Source of the DNA: an uncultured delta proteobacterium
GTDB lineage: Bacteria > Desulfobacterota > Binatia > DP-6
NCBI GenBank assembly: GCA_963815115.1
Contig: CAWFFN010000009.1
Location: 928,001 to 992,000, forward strand
Direction of reading: 5' to 3'
Length of the DNA stretch: 64,000 nt
The translations under genes were made by a program, and so were the position numbers. This document shows, one piece after another, positions 1 to 64,000 of this stretch (within the stretch, counting starts at the first letter, position 1; each line of letters starts with the position of its first letter). The notes under the pieces were generated by a model. It was not told where the DNA came from, searched no databases, and was given only the letters and a program-made list of their open reading frames with translations.

Positions 1-2
1 GG

Positions 3-1451
<1,449 letters not shown>

Positions 1452-1458
1452 TGTCGAC

Positions 1459-2226
1459 GTGATCCGTCGCTCCACCGACAGCCTGCGGCACCGCCTGATC
1501 TTCGCCCTCGACGTCGACCGCCTGTCCGAGGCCGAGGGCCTGGTCGAGCTGCTCGCTCCCGAGGTCGGGACCTTCAAGGTGGGCAAGCAGCTCTTCCTGC
1601 AGGCCGGACCCGAAGTCGTCCGCATGGTGCATCGTCATGGCCGGGACGTCTTCCTGGACCTCAAGTTCCACGACATCCCCTCCACGGTCGCCAAGGCGGG
1701 CGTGGAGGCGGCCAGGCTCGGCGTCCGCTTCTTCGACGTGCACGCCTCGGGCAGCCTGCAGATGATGACGCGCACCCGGGCGGAGGTGGCGCGCGTCTGC
1801 CGGCGGGAGGGCCTCCGGCGGCCTCGCATCCTGGCCGTCACGGTGCTGACCAGCCTCGCGCGCCGCGACCTGCGGCTGGTCGGCGTCGACGGCGACGTCG
1901 AGCACCAGGTGGTCCGGCTGGCGCGCCTCGCCAGGCGCGCGGAGATGGACGGCGTCGTCGCCTCGCCCCTGGAGATCGCCCGGATCAGGCGCCAGGCGGG
2001 TCCCGGCTTCCTCATCGTCACGCCCGGAATCCGGCAGCCCGCGGCCGCGCTCGACGATCAGAAGCGCGTGCTGACGCCGGGCGAGGCGATGCGGGCGGGA
2101 GCCGACTACCTCGTCGTCGGCCGGCCGATCCGGGACGCGGCAGATCCCCTGGCCGTGGCGCGCGAGGTGCTCGCCGACATGGCCCGCGGGCTGCTCACCT
2201 CGCGAGCCCGCCCGGCGTCTTCGTGA
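1459..2226 (+). CDS. pyrF: Orotidine-5'-phosphate decarboxylase
   Basis: LIFALD, FKVG, FLDLKFHDIPSTV, VTVLTS, VTPGIR, DDQKRV and VVGRPI motifs. GTG start at 1459 follows AGGTGA. Confidence 0.95.
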   Translation: MIRRSTDSLRHRLIFALDVDRLSEAEGLVELLAPEVGTFKVGKQLFLQAGPEVVRMVHRHGRDVFLDLKFHDIPSTVAKAGVEAARLGVRFFDVHASGSLQMMTRTRAEVARVCRREGLRRPRILAVTVLTSLARRDLRLVGVDGDVEHQVVRLARLARRAEMDGVVASPLEIARIRRQAGPGFLIVTPGIRQPAAALDDQKRVLTPGEAMRAGADYLVVGRPIRDAADPLAVAREVLADMARGLLTSRARPASS

Positions 2227-2260
2227 GGTGGTTCGGGCGTCGACGAGCGGCTGTCTAGGG

Positions 2261-2283
2261 ACGATGCCACCGCATCGTTGACA
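2261..2283 (+). promoter_or_regulatory. Palindromic operator ACGATGC-N4-GCATCGT abutting a TTGACA -35 hexamer upstream of the phaR-like gene
   Basis: Perfect 7-4-7 inverted repeat at 2261-2278 and TTGACA at 2278-2283. The TGC-N4-GCA core resembles PhaR sites. Confidence 0.5.
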
Positions 2284-2355
2284 TCCAAGGCTGAATCAAG
2301 GTCTCTGGCCTCACGCTGGTTTACGCGTCTGACGCCCTGTGATAACCCCGAGGCG

Positions 2356-2910
2356 ATGCCGCGCCTCGTCAAGCGGTACAGCAATCGCAAGCTGTACGAC
2401 ACGAGCGAGAGTCGCTACGTGACGCTCGACGAGATCGCGCGCTGGGTGAAGGGCGGCGAGGAGGTGAAGATCCTCGAGAACGAGAGCGGCGAGGATCTCA
2501 CGGCGGTGACCTTCGCGCAGATCATCCTCGAGGAGGAGCGCAAGAAGAACGGGCTGCTCTCGCTGCGCGTGATGCGGGAGCTCATCCAGCACGGCGAGTC
2601 CGCGCTCCAGGGGATCGCCGCCACCGTCGACCGCGGCATGGAGGCCATCCGCCCCGCCGCCGAGGCGGCGCGCACGCGCGTCCAGGAAGGCGTCCAGGGC
2701 CTGACGTCGATCGGTGACCGGCTCACCGAGATCCAGCGCAACTTCGACGAGGTGGTGCGCCGGCAGGTCGAGAAGGTGACGTCGAGCCCGACGCTCCAGC
2801 GCGAGCTGAAGCGCATCGAGCGCACGGCGCGCATGCTCGAGGCGCGCATAGCCCGGCTGCGTCCCGGCAGCGACGACGATCCGACGCGCAACGGCACCGG
2901 CCAGCCCTGA
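2356..2910 (+). CDS. PhaR-like polyhydroxyalkanoate synthesis regulator (N-terminal DNA-binding domain plus coiled coil)
   Basis: VKRYSNRKLYDTSESRYVTLDEIA...GEDLTAVTFAQIILEEE is the PhaR N-terminal signature. ATG at 2356. Confidence 0.85.
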   Translation: MPRLVKRYSNRKLYDTSESRYVTLDEIARWVKGGEEVKILENESGEDLTAVTFAQIILEEERKKNGLLSLRVMRELIQHGESALQGIAATVDRGMEAIRPAAEAARTRVQEGVQGLTSIGDRLTEIQRNFDEVVRRQVEKVTSSPTLQRELKRIERTARMLEARIARLRPGSDDDPTRNGTGQP

Positions 2911-2918
2911 CGGCTGGC

Positions 2919-3758
2919 TCAGCGCGCCAGGAACACGGGCGCTCCGCTGTTGCGGAGCACGTACTCGGTGGTGCTCCCGAGCACCATCTCGATGATGCGC
3001 GAGTGGCCGTAGGCGCCGATGAAGAGCAGGTCGAAGCGCCCGTCGCGCAGCACGTCGACGATGCGCTGGTGCGGCGGACCGGTGAGCGGCTTCGGCGTCA
3101 CGGGCACGTCGTACGACTGCAGGTAGCGCTGCGCCTCGGCGAGCACCCGGCCGCCTTCGCTGCCGTCGTCGCGGGAGACGTGCACGACGGTGAGCGGCAG
3201 CTGGAGGGAGCTCGTCACCTCCGCCGCAGCATGGAGCGCCGCGCTCGCCCGCTGCGAGCCGTCGTATGCCAGGAGCGGGCGACCGATCTCGTGGAACTGG
3301 AGTGGCGTCACCAGGACGGGCTTCGGGCTCTTGCGGGTGACCGATTCCGTCGTGCTGCCGAGCAAGCCGCTGGAGAACTGCTCGTTCACTCCGCGGTGGC
3401 CGACGACCACCAGGTCGGCGGTGCGGGCCTGGTCGCAGATCTCGTTCGCCACGATCCCCATGGGAAGCGCCGTGTCGTGCGCGATGCCTTCCGTCTCGCA
3501 CCGGGCGGTGAAGGCGTCGAGGAGCACGCGCCCGCGCTCCTGCAGGGCCTCGCGCATCTTCGACGAGAAGTCGAGGTAGGGCTCGAAGCCGAGGGAGCCC
3601 GACACGTCGTGCAGGAACGACCCCTCGATCGAGACGATGTCCAGGACGTGGAGACCGATCAGGCGGGCTTGCAGCCGGCGCGCCAGCCAGAGCGCATGCT
3701 CGAGCGCGCTGTCGGCGTGCTGAGACCCGTCGAGCGCGACCAGGATGCTCTTGATCAT
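2919..3758 (-). CDS. Universal stress protein, tandem Usp domains
   Basis: IKSILVALDGS...DLVVVGHRG...LLGSTTESVTRKSPKPVLV, then a second domain LLAYDGS...GAYGHSRIIEMVLGSTTEYVLRNS. Confidence 0.93.
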   Translation of the reverse strand: MIKSILVALDGSQHADSALEHALWLARRLQARLIGLHVLDIVSIEGSFLHDVSGSLGFEPYLDFSSKMREALQERGRVLLDAFTARCETEGIAHDTALPMGIVANEICDQARTADLVVVGHRGVNEQFSSGLLGSTTESVTRKSPKPVLVTPLQFHEIGRPLLAYDGSQRASAALHAAAEVTSSLQLPLTVVHVSRDDGSEGGRVLAEAQRYLQSYDVPVTPKPLTGPPHQRIVDVLRDGRFDLLFIGAYGHSRIIEMVLGSTTEYVLRNSGAPVFLAR

Positions 3759-3864
3759 GGTGCAGCCTCCGATCCGGCTCTAACCCGGGGCCGGCAGGCA
3801 CGCAAGGACCTACGCGCTGCGCGCCCGCTTGCAAACGTCCGGCCGCCTCGCCAAAACGTGCGCG

Positions 3865-4149
3865 GTGAGCCGTCGCGACGAGACGCTGTGCGAGGAGCTG
3901 AAGGAGCTCGCGACGCGGCTCGGGCTGCGCGTTCGCGAAGAGATCCTGCTGCGTGAGGTCGGGTACCGCGTACGCAGTGGCCTGTGCCGCGTGCGCGGCG
4001 AGGACGTGCTCTTCCTCGATCGCAACCTCTCTCCGGGCGAGCGTCTCGAGGTCTTGCTGGGAGCGCTCGGCGGGATGGACATCGATGCGCACTACGTGTC
4101 GCCCGCGCTCCGCCACGTGCTGGAACGGCGCGGCAGCACCGCCGCCTAG
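3865..4149 (+). CDS. Small hypothetical protein directly upstream of fur
   Basis: Coding-like ORF (EELKELATRLGLRVREE...SGLCRVRGEDVLFLDRNLS) that ends 9 nt before fur. Confidence 0.75.
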   Translation: MSRRDETLCEELKELATRLGLRVREEILLREVGYRVRSGLCRVRGEDVLFLDRNLSPGERLEVLLGALGGMDIDAHYVSPALRHVLERRGSTAA

Positions 4150-4158
4150 GATCGGGCC

Positions 4159-4638
4159 ATGGTTCGCGCCCGCATGCGGCTCTTCGAGCAGGCGTTGCGC
4201 GAGCGGGGTCTCAAGTCGACCGCGCAGCGCGACGACATCGCGCGCGCGTTCTTCGGCGCCGCCGAGCACCTCTCGGTCGAGGAGCTGCACGCGGCGGTGA
4301 AGAAGGTGAACCCGCGCGTCGGCTACGCGACCGTCTACCGGACGCTGAAGCTGCTGAAGGAGTGCGGGCTCGCCGACGAGCGCCATTTCGACGACGGGCA
4401 GGCCCGCTACGAGCCCACCGAGGCTGCGGAGCAGCACCACGACCACATCATCTGCGAGCGCTGCGGCAAGATCGTCGAGTTCAACAGCGACGAGCTGGAG
4501 AAGCTCCAGGAGCGCATCGCGCGCTTCCTCGGTTTCGTCGTGAGCCGCCATCGCATGGAGCTCTACGGCATCTGCGCGGAATGCCGCGAGGGCCGGCGAA
4601 GCGCCGGTCGGGCGCCGCGCGGCGTGCAGCAAGTCTAG
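4159..4638 (+). CDS. fur: Ferric uptake regulator
   Basis: HLSVEEL, ATVYRTLKLL, HHDHIICERCGKIVEF, HRMELYGICAEC. Adjacent to a Fur-box-controlled iron permease. Confidence 0.92.
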   Translation: MVRARMRLFEQALRERGLKSTAQRDDIARAFFGAAEHLSVEELHAAVKKVNPRVGYATVYRTLKLLKECGLADERHFDDGQARYEPTEAAEQHHDHIICERCGKIVEFNSDELEKLQERIARFLGFVVSRHRMELYGICAECREGRRSAGRAPRGVQQV

Positions 4639-4729
4639 CGCTAGTCTAGCGCGCCGCCGGCATCAGTGTCCGAGGACGTGCCCGAGCTGGCGGCCGAGCT
4701 CCACCGGCCCACCCCGGGGAGCCTGCTGA

Positions 4730-4778
4730 TTGACAGGGAAGGGCAACCCGAAGTAATTGAAAGTGACTTTCAAAATCG
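4730..4778 (+). promoter_or_regulatory. Sigma70-type -35 (TTGACA, 4730-4735) and Fur box TTGAAAGT-G-ACTTTCAA (4757-4773)
   Basis: Perfect 8-1-8 AT-rich palindrome upstream of an FTR1 gene. A near-identical copy lies upstream of bfd. Confidence 0.85.
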
Positions 4779-4789
4779 AGCATCTCCGA

Positions 4790-6943
4790 ATGCCCGCACC
4801 CTCCCTGCTCCGCCGCCTCCTGCCGCTCGTCCTGACGCTCGGGTGCGTGGTCGCGCCGGTGTCCTCGCGCGCGGCGGGCGAGGACGCGACCGCCGACACG
4901 CGACGGCTTCTCACGCTGCTCGCGGGGATACGCGGCGAGTACCATGAGGCCTTCGACGCCCGGGGCAACGTCAGCCGCTCCATCGAGATCGAGGAAGCGA
5001 AGCTGCTGCTGGCCGAGGCGCGCGATCTGAACGCCCGCCTCACCCTGGTCGATCCCGCCGCGCTCGACGCCGTCGCCCGGGACATCGAGCAGCACGCTCC
5101 CGCGAGCGCGCTCGGGCCGCGGATCGAGGCGATCGCGACGGGCATCACGGCGCGCACCGGGATCCGCGACGACCCCCTCGCGCCGGAGCCGCCCTCCGCG
5201 GTGCGGGGACAGGTGGTCTTCAGCGAGAACTGCGCCGGCTGCCACGGGGCAACCGGTGACGGCGGAGGCACCGAAGCGCGCCGCCTGGGGTTGGCGCCCG
5301 CCAACTTCGCGAACCCCGCCTTCATGCGCGGCGAGACTCCGCGCGACCACTTCAACGTGGTCTCGCTCGGTCGCCGTCGCTCGGGCATGCCCGAATGGGC
5401 GGACGCTCTCAGCGTGCAACAGCGCTGGGACGCGGTCAGCTACCTCTGGACCCTGGCGCATCCCCGACCGGCGCTGCTCGAGGGCCAGCAGCTCTACCAG
5501 GAGAACTGCGCGGGCTGTCACGGTGCCGACGGGGCGGGACACGGCCCGCGGGCCGCCGCGCTGTCGGGCCGGATGCCCGACTTCCACCGGCCGGGAAGCC
5601 TGATCGATCGGACGGACACCCAGCTGCTGGGCGTCGTGAGCGACGGGGTCCCCGGCACCGCCATGGCCGCCTTCGGGGGAGCGCTGAGCGAGGACCAGCG
5701 CTGGAAGACCGTCGCCTGGGTGCGTGCCCTGTCGCTCGGCGGCGCGGAGCCGCCGGCGGCGGCGCCGGAGCGCGCGGAGAGGGCTACGGAGCCAGCGCAG
5801 CTCGCGGCCCGCACGAGCGCGGCGGTGGGAGAAGCCCACCGGCTGCTCGACGAGGCGATCGCAGCCCGCCGCCGCGGAGAGGCGGCGGCGGGAGCGATCG
5901 CCACCGACGCCTACATGCGCTTCGAGCCCTTCGAGAAGCGTCTCGGTGCGGTCGATCCGGGAGCGGTCGTCCGGGTCGAGGAGGGGTTCGTGCGCGTGCG
6001 TGGCGCGCTGCACGAGCCGGGCACCAGCGTGTCGCCCGCGCTGGAATCCGAGGTGGCCCAGCTGCACCGTCACCTCGATGCGGCGGTGGCCGTCCTCGGC
6101 GCGAGCGGAGGCGACTGGGCCCGCTTCGTCCAGTCCGCCGGCATCATCCTGCGCGAGGGCTTCGAGATCGTGCTGATCGTGGGCGCGCTGCTCGCGTACG
6201 TGCGCCGGAGCGGGCAGGTGTCGCTGGTCCGGCCGATTCACGCTGGCGTCGTCCTCGGCGTGCTCGCGAGCGTGGGCACCGCGGCGCTCCTCAGCACGGT
6301 GCTGCGGCTCTACCCGGGTGCGAGCGACGTGCTGGAGGGAGCGGCGATGCTGCTCGCCGCCGGCGTGCTCTTCTGGGTGAGCTACTGGCTCGTCGCGAAG
6401 GCCGGGGCCGACCGCTGGCAGCGCTTCATCCAGGGCAAGGTGAAGGACGCGATGGCCATGGGCAGCAGCACGGCGCTCGCCGTCGCCGCCTTCCTCGCGG
6501 TCTATCGCGAAGGCTTCGAGACCGTCCTCTTCTACCGCGCGCTGCTCGGTGGGGCGCCGACCGGCGACGTGATGATCGGTGCGGGATTCCTGTGCGGGCT
6601 CGTGGTGCTGGCCGCGCTGTGGGTCGGTCTGTCGCGGCTCGGGCTCCGCGTGCCGCTCGGACCGTTCTTCCTGGTGACGGGCGCGTTCCTCTACGCGATG
6701 GCGATCGTCTTCGCCGGCCGCGGCGTCTTCGAGCTGCAGGACGCGGGCGTCATCGGGGTCACGCCGGTGCCGTTCGTGCCGCGGATCCCGGTGCTCGGGC
6801 TCTTCCCGACGCTCGAAACCCTCGTCGCGCAGGGTGTGCTCGTCGCCGCGCTTCTCGTGGCCGGCGTGGTGACGTGGCGCCGCCGCCTCCATCCGCCCCG
6901 AGGTCTGGAGGCGCAGCTCGCGTCCGGAGGCGGCCGCGCGTGA
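4790..6943 (+). CDS. FTR1-family iron permease fused to two cytochrome c domains (PbrT-like architecture)
   Basis: Signal peptide, two ENCAGCHG heme-c motifs, and a C-terminal multi-TM domain with two REGFE iron-binding motifs. Confidence 0.92.
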   Translation: MPAPSLLRRLLPLVLTLGCVVAPVSSRAAGEDATADTRRLLTLLAGIRGEYHEAFDARGNVSRSIEIEEAKLLLAEARDLNARLTLVDPAALDAVARDIEQHAPASALGPRIEAIATGITARTGIRDDPLAPEPPSAVRGQVVFSENCAGCHGATGDGGGTEARRLGLAPANFANPAFMRGETPRDHFNVVSLGRRRSGMPEWADALSVQQRWDAVSYLWTLAHPRPALLEGQQLYQENCAGCHGADGAGHGPRAAALSGRMPDFHRPGSLIDRTDTQLLGVVSDGVPGTAMAAFGGALSEDQRWKTVAWVRALSLGGAEPPAAAPERAERATEPAQLAARTSAAVGEAHRLLDEAIAARRRGEAAAGAIATDAYMRFEPFEKRLGAVDPGAVVRVEEGFVRVRGALHEPGTSVSPALESEVAQLHRHLDAAVAVLGASGGDWARFVQSAGIILREGFEIVLIVGALLAYVRRSGQVSLVRPIHAGVVLGVLASVGTAALLSTVLRLYPGASDVLEGAAMLLAAGVLFWVSYWLVAKAGADRWQRFIQGKVKDAMAMGSSTALAVAAFLAVYREGFETVLFYRALLGGAPTGDVMIGAGFLCGLVVLAALWVGLSRLGLRVPLGPFFLVTGAFLYAMAIVFAGRGVFELQDAGVIGVTPVPFVPRIPVLGLFPTLETLVAQGVLVAALLVAGVVTWRRRLHPPRGLEAQLASGGGRA

Positions 6944-7497
6944 CGATCGCCATCCTGATGGCGATCGCCGTGCTCATGGCTTCACCGGGCCGGGCGCAGG
7001 AGGGCGTCTTCCTGAGCGAGGACCAGGCGCCGGCGGCGGTCTTTCCGGACGCCGACCACTTTGCGCGCTCCGAGGTCGAATCCACCCCGGCGCTCCGCGA
7101 GCGCATGAGCGCCCGGCTCGACGGCGTCCATCCTTCGTTGTGGGAGGAGCGCTACGTCGTCTTCACGGCGACGCGCGGTGCGACCCCGCTCGGCCAGGCC
7201 CTGGTCGTCGAGGAGATCGGCAAGCATCGGCCGATCACCTTCGTCGTCGGGCTCCGACCGGATCGCAGCGTCAACGACGTCGCCGTGATGGACTACCGGG
7301 AAGCCTACGGCGGCGAGGTCCGCAGCACGCGCTTCCTGCGCCAGTACCGCGGCAAGGGACCGGGCGACGCCCTGCGGCCCGGTGACGAGATCACCAGCAT
7401 CGCCGGTGCCACGCTGTCCGTGGAGGCGGCGAGCCGCGCCGTTCGCAAGGCCCAGGCCCTGTCGGCCGCGCTCGACCAGCCCGGAGGGCAGCGGTGA
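6940..7497 (+). CDS. Secreted FMN-binding (flavinylated) domain protein
   Basis: GTG overlaps the upstream stop. Signal peptide, IGKHRPITFVVG, YREAYGGEV, FLRQYRGK and flavinylation-like motif IAGATLS. Confidence 0.88.
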   Translation: MTIAILMAIAVLMASPGRAQEGVFLSEDQAPAAVFPDADHFARSEVESTPALRERMSARLDGVHPSLWEERYVVFTATRGATPLGQALVVEEIGKHRPITFVVGLRPDRSVNDVAVMDYREAYGGEVRSTRFLRQYRGKGPGDALRPGDEITSIAGATLSVEAASRAVRKAQALSAALDQPGGQR

Positions 7498-8495
7498 GCG
7501 CTCGGCTGCTGGCCGGGATGCTCGCCCTGCTGCCGCTGGCCGCGGCGGCTGCGCCGCAGACCCAGGTGCACTACGTCATGGGCACCTACCTGCGCATCAT
7601 CGCCGACGGCGACGGCGCGGCCGCGGGGATGGCGGCTTGCTTCCGGGAAGCCCGGCGACTCGAGCACGTCTTCTCGCGCTTCGACGCGACGAGCGAGCTG
7701 TCACGGCTGAACGCCGAGGCGGCCGAGGAGACGTGGCCCGCGAGCGACGACATGTCCCGCCTGCTCGATCGGTCGCGCGCGCTGGCCGACGCCACCGGCG
7801 GGGTGTTCGACGTCGCCGTCGGGCCGCTCACCGCGCTCTGGCGTCGCCCCGAGCCGCCCAGCCGGGCCGAGCTCGCGGCGGCGCGGGCGGCGACGGGCCG
7901 CGGCGCGTTTCGCGTGCGCGGCGGCCGCGTGACCCTGGCACCCGGAGCGCGGCTCGACCTCGACGGCGTCGCCAAGGGGTATGCCGTCGACGTGTGCGCC
8001 GGCCGCCTGCGCGCCGCCGGCGTGTCGCGCGCGCTGGTGAGCCTCGGCGAGAGCAGCCTCTACGCCCTCGGCACGCCTCCGGGTGCTGCCTACTGGCGGC
8101 TCGCGGTCCGCGGCCCGGATCCGGAGACCCAGGTCGGGTGGCTCGGGCTGCGTGACGTCGGCGCCTCCGTCTCCGCGACCTACGGGAGCACTGGACGACG
8201 CGCCGGAACGGTGGCGCACATCATCGACCCGCGCAGCGGGCGTCCGCTCGAGGACGACGCGGTGGCGGTCGTCGCCGCGTCCTCGGCCACCGACGCCGAG
8301 GGCTGGACCAAGGCGCTCCTCGTGTGGGGCCGGGGCGGAGTCGAGCGCGTTCGCCGGGGCGGCGCGAGGGCGGCGGTGCACGTGACCTCCGAAGCGGTCC
8401 GCGCCGACGTCGCGGGCGATGCCGGAGGCTCGGTCACGTGGGCGCGCTTGCCGGCGCCGCGGCGCATCGCCGCGCGCGAGGAGCCGCTCCGGTGA
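7494..8495 (+). CDS. apbE: FAD:protein FMN transferase
   Basis: VMGT, FSRFDATSELSRLN, TGGVFDVAVGPLTALW, LDLDGVAKGYAVD, HIIDPRSGRP, ATDAEGWTKAL. Confidence 0.92.
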   Translation: MSARLLAGMLALLPLAAAAAPQTQVHYVMGTYLRIIADGDGAAAGMAACFREARRLEHVFSRFDATSELSRLNAEAAEETWPASDDMSRLLDRSRALADATGGVFDVAVGPLTALWRRPEPPSRAELAAARAATGRGAFRVRGGRVTLAPGARLDLDGVAKGYAVDVCAGRLRAAGVSRALVSLGESSLYALGTPPGAAYWRLAVRGPDPETQVGWLGLRDVGASVSATYGSTGRRAGTVAHIIDPRSGRPLEDDAVAVVAASSATDAEGWTKALLVWGRGGVERVRRGGARAAVHVTSEAVRADVAGDAGGSVTWARLPAPRRIAAREEPLR

Positions 8496-9004
8496 GGGTG
8501 TTCGGCTCTCCGGGCTTCCTCCTGAGCGACGCGCGCCTCGAGGTGCGGCTGGTCTACACCGGCTTCCTGGTGCTGGCGCTCGTCGGCATGGCGACCATGG
8601 CGCTCTTCCAGGTGAAGGCCATCGGCCCGGGGCCGGCGCAGATCGCCGCCTACTTCCGGGGCGGCGAGCGCAACGGCGCGATGACCTTCCAGAAGACGTT
8701 CCGCGAGCTGATCGAGCTGACGCACTTTCACGCCTTCGTGATGGGCCTGGTCTACCTGGTGATGGCGCACCTCGTGCTCGCGACCAGCGCCTCCGATACC
8801 GTCAAGCGCTTTGCCATCGTCCTCGCGTTCGCCGGCCTCGCCGGCGACGTGCTGGGCGTCTGGCTGATCCGCTACGTCTCGGGCGCGTTCGCGTATACGC
8901 AGGTGCTGAGCTGGATCGCCGAGTGGCTCGGCTTTTCGGCGTTCGTCTACTACCCGCTGAGAGAGATGTGGTTCCGTGAAGGACGCGGGGCGCGAACAAG
9001 CTGA
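8492..9004 (+). CDS. His-containing integral membrane protein (about 4 TM), function unknown
   Basis: GTG overlaps the apbE stop. Hydrophobic helices and motif KTFRELIELTHFHAFVMGLVYLVMAHL. Confidence 0.8.
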   Translation: MRVFGSPGFLLSDARLEVRLVYTGFLVLALVGMATMALFQVKAIGPGPAQIAAYFRGGERNGAMTFQKTFRELIELTHFHAFVMGLVYLVMAHLVLATSASDTVKRFAIVLAFAGLAGDVLGVWLIRYVSGAFAYTQVLSWIAEWLGFSAFVYYPLREMWFREGRGARTS

Positions 9005-9149
9005 GCACGATCTGCGCTGCCAGTGCGGGAGCCTGATGGCTCGCGTCACCGAAGCGGGCATCGAGCTCAAGTGCCGGCGCTGCAAGCGCGTCGTCGTGGT
9101 ACCGGTCAGGGGGATGACCGGCGACTGGATCGAGGTGTCGATGCGCTGA
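8976..9149 (+). CDS. 57-aa Cys4 zinc-ribbon protein, Mu Com-like (not in the ORF track)
   Basis: Manual translation: MKDAGREQAEHDLRCQCGSLMARVTEAGIELKCRRCKRVVVVPVRGMTGDWIEVSMR*. Pattern CxCG..LxR...IELKCxRCK. Start codon uncertain. Confidence 0.75.
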   Translation: MKDAGREQAEHDLRCQCGSLMARVTEAGIELKCRRCKRVVVVPVRGMTGDWIEVSMR

Positions 9150-9192
9150 ACCGGCGCGACATCCGAGCCAGCGGCCAGCGGTCGACGAACCC

Positions 9193-9243
9193 AGAGCCCG
9201 GAGCGCGCGCACGGCGGAGCGCGCGTCCGGGCTCTTTCCGTTT
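9193..9243 (+). terminator. GC-rich hairpin with an interrupted U-rich tail (putative intrinsic terminator or attenuator) before the porin gene
   Basis: AGAGCCCGGA (9193-9202) pairs with TCCGGGCTCT (9226-9235), and CGCGCGC (9204-9210) with GCGCGCG (9219-9225). 8-nt loop, followed by TTCCGTTT. Confidence 0.6.
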
Positions 9244-9258
9244 GGACAAGGGGGATCG

Positions 9259-10914
9259 ATGGACAGAGGACGGTTGTGCGTCGCACTCGCGATGGCGGCG
9301 CTGGTGGTCGGGAACGGTACGGCGGTGGCCGAGAGCCTCGAGCAGCGCGTCGAGCGCATGGAGAAGGAGCTGCAGGAGCTCAAGTCGGAGCTCCGGCGGC
9401 GCGATGCGGCCGATCGCCGGCGGGCGGCCGAGGAGTCGAAGCGCAGGCCCGCCGAGACGGTGGCGGCACCGCCGCCGCCGCCGTCGAAGCCGGGCGCCGT
9501 CGCGGCCGCCCCCGCGCCCGAGCCCGGCACCGAGGCGGCGCGCACGGCCAAGGCGGGCGAGAGCGAGAAGGGCGGCTACCTGCCGAGCTCGCTCCGCGCC
9601 ATCACCGACCGGGTGAAGGTCGGCGGCTACGGCTCGATCCGCTTCGAGGCCAACAGCAACCCGGCCGACAACAACACCTTCACCTACCGCCGCTTCGTGC
9701 TGACCACCGATGCCAACATCGCCCCCCGGCTGCACGCGTACATGGAGCTCGAGCTGGAGCGCTTCCGCGAATTGGAAATCGAGAAGACCCTGCAGCCGAG
9801 CGATGGCGGCCTCGCCGCGACCCAGGCCGTCGAAGCCACCAACGGCTCGGAGATCTCGCTCGAGCAGGCGTGGCTGCAGTACGACGTCCAGGACTGGCTC
9901 AAGTTCCGGGGCGGCGCGGTGCTGGTCCCGGTCGGCCGCTTCAACCTGCACCACGACGACGACCTCTGGGATCTGCCGCGCCGCTCGCTGGTGGATCGCG
10001 GGGTGCCCGTGCTGCCCGTTCCCGCCGCCTGGGACGAGCTGGGCATGGGCTTCCTCGGCGACGTGCCGCTCGGCGACGACATGACGCTCAACTACCAGAC
10101 CTACGTCGTCAACGGCGTGACCCTCGACTACGAGTTCGAGCAGATCGCCCAGACCCGCTTCCCGGACACGCCGCTGCAGGCGATCGAAGTCGAGGTGCAG
10201 CCGTTCACCGGCACCTTCTCGAACGACGTCAAGAACGCGAAGTCCTTCACCGGGCGACTCGCGCTGAGCCCCGCGCTGGGCCACGAGGTGGGCGCCTCCT
10301 GGTACTACGGCCGCTACACGCCGAGCTTCCTGCCCAGCGAGAGCCTGTATTCTCTCGCCGGCGACTGGAAGAGCATCTTCGGGCACTTCGAGGTCGAGGG
10401 CGAGTACGTCTTCACGCACTTCGGCGGCGTCAAGAACGTCGCCACCGGTCTGGCGCGGGTCGCGCGCGAGCAGGAGTCGGAGTTCGAGAACCCGACGCTC
10501 GAGAGCGAGGTCGAGTTCGAGCTCGCCAACATCGCGACGAGCAAGCAGGGATACTGGCTCGACTTCCGCTATCGCTTCTGGCCCGACTTCCTCACCAAGA
10601 GCTTCCTCGGCTGGGAGTTCGAGAACCCGCAGCTCGTCGCCGTGCTGCGCGGCGAGCAGGTGTGGCTGAACGGCTTGGTGGAGGAAGCGGCGTTCGGCGG
10701 GGGCCGGCTCGTCTCGTTCGAGACCGACGACCGGCGGGTCGACCGCATCACCGTCGGCCTGTCGTATCGTCCGGTGCCGCTCGTCGTCTTCCAGCTCGCC
10801 TACGAGTACACGCTCACCAACAGCGGCAAGAGTCTGTCCAGCGTCACGAACTTCATCCCGGGCAACGTCGATCATCAGAGCGCATTCCTGTTCGGCGCCG
10901 CCTTCGGATTCTGA
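9259..10914 (+). CDS. Outer-membrane beta-barrel porin-like protein with N-terminal coiled coil
   Basis: Signal peptide, coiled coil, Pro-rich linker, amphipathic strands (VGGYG, LEQAWLQY, VPVGRFNLHHD) and C-terminal Phe (GAAFGF). Confidence 0.8.
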   Translation: MDRGRLCVALAMAALVVGNGTAVAESLEQRVERMEKELQELKSELRRRDAADRRRAAEESKRRPAETVAAPPPPPSKPGAVAAAPAPEPGTEAARTAKAGESEKGGYLPSSLRAITDRVKVGGYGSIRFEANSNPADNNTFTYRRFVLTTDANIAPRLHAYMELELERFRELEIEKTLQPSDGGLAATQAVEATNGSEISLEQAWLQYDVQDWLKFRGGAVLVPVGRFNLHHDDDLWDLPRRSLVDRGVPVLPVPAAWDELGMGFLGDVPLGDDMTLNYQTYVVNGVTLDYEFEQIAQTRFPDTPLQAIEVEVQPFTGTFSNDVKNAKSFTGRLALSPALGHEVGASWYYGRYTPSFLPSESLYSLAGDWKSIFGHFEVEGEYVFTHFGGVKNVATGLARVAREQESEFENPTLESEVEFELANIATSKQGYWLDFRYRFWPDFLTKSFLGWEFENPQLVAVLRGEQVWLNGLVEEAAFGGGRLVSFETDDRRVDRITVGLSYRPVPLVVFQLAYEYTLTNSGKSLSSVTNFIPGNVDHQSAFLFGAAFGF

Positions 10915-10925
10915 GGAGATGTGAA

Positions 10926-12548
10926 ATGTCGACGATCAAGCTCCTGCTCCTGCTGCTCGTGCTCCTCGGCCCCGCCGTCGCGCGGGCCGACGACGACGAG
11001 GGCGGCGGAGAGGAGGCCGATCCCCCCGAGGTGGTGATCGGCGAGCGGCTCTTCCTGGAGACACGCTTCGCCCAGTTCTTCCAGGCCCACGCCGGCGGCA
11101 ACATGAACGCGGTGCTCGCGCAGGGCGATCCGGTGATGAACACGCTCGATACGACGGCGGGGCCGATCGCCGCTCCGTTCCCGGGCGCCGGCATGAACTG
11201 CCGGCAGTGTCACCTGGTCGACGACGCCAAGGAGACGCCCGGGGGCGGCAATCGCAGCTATGCCGACTTCGCGCGCCACAGCCCCATCCCGGCACGCGAG
11301 GACGGCCGCACGATGACGCCGCGCAACTCCCCGCCGCTGGTCAACGCCAGCCTCGCGCGCGGGCGACCGTTCTTCCTGCACTTCGACGGCGAGTTCCCCT
11401 CCACCGCCGCCCTCGTCGAGGGCACCCTCACCGGACGCAACTTCGGCTGGCTGCCGAACGAGCGCGGGCAGGCCGTGGCGCACATCGCCGCCGTGATCCG
11501 GGGCGACGACGGCACGGGTCAGCTGGCGGCCGACAACGGCGGCGCGTACCGCCGCGTGCTCGGTGGCAGCGACCCGTCCATCCCGAAGGAGCTCCGGCTG
11601 CCGAAGCGGTTTCGCATCGACGTCGATCGCGCGAGCGACGATCAGATCCTGCGCGCGGTGGCGCGCCTGATCTCCGCCTACGTCGAGTCGCTCGAGTTCG
11701 AGAACGCGTCACCCTACGACCGCTTCCTCGAGAAGAACGGCCTGCCGACCGAGCCGCGCGAGTTCGAGTCGACGGCCGACTACCTGAAGCGGCTCAAATT
11801 CCTGATGGGCGAGCACGGGGACCCCGAGCCGATCACCGATGCGGACGGCGCCTTCCAGCTGCACGAGCAGCAGTTCGTCTTCGGCGCGGACGAGCTCGAG
11901 GGCCTGCGCATCTTCCTGGACCGCGGGCGTGGCAACTGCGTCTCCTGCCATCCGCCGCCGGACTTCACCGACTTCAGCTTCCACAACACGGGCGTGGCGC
12001 AGGAGGAGTACGACGCGCTGCACGGCGCAGGCAGCTTCGCGGCCCTCGCCATTCCCGACCCGGCGATCCGCAAGGCCGATCCCGATGCCTTCCTGCCGGC
12101 GACGGCCCTTCATCCCGCCGCGCTGGAGCCCTTCCGGGCGATCCCGGCGGCGGATGCGCCGGGACGCACCGACCTGGGCATGTGGAATCTGCTGGAGAAC
12201 CCGGACTATTCCGGCCGCACGTACCAGCGTCACCTCGAGCGCATGGTGTGCGCGTCGCAGGGGTCGCCGGCGAGCTGCCGCCGGGCGCCGGACGCGCTCC
12301 TCGCCGCCTCGATCGCCCTCTTCAAGACGCCCGGGCTACGCGACCTCGGGCACTCCGGACCGTATCTGCACAACGGCTCGAAGGACGCCCTCGAGGACGT
12401 CGTGCGGTTCTACGCCAACGCGTCGGCCCTGGCTCGGGCAGGCCAGCTGCGCAACGGCGCGCGTGAGCTGCGGGACATGCACATCGGCGACGGTGACGTC
12501 GTCCCCCTGGCGGCGTTCCTGCGGGCCCTCAACGAGGACTACGAGTAG
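10926..12548 (+). CDS. Di-heme cytochrome c peroxidase/MauG-family protein (atypical)
   Basis: GAGGAG RBS, signal peptide, IGERLF, CRQCH, RNSPPLVN, GNCVSCH, FHNTG, FKTPGLRDL...PYLHNG. Confidence 0.88.
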   Translation: MSTIKLLLLLLVLLGPAVARADDDEGGGEEADPPEVVIGERLFLETRFAQFFQAHAGGNMNAVLAQGDPVMNTLDTTAGPIAAPFPGAGMNCRQCHLVDDAKETPGGGNRSYADFARHSPIPAREDGRTMTPRNSPPLVNASLARGRPFFLHFDGEFPSTAALVEGTLTGRNFGWLPNERGQAVAHIAAVIRGDDGTGQLAADNGGAYRRVLGGSDPSIPKELRLPKRFRIDVDRASDDQILRAVARLISAYVESLEFENASPYDRFLEKNGLPTEPREFESTADYLKRLKFLMGEHGDPEPITDADGAFQLHEQQFVFGADELEGLRIFLDRGRGNCVSCHPPPDFTDFSFHNTGVAQEEYDALHGAGSFAALAIPDPAIRKADPDAFLPATALHPAALEPFRAIPAADAPGRTDLGMWNLLENPDYSGRTYQRHLERMVCASQGSPASCRRAPDALLAASIALFKTPGLRDLGHSGPYLHNGSKDALEDVVRFYANASALARAGQLRNGARELRDMHIGDGDVVPLAAFLRALNEDYE

Positions 12549-14484
12549 GAAGGGGCACGCGTAGCGGGTTCGGCCCGGGGGGCCAGAGGCCGTGCTCGAC
12601 GGCCTCGGCCCCGCGGAAGACCACGAAGCTCTCGCCGCCGTAGTGGGGCAGCGGTCTGGCGATGGCGCGGAGGGCGTCGGCGCCGTCCGCCGCCACGACG
12701 GCGATCGGCGCCCGGTCGCGTCGTCGAGCCGCCCAGACGCGTGCCGTGCCCTTGCCGGCCAGCGCCGGCGGCGGCCCGTCGAGCTGCGCGCGGGCCAGCT
12801 GCGCCGCGACGTCGTCCGTGGTGCCGACCACCAGGACGGCCCCCGGCGGGAGCGCGCCGCCGGGGGCCTCGGCGACCGTCGGCGGGCGCTCGAAGAACCG
12901 CGCCGCCAGCTCGCGCGCCGCGGTCCGGGTCGCCTGGTCGGATCCCGCGAGCACCGTCTCCGCCGTCGGGTCGAAGGCGACCTCGCGCAGGATGGGCGGG
13001 ATCTCGGCGGGAGCGAGACGCCGGAAGAGGCGGAGGTCGGGGTCGACGGCGAGCGCCCGGGGCTCGGCCGTGACGTCGACGGCGAACGTCCGCGTGGTCT
13101 CGGCGAGGTACAGCGTCCTGCCCACCGGTCCGGCCGCGGTCTCGACGGTCACCGGGACGCCCAGCACGTACGGCGGCTCGTCCTGCGTGAGCGCGAACGA
13201 GACGCGAGCGGGCTCGGAGGCGACGTCGCCGAGCCCCAGGCGCGGCGCCCCGGGCCGGCGCAGCCACTGGGTGAAGAACGGCGTCAGCGAGCGGCTGGCG
13301 GCGGAGGCGAATGCGGCTTCGAGATCGTTCCAGGTCGCGGCCTCGAAGCGATGCGCCTGCCAGAAGCGCCGCACGCCGGTCGCGAACGCCTCCGGCCCGA
13401 TCTGGTCGCGCAGCATCTCGAAGACGAACGCCGCCTTGTGATAGCCGGTGGCCTGCGACGCGGTGTGCATGCGTCCCCGGAAGCTGTCGAGGGGGCGATC
13501 CTCGGCCGCCGGCAGGACCGCGAACTCGCGCAGCCAGGCGAGACGCTGGTCGCGCGCGGCCTCCTCGCCACGGCGCTCCGTGAACGTGTAGTCGGCCATG
13601 AAGGTGGTGAGGCCCTCCGCCCAGTTGCCGTCGCGACCGTCGACGCGCACCCCCTCGCCCCACCACGAGTGCAGCACCTCGTGTCCCAGCGAGGTGGCGG
13701 GGATGAAGGGCAGCCGCAGCACCCGCGCGCCCATGTAGGTCATGCCCGGAAACGCGAGCCCGACCGGAAGCGGGCTCGAGACGATCGAGAAGCCGGGGTA
13801 CGGATAGCCGCCGATCCAGCCGTCGTAGAGATCGAGGTAGTCCGCGGTGCGCTCGAGATAGGTGTCGGCGAGATCGGCGGCAGCGGCGTCGAAGTAGGTG
13901 CGAAGGCGCCAGCCGCGATGGATGCGCTCCGAGACGCGGTACGGCCCGGCGAAGAGCGGCAGGTCCGCCACCGGCGCGATCGACGCGAAGCTCGCCCGGT
14001 AGCGCCCTCCGTCGGTGGTCTCCGAGGTCAGGCGACCCGGAGTGAGGGCGCGCTGCGGATCCGGGACGTCGATCGTGACCTCGTAGGTGAAGAGGCCGCC
14101 GAAGGTCGGGAACCAGCCGTCGGGCAGGTACGATCCGTCCGTCCCGGCGACGGGACCGGTGACGTCGGCCGCCTCGGGAGGCGAGGCCACGTGCCCCCGG
14201 TACTCGACCACCACGTCGTGCCGGGCGTCCTGGTCGAGGGCGATCCGTCCGCCGCGCATCCCGACCTGGGCCGGCTTGCCGTCGACGACGAGTCGAACGA
14301 TCGCGAACCCGGGCGCCAGCTTGAAGGCGGCCGGCCCGCGGCCGCGAAGCGCGATACGGTCGGTACCCTGGAGCGCGCGCTGTGCCGGCTCGAACCGCAG
14401 CTCGAGCACGTGATGCACCGGAGCGTCGGCGGCGAGGGCCCGCGCCGCGAGCGCGAGCGCCAGGAGAGCGCCGGCGCGGGTCAC
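12529..14484 (-). CDS. Secreted M1-family metallo-aminopeptidase
   Basis: Signal peptide, GHEVLHSWWG...NWAEGLTTF zinc motif, YHKAAFVFEML, FFTQWL. Confidence 0.88.
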   Translation of the reverse strand: MTRAGALLALALAARALAADAPVHHVLELRFEPAQRALQGTDRIALRGRGPAAFKLAPGFAIVRLVVDGKPAQVGMRGGRIALDQDARHDVVVEYRGHVASPPEAADVTGPVAGTDGSYLPDGWFPTFGGLFTYEVTIDVPDPQRALTPGRLTSETTDGGRYRASFASIAPVADLPLFAGPYRVSERIHRGWRLRTYFDAAAADLADTYLERTADYLDLYDGWIGGYPYPGFSIVSSPLPVGLAFPGMTYMGARVLRLPFIPATSLGHEVLHSWWGEGVRVDGRDGNWAEGLTTFMADYTFTERRGEEAARDQRLAWLREFAVLPAAEDRPLDSFRGRMHTASQATGYHKAAFVFEMLRDQIGPEAFATGVRRFWQAHRFEAATWNDLEAAFASAASRSLTPFFTQWLRRPGAPRLGLGDVASEPARVSFALTQDEPPYVLGVPVTVETAAGPVGRTLYLAETTRTFAVDVTAEPRALAVDPDLRLFRRLAPAEIPPILREVAFDPTAETVLAGSDQATRTAARELAARFFERPPTVAEAPGGALPPGAVLVVGTTDDVAAQLARAQLDGPPPALAGKGTARVWAARRRDRAPIAVVAADGADALRAIARPLPHYGGESFVVFRGAEAVEHGLWPPGPNPLRVPLPTRSPR

Positions 14485-15653
14485 CGTGGCCGCTCGAAGC
14501 GCGCGATCACCCGCCGGTCGCCGCCGCCGCGCCGGACGACGAGCGGGAGCCAGGTGCCGGGCGGCTGGACGTCGACCATGGCGCGCAGGTCCTCGGGGCT
14601 CGTCACCGCCGCGCCCGCGGCCTCGACGATCACGTCCCCGCGCCGGAGGCCGGCCGTGGCAGCGACGCTGCCCGGCGTCACCTCGGTGATCCGCACGCCG
14701 CGCTTCGCCGGCGCGAGCGCGACGCCGAGCCGGGGCCGCGATTCGGGCTTCTCGGCGCTCGGCGCGATGCCGAACACCGCGTCGGCGAGGTCGGGAGCGA
14801 GCGCGCCGCAATCGCGCGTGGTGTCCCAGGGCAGGAGGACGGTCACGTCGCGGGCCCCGAGCGCGGCGAGCTGGTGAGGCACGCCGTGACCGTGCTCGAG
14901 ATGCCCGCTCCCCATGATGCCGATCACGACGGAGCCAGGGTGCGCGCGGGCCGCCGTCACGAGGCCTTCCGCGAGGGCGCGGTCCCAGGTGAGCTGGGCC
15001 TCGACGAACCGCTTCCGGCTCGCCTCGTCGCTGCCCTGCTTGCCGGCGTGCGCGGCCAGGGCGTCGGAGAGCGTGGCCTCGTAGGCGGGGCTCGCGGGCG
15101 CGGGGTCGGATATCCCCTCGCGCTCGGCGGGGGGCACGGCGGCCCAGCCCTCACGTCCCACCCGTGTCACCAGTGCCCGATCCACGTTGAGCGCCCGCAC
15201 GGGCACGCGGTTCAGCCGGGCGAACTGGAGGAGCGGCAGGTAGAGCCCGGGAGGAAACCCCCACACGCGCTGCCAGTCGGTGTCGCGCAGCAGGGATCGC
15301 TCGTCGAGCTCACCGGCAACCCAGCGGTCGAGCACGGGCTGGGCGCGGCGCGGGAACATCTCGAAGCCCAGCACGACCGCCGGATGCTCGGCGGCGATGG
15401 CCGCCACGGTCTGCAGCTGCCAGCGGTGGTCATCGGGTCGATCGTGGTACTCGCCGAGGAGCACGATGCGCGAGCGCGCGGCGCGGGCGATGACCGCGGG
15501 CGCCGGCTGCTCGGCGCCGGAGGCGGGGAGCACCCACCGTCCGGGTGGCACGCAGGCCCCCGTCAGGGCACCCGCGCGGCCGGGCTTCGGAGCACGGCCG
15601 CACCCCGCGGCGAGCAGGGCGAGCACCACGACGGCGCACGAGACCCGAGGCAC
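14481..15653 (-). CDS. ChaN/PhuW-like iron-regulated lipoprotein with C-terminal PDZ domain
   Basis: Lipobox LAAGC, LLGEYHD...HRWQL, GFEMF, AQLTWDRALA, GSGH, and PDZ motif GSVAATAGLRRGDVI. Confidence 0.88.
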   Translation of the reverse strand: MPRVSCAVVVLALLAAGCGRAPKPGRAGALTGACVPPGRWVLPASGAEQPAPAVIARAARSRIVLLGEYHDRPDDHRWQLQTVAAIAAEHPAVVLGFEMFPRRAQPVLDRWVAGELDERSLLRDTDWQRVWGFPPGLYLPLLQFARLNRVPVRALNVDRALVTRVGREGWAAVPPAEREGISDPAPASPAYEATLSDALAAHAGKQGSDEASRKRFVEAQLTWDRALAEGLVTAARAHPGSVVIGIMGSGHLEHGHGVPHQLAALGARDVTVLLPWDTTRDCGALAPDLADAVFGIAPSAEKPESRPRLGVALAPAKRGVRITEVTPGSVAATAGLRRGDVIVEAAGAAVTSPEDLRAMVDVQPPGTWLPLVVRRGGGDRRVIARFERPR

Positions 15654-15704
15654 GCCCCGGAGGATTGCCGCTCGCGCCGCCGGATGCCAGCGCCGCGCGA
15701 CGGC

Positions 15705-16301
15705 TCAGGGCGTCGGTCCGCCCTGGCCCTTCACCTTGAACTTCGACCCGAAGAGCCCGGCGATGTAGGGCTTGAGCCCCGCCGGCACGGAGAGCTGGTC
15801 CATCACGTCGTCCGCGCTCTTGCAGCCGTACGACCACTTGAACGCCGCGCCGCTGCTCTTGGCCGATGCGTCGCCCTTGCATCCCGTCACGACCCCGTAA
15901 CGCTCGAACGGGCTGGTGAAGGTGTAGGGAGCGGGCGGCACCGCGAGCGTGATGCTGAAGAAGAGCTGGTCCTTCTGGGAGAGCGAGAATCCCGTGTCGG
16001 AACGGCTCACCTTGTCGGGCTCGTAGATCCGGAACCCGATGTTGTCCACGCCGGGAAACTCGTGGACGACGCTGAACGACTCGCGTCGTGCGGCCATGGC
16101 CGAGCTCAGCGGAGGCACCTCGTCGAGGACCACGAAGACGTAGTCGTGCGCGGCATTGGAGGAGGGACCGGGGACCAGGAACGACTCGAAGGGAATGTCG
16201 AGGAGGTCGCTGCGATCCTGCGCCCTCGCCACTCCGGACATCAGCAGCAGTCCCCCGACCACGGCCGCAACGAATCCGGTCAGCACGGCTGTCCGTCGCA
16301 T
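15705..16301 (-). CDS. Secreted hypothetical protein
   Basis: GAGGAGG RBS, signal peptide ending ARA, coding-like codon use. No family recognised. Confidence 0.75.
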   Translation of the reverse strand: MRRTAVLTGFVAAVVGGLLLMSGVARAQDRSDLLDIPFESFLVPGPSSNAAHDYVFVVLDEVPPLSSAMAARRESFSVVHEFPGVDNIGFRIYEPDKVSRSDTGFSLSQKDQLFFSITLAVPPAPYTFTSPFERYGVVTGCKGDASAKSSGAAFKWSYGCKSADDVMDQLSVPAGLKPYIAGLFGSKFKVKGQGGPTP

Positions 16302-16392
16302 GAGCGTGCCCTCCTCTCGCGGGGCGATACCCCAAGCGCTCGACCAAGGTCAAGTGAAAAACGGCAACAGAGCTGGGAACCTTGTTGGCTCT

Positions 16393-17217
16393 CTACTCGT
16401 TGCCGATTGGAGCGGCAGCGGCCTGGTCGGCCTGAGCCGCTCCGCGTGGATCTCCTCGCCGGGCGTAGAGCCGCGCCAGGTGGAAGTGGGCCTTGCGATA
16501 GTCCGGTCGGAGCTCGAGGGCGCGCAGGAGATGGGCCTCGGCCTCGCCCTCGCGGCCGTCGTCCAGCTCGACGAGGGCCAGGTTCAGGTATGCCTCCGGC
16601 AGCGAGGCGTCGAGGACCAGCGCCGCCCGGTAGTCCGCCTCCGCCTCCGCCGTCCGCCGGAGCGCCGCCTCCGTCACGCCGCGATCGACGAGGAGGCCGG
16701 GATCGCGTGGCGCCGCGTCGACGAGCGTGTCGTACTCCCGCAGCGCGTTCGCCTGGCGCCCGATGCTGCCGTACAGCTCGGCCAGCCGACGGCGGTAGGC
16801 CTGGGTCACGCGCCGCTCGGCGACGACGGACTCGTACAGCGTGACGGCGCGCTCGAGGTTGCCGTGCTCGGCGGCGATCTCCGCCAGGACCACCCGGTGC
16901 TCGACCGGCGGGTCGGCGACGGCCTCGAGCATCCGCACTGCCTGCGGGGCCCGCCGATCCCGGCGCAGCAGCTCGGCGAGCACGGCCCGGCTCTGCACCA
17001 GGCGTCGTCCCGGCGGAGCGCCGCGCGCGCGTTCCTCGAGCGCCGGGATCGCCGCCCCGGGTCCGTGCTCGCCTGCGTCGGCGAGCGCCGTCAGCGCCAG
17101 CGCCCCGTCGTGGTACGGGTCGGCCGCGAGCACCGGCGCGAGCGTCGTGCGTGCGTCCGCGAATCGCCGCAGCTCGATCAGGGCACGGGCGCGCACCAGG
17201 CGTGCCCGCGGAGGGGG
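16393..17217 (-). CDS. TPR-repeat C-terminal part of the adjacent sulfatase-fold gene, separated by a frameshift
   Basis: TPR helices (AEADYRAALVLDASLPEAYLNLA...ALELRPDYRKAHFHLARLY). The coding frame continues from the G7 run at 17213-17219. Confidence 0.75.
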   Translation of the reverse strand, partial: PPPRARLVRARALIELRRFADARTTLAPVLAADPYHDGALALTALADAGEHGPGAAIPALEERARGAPPGRRLVQSRAVLAELLRRDRRAPQAVRMLEAVADPPVEHRVVLAEIAAEHGNLERAVTLYESVVAERRVTQAYRRRLAELYGSIGRQANALREYDTLVDAAPRDPGLLVDRGVTEAALRRTAEAEADYRAALVLDASLPEAYLNLALVELDDGREGEAEAHLLRALELRPDYRKAHFHLARLYARRGDPRGAAQADQAAAAPIGNE

Positions 17218-18785
17218 GGCGTCACGCCGTCGATGGCGCGCAGTGCCTCCGCGCTCCGTCCCGCCGCGAGGAGGGACTCGCCCAGCAGGATGCGCGGCTC
17301 GAGGCCGTCGGTGATCTCGACGAGCTGCCCCGCGGCGCGCACGGCGTCCGACGGCCGGCCCGCCAGCTGGTCGACGCTCGCCAGCGTCATGAGCGCGAGC
17401 GGGCGAAGCGGGGGGAGGGTGGCGAGCGCCTCGAGCGCCTGGATGCTGGCGCCGACCCGCCCTTCCACCGCCGCTTCGCGCGCGGCGTCCACCAGCTCGA
17501 TGCCGGCCACGAAGCGCCGGGGATCGGGAGCCGCCACCGTCTCCTCGGGTCGTCGGGCGAGGTCGATGTAGCCGAGTGCGGCGAGCTGCTCCTCGATGCC
17601 CGGACCCGGCGCCGGCGCCGGCGCGGGAGGCGGCCGCGTCGCGGCCCACCGCGCCGCCAGCTCCGCGGACACCGCGGGCTCGGCGTCGGCACGATTCGTC
17701 GTCTCCGCGGGATCGGCGACCGTGTCGTACAGCTCCGCAGGCGGCGGCTCGGCGGTGTACTTCCATCGCGTGGTCCGGACGCCCCCGAGCCGTGCCCAGC
17801 CCATGCGGTAGACCGGGCCGAAGCACTCGAAGTAGCCGAGCGTGTCGTCGTCCGCGGATGCCGTCAGGCGACGCTGGAGGGGAACGCCCCGCGATCCCGC
17901 GAGCGGCGGCGCCCCGGTGGCGGCAAGCACGGTCGGGGCCACGTCGATCGTGCGTACGAGGGCGTCCGACCGGGTCCCGGCCGGCAGCCCGGGCCCCGCG
18001 ACGATGAGCGGCACGTGGAGCGTCGAGTCGTAGGCCAGCACGCCGTGCGTGCCCTCGTCGTGCTCCCCGAGGCCCTCCCCGTGATCGCCCACGACCACGA
18101 CCAGCGTCTGGCGGCCGCCGGCTGCGCGCTCGACCCCCGCGAGCAGCCTTCCCACCTCCGCGTCGACCGTCGCCAGTGCGCCGGCGTACGGATCGTCGAG
18201 ACCGTCGAAGGGCCGAGCAGGGCGGCGCGGCTGGTGCACGTCGTAGTAGTGGACCCAGACGAAGAACGGCCGGCTCCGGGGCTGGTCGAGCCAGGCGAGC
18301 GCACGATCGGTCACCGCGCCACCGCTCCGCCGCGGGACCTCGAAACGCAGGGGTTCGCGCGTCGTCTCGACCTCGTCGTCGTAGCGCGCGAAGCCGCGGG
18401 CGAGGCCGAAGCTGTGGTCGAGCACGAAGGCGGCGACGAAGGCTGCGGTGTCGTAGCCGCGAGCAGCCAGGCGTTCCGCGACGGTCGGGATGGCGTCCGC
18501 GAGGACGTAGCGGCCGTTGTCGTGGATGCCGTGCTGGTTGGGGTCGAGCCCGGTCATGATCGTGGCGTGGGACGGCAGGGTGAGCGGCGCGCTGGCGAAG
18601 GCGCGCGTGAAGAGCGCGCCGCGTGCCGCCAGGCCGTCGAGGACCGGGGTGTGGGCCGCCGCATCGCCCATCGCGCCGATCCGGTCGGCCCGCGTCGTGT
18701 CGAGCGTGACGAGCACGACGTCCGGCAGCTGCGGCCGGCCGCAGGCGACGAGGACGATCGCCAGCACGCAGAGCGCGAGCCTCAC
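17178..18785 (-). CDS. Sulfatase/alkaline-phosphatase-superfamily lipoprotein (TLPSH type), N-terminal part of a frameshifted sulfatase-TPR gene
   Basis: Lipobox LVAC, LVTLDTTRAD, TLPSHATIMTG, FVWVHYYDVH, GDHGEGLGEH, LAALGY. Confidence 0.88.
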   Translation of the reverse strand: MRLALCVLAIVLVACGRPQLPDVVLVTLDTTRADRIGAMGDAAAHTPVLDGLAARGALFTRAFASAPLTLPSHATIMTGLDPNQHGIHDNGRYVLADAIPTVAERLAARGYDTAAFVAAFVLDHSFGLARGFARYDDEVETTREPLRFEVPRRSGGAVTDRALAWLDQPRSRPFFVWVHYYDVHQPRRPARPFDGLDDPYAGALATVDAEVGRLLAGVERAAGGRQTLVVVVGDHGEGLGEHDEGTHGVLAYDSTLHVPLIVAGPGLPAGTRSDALVRTIDVAPTVLAATGAPPLAGSRGVPLQRRLTASADDDTLGYFECFGPVYRMGWARLGGVRTTRWKYTAEPPPAELYDTVADPAETTNRADAEPAVSAELAARWAATRPPPAPAPAPGPGIEEQLAALGYIDLARRPEETVAAPDPRRFVAGIELVDAAREAAVEGRVGASIQALEALATLPPLRPLALMTLASVDQLAGRPSDAVRAAGQLVEITDGLEPRILLGESLLAAGRSAEALRAIDGVTPPLRGHAWCAPVP

Positions 18786-20953
18786 GACGCGCCGCCCCCG
18801 TCCTCGAGCTGGCGCAGCAGGGAGCGGGCGTTGTCCGCCCACGAGGCGCCCGGCCGCAGCGCCAGTGCCGAGCGCGCCAGGGTCGCGGCGCGCTCCGGCT
18901 GGCCGGTGCGGCCGAGCACCACGGCCAGCCGGAAGCGTTCGAGCGCGCGCTGGCCGTCGAGCGCGAGCGCGGCCTCCAGCGCCGCGGTCGCCTCGGCGTC
19001 GCGCCCGACCTTCGCCGCGCCCCAGCCGAGGTTGGCCTGGAGCTCGGCATCGTCGGGGCGGGCGCGCGCTGCCGCCGCGAGCAGGTCGTAGGCCTCCTCG
19101 CGCTGCTCCGGCCGGCCCCAGACGGCGAGGTAGTAGCCGAGCCAGCTCCGCAGCATCGGATCGTCCGGTGCGGCGGCGAGCAGTCCGCGCAGCTCGGCCT
19201 CTCCGTCGGGCAGCGGGGCGACGTCGATGACGAGCGCGGCACGCTGGTGCAGATGCGCGGGCGAGCGCTCGCGGCCCGCGAAGGCGGCGTCGAGGGCCGC
19301 GCGGGCCTCGGCGTGCCGTCCCTGGCGCGCCAGCGCGTGGGCGCGCAGCGTCTGGGTCGTGAGCGCGCGCGGGTCGACGTGCTCGAGCGCGGCGAGGGTG
19401 TCGTGCGTGCGACCGGCGCGGAGCTGGACGCGCGCCAGGCCGAGCCAGGCCTCGGAAGCGCCGGTGAGCGCGATGTAGTCGCGATAGGCTGCCACCGCGT
19501 CGTCGATGCGGCCCTGCTCGGCGTAGATGGGCGCGAGCGTTCGCAGCACGAACGCGCGTACCGCGGCGCTCTGGCGCAGCGTCTCCAGCATCTCGATGGC
19601 GCGGGCATGGCCGCCCGCGCTGGCGAGCCCGCGGGCCTCGTCGATCATGTCACGGATGCCCGCGAGCCGGCGTGGATCGGGCGCCGTTCCCGGCGCGGGC
19701 GCCGACGGGACCTCGACGTAGCCGAGCGCGGCCAGCCGCTCCTGCTCGTCGAGCGGCACCGGCTCGACCGGTGCGGGCGCCACCGGGACCGCCTGGCCGA
19801 GGAGGCGTGCCCGCCGCGCCTCCAGCTCGACCACCACGGCGGATTCGTCGGCAACTCGGTTCCGCGTCTCGCCGGCGTCGGCCAGCACGTCGTACAGCTC
19901 GTGCGGCTCCGGCGTGACCGTGTATTTCCAGCGCGCCGTCCGCACGCCCTCGATCGCCGCCCAGCCGAGCTCCATCAGCGGGCCGCGGCTCTCGAAGTAC
20001 CCGACGGCGCCGTCGTCGCCGCCTGCCCGGGTTGCCGCGACGAGGCAGCGGCCCGGAAGCTCGCGCGGGACGGGAACGCCGACGAGGGCGAGGACCGTCG
20101 GGACGAGGTCGATGTGGCGCGCGAGGACGTCGCTGCGGACGCCCGAAGGCACGCCGGGACCCGCGAGCACCAGCGGGACGTGCAGGGTCGAATCATAGGC
20201 GAGGATGCCGTGCGTGCGCTCGCCGTGCTCGCCCAGCCCCTCGCCGTGGTCGGCGGTGAACACGACGAGCAGGCCGCGCTGCCCTCCACGCTGCGCGATG
20301 GCGGCGAGCAACCGGCCGAGCTGCTCGTCGTCGTACGCGATCTCGGCGGCGTAGCGGTCGGGCATGGCGTCGAAGGCCGGCTTCGGGTCACGCGGCAGGT
20401 GGGCGTCGTAGTAGTGCGTCCACAGGAAGAACGGACGATCCCGCGGTCGGCCGCGCAGCCAGCCGATCGCGCGATCGGTGACCTCGGCGCCGGGGCGGGT
20501 CGGGACCGCGAAGTCGAGGCCGCCGCGGGGCGCCCGGGTCTCGTCGTCGTAGAGGTCGAAGCCCTGGTCGAGGCGGTAGCGGGCGTCGAGCACCATCGCC
20601 GACACGACGGCCGCCGTGTCGTATCCCACCGCGTGCAGCCGCTCTGCCAGCGTCTCGAGGGCGTCGGGCACCCGGAAGCGGCCGTTGTCGTGGACCCCGT
20701 GGGCGAACGGCTCCAGGCCGGTCATGATCGTGGTGTGCGACGGCAAGGTCAGGCCGACGCTCGCGTACGCCCGGTCGAGCAGCAGGCCGCGGGCCGCCAG
20801 GGCATCCACGGTAGGCGTGCGCGCCTCCGGGTCGCCCGTGCAGCCGAATCGATCGTAGCGCGTGGTGTCGAAGGTGACCAGGAGCACGTCCGGTGGTGCT
20901 GCGCGCCCGCAGGCCGCGAGCACCGCAAGGAAGATGCCGAGGATGCCTCGCAT
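18782..20953 (-). CDS. Sulfatase-fold plus TPR lipoprotein (TLPSH type)
   Basis: Lipobox LAAC, LVTFDTTRYD, TLPSHTTIMTG, ADHGEGLGEHGE and C-terminal TPRs. Confidence 0.9.
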   Translation of the reverse strand: MRGILGIFLAVLAACGRAAPPDVLLVTFDTTRYDRFGCTGDPEARTPTVDALAARGLLLDRAYASVGLTLPSHTTIMTGLEPFAHGVHDNGRFRVPDALETLAERLHAVGYDTAAVVSAMVLDARYRLDQGFDLYDDETRAPRGGLDFAVPTRPGAEVTDRAIGWLRGRPRDRPFFLWTHYYDAHLPRDPKPAFDAMPDRYAAEIAYDDEQLGRLLAAIAQRGGQRGLLVVFTADHGEGLGEHGERTHGILAYDSTLHVPLVLAGPGVPSGVRSDVLARHIDLVPTVLALVGVPVPRELPGRCLVAATRAGGDDGAVGYFESRGPLMELGWAAIEGVRTARWKYTVTPEPHELYDVLADAGETRNRVADESAVVVELEARRARLLGQAVPVAPAPVEPVPLDEQERLAALGYVEVPSAPAPGTAPDPRRLAGIRDMIDEARGLASAGGHARAIEMLETLRQSAAVRAFVLRTLAPIYAEQGRIDDAVAAYRDYIALTGASEAWLGLARVQLRAGRTHDTLAALEHVDPRALTTQTLRAHALARQGRHAEARAALDAAFAGRERSPAHLHQRAALVIDVAPLPDGEAELRGLLAAAPDDPMLRSWLGYYLAVWGRPEQREEAYDLLAAAARARPDDAELQANLGWGAAKVGRDAEATAALEAALALDGQRALERFRLAVVLGRTGQPERAATLARSALALRPGASWADNARSLLRQLEDGGGAS

Positions 20954-21042
20954 GCCGGTGCGCCGTCGGGCGCATGCTACGCAGAAAGCTCCTCGCCGCG
21001 CCAGGGTTCGCTCGCCGCACCCGTCTCGGATATAGGGCACGG

Positions 21043-21453
21043 ATGTCGAAGTCGGGGGACCTCGTCGGAGTGCTGCTGCTCGTGGTCGCCGCCGCCGCGC
21101 CCGTCTCCGCGGGAGAGGTCAATCCCTGCCGGGAGGACGTGGCGCGTCTGTGCGCCGGGGTCATGCCGGGAGAGGGCCGCCTGCGCGACTGCATCCGGAC
21201 CCACGCCCGGGATCTCTCGCCCGGGTGCAGCGCGCGGCTGCAGGCCGCCGAGCGGATGTCGGACGCGGCCCGCCTCGACCCGCGCGGCGCCGTCGCGTGT
21301 CGTGGCGACGTGGAGCGCCTGTGCAAGGGCATCCCGTCGGGCGGCGGCCGCTGGCTGCGCTGCCTCCAGGAGCACGCCACCGACCTGTCCGACGCGTGCC
21401 GTTCGATGATTCGCGAGGCGACGGCCCGCGCCGGCGCCGCGGCGACGAAGTGA
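21043..21453 (+). CDS. Secreted cysteine-rich repeat protein (two GLG1-like repeats)
   Basis: Signal peptide and two copies of C-x2-D-x3-LC-x-G-x3-G-x-GR-x3-C-x7-LS-x2-C. Confidence 0.8.
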   Translation: MSKSGDLVGVLLLVVAAAAPVSAGEVNPCREDVARLCAGVMPGEGRLRDCIRTHARDLSPGCSARLQAAERMSDAARLDPRGAVACRGDVERLCKGIPSGGGRWLRCLQEHATDLSDACRSMIREATARAGAAATK

Positions 21454-21477
21454 CCGCGCCCGGCGAGTGACGCGGCG

Positions 21478-24192
21478 TCACGCGGGCGGGCCCGAGACCT
21501 GGCCCGCCGCGCCCGCGCCGCGGGCGAGGATCGCTGCGGGGGACGCCGCGCCGAAGACGGCGAACATCTTGGCCACCAGCCCCGTCCAGCCCGTCTGGTG
21601 GCTGGCGCCGATCCCGGCGCCGTTGTCGCCGTGGAAATACTCGTAGAAGAGCAGGTGGTCGCGCCAGTGGGGGTCGGTCTGGAACTTTGTCGAGTCGCCG
21701 AAGACCGGCCGGCGGCCGTCGGGTCCGCGCACGAAGAGGGCGCCGATGCGCCGGGCGATCTCCCGCGCCACCTCGAAGAGGGTGAGACGCCGCCCCGAGC
21801 CGGTCGGGCATTCCACGGTGAACGCGTCGCCATAGTAGCTGTAGAGCTGGAGGAGCGAGCGGATGACCATCGCGTTCATCGGCAGCCAGATCGGGCCGCG
21901 CCAGTTCGAATTGCCGCCGAACAGGCCGGTCGTCGACTCCGCGGGCTCGTAGGCCACGCGGTACTCCTCGCCGTGGAGCGCGAAGACGTAGGGGTGCTCG
22001 AGGTGAAAGCGGGAGAGCGCGCGGATGCCGTACGCACCCAGGAACTCGCGCTCGTCGAGGAGATAGCCCAGGACGCGCCGCAGCTTGGCCTCGTTCAGCA
22101 CCGACAGCAGCCGGCGCCCGGCGACGCCCGGACGGTCGGGCGCCGCGATGTTGGCGACGAGCTCCGTGTGGTAGCGCATGAAGCGCCGGGCGCGCGCCGC
22201 GAGGGTCGGAAAGCGTTCCACGATCTCGGATGAGAGCGTCGTGCTGGCGCACAGGGGGAGCAGGCCCACCATCGAGCGCACCTTCAGGCGGCTCGCGCCG
22301 CCGTCGGGCAGCCGGAGCACGTCGTAGAAGAAGCCGTCCGCCTCGTCCCACATCTCGTTGTTGCGATCGCCGATGCGATCCATGGCCGCCGATATCCAGA
22401 GGTAGTGCTCGAAGAAGCGCAGCGCGGAATCCTCGTACACCGGGTCGTGCTGCGCGATCTCGAGCGAGATCTCGAGCATGTTCTGCGCGAACAGCACCAT
22501 CCACGCGGTGCCGTCGGCCTGCTCGAGCCGGCCGCCCGTCGGGAGCGGCCGGCTGCGGTCGAAGACCCCGATGTTGTCGAGGCCGAGGAAGCCGCCCTCG
22601 AACACGTTCCGGCCGCCCGGATCCTTGCGATTGAGCCACCAGGTGAAGTTGCGCACGAGGCCGTGGAACGCGCTGCGCAGGAAGCGGACGTCGCCGGCGC
22701 CGCGACGGGCCTTCTCCTCGTGATAGATGAAGAGCGTGGCCCAGGCGTGCACCGGGGGGTTCACGTCGCCGAAGTTCCACTCGTAGGCGGGGACCTGGCC
22801 GCTCGGGTGCTGGTAGACGTCACGCAGCATGAGCTCGAGCTGCTGCTTCGCGAAGTCGAGGTCGACGACGGACAGGGCCACGGTGTGGAACGCCAGGTCC
22901 CAGGCCGCGAACCAGGGATACTCCCACTTGTCCGGCATCGAGATGACGTCGTCGTTCACCATGTGGAACCAGTCGACGTTGCGACAGTCCGGCCAGCGCA
23001 TGTCGCTGAGCGGATGGGCCCCGTGCGCCTCGAGCCACGCGTCGAGGTCGAAGAAGTAGTACTGCTTGCTCCACAGCATGCCCGCCAGCGCCTGACGCAT
23101 GACGAGGCGCTCGTCGGCCGTGAGCGACGGCGGGGTGATCGCGTCGTAGAACGCGTCCGCCTCCTGCAGGCGCGTGGCCACCATTGCGTCGAAGCCGGCG
23201 AAGGCGTCGCCCGCACCCGGGCCGGCGTCGGTGAGGCGCAGACGCAGCACCGCCGTCCCGCCCGGCGCCACCTCGAGCCGGTAGTGGGCGGCAGCCTTCG
23301 TGCCGGTCTGCACCGGGTTGACGGCGTCGGCGCGTCCCCGCACGACGTGGTCGTTGATGCCGTCCTTCACGTAGGGCTGCGCGTTCGGGGTGCCGAACAG
23401 GCGCGCGGTGTTGGTGGCGTTCTCCGTGAAGAGGAGCGGCACCGAGCCCTCGCACGACAGCCAGCGCCGCCCGAGCTGGGCGTGCGTCGCCGCGATGACG
23501 CTCGTCCCGGCGGCGCCCTGAGCCGCCGCCAGCACCGGCTTCGCATCGCCGCCATCGGCGGGCCAGGTCCTGCGGAACCACAGCGTCGGCAGGACGTGCA
23601 GGGTCGCCGTCTCGGAGCCGCGGTTGGAGACGGCGATGCGGATCAGGATGTCCTCGGGCGCGGCCTTGGCGTACTCCACCGCGACGTCGAAGTAGCGGTC
23701 GTCGTCGAAGATGCCGGTGTCGAGCAGCTCGTACTCGAGCTCGTGGCGGCTGCGCGCCCGATTGGTCCGCACCAGGTCCTCGTAGGGGTAGGCGCGCTGC
23801 GGGTACTTGTAGAGCCACTTCATGTACGAGTGGGTGGGCGTGGAGTCGAGGTAGAAGTAGTATTCCTTCACGTCCTCGCCGTGGTTGCCCTCGCTGTTGG
23901 TGAGGCCGAAGAGGCGCTCCTTCAGGATCGGATCGGCGCCGTTCCACAGTGCGAGGGCGAAGCACAGCTGCTGCTTGTCGTCGGAGAAGCCGGCCAGGCC
24001 GTCCTCGCCCCAGCCGTAGGCACGTGACCTCGCGTGGTCGTGGGTGAAGTAGTCCCACGCCGCGCCGTCGGAGCTGTAGTCCTCGCGGACGGTGCCCCAC
24101 TGGCGCTCGCTGAGATACGGACCCCACTTCCGCCACGCGATGCCCTGCTCGCGGGCTTCGTCGAGCCGGTTCCTCTCCGCGTCGGTCGCCAT
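21478..24192 (-). CDS. Glycoside hydrolase, GH63-related/MGH1-like glucosidase
   Basis: WGPYLSERQWGTVREDYS, SMPDKWEYPWFAAWDLAFH, GGFLGLDNIG, GGNSNWRGPIW, YEYFHGDNGAGIGASHQTGWTG. Confidence 0.92.
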   Translation of the reverse strand: MATDAERNRLDEAREQGIAWRKWGPYLSERQWGTVREDYSSDGAAWDYFTHDHARSRAYGWGEDGLAGFSDDKQQLCFALALWNGADPILKERLFGLTNSEGNHGEDVKEYYFYLDSTPTHSYMKWLYKYPQRAYPYEDLVRTNRARSRHELEYELLDTGIFDDDRYFDVAVEYAKAAPEDILIRIAVSNRGSETATLHVLPTLWFRRTWPADGGDAKPVLAAAQGAAGTSVIAATHAQLGRRWLSCEGSVPLLFTENATNTARLFGTPNAQPYVKDGINDHVVRGRADAVNPVQTGTKAAAHYRLEVAPGGTAVLRLRLTDAGPGAGDAFAGFDAMVATRLQEADAFYDAITPPSLTADERLVMRQALAGMLWSKQYYFFDLDAWLEAHGAHPLSDMRWPDCRNVDWFHMVNDDVISMPDKWEYPWFAAWDLAFHTVALSVVDLDFAKQQLELMLRDVYQHPSGQVPAYEWNFGDVNPPVHAWATLFIYHEEKARRGAGDVRFLRSAFHGLVRNFTWWLNRKDPGGRNVFEGGFLGLDNIGVFDRSRPLPTGGRLEQADGTAWMVLFAQNMLEISLEIAQHDPVYEDSALRFFEHYLWISAAMDRIGDRNNEMWDEADGFFYDVLRLPDGGASRLKVRSMVGLLPLCASTTLSSEIVERFPTLAARARRFMRYHTELVANIAAPDRPGVAGRRLLSVLNEAKLRRVLGYLLDEREFLGAYGIRALSRFHLEHPYVFALHGEEYRVAYEPAESTTGLFGGNSNWRGPIWLPMNAMVIRSLLQLYSYYGDAFTVECPTGSGRRLTLFEVAREIARRIGALFVRGPDGRRPVFGDSTKFQTDPHWRDHLLFYEYFHGDNGAGIGASHQTGWTGLVAKMFAVFGAASPAAILARGAGAAGQVSGPPA

Positions 24193-24225
24193 GGGACAGG
24201 GGAGCTAGCCGAGCGCGTGACCTAA

Positions 24226-26619
24226 CTAAGGCGACAGGTCGGTCCCGCGGCTGGCGAGGAATCGCAGCGCCTGCTGGCGAACCCGGGGCAGGGCGAGGAT
24301 GCCGTGGCCTTGCGGCGGCGGGAAGCGCCACAGCCCCGCGACGCCGCCCGTGGCGGCGTCGGCGCGGTTCGCGGGCAACGCGATGGCGCGGGCGAGCGCC
24401 TCCGTGAGCGGGTTCGCGACGACGGCGTCACCGATGCCCTCCTGCACGAGCACGGGCTTCGGACCCGCGGCGTGCGGCTCGAGCCGCAGCCAGCGCGCGT
24501 AGCAGGAGCCGTCGCCGGGATCGAGCTGGGTCTGGAAGTCCAGCGCGGCTGCATCGAGAAGGGCGGCGAAGTCGGGATTGCCGAGACACGAGGTGCCTGC
24601 GGCGCAGCCCCCTGCGCTCGTGCACGCGGCGGCGCTCGGATCGCCCCCGCAGACCTGAACCGGGATGCCGGCCTGGGTCGCGAAGCGCGCCAGGAACGAC
24701 GCGGCAAACGGCGACGCGGCGCCGGCGAGCTGGGAGAGCTTGCCGCCGGGCACGTTCAGGAGGGCGAAGGTGATCGCCGGGTCGACCGCGGTGTACACGC
24801 CCCCGACGACCCCGCCCAGCGACTGGCCGAGAAAGCCGAGGGCGGGCCCGCGGACCTCGGGTACGCCGTCACCATCGACGTCCAGTCCGTTCCGGAGCAT
24901 GCGCACGAGGGCGAGGAGGTCGACCGAGCTCTGCCGGAAGTTGTTGCCGAAGGCGTTGAAGTCGTCGAAATCGAAGAAGTCGAGGAAGCTGCCGCGCGGG
25001 CCGTGCTCGGGTGCGGGGATCCCGATGAGCGCGAGCCCGGCGGCGGTGAAGTCGGCTGCGAACTGCGCGACGATCGTGTCGTCGCCCCCGAATCCGTGCT
25101 GGATCACGACCGTGGGAAAGGGCGGGGTGCCGTGCACCGGCAGCGCGAGGAGGAACTCGATGCGAACACCCGGCGGCTCGGCGCTGCCGTCGAGGAAGCG
25201 CGCCGGGAAGCGCCCGTTCTCGCGGTAGTCTGGAGACGGGAACGTGCCGCGCACCATGGCGCCGACCGGCGACGGCGGGTTGCCTCCGAAGAACGCCGCG
25301 AAGGCGGAGTCACCGGGATGGAAGACGCCGAAGGTGCGCGCGTCGTCGGGATCCGGGTCCGCGAAGTCGACGGACGGCGGCGGACGGGCGTCGATCTGCT
25401 GGCGGATGCGGTCGAGCTGGCCTGCGACGTCCTCGACCGGGAACACCGTCGCCAGCACGACGCCGCGGCGGTCGAGGCCGCGCTCGCGCTCGAGAGCGGC
25501 GAGCACGCCCGACAGCGGCGTTCCCGGGGCGATCTCGAGGAGCAGCAGCCGATCGGGCGTGGCGTGCTCGAGATCGATCGCCGCCTCGAAGCTCAGCACG
25601 ACGGGCGTGTTCGGGCTGAAGCCGTGGTGCTCCTCGCTGCCGGCATCGAGCTGACGCAGGAAGGCGCGCACGCCGTCCAGGCGTGGCATCGCCGGCAGGC
25701 CGCGGGCGCTGAAGCCGTCGGGAACGACGACGGTCCCGTCGGCGCGCACCAGGCGATCGCTCGGGAACGGATTGCGCGGATCGGACGGGTCGCCGGTGAA
25801 GATGCCCTGCGGCCCGGGGGCCGGGTGCCCCGGCAGCCCGGCCGCGGCCCGGAGCGACGCGCTCGCCCGCAGCCGTCCCCCGCGGGTGCGCAGGCGGCGC
25901 GTGGCGACGAGGGCATACGTGGCGCCGCTGCGAAGCGGGCGTACGGGGACGACGCGCAGCCGTTCCGGCACGTAGTCCGCGAGCACCAGGGACTCGATCT
26001 CGGCCCCGAGCACGCCGCTGCCCCCGCAGGTGATCGGCACCTGCTCGACGTCCCGCCGCGCGCCGTCACCGCTCCGCACGGTCACGCGGACGACCTGAGC
26101 ACCGGCCGGCGTGCAGGACAGTCGGAGCCAGCCCTGGGTTGCGGAGACGTTCCCCGGGTCCGGAGTCACCGCCGCTCCCGCACCGAGCTGCACGGTGAGG
26201 GTTGCCGGGTCGGCGTCGGGGGCGAGCCGCACCAGCACGAAGAGGTCACCGCCTTCGACGTGCTCCCGGCGGCGTGGGCTCAGCACCTCGACCAGCTCGG
26301 GGCACGGATGGTGTCGCAGCCGGGCGATGGTGGCGCGCCGGAGGGCATCGGTCAGGGCCAGGTCGGCGTCGTCGCCGAGCCGGGCGAGCGGCCGGCGCAT
26401 CCCGCGCAGCTCGCGGCGGGCGGTGCCCGTCTCTCCCGCGGCGCAGGAGCTCGTGGCGTGCGCCAGCCGCCGTTGCACCGCCGCCGCGCCGTCTCCGCCG
26501 CGCTCGGCGAGGACCTCGACCCGGCACGAGAGCCCGTCGAGGCCGGGCTCGTCGGGACATGGACCCGCGGCGTGCGCGGCCGCGGCGCCGAGCAGCACGA
26601 CGGCGAGGACGATGCGCAT
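24226..26619 (-). CDS. Secreted multidomain alpha/beta-hydrolase (extracellular lipase-like)
   Basis: Signal peptide MRIVLAVVLLGAAAAHA, NPFPSD, IQHGFGG, nucleophile elbow GQSLGG, GDAVVAN and GHG. Confidence 0.8.
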   Translation of the reverse strand: MRIVLAVVLLGAAAAHAAGPCPDEPGLDGLSCRVEVLAERGGDGAAAVQRRLAHATSSCAAGETGTARRELRGMRRPLARLGDDADLALTDALRRATIARLRHHPCPELVEVLSPRRREHVEGGDLFVLVRLAPDADPATLTVQLGAGAAVTPDPGNVSATQGWLRLSCTPAGAQVVRVTVRSGDGARRDVEQVPITCGGSGVLGAEIESLVLADYVPERLRVVPVRPLRSGATYALVATRRLRTRGGRLRASASLRAAAGLPGHPAPGPQGIFTGDPSDPRNPFPSDRLVRADGTVVVPDGFSARGLPAMPRLDGVRAFLRQLDAGSEEHHGFSPNTPVVLSFEAAIDLEHATPDRLLLLEIAPGTPLSGVLAALERERGLDRRGVVLATVFPVEDVAGQLDRIRQQIDARPPPSVDFADPDPDDARTFGVFHPGDSAFAAFFGGNPPSPVGAMVRGTFPSPDYRENGRFPARFLDGSAEPPGVRIEFLLALPVHGTPPFPTVVIQHGFGGDDTIVAQFAADFTAAGLALIGIPAPEHGPRGSFLDFFDFDDFNAFGNNFRQSSVDLLALVRMLRNGLDVDGDGVPEVRGPALGFLGQSLGGVVGGVYTAVDPAITFALLNVPGGKLSQLAGAASPFAASFLARFATQAGIPVQVCGGDPSAAACTSAGGCAAGTSCLGNPDFAALLDAAALDFQTQLDPGDGSCYARWLRLEPHAAGPKPVLVQEGIGDAVVANPLTEALARAIALPANRADAATGGVAGLWRFPPPQGHGILALPRVRQQALRFLASRGTDLSP

Positions 26620-26724
26620 GCGCTCCGCCGACCACGGGCGGCCGTTGCGTGTCAAGGCGAAGCGCGCCATTGCGTCACGCCGCCCGCGAGATGCTATGAG
26701 CGGGCCGCAGGGAGAACGCCGGCG

Positions 26725-27652
26725 ATGCCGTTCGACTCGATCTTCCGGCCCGGTCTCTTCGCCGGGCTGACCCACATCGTCACCGGCGTCGGGCAGCGGG
26801 ATCGGCCGCTGCACGGCGCACGAGCTGGCGAGCCTCGGCGCCACCGTGGTGCTGGTCGGCCGCAAGGTCGACAAGCTCGAGCGGGTTGGCGACGAGATCG
26901 CCGCCGCGGGCGGCGCGGCGCATGCGATTCCGTGCGACATCCGCGAGGAGTCGCAGGTCCAGGACATGGTCGGCGCCGTTCTCGAGCGCACCGGCCGGAT
27001 CGACGGGCTGGTCAACAACGCGGGCGGCCAGTTCGCGGCGCCGCTGGCGAGCATCAGCGGCAAGGGCTGGGAGACCGTCGTGCGGACCAACCTGACGGGC
27101 GGCTTCCTGTGCGCGCGCGAGTGCTACACCCAGTGGATGTGCGAGCACGGCGGCGCCGTCGTGAACATCGTCGCCGACATGTGGGGGAGCATGCCCGGCA
27201 TGGGACACTCGGGCGCGGCGCGCGCCGGCATGGTGAGCTTCACGGAGACGGCGGCGGTCGAGTGGGCCGTGTCGGGCGTGCGTGTGAACGCGGTGGCACC
27301 GGGGTGGATCGCGTCGTCGGGGCTCGACACGTACCCGGAGTGGATGCACCGCTTCCTCCGGCTGCTGGCGCTCGCCGTGCCGCTGCAGCGGCTCGGCACC
27401 GAGTCGGAGGTGTCCGCGGCGATCTGCTTCCTGCTCTCGCCGGCCGCTGCGTTCGTCTCCGGGATCGTGCTGCGCGTCGACGGCGCGGCGCCCAATGCCA
27501 AGCTCGCCTCGCCGCTGTCGGCCATGGCGGCCGACGCCGAGCGCGCCGCCGCCGAGGGGCGTCAGCCCTGGCCGCTGCCGGCACACGATCGCTCGCGACC
27601 CTGGAGCGGCTTTCATCTGGCGGAAACGCCGCGCGTCTTCCGCGATCGTTGA
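26725..27652 (+). pseudogene. atuB: SDR oxidoreductase, citronellol/citronellal dehydrogenase AtuB-like, with an apparent 1-nt insertion near 26788-26793
   Basis: MPFDSIFRPGLFAG..IVTG, then after one extra base GSGIGRCTAHELASLGA. Also LVNNAGGQF, DMWGSMPGMGHSGAARAGM and VAPGWIASSG. Could be an assembly error. Confidence 0.8.
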
Positions 27653-27676
27653 CCCGTCCGGAGCGGCCGCCGCTGC

Positions 27677-28612
27677 TCAGCGCGGCGTCGCCTGGATGTC
27701 GAGGACGATCGCCTGCAGGCAGAGCTGGAAGCCGACCACGAGCGCGAGCAGGCAGAGGATGATGCTGCCGGTCGGCGTGGGCATCCCGGTCTCGTAGCCC
27801 CGCGTCCAGAGATAGCCTCCGAACAGCGCGCCGAAGGCGAGGCTGGCCAGGCCCACGAACAGGAAGAGCGCGATCGGCGAGAAATCGCGCAGCACGTACT
27901 TCTCGACGATGCGGTGGAAGAACCGGCGCACGAGCAGCAGCGGGAAGGTGGAGAGCACCGCCGGGATGCTCAGGTTGGAGCGCTCGGAATTGTAGACCGG
28001 CGGCATCGCCACGTCGGCGACGCGCAGGTTGTGGATGTTCAGCGCCACCAGCATGTCGTTCTCGAAGAAGAACCCGGCGTGCAGCCGATCGAGCGACAGG
28101 ATGCGCAGCGCGTCCGCACGGACGGCGGTGTAGCCGTTCTGCGGGTCGAAGACGTTCCAGTAGCCCGACGCCAGCTTGGTGAGGAAGGTGAGGGTCACGT
28201 TGCCCAGGATGCGCTCGAACGGCATGCGGTGCACGAGCTCGGCGTGCAGGAAGCGATTGCCCTTGGCATAGTCCGCGCCGCGCTCGACGATCGCGTCGAG
28301 CAGCGCCGGCAGCGCATCGGGTGGCATCTGCCCGTCGCCGTCCATCTTGACGACGACCTCGGCGCCGGCCGCGAGCGCGGCACGGTAGCCCACCACGGTG
28401 GCGCCCCCGACGCCGAGGTTGCGCGGCGTGCGCAGGAGAGCGACGCGTGGCTCGCCGAGCGTCTCGACGACGCGCGCCGTGCCGTCCGTGCTGCAATCGT
28501 CCACCACGAAGATGCGATCGACGAAGGCCGGCATCGTCCTGATGACCTCGCCGACGAGCGCCTCCTCGTTGAATGCCGGGACGACGACGTGGATGGTGGC
28601 GTTCTTGTACAC
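27677..28612 (-). CDS. Glycosyltransferase family 2 (polyprenol-phosphate GT-like) with C-terminal TM helices
   Basis: VVVPAFNEE, VVDDCSTDGT, KMDGDGQM, DPQNGYTA. Confidence 0.92.
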   Translation of the reverse strand: MYKNATIHVVVPAFNEEALVGEVIRTMPAFVDRIFVVDDCSTDGTARVVETLGEPRVALLRTPRNLGVGGATVVGYRAALAAGAEVVVKMDGDGQMPPDALPALLDAIVERGADYAKGNRFLHAELVHRMPFERILGNVTLTFLTKLASGYWNVFDPQNGYTAVRADALRILSLDRLHAGFFFENDMLVALNIHNLRVADVAMPPVYNSERSNLSIPAVLSTFPLLLVRRFFHRIVEKYVLRDFSPIALFLFVGLASLAFGALFGGYLWTRGYETGMPTPTGSIILCLLALVVGFQLCLQAIVLDIQATPR

Positions 28613-28613
28613 G

Positions 28614-29480
28614 TCAGCAGGGAGGAAGATGTCCCTCGGCCGCGAGCACCTCGCGCATCGGCCGGGAGCGGAGGCGGCGCAGGAGCCGCTCGAGCTTCCG
28701 AGGGACGCCCGCGAGGCCGGTGTAGGTGATGAAGGAGGCGCTGCCGCGCAGCGGCAGGCGCGTCGCCTCCGGCGTGCACTCGCGCGGGTGGAGGTAGAGG
28801 GCGACCGGACGCCGGCGCTGGATGGAGGCGAGGGCGACCTGGAAGAGCGGGAAGGGCAGGGCGCGCAGGTAGAAGCCGCCGGCGACCGGCAGCCGCAGCG
28901 GACCGGCGGCGCAGACGGCGACGGGGAACTCCACCAGCCGGCCCGCGGGGTCGTGACGGCTCAGATCGTCGCGGGCGGGCCGGTAGATGCCCACGGGCGC
29001 GCCGGGCACGCCGTAGAGCTTCACCCGGGCGGGGAAGATGCTCGAGTCGTACGCGTAGCCGTGCTCGCGGAGCACGTCGAGCGCCCACGCCGTCGTGCGG
29101 TCGAGGCTGAAGGACGGGGCGCGATAGCCGACGACCGGGAAGTGCCCGAGCACGCCCTCGACGAGACGCCGGAACTCGTCGAGCTGGCGGGAGAGCGCGT
29201 CGCGGTCGAGCCGCCAGAGCGGGCTGTGGTCCATGCCGTGGCTCGCCACCTCGTGGCCGTCGTCGACGATCCGCCGGAGCAGCCCGGGATGCTCGCGTAC
29301 CACGTCGCCCAGCACGAAGAAGGTGGCGCGCGAGCCGCTGCCACGCAGCAGGTCCAGGATCCGTGACGTCCCGCGCTCGACGACCGAGTCCGCGTGCGCT
29401 CCCCGCTCGCGCTCGGGCACGAACTCGGAGTGGAACCAGTCCTCGATGTCGAAGGAGAAGGCGGCGGCGTGGGCTGACAT
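28614..29480 (-). CDS. Polysaccharide deacetylase (DUF3473-type, PEP-CTERM-locus subfamily)
   Basis: SFDIEDWFH, ATFFVLG, GHEVASHGMDH, GYRAPSFS, YDSSIFP, AGGFYLRALP, YLHPRE. Confidence 0.92.
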   Translation of the reverse strand: MSAHAAAFSFDIEDWFHSEFVPERERGAHADSVVERGTSRILDLLRGSGSRATFFVLGDVVREHPGLLRRIVDDGHEVASHGMDHSPLWRLDRDALSRQLDEFRRLVEGVLGHFPVVGYRAPSFSLDRTTAWALDVLREHGYAYDSSIFPARVKLYGVPGAPVGIYRPARDDLSRHDPAGRLVEFPVAVCAAGPLRLPVAGGFYLRALPFPLFQVALASIQRRRPVALYLHPRECTPEATRLPLRGSASFITYTGLAGVPRKLERLLRRLRSRPMREVLAAEGHLPPC

Positions 29481-29594
29481 GCGGCAAGCGCCGGCGAGCG
29501 ACGCCGCGCCCCGGTAGCACGGCACGCGCGCCGCGCTCAATCCCTTCGGTCCACGCTGGCGGCCCGACGCGCGCCTGTGTCAGGCTGTCGGTGC

Positions 29595-30443
29595 ATGACG
29601 GGCCGGCGGACGGAGCGCGACGGGGGAGCGGCGCCGGCGCGCGGCTGGCTGGAGCGGGTCCGCGACCGGCTGATCGACCCCAGCGTGCGAGGCGTGGATC
29701 CCGACTCGCCTGCCTTCGCCGAGGCGAACCGGCGTGTGCTGCAGGACAAGCCGATGCTCCGCCGGCTCTTCGAGCGCGTCTATGGCGAATGCCGCGCGGC
29801 CGACGAGCGTTTCTTCGCTGGCTGCCCCGGCCGCCGCGTGGAGATCGGCAGCGGGTCCAGCTTCATCGGCGAGGTCTACCCCGACGTGCTCACGAGCGAC
29901 GTGAAGCCGCTCACCTTCGTCGACCTCGTGCTGCGCGCCGAAGCGTTGCCCTTCCGGGACCGGAGCCTGCGCGCCGTCTACGGGATCAACGTGCTGCATC
30001 ACCTGCCACGTCCCCGCGACTTCTTCCGCGAGCTCGAGCGCGCGCTCCACCCCGGGGGCGGGGCGATCTTCATCGAGCCGTTCCACGGCCCGCTGGCGCG
30101 CTGGCTGTTCACGCGCCTGCACGCGGCCGAGACCTTCGACGCCAGCGCGCCGGACTGGGAGGCGCGTGGCCACACCGGGCCCGCGAGCGGCGCCAACCAG
30201 GCCCTGTCGTACATCATCTTCACGCGCGACCGCGTCCGCTTCGAGCGCGAGTTCCCCGCCCTGGAGCTGATGGTGGACCGCCCGCACACCCACCTGCTGT
30301 ACCTGCTCAGCGGCGGTGTCAGCTTCCGCCAGCTCGCGCCTGCCGGGGCGACCTCGCTGATCGCATCGCTGGAACGCGCGCTCTCGCCGCTCGACCGCTG
30401 GATCGCGCTCCAGCACACGCTGGTGCTGCGCCGGCGCGCCTGA
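29595..30443 (+). CDS. Class I SAM-dependent methyltransferase
   Basis: VEIGSGS, AEALPF, NVLHHL, LHPGG...IEP. Confidence 0.85.
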   Translation: MTGRRTERDGGAAPARGWLERVRDRLIDPSVRGVDPDSPAFAEANRRVLQDKPMLRRLFERVYGECRAADERFFAGCPGRRVEIGSGSSFIGEVYPDVLTSDVKPLTFVDLVLRAEALPFRDRSLRAVYGINVLHHLPRPRDFFRELERALHPGGGAIFIEPFHGPLARWLFTRLHAAETFDASAPDWEARGHTGPASGANQALSYIIFTRDRVRFEREFPALELMVDRPHTHLLYLLSGGVSFRQLAPAGATSLIASLERALSPLDRWIALQHTLVLRRRA

Positions 30444-30452
30444 CCGGTCGGC

Positions 30453-30959
30453 TCACGCCTCGTCGAGACGGCGCACGACACGAGCGGGAACGCCAGCCAC
30501 GAGCGTCCCGGGCGGCACGTCGTGCGTGACGACGGCGCCCGCCGCGACCACCGCCCGCTCGCCCACCGTCACGCCGGGCAGGATCATGCAGCCCGCGCCC
30601 AGGTAGCATCCGCGCCGGAGCAGGACCGGCGCCACGGTTCCGTCGCCCGCGCCCGCCTCCACGCGATCGAGGCGCTTGGCGTCGTCGTGCACCACCACGG
30701 TCACGCGAAACGACACCGTGACCTCGTCCTCGATCGTGATCAGCTCGGGGAACTGGCAGTCGAGGTAGGCGTCCAGGCCGATGAAGACGTGCCGGCCGAC
30801 GTGCACTCCCATGAGCGCGTAGAGCCGCCGTCGCAGTCCGGTCGCGATGCAGCGGCGCGCCCAGATGTGGAGCCGCTTCTGGACGTAGGTGCGCAGCAGC
30901 GTGCGGGGCGCGATCTCGCGCTCGTACTGCCGCCGGGCGACGCGCCGATCGATCGCCAT
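30453..30959 (-). CDS. Hexapeptide-repeat acyltransferase (sugar O-acetyltransferase-like)
   Basis: YLGAGCMILPGVTVGERAVVAAGAVVTHDVPPGTLVAGVPAR. Confidence 0.9.
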   Translation of the reverse strand: MAIDRRVARRQYEREIAPRTLLRTYVQKRLHIWARRCIATGLRRRLYALMGVHVGRHVFIGLDAYLDCQFPELITIEDEVTVSFRVTVVVHDDAKRLDRVEAGAGDGTVAPVLLRRGCYLGAGCMILPGVTVGERAVVAAGAVVTHDVPPGTLVAGVPARVVRRLDEA

Positions 30960-30962
30960 GCC

Positions 30963-31988
30963 TTAGAGCAGCTCGGGGAAGCGGCGGCGGATGGGCTCGC
31001 CGAGGACGCGGGCGACGGGGAGCGGCAGTCGCTTCCAGAGCCGGACGGCGAGCCCCATGCGGTTCCGCTGGGAGGCGAAGCTCGGCACCTCGGCCGCTTC
31101 CCGGAGGAGATATTGATAGTACAGCGGCACGGCGCGTGCACCCCACTGCTCCTTGAAGCGATACGTGCCCGTGTCCAGCTGGCTGCGGCCGAAGTCGAAC
31201 GCGTGCAGGCCGCGCCGGAGCGCCTCCTGGAGCGCCTCCCAGTAGAGCATCTGGTTCGGGCAGCGCTCGAAGTGGCGGCGGAGCGACGACGCCCACAGGT
31301 CCATGGCGCAGCCGCGGTGAACGGCGAGGAACATGCCGCCGACCGGCTCGTTCCCCAGCGCGATCACGAGGAGGACCGCGCGCTCGCCGAGCGCCTCGAG
31401 CGCGCGACGGAACCAGGACTCGGCGCGCATGGGCGTTCCGAGATCGCGCATGTTCTCCAGCATCACCCGGCAGAAGGCGCCGATGTGCTCCGGGCCCCAG
31501 CGCACGGTGAAGCCCGCGCGCTGCGCCTTGCGAATCTGGTTGCGCAGCTTGGCATCGAAGGCCCGCCACTGGGCCTCCGCATCACCGGCGAGCTCGAGCA
31601 CGTGGGTGCAGTGCTCGGTGCTGGTCGCGAGATCGGGCCAGCGGACCCGCTGGTCGCGCAGCTCGAGGTACTCGACGCGCTCGCGCCCGACCAGGTCGCG
31701 GGCCGCCACCAGCAGGGCGTTCGCAGCGTCGGCGCTGGCCGCGAGCATTCCCCCCGGCGCCGAGAACAGCACCGGAAGGCGGCCGAACCGCCGCCTCTCG
31801 AACAGCGGCAGGATTCCACGCACGACTCCCGCATCCTCCGCCAGCCACGCGCGCCGTACCACGCCATACGTGGCCGCGGTGAGGTCGAGCCACGCCGCCA
31901 GCTGCGCCGGGTGCGAGCCCTCGCTGGCGAGGACGAACCGGTCCCACGACTGGCGATCGGCATCCGTATAGGATCGGACAGAGAGCAC
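30963..31988 (-). CDS. FemAB-related GNAT protein (PEP-CTERM/XrtA polysaccharide-locus type)
   Basis: WDRFV, GILPLF, YLELR, KLRNQIRKAQR, NMRDLGTP, PNQMLYWE, FDFGRS, FKEQWGA. Start approximate. Confidence 0.88.
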   Translation of the reverse strand: MLSVRSYTDADRQSWDRFVLASEGSHPAQLAAWLDLTAATYGVVRRAWLAEDAGVVRGILPLFERRRFGRLPVLFSAPGGMLAASADAANALLVAARDLVGRERVEYLELRDQRVRWPDLATSTEHCTHVLELAGDAEAQWRAFDAKLRNQIRKAQRAGFTVRWGPEHIGAFCRVMLENMRDLGTPMRAESWFRRALEALGERAVLLVIALGNEPVGGMFLAVHRGCAMDLWASSLRRHFERCPNQMLYWEALQEALRRGLHAFDFGRSQLDTGTYRFKEQWGARAVPLYYQYLLREAAEVPSFASQRNRMGLAVRLWKRLPLPVARVLGEPIRRRFPELL

Positions 31989-32157
31989 GCTCGGGAGCCC
32001 ACGGCGAGCAACGGCCGGGGGGGCCGTCGGGCGCTCCGGTGTGTAGCGGAGCGGCCCGCGGGGGATCAAGCGCCGCGGGACGAGCGTCGCCCGGGTCGGC
32101 GGCGTCCGTCGAGCTTGTGGTCGCTCCCCGGGTGGACTACGTGGGTCTGCCCGCCCC

Positions 32158-33051
32158 ATGAACGTCCTCGTCACGGGAGCCTCGGGCTTCATCGGTCGCC
32201 GGCTCGTCGCCCGGCTGCTGCGTGCCGGGTGCTCCGTCACCGCCTTCGTCCGCTCCGCCGGATCGCTCGCCGATCTGCGCGGCGACGGCCTCACCCTGGC
32301 CTACGGCGCGGTGGAGGACCGAGGCGCCGTCGAGCGCGCCGCGGCCGGTTGCGACGTCGTCGTGCACCTCGCCGCCGCGTCCGGGGTAGTCGACGAGGCC
32401 CGCGTCTTCGCCGTCAATGTCGGCGGGACCGAGAACGTCCTCGCCGCGACCCGCGCTGGCGGGGCACGGCGCATCGTCTTCACGTCGACGGTGTCCGCTG
32501 CCCGCGAGCGTCTCGGTCCCTACGGGCACTCCAAGCGCCTCGCCGAGGAGCGCGTGCGGGCGGCCGGCATGCCGTTCGTCATCCTGCGGCCGTCGCTCGT
32601 CTACGGCGGCCGCGAGACCGGCCTGGTCGCTGCGCTGGCGCGCTGGCTTCGTTCGCTTCCGGTCATGCCGGTCATCGGCGACGGCCGCATCGAGATCGAC
32701 CCCGTGCACATCGACGATCTGTGCGGCGTGATCGAGGCATGTCTGGTTCGCGACGACGTGCTCGGGCGCACGTACGACGTCCTCGGTCCCGATCGCGTCA
32801 CGCTCGACGAGTTCCTCCGCCGGCTGGGCAGCGTCCTGGGCGTACGGCGCGCGCTCGTCCATCTGCCCGCGCGTCCGTCCCTCCTCCTGGCCCGTGTGCT
32901 CTCCGCCGTGATGGCTCGTCCGCCGATCACCGTGGACAACGTGCTCGGCTTGATCTCTCCGGCGCGCGTCGATCGAGACGCCGCCGCCCGCGACTTCCCG
33001 ATCGCCTGGACGCCGCTCGACGTCGGCCTGCGGGCGCTCGTCAGCCGGTGA
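32158..33051 (+). CDS. NAD-dependent epimerase/dehydratase (extended SDR)
   Basis: VLVTGASGFIG, VVHLAA, YGHSK, ILRPSLVYG. Confidence 0.9.
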   Translation: MNVLVTGASGFIGRRLVARLLRAGCSVTAFVRSAGSLADLRGDGLTLAYGAVEDRGAVERAAAGCDVVVHLAAASGVVDEARVFAVNVGGTENVLAATRAGGARRIVFTSTVSAARERLGPYGHSKRLAEERVRAAGMPFVILRPSLVYGGRETGLVAALARWLRSLPVMPVIGDGRIEIDPVHIDDLCGVIEACLVRDDVLGRTYDVLGPDRVTLDEFLRRLGSVLGVRRALVHLPARPSLLLARVLSAVMARPPITVDNVLGLISPARVDRDAAARDFPIAWTPLDVGLRALVSR

Positions 33052-33079
33052 GCCCGCGCCGCGCCTGGCTGCTGAAGCC

Positions 33080-34165
33080 ATGCTCGACCTCATAGCCGCT
33101 GCCCCGGAGCTCGAGCCCGAGGTGGGCCCGCTGCGCCCCGTGCGGGTGGCGATCGTCGGGCTCGGGCGCATGGGGCTGGTGCACGCCGCCGTGCTCTCGA
33201 TGCTGCCCGGCGTGGCGCTGGTCGGTGCCGTCGACAGTCAGCCGGGCGCGGCGCGACGGCTCCACGGCGTGGGCTTCCGCGTCCCCGTGTGGCGCACGCT
33301 CGACGAGCTGCTCTCCCGGGGGGCGGTGGACACGGTCTGGGTCTGCACGCCGCCGGATTCGCACCTGGCGGTGACGCGCCGCTGCCTCGAGGCGGGCGCC
33401 GGGGTCTTCGTCGAGAAGCCGCTCGCGCACTCGCTCGACGACGCGCGCGCGCTCGCGTCGCTGGCGGGCGGCTCCGGTCCTCCCGTCGCGTGCGGCTACA
33501 CGCTCGCCTTCTGGCCGAGCTTCGTGGCGGCGCGCCAGCTGTTGCGGGCCGGCGCGATCGGGTCACCCGCCCGGGCGACGTCGTCCATGTTCCTGTCGCA
33601 GGTGACGGGCCCGGCGCGTGGCTGGATGTACGAGCGCGCCCGGTCCGGCGGCGGGGTCGTGGCGAATCTCTCCTCGCACCTGCTCTTCCTGCTCGCGTGG
33701 TACTTCGGCGTGCCCACGGCGGTGCGCGCCACCTGGACGCAGGTGCACACGGCCGTCGAGGACGACCTGCGGGCCACGCTCGTCACCCCGGGTTGCCCCG
33801 AGGTCGCTTTCGAATCGTCGTGGTGTCTCCCCGGCTACCCGATCTCGGCGACCGCGATCACGGTCGAGGGAGCGAACGGCACGCTGCGCGCCGACAACGA
33901 CGGCGTGGAGGTGGAGCTGCGCGCCCCGTGCGCCGGCCTCGATGCCGGCCGGACGACGATGCGCGCGGCCGATCTGCCGCAGCCGGCGCGATTCTGGTTC
34001 AACGGGGAGGCCTACGCGCTCGAGGACGCGCACGTCCTGCGCTGGGCGACGGGAGGCCCGGCCCCGGTCATCACGGCTGCGGCAGCACTGGACGTGCAAC
34101 GCGTCATCGACGCGCTCTACTCGTCCGCCGCCTCGGGCGGCGACACGGTCGCGGTGCCGGCGTGA
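33080..34165 (+). CDS. Gfo/Idh/MocA-family oxidoreductase
   Basis: VAIVGLGRMG, VCTPPDSH, VFVEKPLA, SGGGVV. Confidence 0.9.
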   Translation: MLDLIAAAPELEPEVGPLRPVRVAIVGLGRMGLVHAAVLSMLPGVALVGAVDSQPGAARRLHGVGFRVPVWRTLDELLSRGAVDTVWVCTPPDSHLAVTRRCLEAGAGVFVEKPLAHSLDDARALASLAGGSGPPVACGYTLAFWPSFVAARQLLRAGAIGSPARATSSMFLSQVTGPARGWMYERARSGGGVVANLSSHLLFLLAWYFGVPTAVRATWTQVHTAVEDDLRATLVTPGCPEVAFESSWCLPGYPISATAITVEGANGTLRADNDGVEVELRAPCAGLDAGRTTMRAADLPQPARFWFNGEAYALEDAHVLRWATGGPAPVITAAAALDVQRVIDALYSSAASGGDTVAVPA

Positions 34166-34968
34166 GCATCCGGCGCTCGGGGCCGCCTGCTCTGCTCGTC
34201 TCGCTCGACTCCACCGACGCGAGCCGATCGCTCGACCCGCGCGACGCGCTGGATCGAGCGCGCGCGGCGCTGGACGGGGCGGCGGGCGTCGTGCTCGTGC
34301 GGCCCTCGACCGCGTCGCGTGAAGTCCTCGAGCGACTCCCGCCCGGCGTTGCGCTCGCGGCCGTCCTTCCGGACATGCCACAGCTCGCTCGCGAGGTGGC
34401 GGACCGTGGCGCGATCGCCGCAGCGCTGGGTCGTCTCCGACGCGGCGGGTTCGCCCCGTCGCTGCGGCTGGCCGACACGGTGCTCCGCAATCTCCCGGCC
34501 GTGGCACGGCAGGACTTCCGCGGCCTCGTCCCCGTGCTGATGGCGCTCGACCGAGCCGCCCTGGGCACGGCCGCGCTGCAGGCGGTCGTCCTGGCCGCGC
34601 CGCTCACCGACCTGCTGCTGGCCGCCGGCCATCGTGCCTGCCTCGCGCATGTCGTGGGCTTCGTACGGCGTCGCATGGGGACGCAGGCGGGTCTCGAGAC
34701 GCTCAACCTCGGGCATCTCCTGCCGCGCCTCGACGCCTGGGGCGTCGCGCCCGACTTCGTGATCGGTCCGGTCAACCCCCGCGGCTTCCGGATGAAACCC
34801 ACCCCCGGGTCGGTGATCGCGGCGCTGCGGGCTTCGCCGACGCCCGTGGTCGCCAGCGAGGTCACCGCGGGGGGCGCCGTCCCGCTCGCCGCCGGGCTGG
34901 ACCATGCCCGGGCCGTCGGCGCCGCCGGCGTGCTCGTGACGCTCGACGATCTCGCTCCGGCTCGCTAA
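34162..34968 (+). CDS. Hypothetical protein (possible degenerate alpha/beta barrel)
   Basis: GTG overlaps the upstream stop and the ORF fills the gap to the next gene. Motif VIGPVNPRGFRMKP. Confidence 0.65.
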   Translation: MSIRRSGPPALLVSLDSTDASRSLDPRDALDRARAALDGAAGVVLVRPSTASREVLERLPPGVALAAVLPDMPQLAREVADRGAIAAALGRLRRGGFAPSLRLADTVLRNLPAVARQDFRGLVPVLMALDRAALGTAALQAVVLAAPLTDLLLAAGHRACLAHVVGFVRRRMGTQAGLETLNLGHLLPRLDAWGVAPDFVIGPVNPRGFRMKPTPGSVIAALRASPTPVVASEVTAGGAVPLAAGLDHARAVGAAGVLVTLDDLAPAR

Positions 34969-34978
34969 GGTCCGCCCC

Positions 34979-36121
34979 ATGACCGATCTGTTCGGCAGCC
35001 CGGAGCACCAGCTCTTCCGGCGCACGGTGCGGAAGTTCGTGCAGGAGGAGCTCAAGCCGCGCGCACGAGAATTCGACGACGCCGGCCGCATCGACAAGTC
35101 GCTGTACCGCACCATGGGCGAGCTCGGCATGCTCGGCCTGCGCTACGATCCCACGTGGGGCGGCGCCGGGCTCGACTGGAGCTACACGGCGGTGCTGTTC
35201 GACGAGGTCGGACGCTGCGACAACGCCGGCGTGGCCATGGGCATCACCGTGCAGACCGACATGGCCACGCCTTCCCTCCACCAGTTCGGCACCGACGAGC
35301 TGCGGCGGCGCTACCTGGTGCCGGCGATCAAGGGCGAGATGGTGGCCGCCATCGCGGTCACCGAGCCGGACGCGGGCTCGGACGTGGCGTCCATCAAGAC
35401 GCGGGCGGTGCGCGACGGGGATCAGTGGGTGATCAACGGCAGCAAGATCTACATCACGAACGCCGCCACCGCCGACTGGCTCTGCCTGCTCGCCGTCACC
35501 GACCCGGCGGCCGGCTACGGCGGGTTCTCCCAGATCGTGGTGCCGACCGACTCGCCCGGGCTGTCCTACCAGCTCCTCGACAAGATCGGGAACTGGGGGT
35601 CGGACACGGGGCTGTTCTTCCTCGAGAACGTGCGCGTGCCGGTGGCGAACACCATCGGCGACATCGGGCGCGGATTCCAGCAGCAGATGATGCAGTTCCA
35701 GGACGAGCGCCTGGTTGCCTGCGTGAGCTCGATCGCGGGCGCAGAGGAGCTCTGGGAGGCGACGCGCCGGTACTGCGAGGAGCGCATCGTCTTCAAGAAG
35801 CCGCTCTCCAAGATGCAGGTGACGCAGTTCAAGTTCGTCGAGATGCTGACGCAGATCACGGCGGCGAAGGAGCTGACCAACCTCTGCGTCCGCAAGCGGG
35901 TCGCGGGAGAGGACGCCACCAAGGAGATCTCGATGGCGAAGCTCTTCTGCGGCCGCACGGTGCGCTTCGTCGCCGACACCTGCATCCAGCTGCACGGCGG
36001 CTTCGGCTACATGAAGGAGAGCGTCGCGGGGCGCGCCTTCGTCGACACCCGGCTCATCTCGATCGGCGGCGGCGCCGACGAGGTCATGATCCACTACCTC
36101 GCCAAGATGCTCGGATTCTGA
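34979..36121 (+). CDS. atuD: Acyl-CoA dehydrogenase, citronellyl-CoA dehydrogenase AtuD-like
   Basis: VQTDMATPSLHQFG, VTEPDAGSDVA, INGSKIYITN, QMMQFQDERL, SIGGGADEVM. The VQTDM and QFQ.ERL motifs are typical of AtuD. Confidence 0.8.
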   Translation: MTDLFGSPEHQLFRRTVRKFVQEELKPRAREFDDAGRIDKSLYRTMGELGMLGLRYDPTWGGAGLDWSYTAVLFDEVGRCDNAGVAMGITVQTDMATPSLHQFGTDELRRRYLVPAIKGEMVAAIAVTEPDAGSDVASIKTRAVRDGDQWVINGSKIYITNAATADWLCLLAVTDPAAGYGGFSQIVVPTDSPGLSYQLLDKIGNWGSDTGLFFLENVRVPVANTIGDIGRGFQQQMMQFQDERLVACVSSIAGAEELWEATRRYCEERIVFKKPLSKMQVTQFKFVEMLTQITAAKELTNLCVRKRVAGEDATKEISMAKLFCGRTVRFVADTCIQLHGGFGYMKESVAGRAFVDTRLISIGGGADEVMIHYLAKMLGF

Positions 36122-36192
36122 CCCCATCGGCAGGTTGCAGCATGCGTATGGCCTTGCCCCCGAGGGCACGGTGCCGGTACTGATCCCCGGCG

Positions 36193-37464
36193 ATGCCTCG
36201 TCGTTTGCTCCTCGGGCTGTGCGCGGGAATCCTGCTGCTGGCGGCGCGACCGGGCAGCGCGGCGTTCATCGCGGGGGACAACCCCCGCACGATGGCCTTC
36301 GGCGGCCTCGTGCGCACCTACCGCGTGCACGTGCCGCCAGGGTACGACGGCTCGGTGCCGGTCCCGCTGGTGGTGGACATCCACGGCCTCGGCTCGAACG
36401 TCCAGGAGCAGGAGGTCGTCTCCGGCATGGCCGCGAAGTCCAACGCGACCGGCTTCATCGTCGTCTACCCCCAGGGCGTCAACGACGCCTGGAACGCCGG
36501 AACCTGCTGCGGAAACGCCGGCATCGACGACGTCGGGTTCATGCGCGCGCTGGTCGCGGCGGTGTCGGCGGAGGCCAACGTCGACGGCCGCCGCGTCTAC
36601 GCCACGGGCCTGTCGAACGGCGGTGCGATGACGCAGCGTCTCGCCTGCGATGCTGCCGATCTCTTCGCCGCCGCGGTGCCGATGTCGTTCCCGATCCCCC
36701 TGCGCCCGCTGTCGGACTGCCAGCCGATCCGGGCCATGCCGGTGCTCACGGTGATGGGGCTCACCGACGTGCTGGTCAAGTACAACGGCGGCCCCTTCGG
36801 CTCGGCGCCGACGACGTTCGCCTACTGGCGGGACGTCGACGGCTGCGGCAGCGGCGCCCCGGACCAGGTGGTGGAGCGCGGGCAGAGCCGGTGCGAGACC
36901 TACACGTCGTGCGCTCAGGGCGTGCAGGCCGGGCTGTGCAGCATCACCGCCAACTCGCTCGTCGGCACGCCCATCGAGGGCCACGTCGTCTACCTGAACA
37001 GCGACTTCGACCTCGCCGATGTCGCCTGGAACTTCCTCTCGAGCTTCACGCTGCCCGACGTCACGGCGCCGGCGGAGTCGATGCTGGCGGGACGGGACAA
37101 GACGAGGATCGATGGCAAGCGGCAGGCGCCGCTGCAGCTGCGCTGGAGCGTGCAGCTCGGCGCCGGCACCTGGGGCGGCACCACCGCGGACGGGACGGCG
37201 CTCAGCGGGAGCTGGACGCCGAAGCGGCGGAACCGCCGGGTGGGCGAGGCCGAGCTGACCTCCGATTCCCGCGCGGCGCTGTCACGCGCGCTGGCGGCAC
37301 GCATCGGCGCGAGCGCCGCCACGGTCGATCTGGAGCCGATCGGCCTGCTGCACGTCCGCAGGGACCGCGCCGGCGCGGCGACCTCGCTGCGCGGGCGCTT
37401 CCGGGTCCTGCGCGACGGGGCGGCGGTCGGCCGCTACGAGCTGCGCCTGCGGCGCGCGCGATAG
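36193..37464 (+). CDS. Secreted LpqP/PHB-depolymerase-family esterase with C-terminal extension
   Basis: Signal peptide, PLVVDIHG, WNAGTCCG, DDVGF, YATGLSNGG. Confidence 0.85.
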   Translation: MPRRLLLGLCAGILLLAARPGSAAFIAGDNPRTMAFGGLVRTYRVHVPPGYDGSVPVPLVVDIHGLGSNVQEQEVVSGMAAKSNATGFIVVYPQGVNDAWNAGTCCGNAGIDDVGFMRALVAAVSAEANVDGRRVYATGLSNGGAMTQRLACDAADLFAAAVPMSFPIPLRPLSDCQPIRAMPVLTVMGLTDVLVKYNGGPFGSAPTTFAYWRDVDGCGSGAPDQVVERGQSRCETYTSCAQGVQAGLCSITANSLVGTPIEGHVVYLNSDFDLADVAWNFLSSFTLPDVTAPAESMLAGRDKTRIDGKRQAPLQLRWSVQLGAGTWGGTTADGTALSGSWTPKRRNRRVGEAELTSDSRAALSRALAARIGASAATVDLEPIGLLHVRRDRAGAATSLRGRFRVLRDGAAVGRYELRLRRAR

Positions 37465-37481
37465 CGGCTGTCGCCCGTCGC

Positions 37482-38504
37482 TCAGGCGAGGCCGAGCGCC
37501 CGGTCCTGCGCCTCGGGGTCGGCGTCCTCGAACTGGATGATGCCGAGGCGTTCGAAGGCCTCGCGCACCCGCGGCGTCACCAGACCGAGGCGCTTGAGAT
37601 TCGGCACCACGCGCGCGAACAGCATCTGGCGGAACATCAACGCGGGCGGCGAGGCGAGGACCTGGTCCTTGACCTCGTCCCGGTCCCAGCCCATGGCCTG
37701 CGCGATCTGATCGCCCACCAGGCGGTTCCGCATCAGCTCGCAGGCGTAGATGATGAAGTCCTCGCGATCACGCAGCTCGTTCGCGGAGATGTCGGCGTAG
37801 TAGTCGGAGAGCGAGAGCACGCCGAACGCCACGTGACGGGACTCGTCCTTCATGACGTAGCGTACCAGCTCCTTCAGCAGCGGCTCCTGCGTGATCTGGA
37901 ACAGGTTGCCGAACGCCGCCATGGCGAGCCCTTCGATGATGATCTGCATGCCGAGATACTTGAAGTCCCAGCGGCTGTCGGTGATCGTCGCGTCGAGCAG
38001 CTCCTTCAGGCTCTCGTTCACCGGCCACTGCCACTCGAGCTTGTCGGTGAGGTAGCGGCTGAACACCTCGACGTGGCGCGCCTCGTCCATCGTCTGGGTG
38101 CCGGCGTAGTACTTGGCGTCGATCCACGGCACGGCGCCGACGAGCTGCGAGGCGACGATGAGCGCGCCCTGCTCGCCATGGAGGAACTGCGACAGCTGGA
38201 GCGCAATCTGGCCGTGGCGGAGATGGTCCTTCTCCTTCGCGGTGAGGCGCTCGTAGGGCGCGTAGCCGTTCAGCGGATTCAGGTGCTCGGGGAGGATGCC
38301 GTGCTCGGGATCCACGTCGGTGTCCCATTTGAGCTGCGTCGTGCCGTTCCACTGGTCGCGCTTGGCCTTCTCGTAGAGGTCGCGCAGGCCTTCCTTCACG
38401 TTGCCGTAGCGCCAGGCATAGCTGGTGTCGAAGGACGTGAGGATGGTCTCGAGCTCCTGGTCGAGATGCTCGAGCTGGTTCACCGCGGTGCCGGGGAGTG
38501 CCAT
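37482..38504 (-). CDS. Ferritin-like diiron protein (AurF/N-oxygenase-like)
   Basis: SQFLHGEQGAL, DEARH, IIEGLAMAAF and DESRH diiron motifs. Confidence 0.85.
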   Translation of the reverse strand: MALPGTAVNQLEHLDQELETILTSFDTSYAWRYGNVKEGLRDLYEKAKRDQWNGTTQLKWDTDVDPEHGILPEHLNPLNGYAPYERLTAKEKDHLRHGQIALQLSQFLHGEQGALIVASQLVGAVPWIDAKYYAGTQTMDEARHVEVFSRYLTDKLEWQWPVNESLKELLDATITDSRWDFKYLGMQIIIEGLAMAAFGNLFQITQEPLLKELVRYVMKDESRHVAFGVLSLSDYYADISANELRDREDFIIYACELMRNRLVGDQIAQAMGWDRDEVKDQVLASPPALMFRQMLFARVVPNLKRLGLVTPRVREAFERLGIIQFEDADPEAQDRALGLA

Positions 38505-38587
38505 GAGGGGAGTCTAGAGGGGATTGCCTCGCTCAGACAAGCGCATCCGTCATTGCATGCCGTGACGCGCTCGGGCAAGAAAATCCG

Positions 38588-39256
38588 ATGGCCTCCGGGC
38601 CCCGCGCGGTGATCTTCGACGTCGACGGCGTGCTCGTCGATTCCTATCGCGCGCACCTCGAGAGCTGGGTGCTGATGGCCCGGGAGCACGGACTGTCCAT
38701 CACGGAGCAGGAGTTCGCCTCGACCTTCGGGCAGACCAGCCGCGAGATCATCGCCCGTTTCTGGGGCCCGGACCTGTCGGCCGCGGAGCGCGAGGCGCTG
38801 GACGCGCGCAAGGAGGCCATCTACCGCGATCTCATCCGCGCCCGCTTCCCGGCCATGGACGGCGCGGTCGAGCTCATCGACGCGCTCGGCGGCGCCGGAT
38901 TTCTCCTGGCCGTCGGCTCGTCCGGCCCGCCCGAGAACATCGACCTGACGCTGGAGCGGCTGGGGCGACGCGCCAGCTTTCAGGCACGGGTGACGGGGCT
39001 CGACGTCGCTCGTGGCAAGCCTGATCCCCAGGTGTTCGCCATCGCCGCGGAGCGTCTGGGTGTCACCGCCGATCGCTGCGTCGTCATCGAGGACGCGCCG
39101 GTCGGGATCGCGGCGGCCCGGGCCGCCGGGATGGCGAGCGTCGCACTGGTGGGTACGGCGTCCGCTCCGGCGCTCGCCGCCGCCGATCTGGTCGTCACCT
39201 CCCTGCGCGAGATCGCGCCCCTCGATCTGGCCGCCCTTGTCGATCGTTCCGGGTAG
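38588..39256 (+). CDS. HAD-superfamily phosphatase (beta-PGM-like)
   Basis: IFDVDGVLVDS, GKPDP, VIEDAPVGIAAARAAGM. Confidence 0.92.
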   Translation: MASGPRAVIFDVDGVLVDSYRAHLESWVLMAREHGLSITEQEFASTFGQTSREIIARFWGPDLSAAEREALDARKEAIYRDLIRARFPAMDGAVELIDALGGAGFLLAVGSSGPPENIDLTLERLGRRASFQARVTGLDVARGKPDPQVFAIAAERLGVTADRCVVIEDAPVGIAAARAAGMASVALVGTASAPALAAADLVVTSLREIAPLDLAALVDRSG

Positions 39257-39299
39257 TTTCGTAGCGCTGGCGTGGGGTATATCGTTCCGCCTCGCCGTC

Positions 39300-39890
39300 A
39301 TGCCGTCCACTCCCGAATCCGCCAAGGCGCCCCTCGAGGTCTGCGTGCGTCGCATCCACCGGCGCGACCTGAATCGCACGTGGGAGTTCCTGAAGCTGTG
39401 CTTCCGCGACGTCAACCGCGAGACGGTGGAGTATCAGCGGCCGCTCTCCAAGCGCCGGTTCGTCGAGACCTACGGCGAGGAGGACGTCGACCAGCTGGTC
39501 TTCGAGGTGGAGGACCAGATCGTCGGCTACGCCGAGTGCGCCGCGGACGCCAGCGGCGACGACAGCTGGATCAACATGCGGTACTTCGAGAAGCGCGGCA
39601 TGCGGCCGCTCTTCGTCGAGGAGCTGGCCGCGCACCCGGACTATCACGGCCGCGGAGTCGGCACCTTCATGCTCGAGCAGCTCGAGCACCTCGCCCGGGT
39701 GCGCGGCTGCACGCACCTGGTGCTCGAGGTGGCGGAGAACAACGAGGACGCGCTGCGCTGGTACCGCCGGCGCAATTTCTACAAGCTCGACGCGGCGGTG
39801 TTCCTGGCGCAGAAGGTCTCGAACGAGCCCGAGCTCCTGCCGCCCCGGAAGATCGCCGCCCGCCGCCGCCGCGTGAAGGGCGCCGACTGA
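39300..39890 (+). CDS. GNAT-family N-acetyltransferase
   Basis: LAAHPDYHGRGVG, LEVAENNEDALRWYRRRNF. Confidence 0.88.
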   Translation: MPSTPESAKAPLEVCVRRIHRRDLNRTWEFLKLCFRDVNRETVEYQRPLSKRRFVETYGEEDVDQLVFEVEDQIVGYAECAADASGDDSWINMRYFEKRGMRPLFVEELAAHPDYHGRGVGTFMLEQLEHLARVRGCTHLVLEVAENNEDALRWYRRRNFYKLDAAVFLAQKVSNEPELLPPRKIAARRRRVKGAD

Positions 39891-39892
39891 GG

Positions 39893-40738
39893 ATGAGCGG
39901 CGAGGCCGTCGCCCGCGACGTCGCGGCGATCCGCGAGCAGGGATTCGTGATCGTGCCCGACCTCGTGCCGCTCGCGGATCTCGAGGCCATGCGGCGCGCG
40001 CTCGCACCGCACCTCGAGCCCCGGCTGCTCGGCCGCAACGATTTCGAGGGCCATCGCACCCAGCGGGTCTATTCCCTCGTCGGCGTGGCGCCGATCTTCG
40101 CGGACCTCGTCGAGCATCCCCGCGTGCTCGCGATCTGCGACGCGTTTCTCGAGCCCAACTACCTGCTCACGGCGTCGCAGGCGATCGACATCCTCCCCGG
40201 AGAGACCCCGCAGGCGTTTCACACCGACGACCTGTTCTACAGCATCGCCCGCCCGCGCGACGCCGTCAGCGTGAGCACGATCGTCGCCGTCGACCCGTTC
40301 ACGCCCGAGAACGGCGCGACGCAGATCGTGCCGGGCAGCCATCGCTGGGCGGACGACGCGGTCGAGGGACTGCTCGACCGGATCGACTTCGAGACGGTGC
40401 CCGAGCCCGCGCGCGTGCCCGGCCCGGCGGCAGCGTTGCCGGGCGAGCTCCGGGGGCGGGTGCAGGAAGTCGTGATGCCCGCCGGCGCGGCCATCGTGTT
40501 CCTGGGAACCCTGGTCCATCGCGGCGGCGAGAATCGGAGCGACCGGCCGCGGCTCGCCCTCTCGAACCAGTACTGTCAGCCCTGGGCACGTACGCAGGAG
40601 AACTACTTCCTGTCGATCCCGCGCGAGCAGGCGCGAGCGATGTCCGCGCGGGTGCAGGAGCTGCTCGGCTACAGCGTCCACCCGCCCTTCATGGGCCATG
40701 CGAGCGGCCTGCACCCGAGGCGGGTGCTGGAGCGGTAG
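39893..40738 (+). CDS. Phytanoyl-CoA dioxygenase (PhyH)-family Fe/2OG enzyme
   Basis: QGFVIV, QAFHTDD, FTPENGATQIVPGSHRW, LVHRGGENRS. Confidence 0.9.
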   Translation: MSGEAVARDVAAIREQGFVIVPDLVPLADLEAMRRALAPHLEPRLLGRNDFEGHRTQRVYSLVGVAPIFADLVEHPRVLAICDAFLEPNYLLTASQAIDILPGETPQAFHTDDLFYSIARPRDAVSVSTIVAVDPFTPENGATQIVPGSHRWADDAVEGLLDRIDFETVPEPARVPGPAAALPGELRGRVQEVVMPAGAAIVFLGTLVHRGGENRSDRPRLALSNQYCQPWARTQENYFLSIPREQARAMSARVQELLGYSVHPPFMGHASGLHPRRVLER

Positions 40739-40885
40739 CGAGGGCCGGCGCGTCTGACCAATTGCCGTGAAGCGCAGGATATAACGATGAGCGCATCCGT
40801 TCTCGAGCGACGCGAGGGCGGGACGGGAGCGCGAGCTCCATCGACTTTGCCTTGACCCCACGCGACGGCGGGCGGTACCCCCAGA

Positions 40886-43800
40886 TTGCCGGGGGGCCTC
40901 CTGTTTCACTCGCTACTCACCGCTGTTGCCATCTTTCTCCTGTCGGTCGCGCCGGCGATCGCGAAGCGACCGAAACCGAGTCCCTGCGCTCCCGACCGCT
41001 ACGTCGTCGTGGAAGGCGCTCCCCTCGTAGGCGATGGCGGCAGCACGGCTCCCGACGTCATCGCCGTCGCGCCGAAGCAGGTGGCCATCTCCGGCGGCTG
41101 CGTCGGGAAGTCGTCGGTCAGAGCCTCCCGTACCGCGACCACCGTCCGCGCCCGCTGGAAGGCCTGTGCGCCCCTCAAGAAGGTGACGCTCACGGCCAGG
41201 ATCGCGGCCCCGGCGTGCAGCGAGATCACGGGGACGCTCAAGGCGAAGAAGACCAAGCCTCGTCGCTTCCGTGCCGTGCGCTCGACGTGCGGCGACGGGC
41301 ATCTCGACGCCGTCCGCGAGGCCTGCGACGGCGGCCAGGGCTGCGCAGGGACGGAACACTGCACCGCGACCTGCGTCTGCGCCACCACGCCGGTGGACAC
41401 GCCGCTCGGGCCCGGGTCGGGCGCCGTCGAGCTGCCACCGGGATCGACCCTGTCCCTCACCGCCCTCCAGGTCATCGCTCCGGGCGCGTCCGCGATCCGA
41501 CCGGACGGCTCGTTCGACTTCGCCGCATCGAGTGATCCTATTCTCGTCCTGATCGCCGACGGCGGCGGTGTCCCCGTGCTCGCCGCGTACAGCGACCCGC
41601 GCCAGCCCGGGGCGCTGCGCGTGAACGCGCGCTCGACGGCGCTGGCGATGCTGTTCTTCGCGTCGGGCGCCTTCACGCGAGCGCAGTCCGAGTACCAGCA
41701 GGTCCGCGATCTGCTGGCGGGGCACCCCGCGTTCGCGACGCTGGCCGCGGCGGTGGAGGCCCGTCTCGGGGTCGAGCCGCATGCCATCGCCGCCGGCGAC
41801 CCGGCGCTGCTCGCGGCGATCCAGGCCGCGATCGACGTCATGTCGGGCCGGGGGATGGCGCGGGCCGTCACCGCGGCGGCCGGCGCGCCGGTCGTCTCTC
41901 GATTGTTCGCCGACCCGCAGGCCGAGCTGAGCGGCGTCATCGTGAGCGACTCGGACGACCAGAGCGGGTTGCAGATCACCAACAGACGCCGCCGGCACCT
42001 CCTCTTCTACGTCACGCAGACCGGCTACCTGGACAGCGAGAACCACGTGCAGCAGGTCGACCGTCCGGTGGTGAACGGCTCGTTCCCGCACGACTGGATC
42101 TCGTCGACCAACAAGCTGGGCGGCGTGTTCGGCTCCGTCACCGACGTGTTCACCGGCAACGGCGCGTACCAGCCGTACACCTTCACGCCCGCCGTGCCCC
42201 TGCCCGTCTTCCCGGACTCGGCCAGGGAGGCCTACTACCACGTGACGGTCGTCGGCCCGGGCGGGAACCTCGGCGCACAACCGAAGATGGGCCTGTTCCC
42301 GTTCCTGGGCGGCGCGAGCGAGATGGTGACGTGGTCGGTCTTCAAGGACATCTTCCTGCCGTTCCTCTTCGCCGGCCTCGACGTCCATCTCGACATCGAG
42401 CACCTGGCCGATCCCACGCCCCTCTTCCAGGGCTACCGCGCGTGGATCACCGGGCTCGGCTCCGGCGGGCACGTCGGCCTGAGCCTGACCCACCTGGAGG
42501 TCAAGGAGTTCATGCTCGCGGTCTTCAAGACGATCGCGGACGATGCCGCCTTCCGGCAGGCCTTCATCAACTGGTTCCGCCAGCAGCTCGCGTCACTCGC
42601 GCCCGACGCGGCCCAGGCGCTCAGCGAGAGTGCGCTCAACGGCCTCGCCACCAAGCTCAACTTCTGGCTCTTCCTGATCGACAAGGCGATGTCGCTCGGC
42701 GACGCGGCGGTTGCGGCGCACGACATGGCCAACTCGAACTGGTTCGAGGAGTGGGACGTCACGGCGATTCCCGTGCCGGTGCGCCTGCTGCCGCCGATCG
42801 CGACCGTGACGAAGAGCAGCCCGGCCGTGACGCTGACGACCACGGTCACGGGCCTGCCGAACCATCGGTTCGTCTACCGGTACAGCACCGCCGGATTCCA
42901 TGGCCTCGTCTGTCCCATCCTCGGCGACTGCGCCACGACCGTCGATTCGACCTTCGACAACGTGCAGTACGTCGCCGATGCGCTCGGGATCGTCGAGGGC
43001 GATCTCGACACCGTGACCGTCGAGGTCTTCGACGACACGGACGGCAACGGCACGGTGCCGGCGGTCGAGCCGGCCCTCGGGAAGGCCACGAGCCGGATCG
43101 TCGGCGAAGCCGGGTGCGCGGGCCCCGAGGTCGCGGTCGACATCCCGAGCGCCGAGCTCCGCACGATTCTCCACCAGCGCCTCGGCGTCGCCGCGGATCA
43201 GCCGATCACGTGCGCCGACATGGAGCGGCTGACGACGCTCGGGATCGTCCAGCGCGGCATCGAGACCCTCGAAGGGCTCCAGTTCGCGGTCAACCTGACC
43301 GCGCTCACGTGCAACCAGTGCGTGCTCCGCGAGATCGGACAAGTGTCGCGGCTTCACAAGCTGACGTCGCTGGCGCTCACCCAGAACGGCATCATCGACG
43401 TGTCGCCGCTGGCGGGTCTCACTGCCCTCACCTCCCTCGACCTCGAGTACAACCGGATCGTCGACGTCACGGCGCTCGCCGGATTGACCAACCTCCAGAC
43501 CCTCGACCTGCGTGGCAACACGCTGAACGGGGTCGGCGCCCTCGCCGGCCTGACGAAGCTCGAGCAGCTCTTCCTGCGCGAGACCGGGATCCCGAGCGTC
43601 GCCTCGCTGGCTGGGCTCGTGAACCTCGGGACGCTCACCCTCAACTTCTGCGACCTGACGACCCTCGACGGGCTGCAGGGCATGACGAAGCTCGCGCACC
43701 TCGAGATCGACAACAACTACATCCTGGAGGACATCGGCGCGCTGGCGAACCTGAACGCGCTCACCTTCCTCGACGCCGAGACCAACAGCATCACGGACAT

Positions 43801-44215
43801 CGCCCCGCTGGCCGGGAAGACCCAGCTGTCTGTCCTCGACCTGAGCGGCAACCAGATCGCCGATCTGAGCCCGGTCGGCTGGGGAATGCTCCCGCTCGAT
43901 CATCTCAACCTGCGGGCCAACCTGATCACCAGCATCGCGCCGCTCCAGGCGCTCACCCGGATCGGCGACCTCGACGTGAGCTACAATCGCATCAGCGACG
44001 CCGGACCGATCTCGGGCCTGCACACGCTCACCGCGTTCGCCATCCGCAACAACCTGCTGTCGAGCATCCAGCCGCTGGTCGACAACAGCGGCCTCGGGAG
44101 CGGCGACACCATCAACATCCAACAGAACTGCCTGAGCGAGAGCGACCCGGACATCAAGACGCTGAAGGATCGCGGCGCACAGGTGTACTACCAGCCGCAG
44201 GGCTGCCCCCCGTAG
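40886..44215 (+). CDS. Large secreted protein with Cys-rich N-terminus and C-terminal internalin-type leucine-rich repeats
   Basis: Signal peptide, CGDG..EACDGG Cys-rich repeat, and about 13-14 LRRs of 22 aa (LxxLxxLxLxxNxIxDxxxL). Confidence 0.85.
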   Translation: MPGGLLFHSLLTAVAIFLLSVAPAIAKRPKPSPCAPDRYVVVEGAPLVGDGGSTAPDVIAVAPKQVAISGGCVGKSSVRASRTATTVRARWKACAPLKKVTLTARIAAPACSEITGTLKAKKTKPRRFRAVRSTCGDGHLDAVREACDGGQGCAGTEHCTATCVCATTPVDTPLGPGSGAVELPPGSTLSLTALQVIAPGASAIRPDGSFDFAASSDPILVLIADGGGVPVLAAYSDPRQPGALRVNARSTALAMLFFASGAFTRAQSEYQQVRDLLAGHPAFATLAAAVEARLGVEPHAIAAGDPALLAAIQAAIDVMSGRGMARAVTAAAGAPVVSRLFADPQAELSGVIVSDSDDQSGLQITNRRRRHLLFYVTQTGYLDSENHVQQVDRPVVNGSFPHDWISSTNKLGGVFGSVTDVFTGNGAYQPYTFTPAVPLPVFPDSAREAYYHVTVVGPGGNLGAQPKMGLFPFLGGASEMVTWSVFKDIFLPFLFAGLDVHLDIEHLADPTPLFQGYRAWITGLGSGGHVGLSLTHLEVKEFMLAVFKTIADDAAFRQAFINWFRQQLASLAPDAAQALSESALNGLATKLNFWLFLIDKAMSLGDAAVAAHDMANSNWFEEWDVTAIPVPVRLLPPIATVTKSSPAVTLTTTVTGLPNHRFVYRYSTAGFHGLVCPILGDCATTVDSTFDNVQYVADALGIVEGDLDTVTVEVFDDTDGNGTVPAVEPALGKATSRIVGEAGCAGPEVAVDIPSAELRTILHQRLGVAADQPITCADMERLTTLGIVQRGIETLEGLQFAVNLTALTCNQCVLREIGQVSRLHKLTSLALTQNGIIDVSPLAGLTALTSLDLEYNRIVDVTALAGLTNLQTLDLRGNTLNGVGALAGLTKLEQLFLRETGIPSVASLAGLVNLGTLTLNFCDLTTLDGLQGMTKLAHLEIDNNYILEDIGALANLNALTFLDAETNSITDIAPLAGKTQLSVLDLSGNQIADLSPVGWGMLPLDHLNLRANLITSIAPLQALTRIGDLDVSYNRISDAGPISGLHTLTAFAIRNNLLSSIQPLVDNSGLGSGDTINIQQNCLSESDPDIKTLKDRGAQVYYQPQGCPP
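43220..44130 (+). repeat. Degenerate ~66-bp coding repeats (LRR array)
   Basis: 22-aa periodicity in the translation. Confidence 0.8.
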
Positions 44216-44231
44216 TCCACCACTCGAACGA

Positions 44232-44936
44232 CTAGCCGTCGCCGGGCTCGGAGCGGCCGAGGCCGCCGGGGACGGCGGCGGCCGTGTACAGGCCGACGAG
44301 CCGCGCGATCATCAAGGTCAGGAAGAGCTGACCGCCGATCGCTTCGAGCACGGCGAAGATGCGTGCCGGCGGGCTCAGCGGCGTCACGTCGCCGTAGCCC
44401 GTGGTCGTGAGGGTCATGAAGCTCAGGTACATGAGGAGCGCATCCGTTCCGAGCGGGGCAAAGGGCGGCACGGGAATGCGGGGGCCGAGGGCGAACGATC
44501 CGGGCCACGATCGCTCGACGATCGAGTACACCTTCCCCCAGCACAGGCCGAGAAGCAGGTAGACGCAGCCGGCGCCGTAGAGGACGTCGAGCGTCACGAT
44601 CTGGCGACGCGCGAGGTCGCGCAGGATCGCCCCCGCCACGATGGCCATGAAGAGCAGGTCGGGTCCCTGGGTGAGGAGGCCTCCCGGATCGAACCGGAAG
44701 GGCACCAGCGTCAGCACCGCCAGTACGAGCATCGGCGCCAGCAGGCTGCTTCCCAGGCCGACGGCGAGGAGGCTCGAGACCAGCACGGCGACGAAGAGCA
44801 CGGTCACCGCCCAGTTCGCGATCGTCTCGTCGCCCGTGAAGGGAATGAGCAGGAAGAGCAGCAGCAGGGACGCGAGGAGGAACCGGTAGCGCGGGGCAAG
44901 TCGCCACACCACGTTCAGGCTGGGCAGGACGTCCAT
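44232..44936 (-). CDS. Potassium-channel-family membrane protein
   Basis: YLSFMTLTTTGYGDVTP selectivity-filter motif and several TM helices. Confidence 0.88.
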   Translation of the reverse strand: MDVLPSLNVVWRLAPRYRFLLASLLLLFLLIPFTGDETIANWAVTVLFVAVLVSSLLAVGLGSSLLAPMLVLAVLTLVPFRFDPGGLLTQGPDLLFMAIVAGAILRDLARRQIVTLDVLYGAGCVYLLLGLCWGKVYSIVERSWPGSFALGPRIPVPPFAPLGTDALLMYLSFMTLTTTGYGDVTPLSPPARIFAVLEAIGGQLFLTLMIARLVGLYTAAAVPGGLGRSEPGDG

Positions 44937-45014
44937 GCGCCGGTCTAGCGAAGGCGAAGCGGGGGCGCCACCCTGGCATGAGGCCGGGACGGCGCGCTAA
45001 AGAAGCTCCGCGCC

Positions 45015-46610
45015 ATGGAGGTCCTGCGCAGCAACGTCAATCCGCGGTCCGAGGCCTACCGGACCAATCGCGCCGCCTTCCTGGAGCAGATCGCCTACCT
45101 GGACGAGCAGCTGGCGCTCGCTCGCGCGGGCGGCGGACCGAAGTACGTGGAGCGCCACCGCCAGCGCGGCAAGCTGATGGCGCGCGAGCGCATCGAGCTG
45201 CTGCTCGATCGCGACTCGCCCTTCCTCGAGATCGCGCCGCTGGCCGGCTGGGGCACGGAGTTCGGGCTCGGCGGCAGCATCGTCTCCGGCGTCGGCGTGG
45301 TGTCGGGCGTCGAGTGCGTGATCACGGCCAACGAGCCGACCATGCAGGGCGGCACGCTCAACCCGTACAGCGTTCGCAAGAGCGCGCGCACGATGGAGAT
45401 CTGCGCGCAGAACCGGCTGCCGATCATCAACCTGACCGAATCGGGCGGCGCCGACCTGCCGTACCAGGCGGAGACCTTCGTTCCCGGCGGCAAGGGCTTT
45501 CGCGAGCTCACCCGCCGCTCGGCCGAGCGCATCCCGACCATCTGCCTGGTCTTCGGCTCCTCGACCGCCGGCGGCGCCTACGTGCCGGGCATGTCCGACT
45601 ACGTGGTGATGGTGAAGGGCGGCGCCAAGGTGTTCCTCGGGGGGCCGCCGCTGGTGAAGATGGCGATCCACGAGGACGCCGACGAGGAGGCGCTCGGCGG
45701 CGCCGAGATGCACAGCCGCGTCTCCGGCGTGTCGGACTATCTCGCCGCCGACGAGCTCGACGCGATCCGGCTCGGGCGCGAGATCGTCGCCCAGCTCAAC
45801 TGGCGCAAGCTCGGGCGCTCGAAGCGCGTGGCCGTCGAGGAGCCGCGCTACGACCCGGACGAGCTGCTCGGGCTCACCTCGATCGACGTGCGCAAGCCGT
45901 TCGAGGTCCGGGAGGTCATCGCCCGCGTCGTCGACGGCTCGCGCTTCCACGAGTTCAAGCCGACCTACGGCAGCACGCTCGTCACCGGCTATGCCCACCT
46001 CCACGGCTATCCGATCGGCATCCTCGCGAACAACGGCATGCTCTTCTCCGAGTCGTCGGAGAAGGGCGCGCAGTTCATCCAGCTCTGCAACCAGACCGAC
46101 ACGCCGATCGTGTTCCTGCAGAACATCACCGGCTTCATGGTGGGCAGCCGCTACGAGCAGGGCGGCATCATCAAGGACGGCGCCAAGCTCATCAACGCGG
46201 TCTCCAACAGCACGGTTCCGCACCTGACGATGATGATCGGCGCCTCGTACGGCGCCGGCAACTACGGCATGTCGGGCCGCGCCTACGACCCGCGCTTCGT
46301 GTTCAGCTGGCCGAACCACCGCATCGCGGTCATGGGTCCCGAGCAGCTCGCGGGCGTGCTCTCCATCGTGCGCCGGCAGGCGGCGGAGCGGGCAGGGCAG
46401 CCGTTCGACGAGGAGGAGGACCGCGTGCTGCGCCAGGCCGTCGAGCAGCAGATCGACCGCGAGTCGTACGCCTTCTTCGCGACCGCGCGGCTGTGGGACG
46501 ACGGCATCATCGACCCGCGCGACACCCGCACCGTTCTCGGCATCTGCCTGTCGGCGGTACACTCGGCGCCCATCCGCGGCACGACGCGCTACGGCGTGTT
46601 CCGGATGTGA
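45015..46610 (+). CDS. atuC: Acyl-CoA carboxylase beta subunit, geranyl-CoA carboxylase AtuC-like
   Basis: [65 protein letters not shown]. Lies in atuA/E/F context. Confidence 0.82.
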
Positions 46611-47803
46611 CGGACCGGCGCGCCCTGCGCGTCCTCTTCGTCTGCCTGGTCTGCATCGGCCTCGGGCAGTCGATGCTGTTCGCCATCCTGCCCCCAGCCG
46701 CCCGGGCGCTCGGCATCTCGCCGTTCCGCATCTCCACCATCTTCGCCGCCTCGGCGAGCATCTGGGTGTTCGTCAGCCCGTGGTGGGGGCGGCAGAGCGA
46801 CGTGCGGGGCCGGCGGCCCATCATCCTGATCGGGCTGCTCGGCTTCGGGCTCTCGATGGCGCTGCTGGCGACGACCATCGCCCTCGGCTCCGCCGGGCTG
46901 CTGTCGTCGGTCGCGGTCTACCCGCTCCTGGTCGGCTCGCGCTGCGTGTTCGCGCTCATCGGCTCGGGGACGGGCCCGGCGTCGCAGGCGTACATCGCCG
47001 ACCGGACCTCGACGGAGGAGCGCGCCGCAGGACTGGCGCTGGTCAGCGCCGCCGTGGGGCTCGGCGAGACGCTCGGACCGGCCATGGGTGCGGGACTCGC
47101 CACCCTCGGGCTGGTCGCTCCGATCTACTTCAGCGCGGCGCTCGCGGTCGCCAGCGCGGGCGTGATCTGGTGGCGGCTGCCCGAGGAGGCGCCGGTCCGC
47201 AGCGCCGACTCGGGGCCGCCGCCCCGGCTGGGCTATGCCGACCGGCGGGTGGCGCCCTTCCTCGCGATCGGCGCGTCGCTCCAGGCCGTACGCGCCACGA
47301 CGGTCATCACGCTGGCGCTCTTCCTCCAGGACACCTTCGCGCTGACCGCCGAGCAGGCGGCGCAGCGCGCCGGCGTCGGCTTCGTGGTGCTGGCATCGGC
47401 GGGGCTCTTCGCGCAGCTCGTGCTCGTCCAGCGCCTCCGGCCGACGGCGCGAACGATGATCCGGTGCGGCGTGCCCCTGATGGTGCTCGCGTTCGGGCTG
47501 CTGGTCGTCGGACGCGCGTTCGGCACCCACCTGATGGCGCTCGCCAGTCTCGGGCTCGGCCTTGGCCTGGTTCGCCCCGGCAGCGCCGCCGGCGCGTCGC
47601 TCGCGGTCACGGCCGAGGAGCAGGGCGCGGTGGCGGGCCTGCTCGGCGGTCTGGCAGTTCTGGGCAACGTCTTCGGCCCGATGCTGGGCACCACGCTGTA
47701 CGGGATCTCGCCGCGGGCGCCCTACGTGCTGAACTGCCTCCTGATGGGCAGCGTGCTGGTCTTCGTGCTCGCGAGCCAGCGCCTGCGCGAGATGCGGAGC
47801 TGA
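46607..47803 (+). CDS. MFS transporter (TetA/DHA1-like)
   Basis: GTG overlaps the atuC stop. [12 protein letters not shown] motif A and about 12 TM helices. Confidence 0.9.
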
Positions 47804-47821
47804 CGCCCGTTCGCGCAGCGT

Positions 47822-48808
47822 TCAGCGCGCCAGCAGGAACCGGAGACCACGCACCCAGCCGCCCTGCTCCTTGCGCCGGAAGCGCAGCTGCCGCCAGGCG
47901 TCCGCCAGGCGATAGGCGGTCATCTGCGCCGCCGGCAATCGTGCGGCGGCGAGATCCGGATGCTCGCGCTCGTAGCCGTAGGCGTCGAGCAGATCGCCGG
48001 TGATCCGCTCGATGCGCCGGCGCAGCGCGGGGGACATCTGCGCCTTCCACTTCTGGCGCTCGCCTGTCACCACCTCGGCGGCGCCGCGCGCCGAGCCGAG
48101 ATTCTCGGGCACGCGCAGGAACCGACCGGCGTCCGGCGGCGTGGGGACGCCGAGGAAGTCGAAGACGCGAACAAGCCGATCGCGCACATCCGTCACCAGG
48201 TCCTCGTAGCGCAGCTCGTGATAGCGTGACGCCCCCAGCGCGGCGCCCGCCGTGCGACAGCGGCGCACGCGGTCGGCCCACTCCTGCGCGGTGCGCAGCG
48301 GCGTGTTGCCCCAGGCATCCTCCGCCGACAGGGCGCAGTCGCGCGGGTCACGCACCAGGTGGACGAACCGCGCGCCGGGGTAGAGCCGCGCCAGCAACGG
48401 CAGCTCGCTCATGTAGGCCGGCGTCTTGTCGCCCCAGAGGACGTCCTCCCATGACCTCCGCGGATCCGGGATCTCCTGCTCGTGCACGCAGTGGAAGAGC
48501 GCTTCCAGCACCCCGGGCCAGTCGTGCCGGCGGCACAGCCGGTACCAGCGGCCGGTATCGATGTGCACGCCGCGGCGCTCCCAGTGCCAGAACGCCCGTG
48601 TCCCCCGCAGCGCTCCCACCAGCCGCTCGAAGTTGGCGCGCTCGCCGAGATCGCCGTAGCGCGCGATGTCGCGCGTGAAGCGCGGGATGAAGTGCGACTC
48701 GACGTCGGAGATCCAGAGGTCCGGGCTCCGGTTGAGCAGCTCCCGCAGCATCTTGGTGCCAGACCTGGGATTGCCCACGACGAAGAAGGGAGGCTCGGCG
48801 CGCGTCAC
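47822..48808 (-). CDS. PAPS-dependent sulfotransferase
   Basis: FVVGNPRSGTKML, WGDKTP, HLVRDPRDCALS, LRYEDLV. Confidence 0.92.
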   Translation of the reverse strand: MTRAEPPFFVVGNPRSGTKMLRELLNRSPDLWISDVESHFIPRFTRDIARYGDLGERANFERLVGALRGTRAFWHWERRGVHIDTGRWYRLCRRHDWPGVLEALFHCVHEQEIPDPRRSWEDVLWGDKTPAYMSELPLLARLYPGARFVHLVRDPRDCALSAEDAWGNTPLRTAQEWADRVRRCRTAGAALGASRYHELRYEDLVTDVRDRLVRVFDFLGVPTPPDAGRFLRVPENLGSARGAAEVVTGERQKWKAQMSPALRRRIERITGDLLDAYGYEREHPDLAAARLPAAQMTAYRLADAWRQLRFRRKEQGGWVRGLRFLLAR

Positions 48809-48907
48809 TGCCGTTCTGGTAGCAAGAGCGCGACCGGCTCGCCAGCCGCGACGACCCGAGGGTGTGGCTCTTCAAGTCGAGCCTCGAACCCCGTAAACAG
48901 GGCCCCC

Positions 48908-50896
48908 GTGCCTCGCATCCGCAAGGTCCTGGTGGCCAACCGTGCCGAGATCGCCCGGCGCGTGCTCCGGACGCTGCGCTCCATGAGCATCGACAGCGTG
49001 GCGGTCTACTCCGATGCCGATGCCGGGGCGCCGCATGTCGCCGAGGCCGACGAGGCCGTGCGCATCGGGCCCGCGCCCAGCCGGGAGTCCTACCTGGCGA
49101 TCGACCGGCTGCTCGCGGCCGCGGCCGCGACCGGAGCCGACGCCGTCCACCCCGGCTACGGCTTCCTCGCCGAGAACGCGGACTTCGCGGCGCGCTGCGC
49201 GGAGGCGGGTCTCACCTTCATCGGCCCGCCCGTGTCCGCCATTCGCGCGATGGGCAGCAAGGTCGAGTCCAAGCGCATCATGGAGGGTGCGGGGGTCCCG
49301 GTGATCCCCGGCGTCTCGGGCGCGGCCCTGTCGAACGAGGCGCTCGCACGCGAGGCCCGTGCGCTCGGCTTGCCGGTGCTGGTGAAGGCATCGGCGGGCG
49401 GCGGCGGCAAGGGGATGCGTGTCGTCCGGGAAGAGGCGCACCTCGCCGAGGCGCTGGCGGCGGCCCGGCGCGAAGCGCTCGGCGCCTTCGGCGACGACAC
49501 GCTGCTGGTGGAGCGGTACATCGAGCGGCCGCGCCACATCGAGATCCAGGTGTTCGGCGATACGCACGGCACCGTCGTTCATCTCTGCGAGCGCGAGTGC
49601 TCGGTCCAGCGGCGCTACCAGAAGGTGATCGAGGAGGCTCCGTCCCCCGGGGTCGACGCCGCGCTGCGTTCCCGGCTGAGCGCGGCGGCGGTCGCGGCGG
49701 CGAGGGCGATCGGCTACGTGGGTGCGGGAACCGTCGAGTTCATCGTCGGGCCGCACGGCGAGTTCTACTTCCTCGAGATGAACACGCGGCTCCAGGTGGA
49801 GCATCCGGTCACGGAAGAGGTCACCGGCATCGACCTGGTGCGGCTGCAGATCGAGGTCGCCGAGGGCCGGGCGATCGCGTTCCTCCAGGAGGACGTGCGT
49901 CTCGACGGTCACGCCATCGAAGCCCGTCTGTACGCCGAGGATGCGGCGCGAGACTTCCTGCCCGCCGCCGGCCGGCTCCTCCTGTGGGAGGCGGCGCCGT
50001 GGCCGGGAGTGCGCTACGACTCCGGGGTCGTCGCCGGCACGGAGGTCGGCGTCCACTACGACCCGATGCTGGCGAAGATCGTCGCGCACGGCAGGTCGCG
50101 CGAGGAGGCCACGCGCCGGCTCGTCGGGGCGCTCGAGCGCCTCGGCGTGGCGGGCGTCACGACGAACCGCGACTTCCTGCTCGCCGTGCTGCGCCATCCC
50201 GCCTTTGCCGCCGGCGAGCTCGACACCCACTTCATCGAGCGGCACCTGCCGCCCGAGGTGCGTCTCGCCCCGCGCGACGCCGCCGCCGAGCGCGCGCACG
50301 CCATCGTCGCCGCCATCCACGACCACGAGACTCGCCGGCGCGCGGGCGGCCCGCTGCCGCCGACCATTCCCTCCGGCTGGCGCAACAGCCGATGGCGGCC
50401 GCAGAGCGTGACCTATCGCCTCGGACCCGACACGGTCGAGGTACGGTACGTTGCCGAGCCCGGCGGGCGCTTCACGGTCGAGGTCGGGGATGCGACGTCA
50501 ACGGTCATACTCCACGAAGCCGACGCGCGTGGCCTGGCGGTCGAGATCGACGGTGTCCGTCGCCGCTTCACCGTGGCCGCGGCCGGCGACGTCATCGCGG
50601 TGCACGGGCCGCTCGGGACCGCCGAGCTGGTCCGGCAGCCGCGCTTTCCTGCCGGGCGGCGCGACGACGCGGTCGGCGGCTGTGTGGCGCCCATGACCGG
50701 CGTCGTCCGGGCCGTGCACGTGGCGGCCGGCGAGCGGGTGACGAGGGGCCAGGTCCTGCTGGTCCTGGAAGCCATGAAGATGGAGCACGAGCTGATCGCA
50801 CGGGCGGACGGTGTGGTGCGCGAGGTGCGCGTCGAGGTGGGGCAGATGGTCGATCCCGACGCGGTGCTCGTCGTGGTGGCGGCTGCGGAATCGTGA
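48908..50896 (+). CDS. atuF: Acyl-CoA carboxylase alpha subunit (biotin carboxylase plus carrier), AtuF-like
   Basis: KVLVANRAEIA, HPGYGFLAEN, GGGGKGMR, LEMNTRLQVEHPVTE and biotinyl motif EAMKME. Confidence 0.82.
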   Translation: MPRIRKVLVANRAEIARRVLRTLRSMSIDSVAVYSDADAGAPHVAEADEAVRIGPAPSRESYLAIDRLLAAAAATGADAVHPGYGFLAENADFAARCAEAGLTFIGPPVSAIRAMGSKVESKRIMEGAGVPVIPGVSGAALSNEALAREARALGLPVLVKASAGGGGKGMRVVREEAHLAEALAAARREALGAFGDDTLLVERYIERPRHIEIQVFGDTHGTVVHLCERECSVQRRYQKVIEEAPSPGVDAALRSRLSAAAVAAARAIGYVGAGTVEFIVGPHGEFYFLEMNTRLQVEHPVTEEVTGIDLVRLQIEVAEGRAIAFLQEDVRLDGHAIEARLYAEDAARDFLPAAGRLLLWEAAPWPGVRYDSGVVAGTEVGVHYDPMLAKIVAHGRSREEATRRLVGALERLGVAGVTTNRDFLLAVLRHPAFAAGELDTHFIERHLPPEVRLAPRDAAAERAHAIVAAIHDHETRRRAGGPLPPTIPSGWRNSRWRPQSVTYRLGPDTVEVRYVAEPGGRFTVEVGDATSTVILHEADARGLAVEIDGVRRRFTVAAAGDVIAVHGPLGTAELVRQPRFPAGRRDDAVGGCVAPMTGVVRAVHVAAGERVTRGQVLLVLEAMKMEHELIARADGVVREVRVEVGQMVDPDAVLVVVAAAES

Positions 50897-50917
50897 AACG
50901 CCGGATGCGAGGAGGGC

Positions 50918-51709
50918 ATGATGTCGACCGAAGAGGTGACGCGCTACGAGCTTCGCGGTAGCGCGGGCTGGATCACGCTGGCCTCGCCCGCGACCCGCAA
51001 CGCGCTCTCCGCGCAGATGATCTCGGAGCTGGGCGCGCGGCTCGATGCCGCGCTGGGCGATCCCGCGGTCCGGGTGGTCGTGCTCGCCGGTACCCCGCCC
51101 GCCTTCTGCGCCGGAGCCGATCTGAAGGGCGGTGGTGCGGCGGTCGCTCCCGGTGGCGGAGCCCGCAATCCCTTCGTCGGGGTGCTGGAGCGCATCTGGG
51201 ACGGGCCGAAGCCGGTGGTGGCGGCGGTGAACGGGCATGCCTTCGGCGGTGGGATCGGGCTGGTGGCGGCCGCGGACGTTGCCATCGCGGTCGAGCAGGC
51301 CGCGTTCAGCTTCAGCGAGGTGCGGGTCGGTGTCATCCCGGCGATGATCTCGGTCGTGGTGCTGCCGAAGCTCGGGGTGCACCAGGCGATGCGACTCTTC
51401 CTCACCGGCCGGCGCTTCGACGCCGGCGAGGCGCTGGCCCACGGCCTCGTGCATCGGGTGGTGCCGGCCGAGGGCCTCGAGGCAGCGGTGCAGGAGGAGA
51501 TCGATGCGATCGCGCTGGGAGGCCCCAACGCCGTCAGGGAAGCGAAGCGGCTCATCCGCACCGTGTCGCGGCTACCCATGGACGAGGCCTTCGCGTACGC
51601 GGAGGGAAAGATCGCCGAGCTGTTCGCCTCTGCCGAGGCCGCCGAGGGCATGGCGGCGTTCGCGCAACGCCGGAGGCCCGGCTGGGCCGACGCGTCGCGC
51701 GCTGGTTGA
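50918..51709 (+). CDS. Enoyl-CoA hydratase (AtuE/LiuC-like)
   Basis: RNALS, AFCAGADL, VNGHAFGGGIGL, FSEVRVGVIPA. Confidence 0.88.
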   Translation: MMSTEEVTRYELRGSAGWITLASPATRNALSAQMISELGARLDAALGDPAVRVVVLAGTPPAFCAGADLKGGGAAVAPGGGARNPFVGVLERIWDGPKPVVAAVNGHAFGGGIGLVAAADVAIAVEQAAFSFSEVRVGVIPAMISVVVLPKLGVHQAMRLFLTGRRFDAGEALAHGLVHRVVPAEGLEAAVQEEIDAIALGGPNAVREAKRLIRTVSRLPMDEAFAYAEGKIAELFASAEAAEGMAAFAQRRRPGWADASRAG

Positions 51710-51747
51710 CCGCTCGCGGCGGCCGCGCGTAAGACGGGGACCCTGCC

Positions 51748-53508
51748 ATGTCCGACGTGCTCCGCATCGCCAACTGCAGCGGTTTCTACGGCGATCGCCT
51801 GAGTGCGGCGTCCGAGATGGTCGACGGCGGTCCGATCGACGTCCTCACCGGCGATTATCTCGCCGAGCTCACGCTGATGATCCTCCTGAAGGATCGCCTG
51901 CGGGATCCCGAGCTGGGCTACGCGCGCACCTTCCTGCGCCAGCTCGAGGAGGTCGCGGTGACGTGCAAGGAGCGCGGCATCCGCATCGTCGTCAACGCCG
52001 GTGGGCTCAACCCGGCGGGCCTCGCGCGAGCGGCACGCGCGCTCTACGAGCGGCTCGGACTGCGCGCCGTCGTCGCGCACGTCGAGGGCGACGACCTGAT
52101 GCCGAAGCTGGCCGCCTTGCAGGCGCGCGGCGAGCGCTTCACCCACCTCGACAAGGGCATCCCGCTCAGCGCCCTGGGCGTGCCGGTGCTGAGCGCGAAC
52201 GCCTATCTCGGCGGATGGGGCATCGCGGCGGCGCTCGAGCGCGGCGCCGATCTGGTGATCTGCCCGCGCGTCACCGACGCGGCTCTCACGCTGGGACCCG
52301 CGGCCTGGAAGTTCGGCTGGGCGCGGAACGACTGGGACCGGCTCGCCGCCGGCGTGGTGGCGGGGCACATCATCGAGTGCGGTGCCCAGTGCACCGGCGG
52401 CAACTACAGCTTCTTCCACGAGATCCCGGACCTCGAGTACCCCGGATTCCCGATCGCGGAGATGCGGGCCGACGGGACATTCGTCATCACCAAGCACCCC
52501 GGCACCGGCGGCCTGGTGAGCGTGGGAACGGTCACCGCGCAGCTCCTCTACGAGATCGCCGGCGCGAGCTATCCCAATCCCGACGTCACGGCGCGCTTCG
52601 ACAGCATCCAGCTCGAGCAGGAGGGGCCCGATCGCGTCCGCGTGTACGGCGTGCGCGGCGAGCCGCCGCCTCCGACGACGAAGGTCTGCATCAACCACTT
52701 CGGTGGCTACAAGAACAGCATGACGTTCGTGCTGACCGGGCTCGACATCGAGGCCAAGGCGAAGCTCGCCGAGGAGACGCTGTGGAAGCTCGTCGGCGGT
52801 CGCGAGCAGTTCGCCGAGTCGCACGTGACGTTGCGCCGGGGGGATCGACCCGATCCCGCTACCAACGAGGACGCGTTCGCGTACCTGGTCATCAGCGTGA
52901 AGGATCCGGATCCCCGGCGGGTCGGGCGTGCCTGGTCGAACAAGGTCGTCGAGATGGCCCTCGCCAGCTACCCCGGGTTCTTCATGACGCACGTGCCGAC
53001 GGCGGAGCAGCAGGTGGGCGTCTACTGGCCCGCGCTCGTGCCGTCTGCCGACGTCGAGCAGCACGTGGTGATCGGCGAAGCGGCGCTTCCGGTCGCGCCC
53101 GCGGGCGTCGGGACGACCCGCTCGTCCGTCGAGGTGCCGCAGCCTCCGGCGGGCCCGACGCCGGGAGGGCGCACCCGCGAGGCTCCACTCGGCAGCGTCT
53201 GCGGCGCACGCTCCGGCGACAAGGGCGGCAACGCCAACGTCGGTCTGTGGGTCCGGACGCCGGAGGCCTACCGCTGGCTGCTGGGATTTCTCACCGCCGA
53301 CCGCCTGCGCGCGCTGCTCCCGGAAGCGCGTACGCTCGGCATCGAGCGCCACGAGCTGCCGAACCTCCTTGCGCTCAACTTCGTCGTGCAGGGGCTCCTC
53401 GGCGACGGGGTCGCCGCATCGCTGCGCAGTGACCCGCAGGCGAAGAGCCTCGGGGAGTACGTGCGGGCCAAGGTCGTCGCCATTCCGGAGACGCTCCTCG
53501 ACGGGTGA
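51748..53508 (+). CDS. atuA: Acyclic terpene utilisation protein AtuA (DUF1446)
   Basis: IANCSGFYGDR, DYLAELT, NAGGLNP, AGHIIECGAQCTGGNY, QLLYEI, ARSGDKGGNANVG, DPQAKSLGE. Confidence 0.92.
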   Translation: MSDVLRIANCSGFYGDRLSAASEMVDGGPIDVLTGDYLAELTLMILLKDRLRDPELGYARTFLRQLEEVAVTCKERGIRIVVNAGGLNPAGLARAARALYERLGLRAVVAHVEGDDLMPKLAALQARGERFTHLDKGIPLSALGVPVLSANAYLGGWGIAAALERGADLVICPRVTDAALTLGPAAWKFGWARNDWDRLAAGVVAGHIIECGAQCTGGNYSFFHEIPDLEYPGFPIAEMRADGTFVITKHPGTGGLVSVGTVTAQLLYEIAGASYPNPDVTARFDSIQLEQEGPDRVRVYGVRGEPPPPTTKVCINHFGGYKNSMTFVLTGLDIEAKAKLAEETLWKLVGGREQFAESHVTLRRGDRPDPATNEDAFAYLVISVKDPDPRRVGRAWSNKVVEMALASYPGFFMTHVPTAEQQVGVYWPALVPSADVEQHVVIGEAALPVAPAGVGTTRSSVEVPQPPAGPTPGGRTREAPLGSVCGARSGDKGGNANVGLWVRTPEAYRWLLGFLTADRLRALLPEARTLGIERHELPNLLALNFVVQGLLGDGVAASLRSDPQAKSLGEYVRAKVVAIPETLLDG

Positions 53509-53557
53509 CCGGTCGCGGGGTTGCCTCAGGTCCGCGTTGGTCTTACATCAGGGATAA

Positions 53558-53576
53558 CCCAGGAACGATTCCTATT
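53558..53576 (+). promoter_or_regulatory. PerR-like operator CCCAGGAACGATTCCTATT upstream of ahpC
   Basis: AGGAA-N3-TTCCT palindrome just upstream of the AGGAGG RBS of a peroxiredoxin. Resembles deltaproteobacterial PerR sites as I recall them. Confidence 0.6.
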
Positions 53577-53592
53577 TTCAACAGGAGGGCTG

Positions 53593-54177
53593 ATGGCCGC
53601 ACACGTGCAACAACCCGCCCCGCACTTCACCTGCGAGGCACTCGTCAACGGAGCGTTCAAGGACGTGTCCTTGTCGGACTACAAGGGCAAGTACCTGGTG
53701 CTCTTCTTCTACCCGCTCGATTTCACCTTCGTCTGCCCGACGGAGATCCTCGCGTTCAACGATCGCGCGGCCGAGTTCACCGCGATCGGATGCGAGCTCG
53801 TCGGAGCATCCGTGGACAGCAAGTACACGCATCTCGCCTGGACCGGCACGCCGCGCAAAGAGGGCGGCATAGCGGGGGTCACCATCCCGCTGCTGGCCGA
53901 TCTGAAGAAGGAGATCGCGCGCGACTACGGCGTGCTGCTGCCCGACGGCGTCGCGCTCCGCGGTCTCTTCGTCATCGATCCGAAGGGCGTCGTGCGCCAC
54001 ATCACGATCAACGACCTGCCCATCGGGCGCTCGGTCGACGAAGCCTTGCGCGTCGTCCAGGCGATCCAGTTCTTCGAAGAGCACGGCGAGGTCTGCCCCG
54101 CCAACTGGACGCCGGGCCAGGACGCCATGAAGGCCGACCCGAAGGGCTCGAAGGACTACTTCCGCAAGGTCGGCTGA
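53593..54177 (+). CDS. ahpC: 2-Cys peroxiredoxin
   Basis: [39 protein letters not shown]. Confidence 0.95.
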
Positions 54178-54190
54178 GGCCGGGTCAGCC

Positions 54191-54228
54191 GCCGCGGCTC
54201 CGGGAGCGCCGGTTTCCGGGGTCGCGGC
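54191..54228 (+). terminator. 17-bp stem-loop after ahpC, between convergent genes
   Basis: 54191-54207 pairs with 54212-54228 using four G-U pairs, so it folds fully only on the + strand. No U-tract. Confidence 0.5.
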
Positions 54229-54237
54229 TACCGCGCC

Positions 54238-54708
54238 TCATTTGTGCATCTGCTCGGCGAGATACTGGGCCTGGCCGACGCTGGCGATGAGGCCGAGCTG
54301 CGTTTCGAGCCAGTCGACGTGCTCCTCCTCGCTCTCGAGGATGTCCTCCAGCAGGTCGCGCGAGGTGTTGTCGCCCTCGTCCACGCAGAGGGCGATCGCC
54401 TTGTTGAGCTTGGTCACGGCTTCGCGCTCCAGCCCGAGGTCGGACTTGAACTGCTCGGGCACGGTCTCGCCGATGTGCAGCGTGCCGAGCTTCTGGAGGT
54501 TGGGGACGCCTTCCAGGAAGAGGATCCGCTCGGTCAGGTCGCTGGCGTGCTTCATCTCGCTGATGGCTTCCTTGTAGTTCTCCTCGGCGAGACGGTGGAA
54601 GCCCCAGTTCTTGCACATCTTGGAGTGCAGGAAGTACTGGTTGATGCCGACGAGCTCGCCGGCGAGGACGTCGTTCAGCGCCTGGATGACCTTCTTGCTC
54701 CCCTTCAT
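54238..54708 (-). CDS. bfr: Bacterioferritin
   Basis: MKG...ELVGINQYFLH, EMKHA (heme Met), ERILFLEGVPNLQ, EEEHVDWLETQL. Confidence 0.96.
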   Translation of the reverse strand: MKGSKKVIQALNDVLAGELVGINQYFLHSKMCKNWGFHRLAEENYKEAISEMKHASDLTERILFLEGVPNLQKLGTLHIGETVPEQFKSDLGLEREAVTKLNKAIALCVDEGDNTSRDLLEDILESEEEHVDWLETQLGLIASVGQAQYLAEQMHK

Positions 54709-54795
54709 ACCCCCTCCGACGGCGCACGGTTAGCACAGCGCCCGAGGGGGAACCAGGTAGGTTCTCGGGCGGGCCGACGGCGGGGACGCTGCCGC

Positions 54796-54975
54796 TCAGC
54801 CCCGGGCCTGCTCGAAGCGAGCCTCGAGGTGGCGCTCGAGGCGGGCGAGACACGATCCGCAATCGGCGCCGGCACCGTCGCAGGAGCGGGAGACCTCGTC
54901 GAGAGTCCGCGCCCCGCAGCGCACGGCCTCGCGGACGTCACCTTCGGAGATTCCCCGGCAGATGCACAGGATCAT
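54796..54975 (-). CDS. bfd: Bacterioferritin-associated ferredoxin [2Fe-2S], 59 aa (not in the ORF track)
   Basis: Manual translation: MILCICRGISEGDVREAVRCGARTLDEVSRSCDGAGADCGSCLARLERHLEARFEQARG*. CxC...CGSC pattern, directly upstream of bfr. Confidence 0.92.
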   Translation of the reverse strand: MILCICRGISEGDVREAVRCGARTLDEVSRSCDGAGADCGSCLARLERHLEARFEQARG

Positions 54976-55011
54976 CGGATCGCGTCCCTCTCGAACCTGG
55001 GGGGACAGTAC

Positions 55012-55033
55012 CGATTTTGAAAGTCGATTTCAA
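55012..55033 (-). promoter_or_regulatory. Fur box upstream of bfd, overlapping the tatD stop codon
   Basis: Minus-strand TTGAAATCGACTTTCAAAATCG is 20/22 identical to 4757-4778. Confidence 0.82.
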
Positions 55034-55845
55034 GTGCTTTCGTCGCTGGCCGCAAGGAGTCCGAAAAGGCGTCGGGCATTGGCCGCGGTGGTGCCCGCCA
55101 CGGCCTCGAAGGGACGTCCTTGTACCTCCGCAACCGCCTCGGCCACCAGCCGAACGTGGGCCGGCTCGTTGCGCTTGCCCCGGTGGGGCACGGGGGCGAG
55201 GAACGGGGCGTCGGTCTCGATCAGCAGCCGGTCCTCGGGGATCGAGCGCACCGCCTGCCGCAGCGCGTCGGCGTTGCGGAAGGTCACGATGCCGGAGATC
55301 GAGAGATGCAGCCCGAGGTCCAGGTAGCGCCGGGCATCGTCGGCGTCGCCCGTGAAGCAGTGGATCACGCCTCCCGCCCCGGTGAGCGGCTCGCCCCGGA
55401 GCACGTCGACGGCGTCGCGATGGGCGTCGCGCACGTGCACGACCAGCGGCAGGCCGAGCTCCCGGGCCATCGCCGCCGTCCGCGCGAAGGCGGTGCGCTG
55501 CGCCGCGCGTGGCGAGTGCTCGTAGTGGTAGTCGAGGCCGGTCTCGCCGAGGGCGACCACGCCGGGTGCGGCGGCGAGGCGGCGGAGCGCGGCGAGGGCG
55601 GCGTCGTCGGCGGTGGAAGCGTCATGGGGATGGATGCCGACGCTGGCGACCACTCGCACGCCGCGGCGCATACCGGCGAGGTCGATCGTCGGCGCGTTGT
55701 CCTCGACCCCCCCCGTGGCTCCGACGCAGACGAGCGTGGTCACCCCGGCGGCCGCCGCGCGCTCGAGCACGGCGTCGCGATCGGCGTCGAACTCGCGCTC
55801 GGCGACGTGGCAGTGCGAGTCGACCAGCAGCGGTCCGGCGTTCAC
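55030..55845 (-). CDS. tatD: TatD-family nuclease
   Basis: LVDSHCH, GIHPH, LGETGLDY, VVHVRDA, VIHCFTG, LIETDAPFLAP. Confidence 0.95.
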   Translation of the reverse strand: MNAGPLLVDSHCHVAEREFDADRDAVLERAAAAGVTTLVCVGATGGVEDNAPTIDLAGMRRGVRVVASVGIHPHDASTADDAALAALRRLAAAPGVVALGETGLDYHYEHSPRAAQRTAFARTAAMARELGLPLVVHVRDAHRDAVDVLRGEPLTGAGGVIHCFTGDADDARRYLDLGLHLSISGIVTFRNADALRQAVRSIPEDRLLIETDAPFLAPVPHRGKRNEPAHVRLVAEAVAEVQGRPFEAVAGTTAANARRLFGLLAASDEST

Positions 55846-57368
55846 GCGGTCGTCTCGATGCGGGGAAAGAGCGCTTCCGCGGGTCGCGTACGGTGGCCCG
55901 GGGGGAAGCTGGTGCCCCAGCGCCGGTCGAGCGCGTCGAGATCGGTCTCCGGCAGCCCGAGAAAGCCCATCAGCCTGCGCGCGGTCTCGGGCAGGACGGG
56001 GGCGACGAGCTGGGCGGTCGTGCGCAGCGCTTCGCACAGCTCGTGCAGGATGGCGCCGACGCGCGGCAGTCGCGCCTCGTCCTTCGCCAGGCGGAACGGC
56101 GCCGTCTCGGTGACGTACTTGTTGGCGTGGTCGAGCGCGCGCCAGATCGTTTCGAGCGCACGATGGAAGGCGAGCTGTGCGACGTGCGCGTCGACGTCGA
56201 GGCGCGCGGTCGCGAAGGCCTCACGCAGGGCGAGGTCGGGCGCCTCGGGTGCCGGCGGCTGCACGACGCCCCCGAAGTAACGCTGCTGCATGGCGAGCAC
56301 GCGGCTCGCGAGGTTGCCGAGGCCGTTCGCCAGGTCCGCGTTCAGCCGCGTCACGAGGGCCGCCTCGCTGAAGTCGGCGTCCTGGCCGAAGGCCATCTCC
56401 CGCAGCAGGAAGTAGCGGAAGACGTCTCCGCCGTAGCGCGACTGCATCTCCAGCGGCCGGACCACGTTCCCCAGGCTCTTGGACATCTTGGCGCCGTCCC
56501 GCGTCCAGTAGCCGTGGACGTGCAGCGCGCGGAAGAGCGGCAGCTCGGCCGCCATGAGCATGGTCGGCCAGTAGATGGCGTGCGTCTTCACGATGTCCTT
56601 GCCGATGAGATGGCGCACGTGGGGCCAGAGCTCGGGGCGCCCGGCGGATTCGACGGCGCTCACGTAGCTCAGAAGCGCGTCGAACCACACGTAGGTGACG
56701 AAGCGATCGTCGAAGGGCAGGTCGATGCCCCAGTCGAGCCGTGTCTTGGGGCGCGAGATGCAGAGATCGCCGATCGGCTCCCGCAGCATGGCCAGCACCT
56801 CGCGACGGTAGCCGTCCGGCGTGATGCGCTCGGGCTCCGCCTCGTAGAGCGCCAGGACCCGCTCCTGGTACTTCTGCATGCGGAAGAAGTAGTTCTCCTC
56901 CGCGATCTCCGTCGGGGCCGTTCGGTGGTCGGGGCAGACCCCGTCGACCAGCTCACGCTCCTGATAGAAGCGCTCGCAGCCGAGGCAGTAGAGCCCGCGG
57001 TAGGAGTCGAAGTAGATGTCGCCGCGCGCGTGAATCTCACGCAGGATGCGCTGCACGAAGGCGACGTGCGCCGGATCGGTGGTGCGGACGAACCAGCCGA
57101 CCTGGAGCCCGAGCTGCTCCCAGGTGGCGCGGAAGACGGCGCTGACGCGATCGGTGAACGCCTTCGGCGGGACGCCCTCGCGAGCCGCCGCCTGCGCGAT
57201 CTTGTCGCCGTGCTCGTCGGTGCCGGTGACGAAGAACGCGTCGCGCCCCCGCTGGCACCAGAAGCGCACCAAGACGTCCGCCACCACGGTCGTGTACGCG
57301 CTCCCCAGATGGGGCTGGTCGTTCACGTAGTAGATCGGCGTGGTGAAGTAGAGCGGCTCGTCAGGCAT
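55842..57368 (-). CDS. metG: Methionyl-tRNA synthetase (short form, no C-terminal dimerisation domain)
   Basis: TTPIYYVN..PHLGS, TGTDEHG, YVWFDAL, KMSKSLGN. Confidence 0.96.
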   Translation of the reverse strand: MPDEPLYFTTPIYYVNDQPHLGSAYTTVVADVLVRFWCQRGRDAFFVTGTDEHGDKIAQAAAREGVPPKAFTDRVSAVFRATWEQLGLQVGWFVRTTDPAHVAFVQRILREIHARGDIYFDSYRGLYCLGCERFYQERELVDGVCPDHRTAPTEIAEENYFFRMQKYQERVLALYEAEPERITPDGYRREVLAMLREPIGDLCISRPKTRLDWGIDLPFDDRFVTYVWFDALLSYVSAVESAGRPELWPHVRHLIGKDIVKTHAIYWPTMLMAAELPLFRALHVHGYWTRDGAKMSKSLGNVVRPLEMQSRYGGDVFRYFLLREMAFGQDADFSEAALVTRLNADLANGLGNLASRVLAMQQRYFGGVVQPPAPEAPDLALREAFATARLDVDAHVAQLAFHRALETIWRALDHANKYVTETAPFRLAKDEARLPRVGAILHELCEALRTTAQLVAPVLPETARRLMGFLGLPETDLDALDRRWGTSFPPGHRTRPAEALFPRIETTA

Positions 57369-58182
57369 CAGGGCGCCGCGCGACCAGGTCCTCGAGGGTG
57401 GCCTCCACCTGCGTGCCGTCGTCGGCGCGCCGCACCATCACGGTCTGCTTGAGGAGGTTGTGGGCGATGACCTGCCCGTTCCCCTTGACGCTCTCCACCT
57501 GGGTGCCGATCGCGGGCAGGCTGCGGCGCATCTCGAGATAGGTCTGGTACTCGTAGCGCATGCAGCACTTGAGCCGGCCGCACTGGCCGGCGAGCTTGGA
57601 CGGGTTGAGCGCCAGGCCCTGCGCTTTCACCATCTTCACCGACACGGGCTGGAATTCGCGCAGCCAGGACGAGCAGCAGAGCTCCCGTCCACACACCCCG
57701 AGCCCGCCTGCCACCTTCGCCTCGTCACGGGCGCCGATCTGCTTCACCTCCACCCGGGTGTGCAGGCTGTCGGCGATGCGGCGGGCGACCTCGCGTAGAT
57801 CCAGTCGATCCTCGGCGGCGACGAACGCCGTCACCTTGCTGCCGTCGAGCGCGCTCTCGACCTTGACCAGCTTCCGCGACGTGTCACGCCCCAGGATGTC
57901 GAGCACGGTGCGTTGCAGCTCGCGCTCGCGCTGGAGGTTGCGGTCCTCGCGTGCAAGGTCCCGGGCATCGGCCTTCTTCACCACGCGATGCAGCGGCCGG
58001 TTCGCCGGACGGCGGTAGGGCGGCACCACCACGGTGCCCAGGCTCGGCCCGCGCTCGGTCTCCACCAGCACCCGGTCGTCGCGCCGGAGCTGCAACGCGC
58101 CGGGGTCGAAGTCGTAGATCTGGCCCGCCGGCCTGAACCGGATGCCGACGACCCAGGGATGACCTAGCGGCTGCTCGTCCAT
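57361..58182 (-). CDS. ricT: PSP1/RicT (YaaT)-domain protein
   Basis: QIGARDEAK..GGLGVCGRELCC, KLAGQCGRLKCCMRYE. Confidence 0.92.
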   Translation of the reverse strand: MDEQPLGHPWVVGIRFRPAGQIYDFDPGALQLRRDDRVLVETERGPSLGTVVVPPYRRPANRPLHRVVKKADARDLAREDRNLQRERELQRTVLDILGRDTSRKLVKVESALDGSKVTAFVAAEDRLDLREVARRIADSLHTRVEVKQIGARDEAKVAGGLGVCGRELCCSSWLREFQPVSVKMVKAQGLALNPSKLAGQCGRLKCCMRYEYQTYLEMRRSLPAIGTQVESVKGNGQVIAHNLLKQTVMVRRADDGTQVEATLEDLVARRPDA

Positions 58183-59177
58183 GCGGCGACTCGATCGGGG
58201 CCGCGCTCGAGCCGTCGCAGGACCAGCAGCAAGGTCTCGAAAGCAAGCACCCGGTTGGCGTTTCGTTCGATGAAGTCGACCGTATCACAGACCGCGTCGA
58301 GTTGGCGAAGCACGCCGTCGAGCGAGGACCGGGCCGCGGTCGCCCGGAGCCGTGCCTCGACGTCGGCATTGTGCACGGGGCCGGCTCCGCCGGCGACGAT
58401 CCCGAGAAGGTCGCGGTACCACGACACCAGGGTGTCGAGCGCGGACTCGACCTCGCCCCGGGCGAGGGTCTGGGCCAGGGCGGACAGATCGGCGGCGGAG
58501 AGCTCGGGCAGGCGCCCGAGCCGCTCGAGCAAACGGGCGCGCTGCTCGGCGTGCGGGTCGTCGCGCAGCGCGAGCGCTCGTCCCGGCGACCCGCCAGCTC
58601 GTGCGAGCAGCAGGGGGGCCTGGTCGGGCGGCACCCCGTGCCGTTCGAGGACCAGCGTCATCTCCGGGTCGGCGAGCGGGTCGAGCCGGACGTGCTGGCA
58701 GCGCGAGCGCACCGTGGGAAGAAGGAGGGAGAGGCGGGTCGCGATCAAAACCAGCACGGAGGCCCCCGGCGGCTCCTCGAGGGTCTTCAGGAAGGCGTTC
58801 TGGCCGTGCTCGTTGAGCGTATCGGCTCCGTCCACGATGGCGACCTTGCGTGCCGCCATCAGGGGGCGGAGCGTGAGCCAGCGGGTCAGGTCCCGCACCT
58901 GCTCGGTGCGCATGTCGCGCCGGTCGTCGTCGCGGACGAGCACGCGCACGTCGGGGTGGGTGCCCGCTGCCACCCGGCTGCACTGACCGCAGGTGCCGCA
59001 GGCCTCGCCGGCGGTGCGCACGCACAGCAGCTCGGTCGCAAAGGCGTCGGCCAGCGCGCGCTTGCCCACCCCGGCCGGTCCCGAGATGCAGTATGCCGCC
59101 GCGACACGTCCCTGGACCACGGCCCGGCGGAGACGGCGAACCGCCGCCTCGTGGCCGATCACGTCGGCGAAGGTCAT
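58164..59177 (-). CDS. holB: DNA polymerase III subunit delta'
   Basis: GPAGVGK, CGTCGQC, HPDV, QNAFLKTLEEPP, LLPTVRSRC. Located between tmk and ricT. Confidence 0.93.
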   Translation of the reverse strand: MTFADVIGHEAAVRRLRRAVVQGRVAAAYCISGPAGVGKRALADAFATELLCVRTAGEACGTCGQCSRVAAGTHPDVRVLVRDDDRRDMRTEQVRDLTRWLTLRPLMAARKVAIVDGADTLNEHGQNAFLKTLEEPPGASVLVLIATRLSLLLPTVRSRCQHVRLDPLADPEMTLVLERHGVPPDQAPLLLARAGGSPGRALALRDDPHAEQRARLLERLGRLPELSAADLSALAQTLARGEVESALDTLVSWYRDLLGIVAGGAGPVHNADVEARLRATAARSSLDGVLRQLDAVCDTVDFIERNANRVLAFETLLLVLRRLERGPDRVAAWTSSR

Positions 59178-59803
59178 CGTTCCCCGTCGAGCGCGCGCAG
59201 GGCCTCGGTCCGGATGCGCTCCCCGACGACGGCGGTCGACGCCGTCGTGTCGATGAGCCGATAGCGCTCCGGCGCCGCCGCGGCGAGGGCGTGGAAGCCA
59301 CGGCGCACCGCCTCGTGGAAGGCGAGCGCCTCCTGCTCGAAGCGGTCGCCCGCGCCGGAGCGGGCGTGGGCACGCGCGAGCCCGGTGGAAGGGGGACAGT
59401 CGAGCAGAAGGGTGAGGTCCGGCTCGAGACCACGGTGTGCCTCGGCATCGAGCGCGCGGACCGTCGCCAGGTCGAGACCGCGCCCGTATCCCTGGTAAGC
59501 GATCGTCGAGTCCGAGAAGCGATCGCACAGGACGATCCGTCCCGCGGCGAGCGCCGGACGGATGACCTCGGAGACATGCTGCGCGCGGTCGGCGCAGTAG
59601 AGGAGGAGCTCGGCGAGCGGGTCCGGGGGTGTGGCGGATGGCCGGAGCAGCAGATCCCGCAGCGAGCGGCCGAGGGCAGTGCCGCCGGGCTCGCGCGTCT
59701 CCACCACTTCACGGCCGGCCGAGCGCAGGGCCGCCGCGAGCAAGCGAAGGTGGGTCGACTTGCCGGAGCCCTCGATGCCTTCGAAGGTGACGAAGAGGGA
59801 CAA
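59174..59803 (-). CDS. tmk: Thymidylate kinase
   Basis: FVTFEGIEGSGKST, TREPGGT, LCDRFSDSTIAYQGYGRG. Confidence 0.96.
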   Translation of the reverse strand: MSLFVTFEGIEGSGKSTHLRLLAAALRSAGREVVETREPGGTALGRSLRDLLLRPSATPPDPLAELLLYCADRAQHVSEVIRPALAAGRIVLCDRFSDSTIAYQGYGRGLDLATVRALDAEAHRGLEPDLTLLLDCPPSTGLARAHARSGAGDRFEQEALAFHEAVRRGFHALAAAAPERYRLIDTTASTAVVGERIRTEALRALDGER

Positions 59804-59862
59804 AGTGCCGGGCTCCTAGCCCCGCGCGGCCTTCCGACGCAACCCGTGCCTCGATCGGCGAG

Positions 59863-60243
59863 TCATTCGGGGAACTCTCGACCGAGGACCAGGCCCATCG
59901 CGTGCAGGAGCTGGCGCGGAGAGAACGGTCTCGGCAGATAGTAGTCGGCGCCGAACTTGTACCCCTCCAGGAGGGCGTCGTCGTCTACGCCACTCGCCAT
60001 CAGGATCACGGGAACGCCGGCGTGCTGGGGATTGGAGCGGATGCGGTCGAGGACCTCCATGCCGCCCATCGGTGTCATGTGGACCTCCAGCAGGACCAGG
60101 TCGGGACGGCGCGACTCGAGCGTATCGAGCGCAGTGGGGCCGTCGCGGACGTGCTCCACGTCCAGGCCGCGTCCCTCCAGTGCCGCGCTGGTCGCGCGCG
60201 AGCTGTCCGCACGATCGTCGACCACCAGGACCCGCGGCCTCAT
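59863..60243 (-). CDS. Single-domain response regulator, atypical (phospho-Asp replaced by Glu)
   Basis: VLVVDD...PDLVLLEVHM...GADYYLPRPF. Confidence 0.88.
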   Translation of the reverse strand: MRPRVLVVDDRADSSRATSAALEGRGLDVEHVRDGPTALDTLESRRPDLVLLEVHMTPMGGMEVLDRIRSNPQHAGVPVILMASGVDDDALLEGYKFGADYYLPRPFSPRQLLHAMGLVLGREFPE

Positions 60244-60282
60244 GAGCGATGGGCGGAGGCGCCACCCGCACGGGGCCGGCGC

Positions 60283-61311
60283 TCACGACGCGTCACGCAT
60301 GCTCGCGAGGATTGCTCGACGCGGCAGCGGCAGCAGGCCGTCCGCCGCTTCCACCGCCGCTCCGTCCGCGGCGACGCGCGCCTCGCCGTCGATCGCGAGC
60401 GTCGCCCCGTCGCCGAGCCACACCGCGCCAGCGATGTCGAGACGCGCTGCGCTCGCGACTCGGATGCCTGCGGATGCGACAACCACGCCACTAAACTCGA
60501 ATGTTCCGGTGATGTCGAGGAGCCCGTCGACGAAGAGCAGGCCCTGGCCGCGGCCGAGCGACGCGACGTGCAGGTCGCCGGCGATCAGGGTCAGGGCGAG
60601 CGGCGGTGTGCCGGCTGCGACCAGCGTGCCGCCGGGTGCCGCCCCGGCGGCACGCGCGCGCGCCGCGAGCTCCGCCAGCGGAGGCGGTGGCACGCGCAGC
60701 GGCGACCTTGCGGGCGGAGGCACGACGACGGAAGCGGCACGTCCGGTGAGCCACGCGTCGAGCGTCGTGGGGTCGGCGGGTGCGGCGAGCGGAGCGAGCG
60801 GCGACGCTGGTCGTGCGGCGTCCGCTCCGGAGAGCGTGAGCGAGCCGTGAACGTCGTCGAGGCCGGCGGTGTCGGAGAGCCAGAGCAGGGCAGGGACGCC
60901 CGCCTCCGGCGAGCGTCCGACGACCGCGTCGACGGTGCGCCGCCCTCCGCCAGCGGTCGCCTCTATCCTCAGCACGGCACGTGCGGGATCGAGGGGACCC
61001 GGCGCCGCGCTCACCACTGCCGCGCAGCCAGCCGGGGCTGGCCGGCCGCCGTCGTCGGCCGTTCCGGCCACGCCGTCCGGCCCGAGGACGAGCGCATCGA
61101 AGCGCCAGCCCGCCGGCAACCCCGACACGACCTCTGCCGCGCACCCGTCGGCGGCGGCAAGGGCAGCGGCGGCCGATTCGCGGTTGCGGGCAAGCAGGAT
61201 CTCCGTGCGCGCGAGCGTGGACAGCGATGCCGACACGATCGCCGCAACGGCAACGATCGCCAGTGCCGCCGGCAACGCGGAGCCGCGCCGGGAGCGCCGC
61301 GGCCCCCTCAT
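60283..61311 (-). CDS. PilX-like type IV pilus assembly protein
   Basis: RRG/SALPAALAIV prepilin-like N-terminus without Glu5. Last gene of the minor-pilin run. Confidence 0.7.
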   Translation of the reverse strand: MRGPRRSRRGSALPAALAIVAVAAIVSASLSTLARTEILLARNRESAAAALAAADGCAAEVVSGLPAGWRFDALVLGPDGVAGTADDGGRPAPAGCAAVVSAAPGPLDPARAVLRIEATAGGGRRTVDAVVGRSPEAGVPALLWLSDTAGLDDVHGSLTLSGADAARPASPLAPLAAPADPTTLDAWLTGRAASVVVPPPARSPLRVPPPPLAELAARARAAGAAPGGTLVAAGTPPLALTLIAGDLHVASLGRGQGLLFVDGLLDITGTFEFSGVVVASAGIRVASAARLDIAGAVWLGDGATLAIDGEARVAADGAAVEAADGLLPLPRRAILASMRDAS

Positions 61312-61889
61312 CGAGCCCCCCGCAATGCGACCTCGGCACGTCGGACCGCGGGCGCACCGCCCTGCGCGGTCTCCACCGCCAGATCGAGGACCACGCGCCG
61401 GACCCGTGCCCGATCCGCCGCAGAGAGCTCGGCCATCCCCGCGGCAATCTCGACACCGTCGTCGTCGAGGTAGAGGAGCTCGCAGCGTGCGAGGGGCGCT
61501 GCGATGGGCAGCGACTGCGCTCCGATGACGCGGGAGAGGCGGGACGGGGACGCCGCGCAGACCCAGCGCGTGACCTCCTCGGATGCCGGGTCGACCGTGC
61601 CGTCCGCGTCGAGATCGGCGGCGAGCGTGAGCTGGTCGGTCCCCGCAGCCTGCAGCGGGTCGATGCCGACGCCGGCCGGATCGAAGCCCGCTCGGCGCAC
61701 GTCGAAGCGGAACGCCTCCACCGCCAGCTCGGCCGTGTCCTCCACCTCGGCCCGGCCGCCCAGCGAGCCGAGCAGGCGCGCCGCCGCTGCCACCGCGCCC
61801 ACGCAGGCGCCGAGCACCAGCAGCGCGAGGGCGGAGCCGACCAGGAGCTCGACCAGGGTTACGCCGCGGCAGCCGGCGCGCGCGCTCAT
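61308..61889 (-). CDS. PilW-like minor pilin
   Basis: RG/VTLVELLVG, DVRRAGFDP. Confidence 0.8.
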   Translation of the reverse strand: MSARAGCRGVTLVELLVGSALALLVLGACVGAVAAAARLLGSLGGRAEVEDTAELAVEAFRFDVRRAGFDPAGVGIDPLQAAGTDQLTLAADLDADGTVDPASEEVTRWVCAASPSRLSRVIGAQSLPIAAPLARCELLYLDDDGVEIAAGMAELSAADRARVRRVVLDLAVETAQGGAPAVRRAEVALRGAR

Positions 61890-62215
61890 GGGAAGGCTCC
61901 ACTCTCGAGCTCGACGCGACCGCCGGGCCATGTGACCTCGACGTGGAGGCGATCGGCGCCTCCGCGGCCGTCGTCCACCTGCCACGCCCGGGAGAAGCGG
62001 GTACCTGTGCTCTCCACCTCGTCCGCGTCGCTGGCACGCGGACCGGCACGGAGACCCTCCAGGCGAGCGGCGGCGAGCTCGAGCGCGCAGACGCGGTCGC
62101 GTGCCAGACGCACGTGGGACACGCTGGCCGCAGCAGCCGCGGTGAGGGCGGCCAGCGCGATCGCCGTCAGCATGAGCCCGACGAGCGCCTCGACGACGGA
62201 AAAGCCCGCCCTCAT
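61886..62215 (-). CDS. PilV-like minor pilin
   Basis: AG/FSVVEALVGLML...VEVTW. Confidence 0.8.
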   Translation of the reverse strand: MRAGFSVVEALVGLMLTAIALAALTAAAAASVSHVRLARDRVCALELAAARLEGLRAGPRASDADEVESTGTRFSRAWQVDDGRGGADRLHVEVTWPGGRVELESGAFP

Positions 62216-62640
62216 TGGACGCGAACCCGACCGCGCTGATTGACCACCACGCGGCGGAGCACGCCACCGGCGCCGAGGATCACGGTGGCGTTGTCCGCGG
62301 TGCCGATCGCGCTGAAGCGAACGCGACGGTTCGCGGGAAGGCCGGCGAAGGTGACGCCGGGCGGGAGCACCTCCCGCGCGATCGAGGGGCCGTTTGGCTC
62401 CTGCATCTCCCAGCGGTTGCCGCCTTCGTCGAAGAGGATCTCGACGGGACCGCCGCGCTCGAGGGCTCGTCCGCGCGCCTGCCGGAGCGCGGCCGACAGC
62501 CGATGGGCGGTACCGCTGAGCCGCACGCCGGCCATGATCTCCGGCACCCGGAGCGCTCCGCTACCGGCGATCGTCGCCAGCAGCGCGAGACAGACGACAA
62601 GCTCGAGCAAGCTGGCTCCCTGCATGCGAACCATCTGCAC
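62212..62640 (-). CDS. FimT/GspH-like minor pilin
   Basis: QG/ASLLELVVCLALL, LRQARGRA, VVVNQRGRVR. Start could be 62625-62640. Confidence 0.8.
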   Translation of the reverse strand: MQMVRMQGASLLELVVCLALLATIAGSGALRVPEIMAGVRLSGTAHRLSAALRQARGRALERGGPVEILFDEGGNRWEMQEPNGPSIAREVLPPGVTFAGLPANRRVRFSAIGTADNATVILGAGGVLRRVVVNQRGRVRVQ

Positions 62641-62682
62641 CTCCGCGGGCGGGAGGATTGCCGTGGGCGAATTGGTGGAACT

Positions 62683-63576
62683 TCAGCCGGGGCGCACCCA
62701 CGTCCACGGCAGGGTGACCCCTGGAACGAAGAGCGCGACCGCGGCGCCCAGCGCCAGGAAGGGGCCGAACGGAATGGCGGTCCGGCGTGCGGCACGCCTC
62801 CAGTGCACCGCGACCGCCGTCGTCCCGAGCACGCGCCGCACCCTGCGCGCCGCCTCGCGACCATGGCGGTTGAGAAGCACCGTCAGCCCGGCGAAGGTTC
62901 CGGCCAGCGACGCCACCACGAGCACCACCGGGATCGCCTGCCAGCCGAGGAACGCGCCGATCATGGCGAGCAGCTTGGCGTCGCCGAGTCCAAGACCCTC
63001 GACCCCGGTGGCACGCTCGTAGGTGGCGGCCACCGCCCAGAGGAGTCCCCCGCCGAGGCACACTCCCGCGAGGGCATCCCACAGGCTCGCACCACCGGGG
63101 ATCAGCGCCGACGCGGCGAGGCCCACGAGTATGCCAGGCAGGCTGACCGCATCTGGAATGATGAGGTGATCGAGGTCGACGACGGAGATCAGGAGGAGGG
63201 CCGCCGTGAAGGCGAACGCGACCACTCCCCATGGCGTGGATCCGAAGCGCGCCAGCGAGAGCACCGCCAGAATGCCCGTCGCCGCCTCGACCAGCGGATA
63301 GCGGGCGGAGATGGACGCGCCGCAGCTCCGGCAGCGCGCACGCAACCAGAGCCAGGACAGGAGCGGCACGTTGTCGTACCACGCGATCGGGGCGGCGCAG
63401 GCCGGACAACGGGATCCCGGCCACACCACCGATTCCTCCCGCGGCAGCCGGCGGATGCAGACGTTGAGGAAGCTCCCGACGCTCAGCCCGATCAGGAAGG
63501 CGACAGGGTAGAGGGTCCAGTCGCCGGCGCGGGCAGCGTCGGGAGGCGGCGGCATGCGGTGCGCTGTGCCTTTCAC
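62683..63576 (-). CDS. pilD: Prepilin peptidase/N-methyltransferase
   Basis: GSFLNVCIRRLP, SRCPAC, NVPLLSWL, CRSC, YPLVE, GLGDAKL, PFGPFLA. Start may lie slightly downstream. Confidence 0.95.
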   Translation of the reverse strand: MKGTAHRMPPPPDAARAGDWTLYPVAFLIGLSVGSFLNVCIRRLPREESVVWPGSRCPACAAPIAWYDNVPLLSWLWLRARCRSCGASISARYPLVEAATGILAVLSLARFGSTPWGVVAFAFTAALLLISVVDLDHLIIPDAVSLPGILVGLAASALIPGGASLWDALAGVCLGGGLLWAVAATYERATGVEGLGLGDAKLLAMIGAFLGWQAIPVVLVVASLAGTFAGLTVLLNRHGREAARRVRRVLGTTAVAVHWRRAARRTAIPFGPFLALGAAVALFVPGVTLPWTWVRPG

Positions 63577-63625
63577 GGCTAGCAGCTCCCTTCAACGGGT
63601 CAGTCACGACGGGAGCGCGGGCGCA

Positions 63626-64000
63626 TCAGGTGGCGGCGCAGACGAGGTTCGGGTTGCCGGGTCCCGGATTGCTCGTGTAGGTGCACTGGAAGTTGGGAGC
63701 ACCCGCATGCGTGCCGGTGATCGTGAAGCTCGTCGCGTTCCCGGTGCAGGTGAGATTGACGCCATCGGATTTGGTGAAGCCGGGCAGCGCGGTGCAGTCG
63801 CTCGCATAGGCGTTCGTCTCCGCGAAATATGCTTCCTCGGCGGTGGCGGCGTTGCGTGAGTCGGACTCGATGCGTGCCCGAAACGCCCGCTCGCGATAGG
63901 CCCCGAACTGCGGGATGGCGATCGCTGCCAGGATGCCGATGATCGCCACCACCACGAGGAGCTCGATCAACGTGAAGCCCGCCGTCCGTCGCCAGTATCC
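63626..64000 (-). CDS. pilA: Type IVa major pilin (leader truncated by window edge)
   Basis: Frame open from 64000: GYWRRTAG/FTLIELLVVVAIIGILAAIAIPQFGAYR. Mature protein 116 aa with 4 Cys. Confidence 0.9.
   Translation of the reverse strand, partial: GYWRRTAGFTLIELLVVVAIIGILAAIAIPQFGAYRERAFRARIESDSRNAATAEEAYFAETNAYASDCTALPGFTKSDGVNLTCTGNATSFTITGTHAGAPNFQCTYTSNPGPGNPNLVCAAT

Follow-up and report, generated by a model that had tools for sequence, protein, structure and literature searches.

A composite, putatively Fur-controlled iron-acquisition operon joining a cross-phylum flavin module to a haem-carrying FTR1 permease in an uncultured Binatia bacterium

Known FTR1 and flavinylation systems

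Characterised FTR1 systems, i.e. yeast Fre1/Fet3/Ftr1, EfeUOB of E. coli and B. subtilis, and FtrABCD of Bordetella and Brucella, are oxidase-permeases in which import is tied to oxidation of Fe(II). In yeast a reductase precedes the oxidase-permease, EfeUOB has a haem peroxidase (EfeB), and in FtrABCD a membrane polyferredoxin is the sink, FtrD being the membrane electron carrier. The operon considered here (genes g1 to g7, listed below) is like these in that its permease, of the FTR1/EfeU family with two REXXE motifs, would work together with a redox partner in the periplasm, and parallels can be drawn between EfeB and g7, between FtrD and g4, and between the reductase-then-oxidase order of yeast and the order proposed below. 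Unlike them, the operon lacks genes for a multicopper oxidase, a cupredoxin, P19 and EfeO, and its redox centres would be c haems fused to the permease itself and a covalent flavin on a separate protein.

Flavinylated systems have been proposed as assimilatory iron reductases (Meheust 2021, eLife, PMC8238504). In the accessible part of that survey, FMN_bind genes are found in P19/FTR1 clusters, flavinylation systems of PepSY-like, MsrQ-like, DsbD and NQR/RNF-like types occur with ferrous transporters, and some PepSY-like clusters are reported to be under Fur control. The present operon is similar in that ApbE and its putative secreted FMN_bind substrate are encoded near an iron importer, with extracytosolic iron reduction for uptake as the proposed role, but differs from the P19/FTR1 clusters in having no P19. 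Its membrane partner, a four-helix protein of PF27139, is none of the five systems named there, though the supplementary tables may list such clusters unnamed, and, relative to the clusters in the accessible text, the set also takes in a porin of its own, a Com-like Zn ribbon and, in this operon, a MauG-like protein, with two c haems fused to its FTR1.

Also pertinent are the PepSY-like, MsrQ-like, DUF4405 and FezC cytochromes b, the presumed electron carriers of the cytoplasmic membrane in such systems, of which FezC has been modelled as a homodimer (Huang et al. 2024, mSystems, PMC11334425). On the accessible text of that paper, g4 resembles them in being small and polytopic, with conserved His, and encoded beside apbE and a presumably flavinylated partner. 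In those proteins haem b is proven, and there are six helices with four central His (DUF4405). The helices of g4 number four; two of its His (i, i+2) are invariant, another is present in 42 of 53 sequences, and it matches none of the Pfam families of these four types, even at E<=10. The words 'porin' and 'FTR1' are absent from the same accessible text, and no description of the gene set, widely conserved but unstudied, was found in the accessible literature.

The locus

The window is a 64,000-nucleotide stretch of contig CAWFFN010000009.1, from a 100%-complete genome of 6,891,854 bases. The features relevant here are as follows.

4159..4638, + strand: fur, Fur-family metalloregulator, co-oriented with and directly upstream of the operon (Pfam FUR 125.9 bits)
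4730..4735, + strand: TTGACA, likely -35 hexamer of the operon promoter, kept in relatives at fixed spacing
4757..4773, no strand: operator, perfect 8-1-8 palindrome TTGAAAGTGACTTTCAA, read as the lineage's Fur box, over the -10 region
4790..6943, + strand: g1, di-cytochrome c::FTR1 (Pfam FTR1 89.9 bits, Cytochrome_CBB3 88.6 bits; 2 x CAGCH, 2 x REGFE)
6940..7497, + strand: g2, secreted FMN_bind protein (Pfam FMN_bind 29.7 bits, cut-off 22)
7494..8495, + strand: g3, ApbE FAD:protein FMN transferase (Pfam ApbE 176.1 bits)
8492..9004, + strand: g4, 170-aa four-helix (4-TM) inner-membrane protein, PF27139 (Aq_1264_TM), His at 78, 80 and 93
8976..9149, + strand: g5, 57-aa cytoplasmic Zn ribbon, Com-like (CxC...CxxC)
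9259..10914, + strand: g6, outer-membrane beta-barrel, distant OprO/OprP-type porin (signal peptide, coiled coil, C-terminal Phe)
10926..12548, + strand: g7, secreted MauG-family di-haem protein (2 x CxxCH; CCP_MauG 26.9 bits, cut-off 25.6)
54241-54708, - strand: bacterioferritin (Pfam Ferritin)
54799-54975, - strand: bfd (Pfam Fer2_BFD)
55017..55033, no strand: second operator copy TTGAAAGTCGATTTCAA, upstream of bfd-bfr; shared regulon, outside this operon

A peroxiredoxin gene adjoins bfd-bfr.

An ORF check of the window bears out the original prediction of seven co-oriented genes following a perfect palindrome, all being real + strand ORFs at the positions it gave, except that its start for g1 (4757) is a TTG within the palindrome and the ATG at 4790 is likelier. 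Spacing depends on the starts chosen; with these, the claimed overlap of the first five genes amounts to 4 nt for each of g1/g2, g2/g3 and g3/g4 and 29 nt for g4/g5, with gaps of 109 nt between g5 and g6 and 11 nt between g6 and g7. The complete order from fur to g7 is present, within contig reach, in 5 of 14 relatives' loci and in rearranged form in two others.

Regulator and operator

The palindrome, TTGAAAGT-G-ACTTTCAA, is 17 nt upstream of the g1 ATG and 21 nt downstream of TTGACA. A strict sigma-70 scan matched no full promoter. The hexamer is present, at a fixed distance from the palindrome, in all seven relatives with fur beside g1. The operator is likewise kept in all seven, exactly in three and with one to three changes in four, while the surrounding intergenic DNA has diverged. 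This conservation, together with the occurrence of just five matches to TGAAA-N5-TTTCA genome-wide, argues that the palindrome is more than chance. Three of the five are before iron operons: the one studied here, bfd-bfr, and a cluster in which a ChuX/HutX-like gene is followed by TonB-receptor Plug, Peripla_BP_2, FecCD and ABC genes. By its conservation and its association with iron operons the palindrome thus appears to behave as the Fur box of the lineage, and, with the second copy before bfd-bfr in the same window, iron regulation and a role in iron acquisition, both predicted originally, find support.

For the fur product the best NCBIfam rows are Fur equivalogs, yet under their cut-offs (119.8 vs 220), so that the regulator could be another member of the Fur family; PerR models are matched too. 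It is the top-scoring of the three Fur-family genes in the genome, and its counterparts in relatives with the adjacent arrangement are 81-94% identical. The corresponding Nitrospirota operon has a different, Fur-consensus-like 19-nt element upstream in 52 of 60 loci.

The permease

The product of g1, the sole FTR1 in the genome, has a signal peptide, a helical domain of ~100 aa outside named families, a pair of class-I cytochrome c domains whose CAGCH motifs start at residues 148 and 240, a linker and an FTR1/EfeU permease (REGFE at residues 455 and 573). This architecture is common to 510 homologues, which sources name 'FTR1 family protein', 'high-affinity iron transporter' or 'c-type cytochrome'. 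That the partners of characterised FTR1 systems are missing, as had been claimed, holds for those sought across the complete genome, where neither P19 (PF10634) nor EfeO-type Peptidase_M75 (PF09375) has a match; within the operon, Pfam reveals no EfeB, multicopper oxidase or FtrB-type cupredoxin.

The flavin protein, its transferase and the membrane protein

The prediction of g2 as the flavinylation target is supported, the protein being the sole PF04205 (FMN_bind) match in the genome and retaining the Thr of the motif (Thr158 within SIAGATLS). All 11 orthologues in an alignment spanning three lineages keep the G-A/S-T core, and over 42 sequences G156 is invariant and A157 and T158 are at least 90% conserved. 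The protein is presumed from these features to be a substrate of ApbE; g3, whose N-terminus is a signal or anchor, is one of three ApbE genes in the genome.

With g4 the only invariant residues are G57 and an HxH (H78 and H80), the latter at the predicted periplasmic membrane surface where helix 2 starts. H93 is missing from 11 of the 53 sequences, and the acidic neighbours E75 and E158 are conserved in most. The AlphaFold model (pLDDT 95) has four helices and a hairpin; a fold search with it gave no specific match, and none of the locally scanned Pfam profiles was matched, even at E<=10. No recognisable cofactor site was found, the invariant His pair being i/i+2 on one helix, and as neither fold nor family ties the protein to the known cytochromes b of flavinylation systems, electron transfer via g4 is conjecture. 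Distant g4-like proteins adjoin di-haem cytochromes c at two loci (L065 and L075), with a c7-type cytochrome and a molybdopterin oxidoreductase also near at L075, and a role for g4 as a membrane redox partner would fit these neighbours.

Genes g5, g6 and g7

No Pfam or NCBIfam model matches g5, several relatives of which bear the JGI label 'phage FluMu protein Com'; orthologues, ~50% identical, are in 38 of 39 Nitrospirota loci. The barrel g6, which also contains a Pro/Ala linker, itself reaches no Pfam model, porin models included. Its reading as a porin is nevertheless supported, as a distant Porin_O_P type, by nearest atlas clusters so annotated and by four orthologues above the 20.9-bit cut-off (L058 26.8, L085 23.7, L166 31.3, L167 28.2).

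The best PDB matches to the g7 profile are 6e1c, MauG entries and 6nx0. With MauG (3l4m), 6nx0 and 6e1c it shares two CxxCH (CRQCH at residue 92, CVSCH at 338) and a conserved C-terminal block with an invariant F495-Y496, Y496 aligning with MauG residue 294 (chain numbering). At 540 aa it is longer than those chains (355-477 aa), alignment with which is significant over the last ~75 profile positions only, and it has no known substrate protein nearby. Its predicted model (pLDDT 51) is too poor for fold comparison.

A triad with interchangeable iron neighbours

The operon is a composite, with a core of barrel, FMN_bind protein and 4-TM protein (PF27139) found again in Nitrospirota, Nitrospinae, Gemmatimonadota, Latescibacterota and other groups. 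Counting over loci with a 4-TM match and neighbours within 8.5 kb, all 73 have FMN_bind near the 4-TM gene (Binatia-family 9/9, phylum-sample 8/8, Nitrospirota 39/39, other phyla 17/17) and 70 have the barrel (9/9, 8/8, 38/39 and 15/17 respectively). The iron neighbours of this triad are interchangeable: cyt c::FTR1, plain FTR1, P19, FeoAB, or TonB/ExbBD with bacterioferritin. FTR1 is near it in 8 of 9 Binatia-family loci. At single loci there is plain FTR1 (L058), P19 with Fer4_5 and FTR1 (L060), or FeoB with a DtxR-like repressor and fur (L067 and L074), and FeoA-FeoB is divergently adjacent, FeoB being present in 11 of the 17 other-phyla loci. In Nitrospirota the module is beside exbB-exbD-tonB (ExbB 39/39, TonB 37/39, bacterioferritin 33/39), and none of the 39 loci has an Fe(II) importer (FTR1, FeoB or P19) within 8.5 kb; the neighbours there, TonB genes and an ABC ATPase with TOBE_2, are compatible with ferric as well as ferrous handling. 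A nearby importer is also absent from L059 and L061-L064, and the triad is found without any haem protein as well.

The triad and cyt c::FTR1 are each found without the other. In G012, a relative with a 99%-complete genome, the fusion is present and a 4-TM homologue is not, so the permease is independent of the triad, and a congener (G002) has the triad and no fusion; the two are separable modules. The MauG-like g7, present in 18 of 39 Nitrospirota and 4 of 9 Binatia-family loci and missing from most triad loci, is an accessory. Iron regulation, the acquisition role, the porin, the FMN_bind Thr and the absence of the FTR1 partners sought all survive from the original interpretation; a single obligatory chain from membrane protein to FMN protein to haems to FTR1 is not supported, the triad being an independent module whose importer may be FeoAB, P19 or plain FTR1, or be missing altogether.

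Proposed function and alternatives

From what is observed, namely the genes present and their domain families, an operator kept in relatives, synteny across phyla and the company of iron genes, we lean towards an iron-repressed, composite, high-affinity iron-acquisition operon in which a quinol-fed, flavin-based periplasmic ferric reductase with its own porin probably feeds a haem-equipped FTR1; the redox steps and their directions, the cofactor of g4, the substrate of the porin and the roles of g5 and g7 we infer. When iron is plentiful, Fur on the palindrome over the -10 region would keep the operon off. A first module, conserved across phyla and made up of the g6 porin, the g2 FMN protein and g4, would reduce ferric iron in the periplasm for assimilation. 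The dedicated OprO/P-like porin would admit small ferric complexes. Such entry may be 'TonB-independent', as originally supposed, though in Nitrospirota the module adjoins exbB-exbD-tonB. ApbE (g3) would flavinylate g2 at Thr158, electrons would pass from the membrane via g4 to the covalent FMN, and the reduced flavin would convert Fe(III) to Fe(II). The likely electron source is quinol, oxidised near the invariant HxH of g4 at the periplasmic face; alternatively g4 may hold a His-ligated haem b within a dimer.

Flow in the reverse direction would leave a ferroxidase-permease only: Fe(II) entering by the porin would be oxidised by the g1 haems during FTR1 import, with electrons leaving via the FMN protein and g4 to the quinone pool, or via the MauG-like protein to peroxide, and the triad as sink. 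The coupling of import to Fe(II) oxidation in known FTR1 systems is in keeping with this, as are the two c haems on the permease, the peroxidase-type di-haem protein and locus L060, where genes for P19, Fer4_5 and FTR1 accompany the triad. We consider it unlikely, given that outside the lineage the commonest partner of the triad, FeoAB (11/17 loci), is an Fe(II) importer needing no oxidase, and that the triad occurs where there is no haem protein. Doubtful too is that g4, rather than carrying electrons, is a metal-binding membrane part (Fe(II) channel or hand-over site, sensor, or anchor for g2), an unlinked system reducing the FMN protein. With four helices and 170 aa the protein is small for a channel, importers where present come from known families, and the partners of its distant relatives are a molybdoenzyme and periplasmic cytochromes c, not transporters; on the other side, G57, HxH and the mostly conserved E75 and E158 look no less like a metal site than a haem site, and there are the triads lacking a nearby importer. 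Flavinylation clusters using electron-transfer proteins encoded elsewhere are also known from the accessible text of Meheust 2021 (PMC8238504).

More distant still from the ferric-reductase reading are two that dispense with iron uptake. Sub-cut-off Fur scores with matches to PerR models, membership of g7 in a peroxidase-related family and the peroxiredoxin gene beside bfd-bfr could suggest defence against peroxide or redox stress, or homeostasis of Mn, Cu or Pb, under a PerR/Mur/Zur-like Fur paralogue; of the relatives of g7, 6e1c acts in copper handling and MauG in cofactor maturation. However, the operator is shared with bfd-bfr and a haem/siderophore-type uptake cluster, across phyla the triad is found near FeoAB, P19, FTR1, bacterioferritin and regulators of the Fur or DtxR type, and most triad loci are without g7, making such a function very improbable. 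That the locus is a respiratory conduit to mineral Fe(III), i.e. dissimilatory extracellular electron transfer, is barely credible: the small number of redox centres (a single FMN, four haems at most), control by a Fur-type operator, linkage to importers and storage ferritin, and aerobic nitrite oxidisers among the carriers all tell against it, despite a formal likeness of its outer-membrane barrel and periplasmic and inner-membrane redox parts to porin-cytochrome conduits, and to flavin-based extracellular electron transfer in Gram-positives (Meheust 2021, PMC8238504, accessible part).

For the favoured reading, of ferric reduction followed by import, the remaining genes may be placed as follows. 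The second, lineage-specific module would be the FTR1 permease g1. Its fused c haems would replace the partners, copper proteins or peroxidases, that other FTR1 systems use, and would reoxidise Fe(II) by one electron where it enters the permease, as a form of oxidase-permease coupling. For g7 there would be two possible roles, as the peroxide-using sink of this electron or in the oxidative maturation of a partner protein. The g5 Zn ribbon would be a cytoplasmic accessory, possibly a post-transcriptional regulator.

Operon layout and control

Comparison of sequences indicates that the operon behind fur is a lineage-specific join of an undescribed porin/flavoprotein/PF27139 module found across phyla and a haem-fused FTR1 permease, the module here being accompanied by ApbE, by a Zn ribbon of Com-like type and by an enzyme resembling MauG. 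The seven co-oriented genes read from the sequence are present behind fur, all as ORFs on the + strand (4159-12548 with fur included):

4790-6943, + strand: g1, cytochrome c::FTR1 permease; FTR1 (PF03239) 89.9 bits, cut-off 25.3, residues 451-652; Cytochrome_CBB3 88.6 bits over two stretches
6940-7497, + strand: g2, FMN_bind protein, secreted; score 29.7 bits (cut-off 22)
7494-8495, + strand: g3, ApbE; PF02424 176.1 bits, cut-off 25.6
8492-9004, + strand: g4, protein of 170 aa; three His and four hydrophobic helices
8976-9149, + strand: g5, 57 aa; CxC...CxxC (Zn ribbon)
9259-10914, + strand: g6, 551 aa, predicted barrel; signal peptide and C-terminal Phe, with a coiled coil and a Pro/Ala linker
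10926-12548, + strand: g7, two CxxCH motifs (CRQCH and CVSCH); CCP_MauG (PF03150) 26.9 bits, cut-off 25.6

Overlap among the first five, also read from the sequence, amounts with the listed starts to 4 nt for each of g1/g2, g2/g3 and g3/g4 and 29 nt for g4/g5, and with remaining gaps of 109 nt (g5-g6) and 11 nt (g6-g7) the spacing is as tight as operons come. A strict scan gave no sigma-70 promoter, terminator-like sites are at chance level (2 found, 2.3 expected), and a search for RNA runs containing the stretch found none, the matches being DNA runs, 11 of them from soil or peat, in which the word share does not exceed 0.24.

At the flanks, a 106-aa ORF without family match (3829-4146) lies on the same strand directly upstream of fur and is itself preceded by a tandem-Usp gene (2922-3758, - strand); in one compared locus, L064, fur likewise has a Usp gene beside it. 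Converging on the operon from downstream are genes for an M1-peptidase-like secreted protein (12532-14484, - strand) and a protein joining a PDZ domain to a ChaN-type 'haem-binding uptake' part (14484-15653, - strand). Their opposite strand led to their rejection as operon members, and no operator was seen near the pair (12532-15653).

The perfect palindrome claimed ahead of g1, TTGAAAGT-G-ACTTTCAA at 4757-4773, has a TTGACA (4730-4735) on its upstream side and an ATG, at 4790, on its downstream side. That ATG is the better start for g1, as the TTG at 4757, originally taken as the start, sits inside the palindrome and was rejected. TTGACA and palindrome are kept in all seven relatives having fur beside g1, with the surrounding intergenic DNA diverged; the palindrome is exact in three of these and has 1-3 changes in four. 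The sole relative with g1 present and fur not adjacent (L018) is without it. Across the whole genome, 6,891,854 bases, TGAAA-N5-TTTCA has five sites. One is that of the operon, another (55017-55033) is directly upstream of bfd-bacterioferritin, and a third precedes a ChuX/HutX-like gene followed by genes for a TonB-receptor plug, Peripla_BP_2, FecCD and an ABC ATPase; of the remaining two, one is before a PEMT-like membrane protein gene and one before nothing nameable. The fur product (Pfam FUR, 125.9 bits) is the strongest among three Fur-family genes in the genome, and Fur models are its top NCBIfam rows, at 92-120 bits against equivalog cut-offs of 146-220. Footprint, rarity and placement, and regulator all support the reading of the palindrome as a putative Fur box.

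Around the second site, bfd (Fer2_BFD; 54799-54975, - strand) and bacterioferritin (54241-54708, - strand) adjoin a 1-Cys peroxiredoxin gene (53521-54174, + strand). Elsewhere in the genome, at L156 (G000:C7:864000-876000), an operator-like site is followed by the ChuX/HutX-like gene and those for a secreted protein of 410 aa, a protein rich in Cys, a TonB-dependent receptor and a FecCD-type ABC importer, with an AraC-type regulator gene pointing the other way. Haem or siderophore uptake in the genome is probably served by this locus.

A conserved triad and its iron-gene neighbours

The extent to which the genes travel together was assessed at several phylogenetic distances. Among close relatives, 14 loci with proteins labelled Candidatus Binatia were compared. 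The order fur-g1-g2-g3-g4-g5-g6-g7 is kept, as far as contigs extend, in five (G001, G003, G004, G010, G014), a rearranged fur-g1-ApbE-barrel-FMN_bind-4TM is seen in two (G005, G018), and the other seven show g1 alone or its FTR1 part alone. In a phylum-wide sample of 201 genomes, a g4-family profile of 53 members detected the family in 21; 18 places were taken, nine being set aside (match to residues ~57-168 only) and nine kept (full-length or tandem). A single divergent g4 member gave 357 relatives, with 80 loci kept, all Nitrospirota, and another divergent member gave 17 loci from Nitrospinae, Gemmatimonadota, Latescibacterota, Handelsmanbacteria, Lentisphaerae, Deltaproteobacteria or unlabelled sources.

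Table. Genes accompanying the 4-TM gene, counted with one query panel over loci with a 4-TM match
Binatia family, n=9: FMN_bind within 8.5 kb 9/9, within 1.5 kb 7/9; barrel 9/9; ApbE 9/9; Zn ribbon 7/9; MauG-like 4/9
Phylum sample, n=8: FMN_bind within 8.5 kb 8/8, within 1.5 kb 8/8; barrel 8/8; ApbE 5/8; Zn ribbon 0/8; MauG-like 0/8
Nitrospirota, n=39: FMN_bind within 8.5 kb 39/39, within 1.5 kb 39/39; barrel 38/39; ApbE 38/39; Zn ribbon 38/39; MauG-like 18/39
Other phyla, n=17: FMN_bind within 8.5 kb 17/17, within 1.5 kb 16/17; barrel 15/17; ApbE 2/17; Zn ribbon 0/17; MauG-like 0/17

From these counts the conserved unit is barrel, FMN_bind and 4-TM, usually in that order (hereafter the triad). 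ApbE is close to the triad or elsewhere, and the Zn ribbon, often with the MauG-like gene too, extends the unit in Nitrospirota and Binatia. A 99% complete genome, G012, has the fusion permease at 52% identity and no PF27139 match, and a congener, G002, has fur, ApbE, barrel and 4-TM and no fusion permease, so triad and cytochrome c::FTR1 are separable. The expectation that the genes co-occur elsewhere thus holds for the triad, which recurs across phyla, but not for the seven as a single obligatory chain. Lineage-specific additions occur within the module. In Nitrospirota (L138, 6829-7299 and 8588-9334) a DUF3576-like lipoprotein gene separates the barrel gene from that for FMN_bind, and 4-TM is followed by a gene for an HD_5 (HD-GYP-type) protein; there is, in Gemmatimonadota, Latescibacterota and Handelsmanbacteria (L167, 8519-9406) a gene 3′ of 4-TM for a ~300-aa secreted protein of no Pfam family.

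Iron genes of interchangeable kinds adjoin the triad. In eight of nine Binatia-family loci this is cytochrome c::FTR1; in single cases it is a plain 270-aa FTR1 (L058), P19 with a Fer4_5 protein and FTR1 (L060), fur (L064) or ferritin (L029), and in L067 and L074 it is fur, FeoB and a DtxR-like repressor with a FeoA domain. In Gemmatimonadota, Latescibacterota, Handelsmanbacteria and Lentisphaerae the triad has FeoA-FeoB next to it in divergent orientation (FeoB in 11 of the 17 other-phyla loci), and a Nitrospinae locus has P19 and an ABC ATPase. The Nitrospirota neighbours are an ABC ATPase with TOBE_2, ExbB (39/39), ExbD, TonB (37/39) and bacterioferritin (33/39), with FTR1, FeoB or P19 within 8.5 kb in none of the 39 loci. 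The Nitrospirota operon has its own 19-nt element between TTGACA and first gene (52 of 60 loci at no more than 2 mismatches), which in 47 of 60 is at most 4 mismatches from the E. coli Fur consensus. Two unrelated operator sequences in two phyla indicate the same regulation. The proposal of Fur control and iron uptake appears right in outline, given the conserved box, also before bfd-bacterioferritin and a haem/siderophore-type cluster, together with the iron-gene neighbours.

Permease, flavoprotein, barrel and di-haem protein

The g1 product comprises, in order, a signal peptide, a ~100-aa helical domain without assigned family, two cytochrome c domains with CAGCH at residues 148 and 240, and the FTR1 permease. 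FTR1/EfeU permeases have two REXXE motifs in transmembrane helices; here REGFE occurs at residues 455 and 573, each within a hydrophobic segment, with scores for TIGR00145 and the EfeU equivalog under their full-length cut-offs. Matches to cytochromes c of the PDB reach 2.8e-12. The architecture is common in the lineage (510 matches, with source names generic only), and g1 is the only FTR1 in the genome, which is 100% complete and gave no match to the EfeO partner (PF09375, Peptidase_M75); P19 (PF10634) was matched neither in the genome nor in the operon. Paralogues of the periplasmic half occur elsewhere. One (L027, G000:C12:722000-740000, 5356-9582) corresponds to residues 17-473 at 41% identity, has no FTR1, and adjoins a phosphoesterase gene and an encapsulin (Linocin_M18) with EncFtn cargo, i.e. 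an iron-storage nanocompartment; a second (L028) comes after a PhoD-like phosphatase gene.

The only PF04205 match in the genome, which has three ApbE genes, is g2. It has an N-terminal hydrophobic segment, signal peptides being present in all g2-family sequences examined, and the flavinylation-type motif S-I-A-G-A-T-L-S. Eleven aligned orthologues have SGAT, TGAT, SGAS, AGST or MGST at the site, with Thr as acceptor in ten and Ser in one, and over 42 family sequences G156 is invariant and A157/T158 at least 90% conserved. Domain, secretion signal and [S/T]GA[S/T]-type motif together make g2 a predicted ApbE-flavinylated FMN_bind protein.

That the barrel is a porin stands on its relatives, but g6 itself has no Pfam match, Porin_O_P included. 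Orthologues score 23.7-31.3 bits against PF07396 (Porin_O_P; cut-off 20.9), some pass Porin_4, and Porin_O_P is in 16-74% of members of atlas neighbours, from which g6 is judged a putative distant OprO/OprP-type porin. OprP and OprO are anion-selective, which would suit passage of anionic ferric complexes through g6, as a lead only.

MauG-type proteins have Tyr as axial ligand of the six-coordinate haem, peroxidase-type proteins Met. A profile of 20 g7 orthologues matched 6e1c (1.5e-9), MauG entries (~7e-6) and 6nx0 (4.7e-6) in the PDB, the alignment being confined to the C-terminal block. Within that block F495-Y496, invariant in the orthologues, falls on the F-Y pair of MauG chains (293-294 by chain numbering), Tyr294 being the MauG haem ligand; the CxxCH motifs, the PF03150 score and this alignment assign g7 to the MauG family. 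Its structure model, from a 20-sequence alignment, is of low confidence (pLDDT 51, pTM 0.33). Nitrospirota orthologues are 45-51% identical to it. The small g5 product has no Pfam or NCBIfam match; about a dozen of 73 homologues are labelled 'phage FluMu protein Com' by JGI, Mu Com being an RNA-binding translational activator.

The four-helix protein assigned to PF27139

Labels on homologues and atlas neighbours place g4 in PF27139 (Aq_1264_TM), a family added to Pfam very recently. The precomputed label is on all 120 listed homologues (60-94% identical), and in the nearest atlas clusters PF27139 is in 84-100% of members; a representative library has 372 g4-family clusters at E<=0.001. There was no match to g4 in NCBIfam or, even at E<=10, in a local Pfam copy from which the PF27139 model is absent. 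In the structure model (pLDDT 95) four helices form a bundle, and the first loop contains a short helix and a hairpin. Foldseek gave nothing in the PDB at E<=0.001, and the best VIA-align wide Z, 8.2, was to generic helical bundles only and is under the tool's meaningful level for helical proteins. By the positive-inside rule the termini would be cytoplasmic and the conserved first loop periplasmic, and in this topology H78/H80 would lie where helix 2 begins on the periplasmic side, with H93 close to where it ends on the cytoplasmic side. Over 53 family sequences G57, H78 and H80 are invariant; W160 is kept in 50 and H93 in 42, and most have E75 and E158.

More distant relatives, sharing helices 2-4 only, are encoded beside a di-haem cytochrome c in L065 and, in L075, with a di-haem cytochrome c on one side and a c7-type cytochrome, molybdopterin oxidoreductase and FdhD on the other. 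Such cytochrome neighbours fit the g4 type as a membrane partner of periplasmic redox proteins. These PF27139-like proteins (L075 4750-9615, L065 7600-9015) are longer, 246-259 aa, and retain the HxH as well; this may represent respiratory use of the same membrane fold. No clue to function came from other distant g4-like proteins, encoded in L069-L073 near genes for penicillin amidase, ThiS and MFS proteins.

Proposed mechanism

That the operon serves iron-regulated iron acquisition is, taken alone, highly probable. The fuller reading we favor, with somewhat better than even chances on the sequence comparisons, is that Fur represses the operon and that triad and ApbE form a periplasmic assimilatory ferric reductase with its own porin, every redox step of which is inferred. 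In this g4 would pass electrons to the FMN of g2, which would reduce Fe(III) supplied via g6, quinol oxidation at the HxH site being the most economical idea for their source and a His-bridged haem b in a g4 dimer an alternative one. Fe(II) would then be imported by whichever importer each lineage has, here FTR1 with fused c haems that would replace copper oxidase, cupredoxin or EfeO/EfeB partners. With EfeB as a peroxide-linked analogue and MauG as a protein-modifying one, g7 may be a peroxide-driven electron sink or a modifier of a partner protein. Reduction is preferred over oxidation for the triad mainly because of its frequent pairing with FeoAB, a ferrous importer. Against the ferric-reductase reading are that no cofactor site could be shown in g4, that H93 is not universal, and that Nitrospirota are without a nearby ferrous importer.

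A more elaborate possibility, which we consider unlikely as a whole, is a trans-envelope assembly of porin, flavoprotein and 4-TM protein, followed in this lineage by re-oxidation of Fe(II) at the haem-FTR1 with g7 as the peroxide-driven sink. The 4-TM protein would oxidize quinol periplasmically and the FMN protein would dock in or under the porin, such that Fe(III) would be reduced on entering at the outer membrane, a flavin-based counterpart of porin-cytochrome conduits. The reductase and oxidase-permease pathway of yeast, Fre-Fet3-Ftr1, would be analogous, with FMN and haem here instead of FAD/haem b and copper.

Relation to known systems and significance

Iron uptake in bacteria without siderophore systems, and the redox partnering of FTR1 permeases, are only partly understood. 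Cytochromes b of the PepSY-like, MsrQ-like, DUF4405 and FezC types are recognized by family match or by a core of six helices in which four central His ligate haem, whereas g4 has four helices, two invariant His plus one in 42 of 53 sequences, and no Pfam match at E<=10. The text of Meheust et al. 2021 (PMC8238504) links ApbE/FMN_bind to iron assimilation, with FMN_bind genes in 260 P19/FTR1 clusters, and its five membrane systems are NapH-, MsrQ- and PepSY-like, DsbD and NQR/RNF-like; a PF27139 4-TM protein, porin or haem-fused FTR1 is not among them in that text. Huang et al. 2024 (PMC11334425) added DUF4405 and FezC as flavinylation-associated cytochromes b, and 'porin' and 'FTR1' are absent from its article text. 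A literature search by the name Aq_1264 gave no paper, and the module was not found among titles on FTR1-cytochrome c fusions, on Nitrospira iron, ApbE or porin, or on Binatia iron or FTR1. That the combination had no characterized precedent is thus borne out in the literature on FTR1/cytochrome c, Nitrospira, Binatia and Aq_1264. Judged by its genes, the system appears to be of a known kind, flavinylation-linked iron assimilation, the PF27139 partner, the porin and the haem-fused FTR1 being what is new.

For PF27139, until now only a name, the triad provides a testable function, and the family may fill the membrane-partner gap in flavinylation clusters that surveys left without one. Should the trans-envelope assembly prove true, extracytosolic flavinylation would gain in PF27139 a sixth kind of membrane partner, one poor in cofactors. 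The haem-fused FTR1 and MauG-like enzyme suggest a copper-free answer to the oxidase-permease problem. Conservation of the triad from Binatia to Nitrospirota, Gemmatimonadota and Latescibacterota, together with its consistent position next to iron genes, makes it a candidate for a common reductive iron route in soil and water bacteria, nitrite oxidizers included.

What the first reader, a model, noticed from the sequence alone, without database searches (positions are those of the whole stretch)
8976..9261. Unannotated Com-like zinc-ribbon gene followed by heptamer repeats and a switchable hairpin: candidate metal-sensing RNA switch inside an iron operon
Seen: a 57-aa ORF below the track cut-off (DLRCQCGSLMAR...IELKCRRCKR). 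Right after its stop lie five CCRGMGS heptamers (9151-9157, 9168-9174, 9175-9181, 9191-9197, 9198-9204). The last two form the 5' arm of a 17-bp hairpin (9193-9235) with a TTCCGTTT tail, 23 nt upstream of the porin ATG. The hairpin 3' arm (CTCTT-TCC, 9232-9239) can alternatively pair with GGA-C-AAGGG (9244-9252), which includes the ribosome-binding site. Known: phage Mu Com is a small Cys4 zinc-finger protein that binds mRNA just downstream of its own gene and remodels a stem-loop to control mom translation. Inference: this is a chromosomal Com-like protein whose Cys4 site (Zn, or rubredoxin-like Fe) gates termination or translation of the porin and di-heme genes, a second layer under Fur. I know of no description of such a module in metal uptake.
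Basis: partly seen in the sequence, partly recalled or inferred. Interest (0 to 1): 0.85.

Follow-up and report, generated by a model that had tools for sequence, protein, structure and literature searches.

The report
Com-like zinc-ribbon gene with RNA target
A tiny conserved zinc-finger gene, a distant cousin of the phage Mu RNA-binding activator Com, travels in several bacterial phyla with a small conserved RNA hairpin that overlaps a transcription stop signal in front of iron-uptake genes, which points to an undescribed on-switch on top of ordinary iron control.

Summary
The 57-aa Cys4 ORF (8976-9149) is a real gene under protein-level selection. Its family has 1172 cluster representatives at E<=1e-3 and no Pfam, NCBIfam or Rfam model. 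A profile comparison gives a distant likeness to Mu Com (hhalign 83%).

After the stop lies a conserved about 30-nt RNA element (9167-9204). It has two CCMGMG boxes around a 3-bp helix that covaries. Box 2 is also the 5' arm of a 17-bp hairpin (9193-9235, -36 kcal/mol), 23 nt before the porin ATG.

In 151 genomes of the class, the element was found in 32. All 32 are among the 53 that carry the gene, and none of the other 98 has it. 32 of 37 hits lie within 1.3 kb downstream of the gene on the same strand.

Genes after the element encode porins, ExbB/TonB, TonB-dependent receptors, cupredoxin and MbnH-like haem proteins. Fur-box-like sites precede the gene or the element.

Most likely the protein binds the element, blocks the terminator or frees the start site, and so activates the downstream genes. 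Metal sensing by the Cys4 site is untested. Two of the five heptamers and the proposed RBS pairing are not conserved.

The parts
4757..4773 (.). Fur-box-like 8-1-8 palindrome just upstream of the first gene of the cluster, with a TTGACA hexamer at 4731-4736
   Evidence: Sequence. The best 19-mer, at 4759-4777, matches 12 of 19 positions of the recalled E. coli Fur consensus. Relatives carry 13/19 versions at the same operon start (L032, L034, L035, L040, L044). Inference only.
4790..6943 (+). Cytochrome c - FTR1 iron permease fusion gene
   Evidence: Pfam FTR1 2.5e-25, Cytochrome_CBB3 3.6e-25, Cytochrom_C 1.8e-23. The ATG at 4790 is read.
6940..7497 (+). FMN-binding domain protein
   Evidence: Pfam FMN_bind 1.1e-05.
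7494..8495 (+). ApbE-family flavin transferase
   Evidence: Pfam ApbE 1.3e-51.
8492..9004 (+). Membrane protein of no named family. Its end overlaps the Com-like gene.
   Evidence: Translation. No Pfam or NCBIfam hit above cut-off. It is syntenic in L002-L006. The start GTG 8492 is my reading.
8976..9149 (+). Com-like Cys4 zinc-ribbon gene, 57 aa (R-C-x-C-G-S-L-M-A-R ... E-L-K-C-R-R-C-K-R)
   Evidence: 75 homologues. 1172 cluster representatives at E<=1e-3. Third-codon-position differences 0.565 against 0.167 at position 2. hhalign to Mu Com 83%, E 8.9e-6.
9167..9204 (+). Conserved RNA element. Box 1 is GGCCAGCGGT (9173-9182) and box 2 is ACCCAGAGCC (9189-9198). P2 helix: 9180-9182 with 9189-9191. 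Putative P1: 9173-9175 with 9196-9198.
   Evidence: Best hit of covariance model R1 in the whole genome, 47.2 bits. Alignment A2. Covariation in P2. Coordinates of the pairs.
9193..9235 (+). 17-bp GC-rich hairpin (terminator-like). Its 5' arm begins inside box 2 (AGAGCC).
   Evidence: -36.0 kcal/mol. Equivalent hairpins with U-tracts occur in relatives.
9236..9246 (+). Interrupted U-tract (TTCCGTTTGGA)
   Evidence: It is canonical (T6-T7) in L031-L033.
9248..9255 (+). Shine-Dalgarno-like AAGGGGGA of the porin gene
   Evidence: Read.
9259..10914 (+). Porin-like outer-membrane protein with a signal peptide and an N-terminal coiled coil
   Evidence: Translation. No Pfam hit for this member, but relatives placed after the element hit BBP2 (4 of 46) and LbtU siderophore porin (2 of 46).
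10926..12548 (+). MbnH/MauG-like di-haem enzyme
   Evidence: Translation shows two CxxCH motifs. Pfam CCP_MauG 8.7e-06.

Best explanation
The 57-aa gene encodes a small RNA-binding zinc-ribbon protein, a distant relative of phage Mu Com. I propose that it binds the conserved element that follows its gene. The element has two CCMGMG boxes, held together by a 3-4 bp helix (P2) and perhaps a second 3-bp helix (P1).

Box 2 is also the 5' arm of a strong intrinsic-terminator-like hairpin. In other loci it is the 5' arm of a helix that covers the Shine-Dalgarno/AUG region of the next gene. On its own the RNA folds into the inhibitory helix, so the default state is off. Bound protein would hold box 2, so the terminator or start-site helix could not form, and the downstream iron-uptake genes (here the porin and the MbnH-like di-haem enzyme) would be expressed.

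The gene or the element sits behind Fur-box-like promoters. The module would therefore be a feed-forward activation step after Fur derepression.

Shown: a real gene; a conserved, strand-specific element with covariation; exclusive co-occurrence with the gene; overlap with inhibitory helices; an iron-uptake context.
Inferred: physical binding, the sign (activation), Fur control, and any stoichiometry.
For: (1) The gene is real.
- 75 homologues at E<=0.01, and 1172 representatives at E<=1e-3 and 561 at E<=1e-10.
- In 78 distinct core sequences, invariant residues use up to 6 synonymous codons. The differing fractions per codon position are 0.269, 0.167 and 0.565.

(2) Likeness to Com.
- hhalign of A1 against Mu Com gives 83%, E 8.9e-6, with all four Cys aligned and IE[IL][RK]C[PR]RCKR shared.
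- JGI names several homologues 'phage FluMu protein Com'.
- In the ESM Atlas a Com-family cluster appears at rank 15, score 0.91.

(3) The element.
- 46 of 80 loci match a loose pattern within 400 nt after the stop.
- In the MAFFT alignment of 41 instances, 99.6% of cells pair. The P2 pairs read GC28/AU8/GU5 and UA22/CG13/UG5. 0 of 500 shuffles reach the covariation score, and slid controls collapse.
- 26 further instances not used for the model were printed. I checked about 20 by eye and nearly all keep P2. One (L042) has an A-G mismatch and one (L074) I could not fit. There is a compensatory GAT/ATC versus GGT/ACC change between L069 and L094.

(4) Strand. 74 of 76 model hits in 80 loci are on the gene's strand, including all 70 with E<=0.19.

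(5) Coupling.
- Among 41 relatives, the element (E<=0.05) is in 10 genomes, all among the 15 that carry the gene, and in 0 of the other 26.
- In the class sample of 151 genomes, the element (E<=0.01) is in 32, all among the 53 with the gene, and in 0 of the other 98.
- 32 of 37 hits lie within 1.3 kb downstream of the gene on the same strand, 3 more lie 4-5 kb downstream, and 2 lie elsewhere.
- The gene is the only constant neighbour. Upstream and downstream genes vary.

(6) Inhibitory helices.
- My script flagged a hairpin plus T-tract starting inside the element in 36 of 67 instances. On inspection 4 of these enclose the SD/AUG instead.
- The longest box-2 complement has median 8 nt against 6.0 for shuffled boxes, and 45 of 66 are at least 7 nt.
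- In L057, L105, L061, L091 and the second site in this genome, the complement lies at the SD/AUG.
- In the window the terminator is -36.0 kcal/mol against -5.8 for the element helices. Only 23 nt lie between the stem and the ATG, which leaves no room for a separate promoter.

(7) Regulon.
- Genes after the element: BBP2 4, DUF6662 4, MotA_ExbB 3, Cupredoxin_1 2, CbiX 2, CCP_MauG 2, and one each of TonB receptor, FeoA, multicopper oxidase and DABA decarboxylase, out of 46 scanned.
- L060 carries three elements and two gene copies around cupredoxin, a haem-binding gene and exbB-exbD-tonB-receptor.

(8) Action in trans. A second candidate element lies at G000 C7:867367 (25.7 bits, E 0.19). It precedes a secreted protein that is 47% identical (E 7e-86) to the gene that follows gene plus element in L043.

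(9) Fur. Sites matching at least 13 of 19 consensus positions occur 200-450 nt before the gene's stop in 33 of 80 loci, at 2.44 per kb against 0.14 per kb elsewhere in the same loci.

(10) Precedent. Mu Com binds a short hairpin carrying CC(N)2-3GAG next to a translation-inhibition structure (PMC6483171, abstract and passages). Box 2, CCCAGAG, fits that word.
Against: - No experiment. No binding, expression or 3'-end data exist, and no RNA run was listed.
- Pfam Zn_ribbon_Com does not match P0001 at E<=1, and matches only 1 of 36 relatives at E 0.031. NCBIfam gives nothing. tblastn against 50,697 phage records finds nothing.
- The first Cys pair is CxC, not the CxxC of Mu Com.
- P1 never varies, so it has no covariation support. 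L088 breaks it.
- GAG in box 2 is not invariant. Variants read GCG, ACG and AAG.
- 21 of 53 genomes with the gene show no element at E<=0.01. 21 of 80 loci lack a hit at E<=0.05. In Sorangium the element is about 11 kb from the gene on the other strand.
- Roughly half of the instances have no terminator by my script. For many of these the pairing of box 2 with the start region is weak: only 23 of 66 reach p<=0.05 against shuffled boxes.
- Sampling is biased. The loci were fetched through the exact peptide ELKCRRCK, the model was built from pattern-selected instances, and related genomes are not independent.
- The window's U-tract is interrupted, and the scanner did not call the hairpin.
Confidence: 0.6

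Rival explanations
1. The protein binds the element but does not activate. It might promote termination, block translation, or change mRNA stability or processing. That would make it a repressor or a stabiliser.
For: Nothing measured fixes the sign. In L060, L048 and L051 an element lies upstream of a gene copy, which suits negative as well as positive autoregulation. RNA-binding attenuation proteins that promote termination exist (TRAP, PyrR; recalled knowledge).
Against: The conserved boxes overlap the 5' arm of the terminator itself, or of the helix that pairs with the SD/AUG. They do not overlap an antiterminator or the SD. The unbound RNA already folds into the terminator, at -36.0 against -5.8 kcal/mol, so a factor that favours termination would have little to add. 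The element never overlaps the SD in the instances I read. It ends 25 nt or more before the start codon.
Confidence: 0.12
2. The element is a small riboswitch or the target of another factor (a metal ion, a small RNA or another protein). The zinc-ribbon gene is merely co-regulated and does something else, for example as a metal chaperone or storage peptide.
For: Binding has not been shown. The element lies in 5' leaders of metal-uptake genes, as metal riboswitches do. Some family members carry extra Cys/His motifs, which would suit metal handling.
Against: The element was found only in genomes that carry the gene: 32 of 53 against 0 of 98, and 10 of 15 against 0 of 26. A self-sufficient riboswitch need not track one small gene. 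The gene is the only constant neighbour. The element has 6 base pairs in about 26 nt, which is little for a ligand pocket. There is no Rfam match at E<=10 in 8000-10500. The protein keeps the basic KCRRCKR face it shares with the RNA-binder Mu Com.
Confidence: 0.12
3. Nothing regulatory is here. The hairpin is an ordinary operon-end terminator, and the conserved letters reflect shared terminator sequence or composition.
For: The degenerate heptamer is frequent in this 70% GC genome (GC). GC-rich hairpins are common. The z-score of the 126-nt fold is only -1.64.
Against: The boxes are conserved across record titles naming Binatia, Myxococcota, Nitrospirota, Rokubacteria, Acidobacteriota and Planctomycetota, while the hairpins behind them differ in sequence. 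The boxes also occur without a terminator. The genome-wide model search gives 1 strong hit in 6.9 Mb. The porin ATG lies 23 nt after the stem, so the porin mRNA must pass through it.
Confidence: 0.04
4. The element acts as DNA. It would be an operator or promoter for a DNA-binding 'Com family transcriptional regulator'.
For: An automatic cluster name in the ESM Atlas reads 'Com family DNA-binding transcriptional regulator'. Some elements lie right after promoter-like and Fur-like sequences.
Against: 74 of 76 hits share the strand of the genes. P2 keeps pairing through G-U and U-G (5 each), which would be C-A mismatches on the other strand and have no meaning in duplex DNA. The element overlaps RNA hairpins with U-tracts. 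Mu Com is an RNA binder (PMC6483171).
Confidence: 0.04

Closest known systems
Phage Mu Com - mom translational activation
   Same: Both are small (57 and 62 aa) Cys4 zinc-ribbon proteins with a basic C-x-R-C-K-R knuckle, and the profile match is 83%, E 8.9e-6. In both, the gene lies just upstream of the regulated gene, and the target is a short hairpin next to or overlapping an inhibitory RNA helix. The Mu recognition word CC(N)2-3GAG (PMC6483171, passages) fits box 2, CCCAGAG. The expected outcome, activation, is the same.
   Different: This family is not recognised by Pfam PF10122. Its first knuckle is CxC. It is chromosomal and non-phage. It sits in Fur-type iron-uptake clusters of Binatia, Myxococcota, Nitrospirota and others. 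In about half of the instances the inhibitory helix is a transcription terminator rather than a start-codon helix. The target is bipartite with two boxes, several targets occur per cluster, and some act in trans.
Pseudomonas com-like genes that precede llpA bacteriocin, tailocin cargo and levansucrase genes
   Same: These are chromosomal, often unannotated, about 60-aa Com homologues placed directly before a cargo gene. Their regulatory role is stated to be unexplored (PMC6240691, passages; PMC4684702 and PMC3899960 seen only in search listings).
   Different: Those proteins belong to PF10122 and sit in phage-derived or bacteriocin contexts. The passages I read describe no conserved RNA element and no link to metal uptake.
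Protein-dependent antitermination (BglG/SacY/LicT with RAT, ANTAR regulators, HutP). Recalled knowledge, not tested here.
   Same: It works like these systems. The RNA site for a dedicated protein overlaps the 5' arm of an intrinsic terminator in the leader of the regulated genes, so binding and termination exclude each other.
   Different: There is no CAT/PRD, ANTAR or HutP domain. The binder is a 57-aa zinc ribbon. No sensing domain is evident.
Post-transcriptional layers of iron control (Fur with RyhB-type sRNAs; eukaryotic IRP/IRE). An analogy from recalled knowledge.
   Same: Each is a second control step on mRNAs of iron genes, and IRP/IRE uses a protein that recognises a small hairpin.
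   Different: There is no sequence or structural relation. Iron dependence of this protein has not been shown.

Membership tests
Mu Com family (Pfam PF10122 Zn_ribbon_Com) | Match to the family model | tested here: not met
   P0001 has no PF10122 hit at E<=1. 1 of 36 relatives hits at E 0.031, below gathering. NCBIfam reports 0 families.
Mu Com family (Pfam PF10122 Zn_ribbon_Com) | Four Cys in two knuckles forming a small zinc ribbon, with alignable knuckles | tested here: met
   C15/C17 and C33/C36 are invariant. hhalign aligns all four with those of Mu Com at 83%, E 8.9e-6 over 31 columns. The AF2 model has three strands, pLDDT 69.7. The first pair is CxC rather than CxxC.
Mu Com family (Pfam PF10122 Zn_ribbon_Com) | Gene placed directly upstream of the gene it controls | tested here: met
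   32 of 37 element hits lie within 1.3 kb downstream.
Mu Com family (Pfam PF10122 Zn_ribbon_Com) | Specific binding to a hairpin with CC(N)2-3GAG beside an inhibitory structure | not testable with these tools
   The word is present in box 2 (CCCAGAG), and inhibitory helices overlap it. Binding itself was not tested.
Mu Com family (Pfam PF10122 Zn_ribbon_Com) | Zinc bound by the four Cys | not testable with these tools
No Com structure is in the PDB copy.
Mu Com family (Pfam PF10122 Zn_ribbon_Com) | Phage or prophage context | tested here: not met
   No tblastn match in 50,697 phage records. The neighbours are FTR1, ApbE, porin and MbnH genes.
Protein-dependent antiterminators (BglG/SacY, ANTAR, HutP) | Binding site overlaps the terminator 5' arm | tested here: met
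   Window: box 2 is 9189-9198 and the stem starts at 9193. 36 of 67 instances were flagged, and 4 of those enclose the SD/AUG instead.
Protein-dependent antiterminators (BglG/SacY, ANTAR, HutP) | CAT/PRD, ANTAR or HutP domain in the regulator | tested here: not met
   No such Pfam hit.
Known riboswitch or cis-regulatory RNA families (Rfam 15) | Match to a curated covariance model | tested here: not met
   cmscan of 8000-10500 at E<=10 gave only two unrelated weak hits, at 8494 and 9911.
Intrinsic terminator | GC-rich stem followed by a U-tract | tested here: inconclusive
   The stem is 17 bp, -36.0 kcal/mol. The window's tail TTCCGTTT is interrupted and the scanner did not call it. Relatives L031-L033 have T6-T7 tails.
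Fur regulon | Fur box at the promoter | tested here: inconclusive
   Window: a palindrome at 4757-4773 matches 12 of 19 consensus positions. Loci: sites of at least 13/19 before the gene in 33 of 80, a 17-fold local enrichment. The consensus was recalled, and no Fur binding data exist.

The most novel reading that the evidence does not exclude
The Cys4 site is the sensor. The protein would fold and bind RNA only with the right metal (Zn against Fe(II), or an Fe-S centre), or would lose binding when iron fills the site. The module would then be a bacterial counterpart of IRP/IRE: a metal-gated RNA-binding switch that reads the cell's metal state after Fur has opened the promoter. Two observations fit such a design but do not show it. 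Some myxobacterial members have extra CxHCG or CxxC motifs. Natural fusions of two ribbons in one protein exist.
Probability: 0.15. Interest if true: 0.9.

Novelty: new variant of a known kind. Interest (0 to 1): 0.78.

Why it matters
If the model holds, a whole family of very small, mostly unannotated zinc-ribbon proteins would be RNA-binding activators. The family has 1172 cluster representatives. Record titles place it in Binatia, Myxococcota including Sorangium, Nitrospirota including Manganitrophus, Rokubacteria, Acidobacteriota and Planctomycetota.

That would add a post-initiation step to the Fur regulon in these phyla, acting on porins, TonB systems and haem or copper-type redox proteins.

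It would take the Mu Com mechanism, so far known from one phage gene pair, into cellular physiology and into transcription antitermination. It would also supply a compact protein-RNA pair (57 aa with about 30 nt) of possible use as a genetic part.

The prediction is directly testable with a synthetic RNA and a peptide-sized protein.

Tried and rejected
Family and structure searches that gave nothing useful:
- Pfam and NCBIfam on P0001 gave only sub-threshold DUF6510 and YedD hits.
- Rfam gave nothing relevant.
- tblastn against the phage collection found no match.
- PDB by sequence, with A1 and with Mu Com, gave only weak generic zinc-ribbon hits, and Com is not in the copy.
- Foldseek of the AF2 model against the PDB gave no match at E<=0.001.
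- The sigma-70/terminator scanner called neither the window hairpin nor the promoter-like stretches I saw by eye in L089 and L060. I therefore make no promoter claim for those loci.

Predictions and data that gave no answer:
- Complex prediction with two copies plus Zn returned no verdict, score 0.23 below the mark of 0.42. It is not evidence either way.
- The look-up of sequencing runs listed no RNA holder. The 20 rows are DNA or contigs from soil-type metagenomes with at most 0.30 of the words.

Ideas considered and dropped:
- An ECF or sigma-54 promoter reading of 'GAACC...', considered by eye. The conserved part does not continue into a -10 region, and the strand and G-U evidence points to RNA.
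- Classical ribosome-mediated attenuation. The stop codon lies 44 nt before the stem, and some elements lie more than 1 kb from the gene.
It is feasible only with the terminator open, and I did not establish that it is conserved.
- Five equal heptamers. Two are not conserved.

Limits of the sample:
- Divergent downstream sequences in L009, L011 and L012 look related by eye but are not found by model R1.
- Rows dropped before counts: A1 holds 36 of the 76 sequences available (75 hits plus the query). A2 holds the window plus 40 of the 45 distinct pattern hits. I dropped L034, L035 and L044 (long inserts), L072 (wrong pattern hit) and L058 (shifted hit). Searches used hits with E<=0.05, without the duplicate L066. 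One search also left out L045 (contig end).
- Supplementary files of papers were not opened. Lists of Com homologues there could bear on the novelty claim.

Full report
**What is in the window.** The region is 70% GC, so most long ORFs are shadows. The coding frames, in order on the + strand, are:
- a cytochrome c-FTR1 fusion (4790-6943);
- an FMN-binding protein (6940-7497);
- ApbE (7494-8495);
- a membrane protein of no named family (8492-9004);
- the 57-aa ORF (8976-9149);
- a 109-nt spacer;
- a porin-like gene (9259-10914);
- an MbnH/MauG-like di-haem gene (10926-12548).

A perfect 8-1-8 palindrome resembling a Fur box lies at 4757-4773, before the first gene.

**Checking the observation.**
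- The heptamer pattern is too loose to mean much by itself. It has 446 matches in the window against 356 +/- 17 in shuffles.
- The hairpin is very stable, at -36.0 kcal/mol.
- The proposed second pairing with the RBS appears only if the terminator is already open (-7.3 kcal/mol). It is absent from the full-length fold.

**The ORF is a gene.**
- It has 75 homologues at E<=0.01 among short proteins. A profile of 36 of them finds 1172 cluster representatives at E<=1e-3 and 561 at E<=1e-10.
- In genomes of the same family the ORF sits in the same place, between the membrane protein and the porin, in L001-L006.
- Across 78 distinct core sequences the invariant residues use many synonymous codons. 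Third positions differ 3.4 times as often as second positions. The eight residues ELKCRRCK were fixed by the way the loci were fetched. The other invariant residues were not.
- The start (V/M-K-D) is shared with the closest homologues.

**Relation to Com.**
- Pfam's Com model does not see the protein.
- A profile comparison with Mu Com, translated from the phage record, aligns both knuckles at 83% probability, E 8.9e-6.
- JGI labels several homologues 'FluMu protein Com'.
- The ESM Atlas places hypothetical proteins nearest and a PF10122 cluster at rank 15.
- I read this as a distant, separate branch of Com-like zinc ribbons, with a CxC first knuckle.
- The AF2 model is a three-stranded ribbon of moderate confidence, without a clear PDB neighbour.

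**The conserved element.**
- I printed the DNA after the stop in relatives. This showed a shared stretch, roughly A-G-M-G-G-C-C-M-G-M-G-G-Y, then a short loop, then R-C-C-C-M-G-M-G-C-C-C. It occurs in records whose titles name at least six phyla.
- A loose pattern finds it within 400 nt in 46 of 80 loci.
- In a MAFFT alignment of 41 instances, the end of box 1 and the start of box 2 form a 3-bp helix. It covaries (GC/AU/GU and UA/CG/UG), pairs in 99.2% of its cells, and beats all 500 shuffles and all slid controls.
- The G-U and U-G pairs, and the fact that 74 of 76 model hits share the strand of the genes, make this an RNA feature.
- A second outer helix (GGC/GCC) is possible but never varies, so it remains a proposal.
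- Extra instances not used to build the model mostly keep the inner helix. They include a compensatory pair of changes between two related loci.
- Some loci carry a whole hairpin inserted in the loop (L034, L035, L044).

**Coupling of gene and element.**
- In the window's own 6.9-Mb genome the model gives one strong hit, the element itself at 47.2 bits, and one candidate at 25.7 bits.
- In 41 relatives the element occurs in 10 genomes, all among the 15 that carry the gene.
- In an even sample of 151 genomes of the class it occurs in 32, all among the 53 that carry the gene, and in none of the other 98.
- 32 of the 37 hits lie within 1.3 kb downstream of the gene on the same strand.
- Related genomes are not independent, and the model's E-values are rough. 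Even so, the pattern is one-sided.
- The flanking genes differ from locus to locus, so the small gene is the only constant partner.

**What the element touches.**
- In the window, box 2 (9189-9198) overlaps the 5' arm of the hairpin (from 9193). The element's own helices are worth -5.8 kcal/mol against -36.0 for the hairpin.
- My script found a hairpin with a T-tract starting inside the element in 36 of 67 instances. On reading, 4 of these enclose the SD/AUG instead.
- Box 2 has a downstream complement with median 8 nt, against 6.0 for shuffled boxes.
- Where there is no terminator, the complement often lies at the SD/AUG. Examples are L057, L105, L061, L091 and the second site in this genome. 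This part is suggestive rather than proven.
- The hairpins differ in sequence between loci while the boxes do not.
- The porin ATG follows the stem by 23 nt, so porin mRNA must be made by read-through.

**The regulon.**
- Genes behind the element are porins, DUF6662, ExbB/ExbD/TonB, TonB-dependent receptors, cupredoxin, CbiX, MbnH-like haem enzymes, FeoA, a multicopper oxidase and a siderophore-type decarboxylase.
- One locus (L060) has three elements and two copies of the gene. The third element sits before exbB-exbD-tonB-receptor.
- Sorangium genomes keep one element about 11 kb from the gene.
- This genome's second candidate site lies on another contig. It precedes a secreted protein that is 47% identical to the gene behind gene plus element in L043. 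This suggests action in trans.
- Fur-box-like sites are 17 times denser in the 250 nt before the gene than elsewhere in the same loci (33 of 80 loci). Several sit immediately before elements.

**Mechanism proposed.** Fur derepression starts transcription. The leader folds into the terminator or start-site helix unless the zinc-ribbon protein, made from the same or a neighbouring transcript, binds the two boxes and holds box 2. This copies the logic of Mu Com, which binds a short hairpin with CC(N)2-3GAG next to the translation-inhibition structure of mom (PMC6483171, abstract and passages). Here that logic is extended to transcription termination. Natural fusions of two ribbons in one protein (P0088, P0093, P0094, P0101) fit two boxes per site. 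The dimer prediction gave no verdict.

**Known or new.** Chromosomal com-like genes before cargo genes are described in Pseudomonas, with their role left open (PMC6240691, passages). My four literature searches found no account of a Com-like family in iron uptake, of this RNA element, or of Com-type antitermination. Rfam 15 has no model for the element. I rate this a new variant of a known kind. It rests on comparative evidence only.

**Weak points.**
- There is no experiment and no RNA data.
- The outer helix is unsupported.
- About 40% of genomes with the gene have no detectable element.
- The sampling was built around one peptide word and one pattern.
- The Fur consensus is recalled and foreign to these phyla.
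- The sign of regulation and any metal sensing are inferred.

Noticed in passing
outside the window: G000 contig C7:867367-867402 (+), locus L112: A second candidate copy of the element (25.7 bits, E 0.19) lies in an intergenic spacer. Its box 2 is complementary to the SD-AUG spacer of a secreted protein that is 47% identical to the gene behind gene plus element in L043. Upstream lie a weak ChuX/HutX-like ORF (Pfam E 4.6e-4, below cut-off) and a Fur-box-like stretch read by eye.
   Followed up: partly
L060:5908-8620: Two paralogous Com-like genes (the second reads EIKCRRCK) and three elements occur in one cluster. The second element precedes the second gene copy, which allows autoregulation. 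The third precedes exbB-exbD-tonB-receptor.
   Followed up: partly
proteins P0088, P0093, P0094, P0101: These are natural fusions of two Com-like ribbons in one 103-127-aa protein. This would fit two boxes per RNA site.
   Followed up: no
L049, L096, L108 (N-terminal) and L046, L052 (C-terminal): Some members carry an extra CxHCG motif before the ribbon, or an extra CxxC after it. This could be a second metal site (read).
   Followed up: no
L034:6213-6280, L035:6208-6278, L044:6205-6269: In these loci a whole extra GC-rich hairpin of about 30 nt is inserted in the loop between the two boxes, while the GAC/GTC inner helix is kept.
   Followed up: no
L009, L011, L012 (downstream of the gene): One genus has the gene but a divergent, CCAG-rich downstream stretch that model R1 does not find. 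It may be a variant target.
   Followed up: no
window 9200-9209 and 9216-9225: The word GGAGCGCGCG occurs twice as a direct repeat inside the hairpin, because its CGCGCG core is self-complementary (read). This is probably incidental.
   Followed up: no
window 9276-12548 and 8180-9286 (-): Very long ORFs listed here are frame shadows typical of 70% GC DNA, not genes. The real genes are the porin and the di-haem enzyme.
   Followed up: yes
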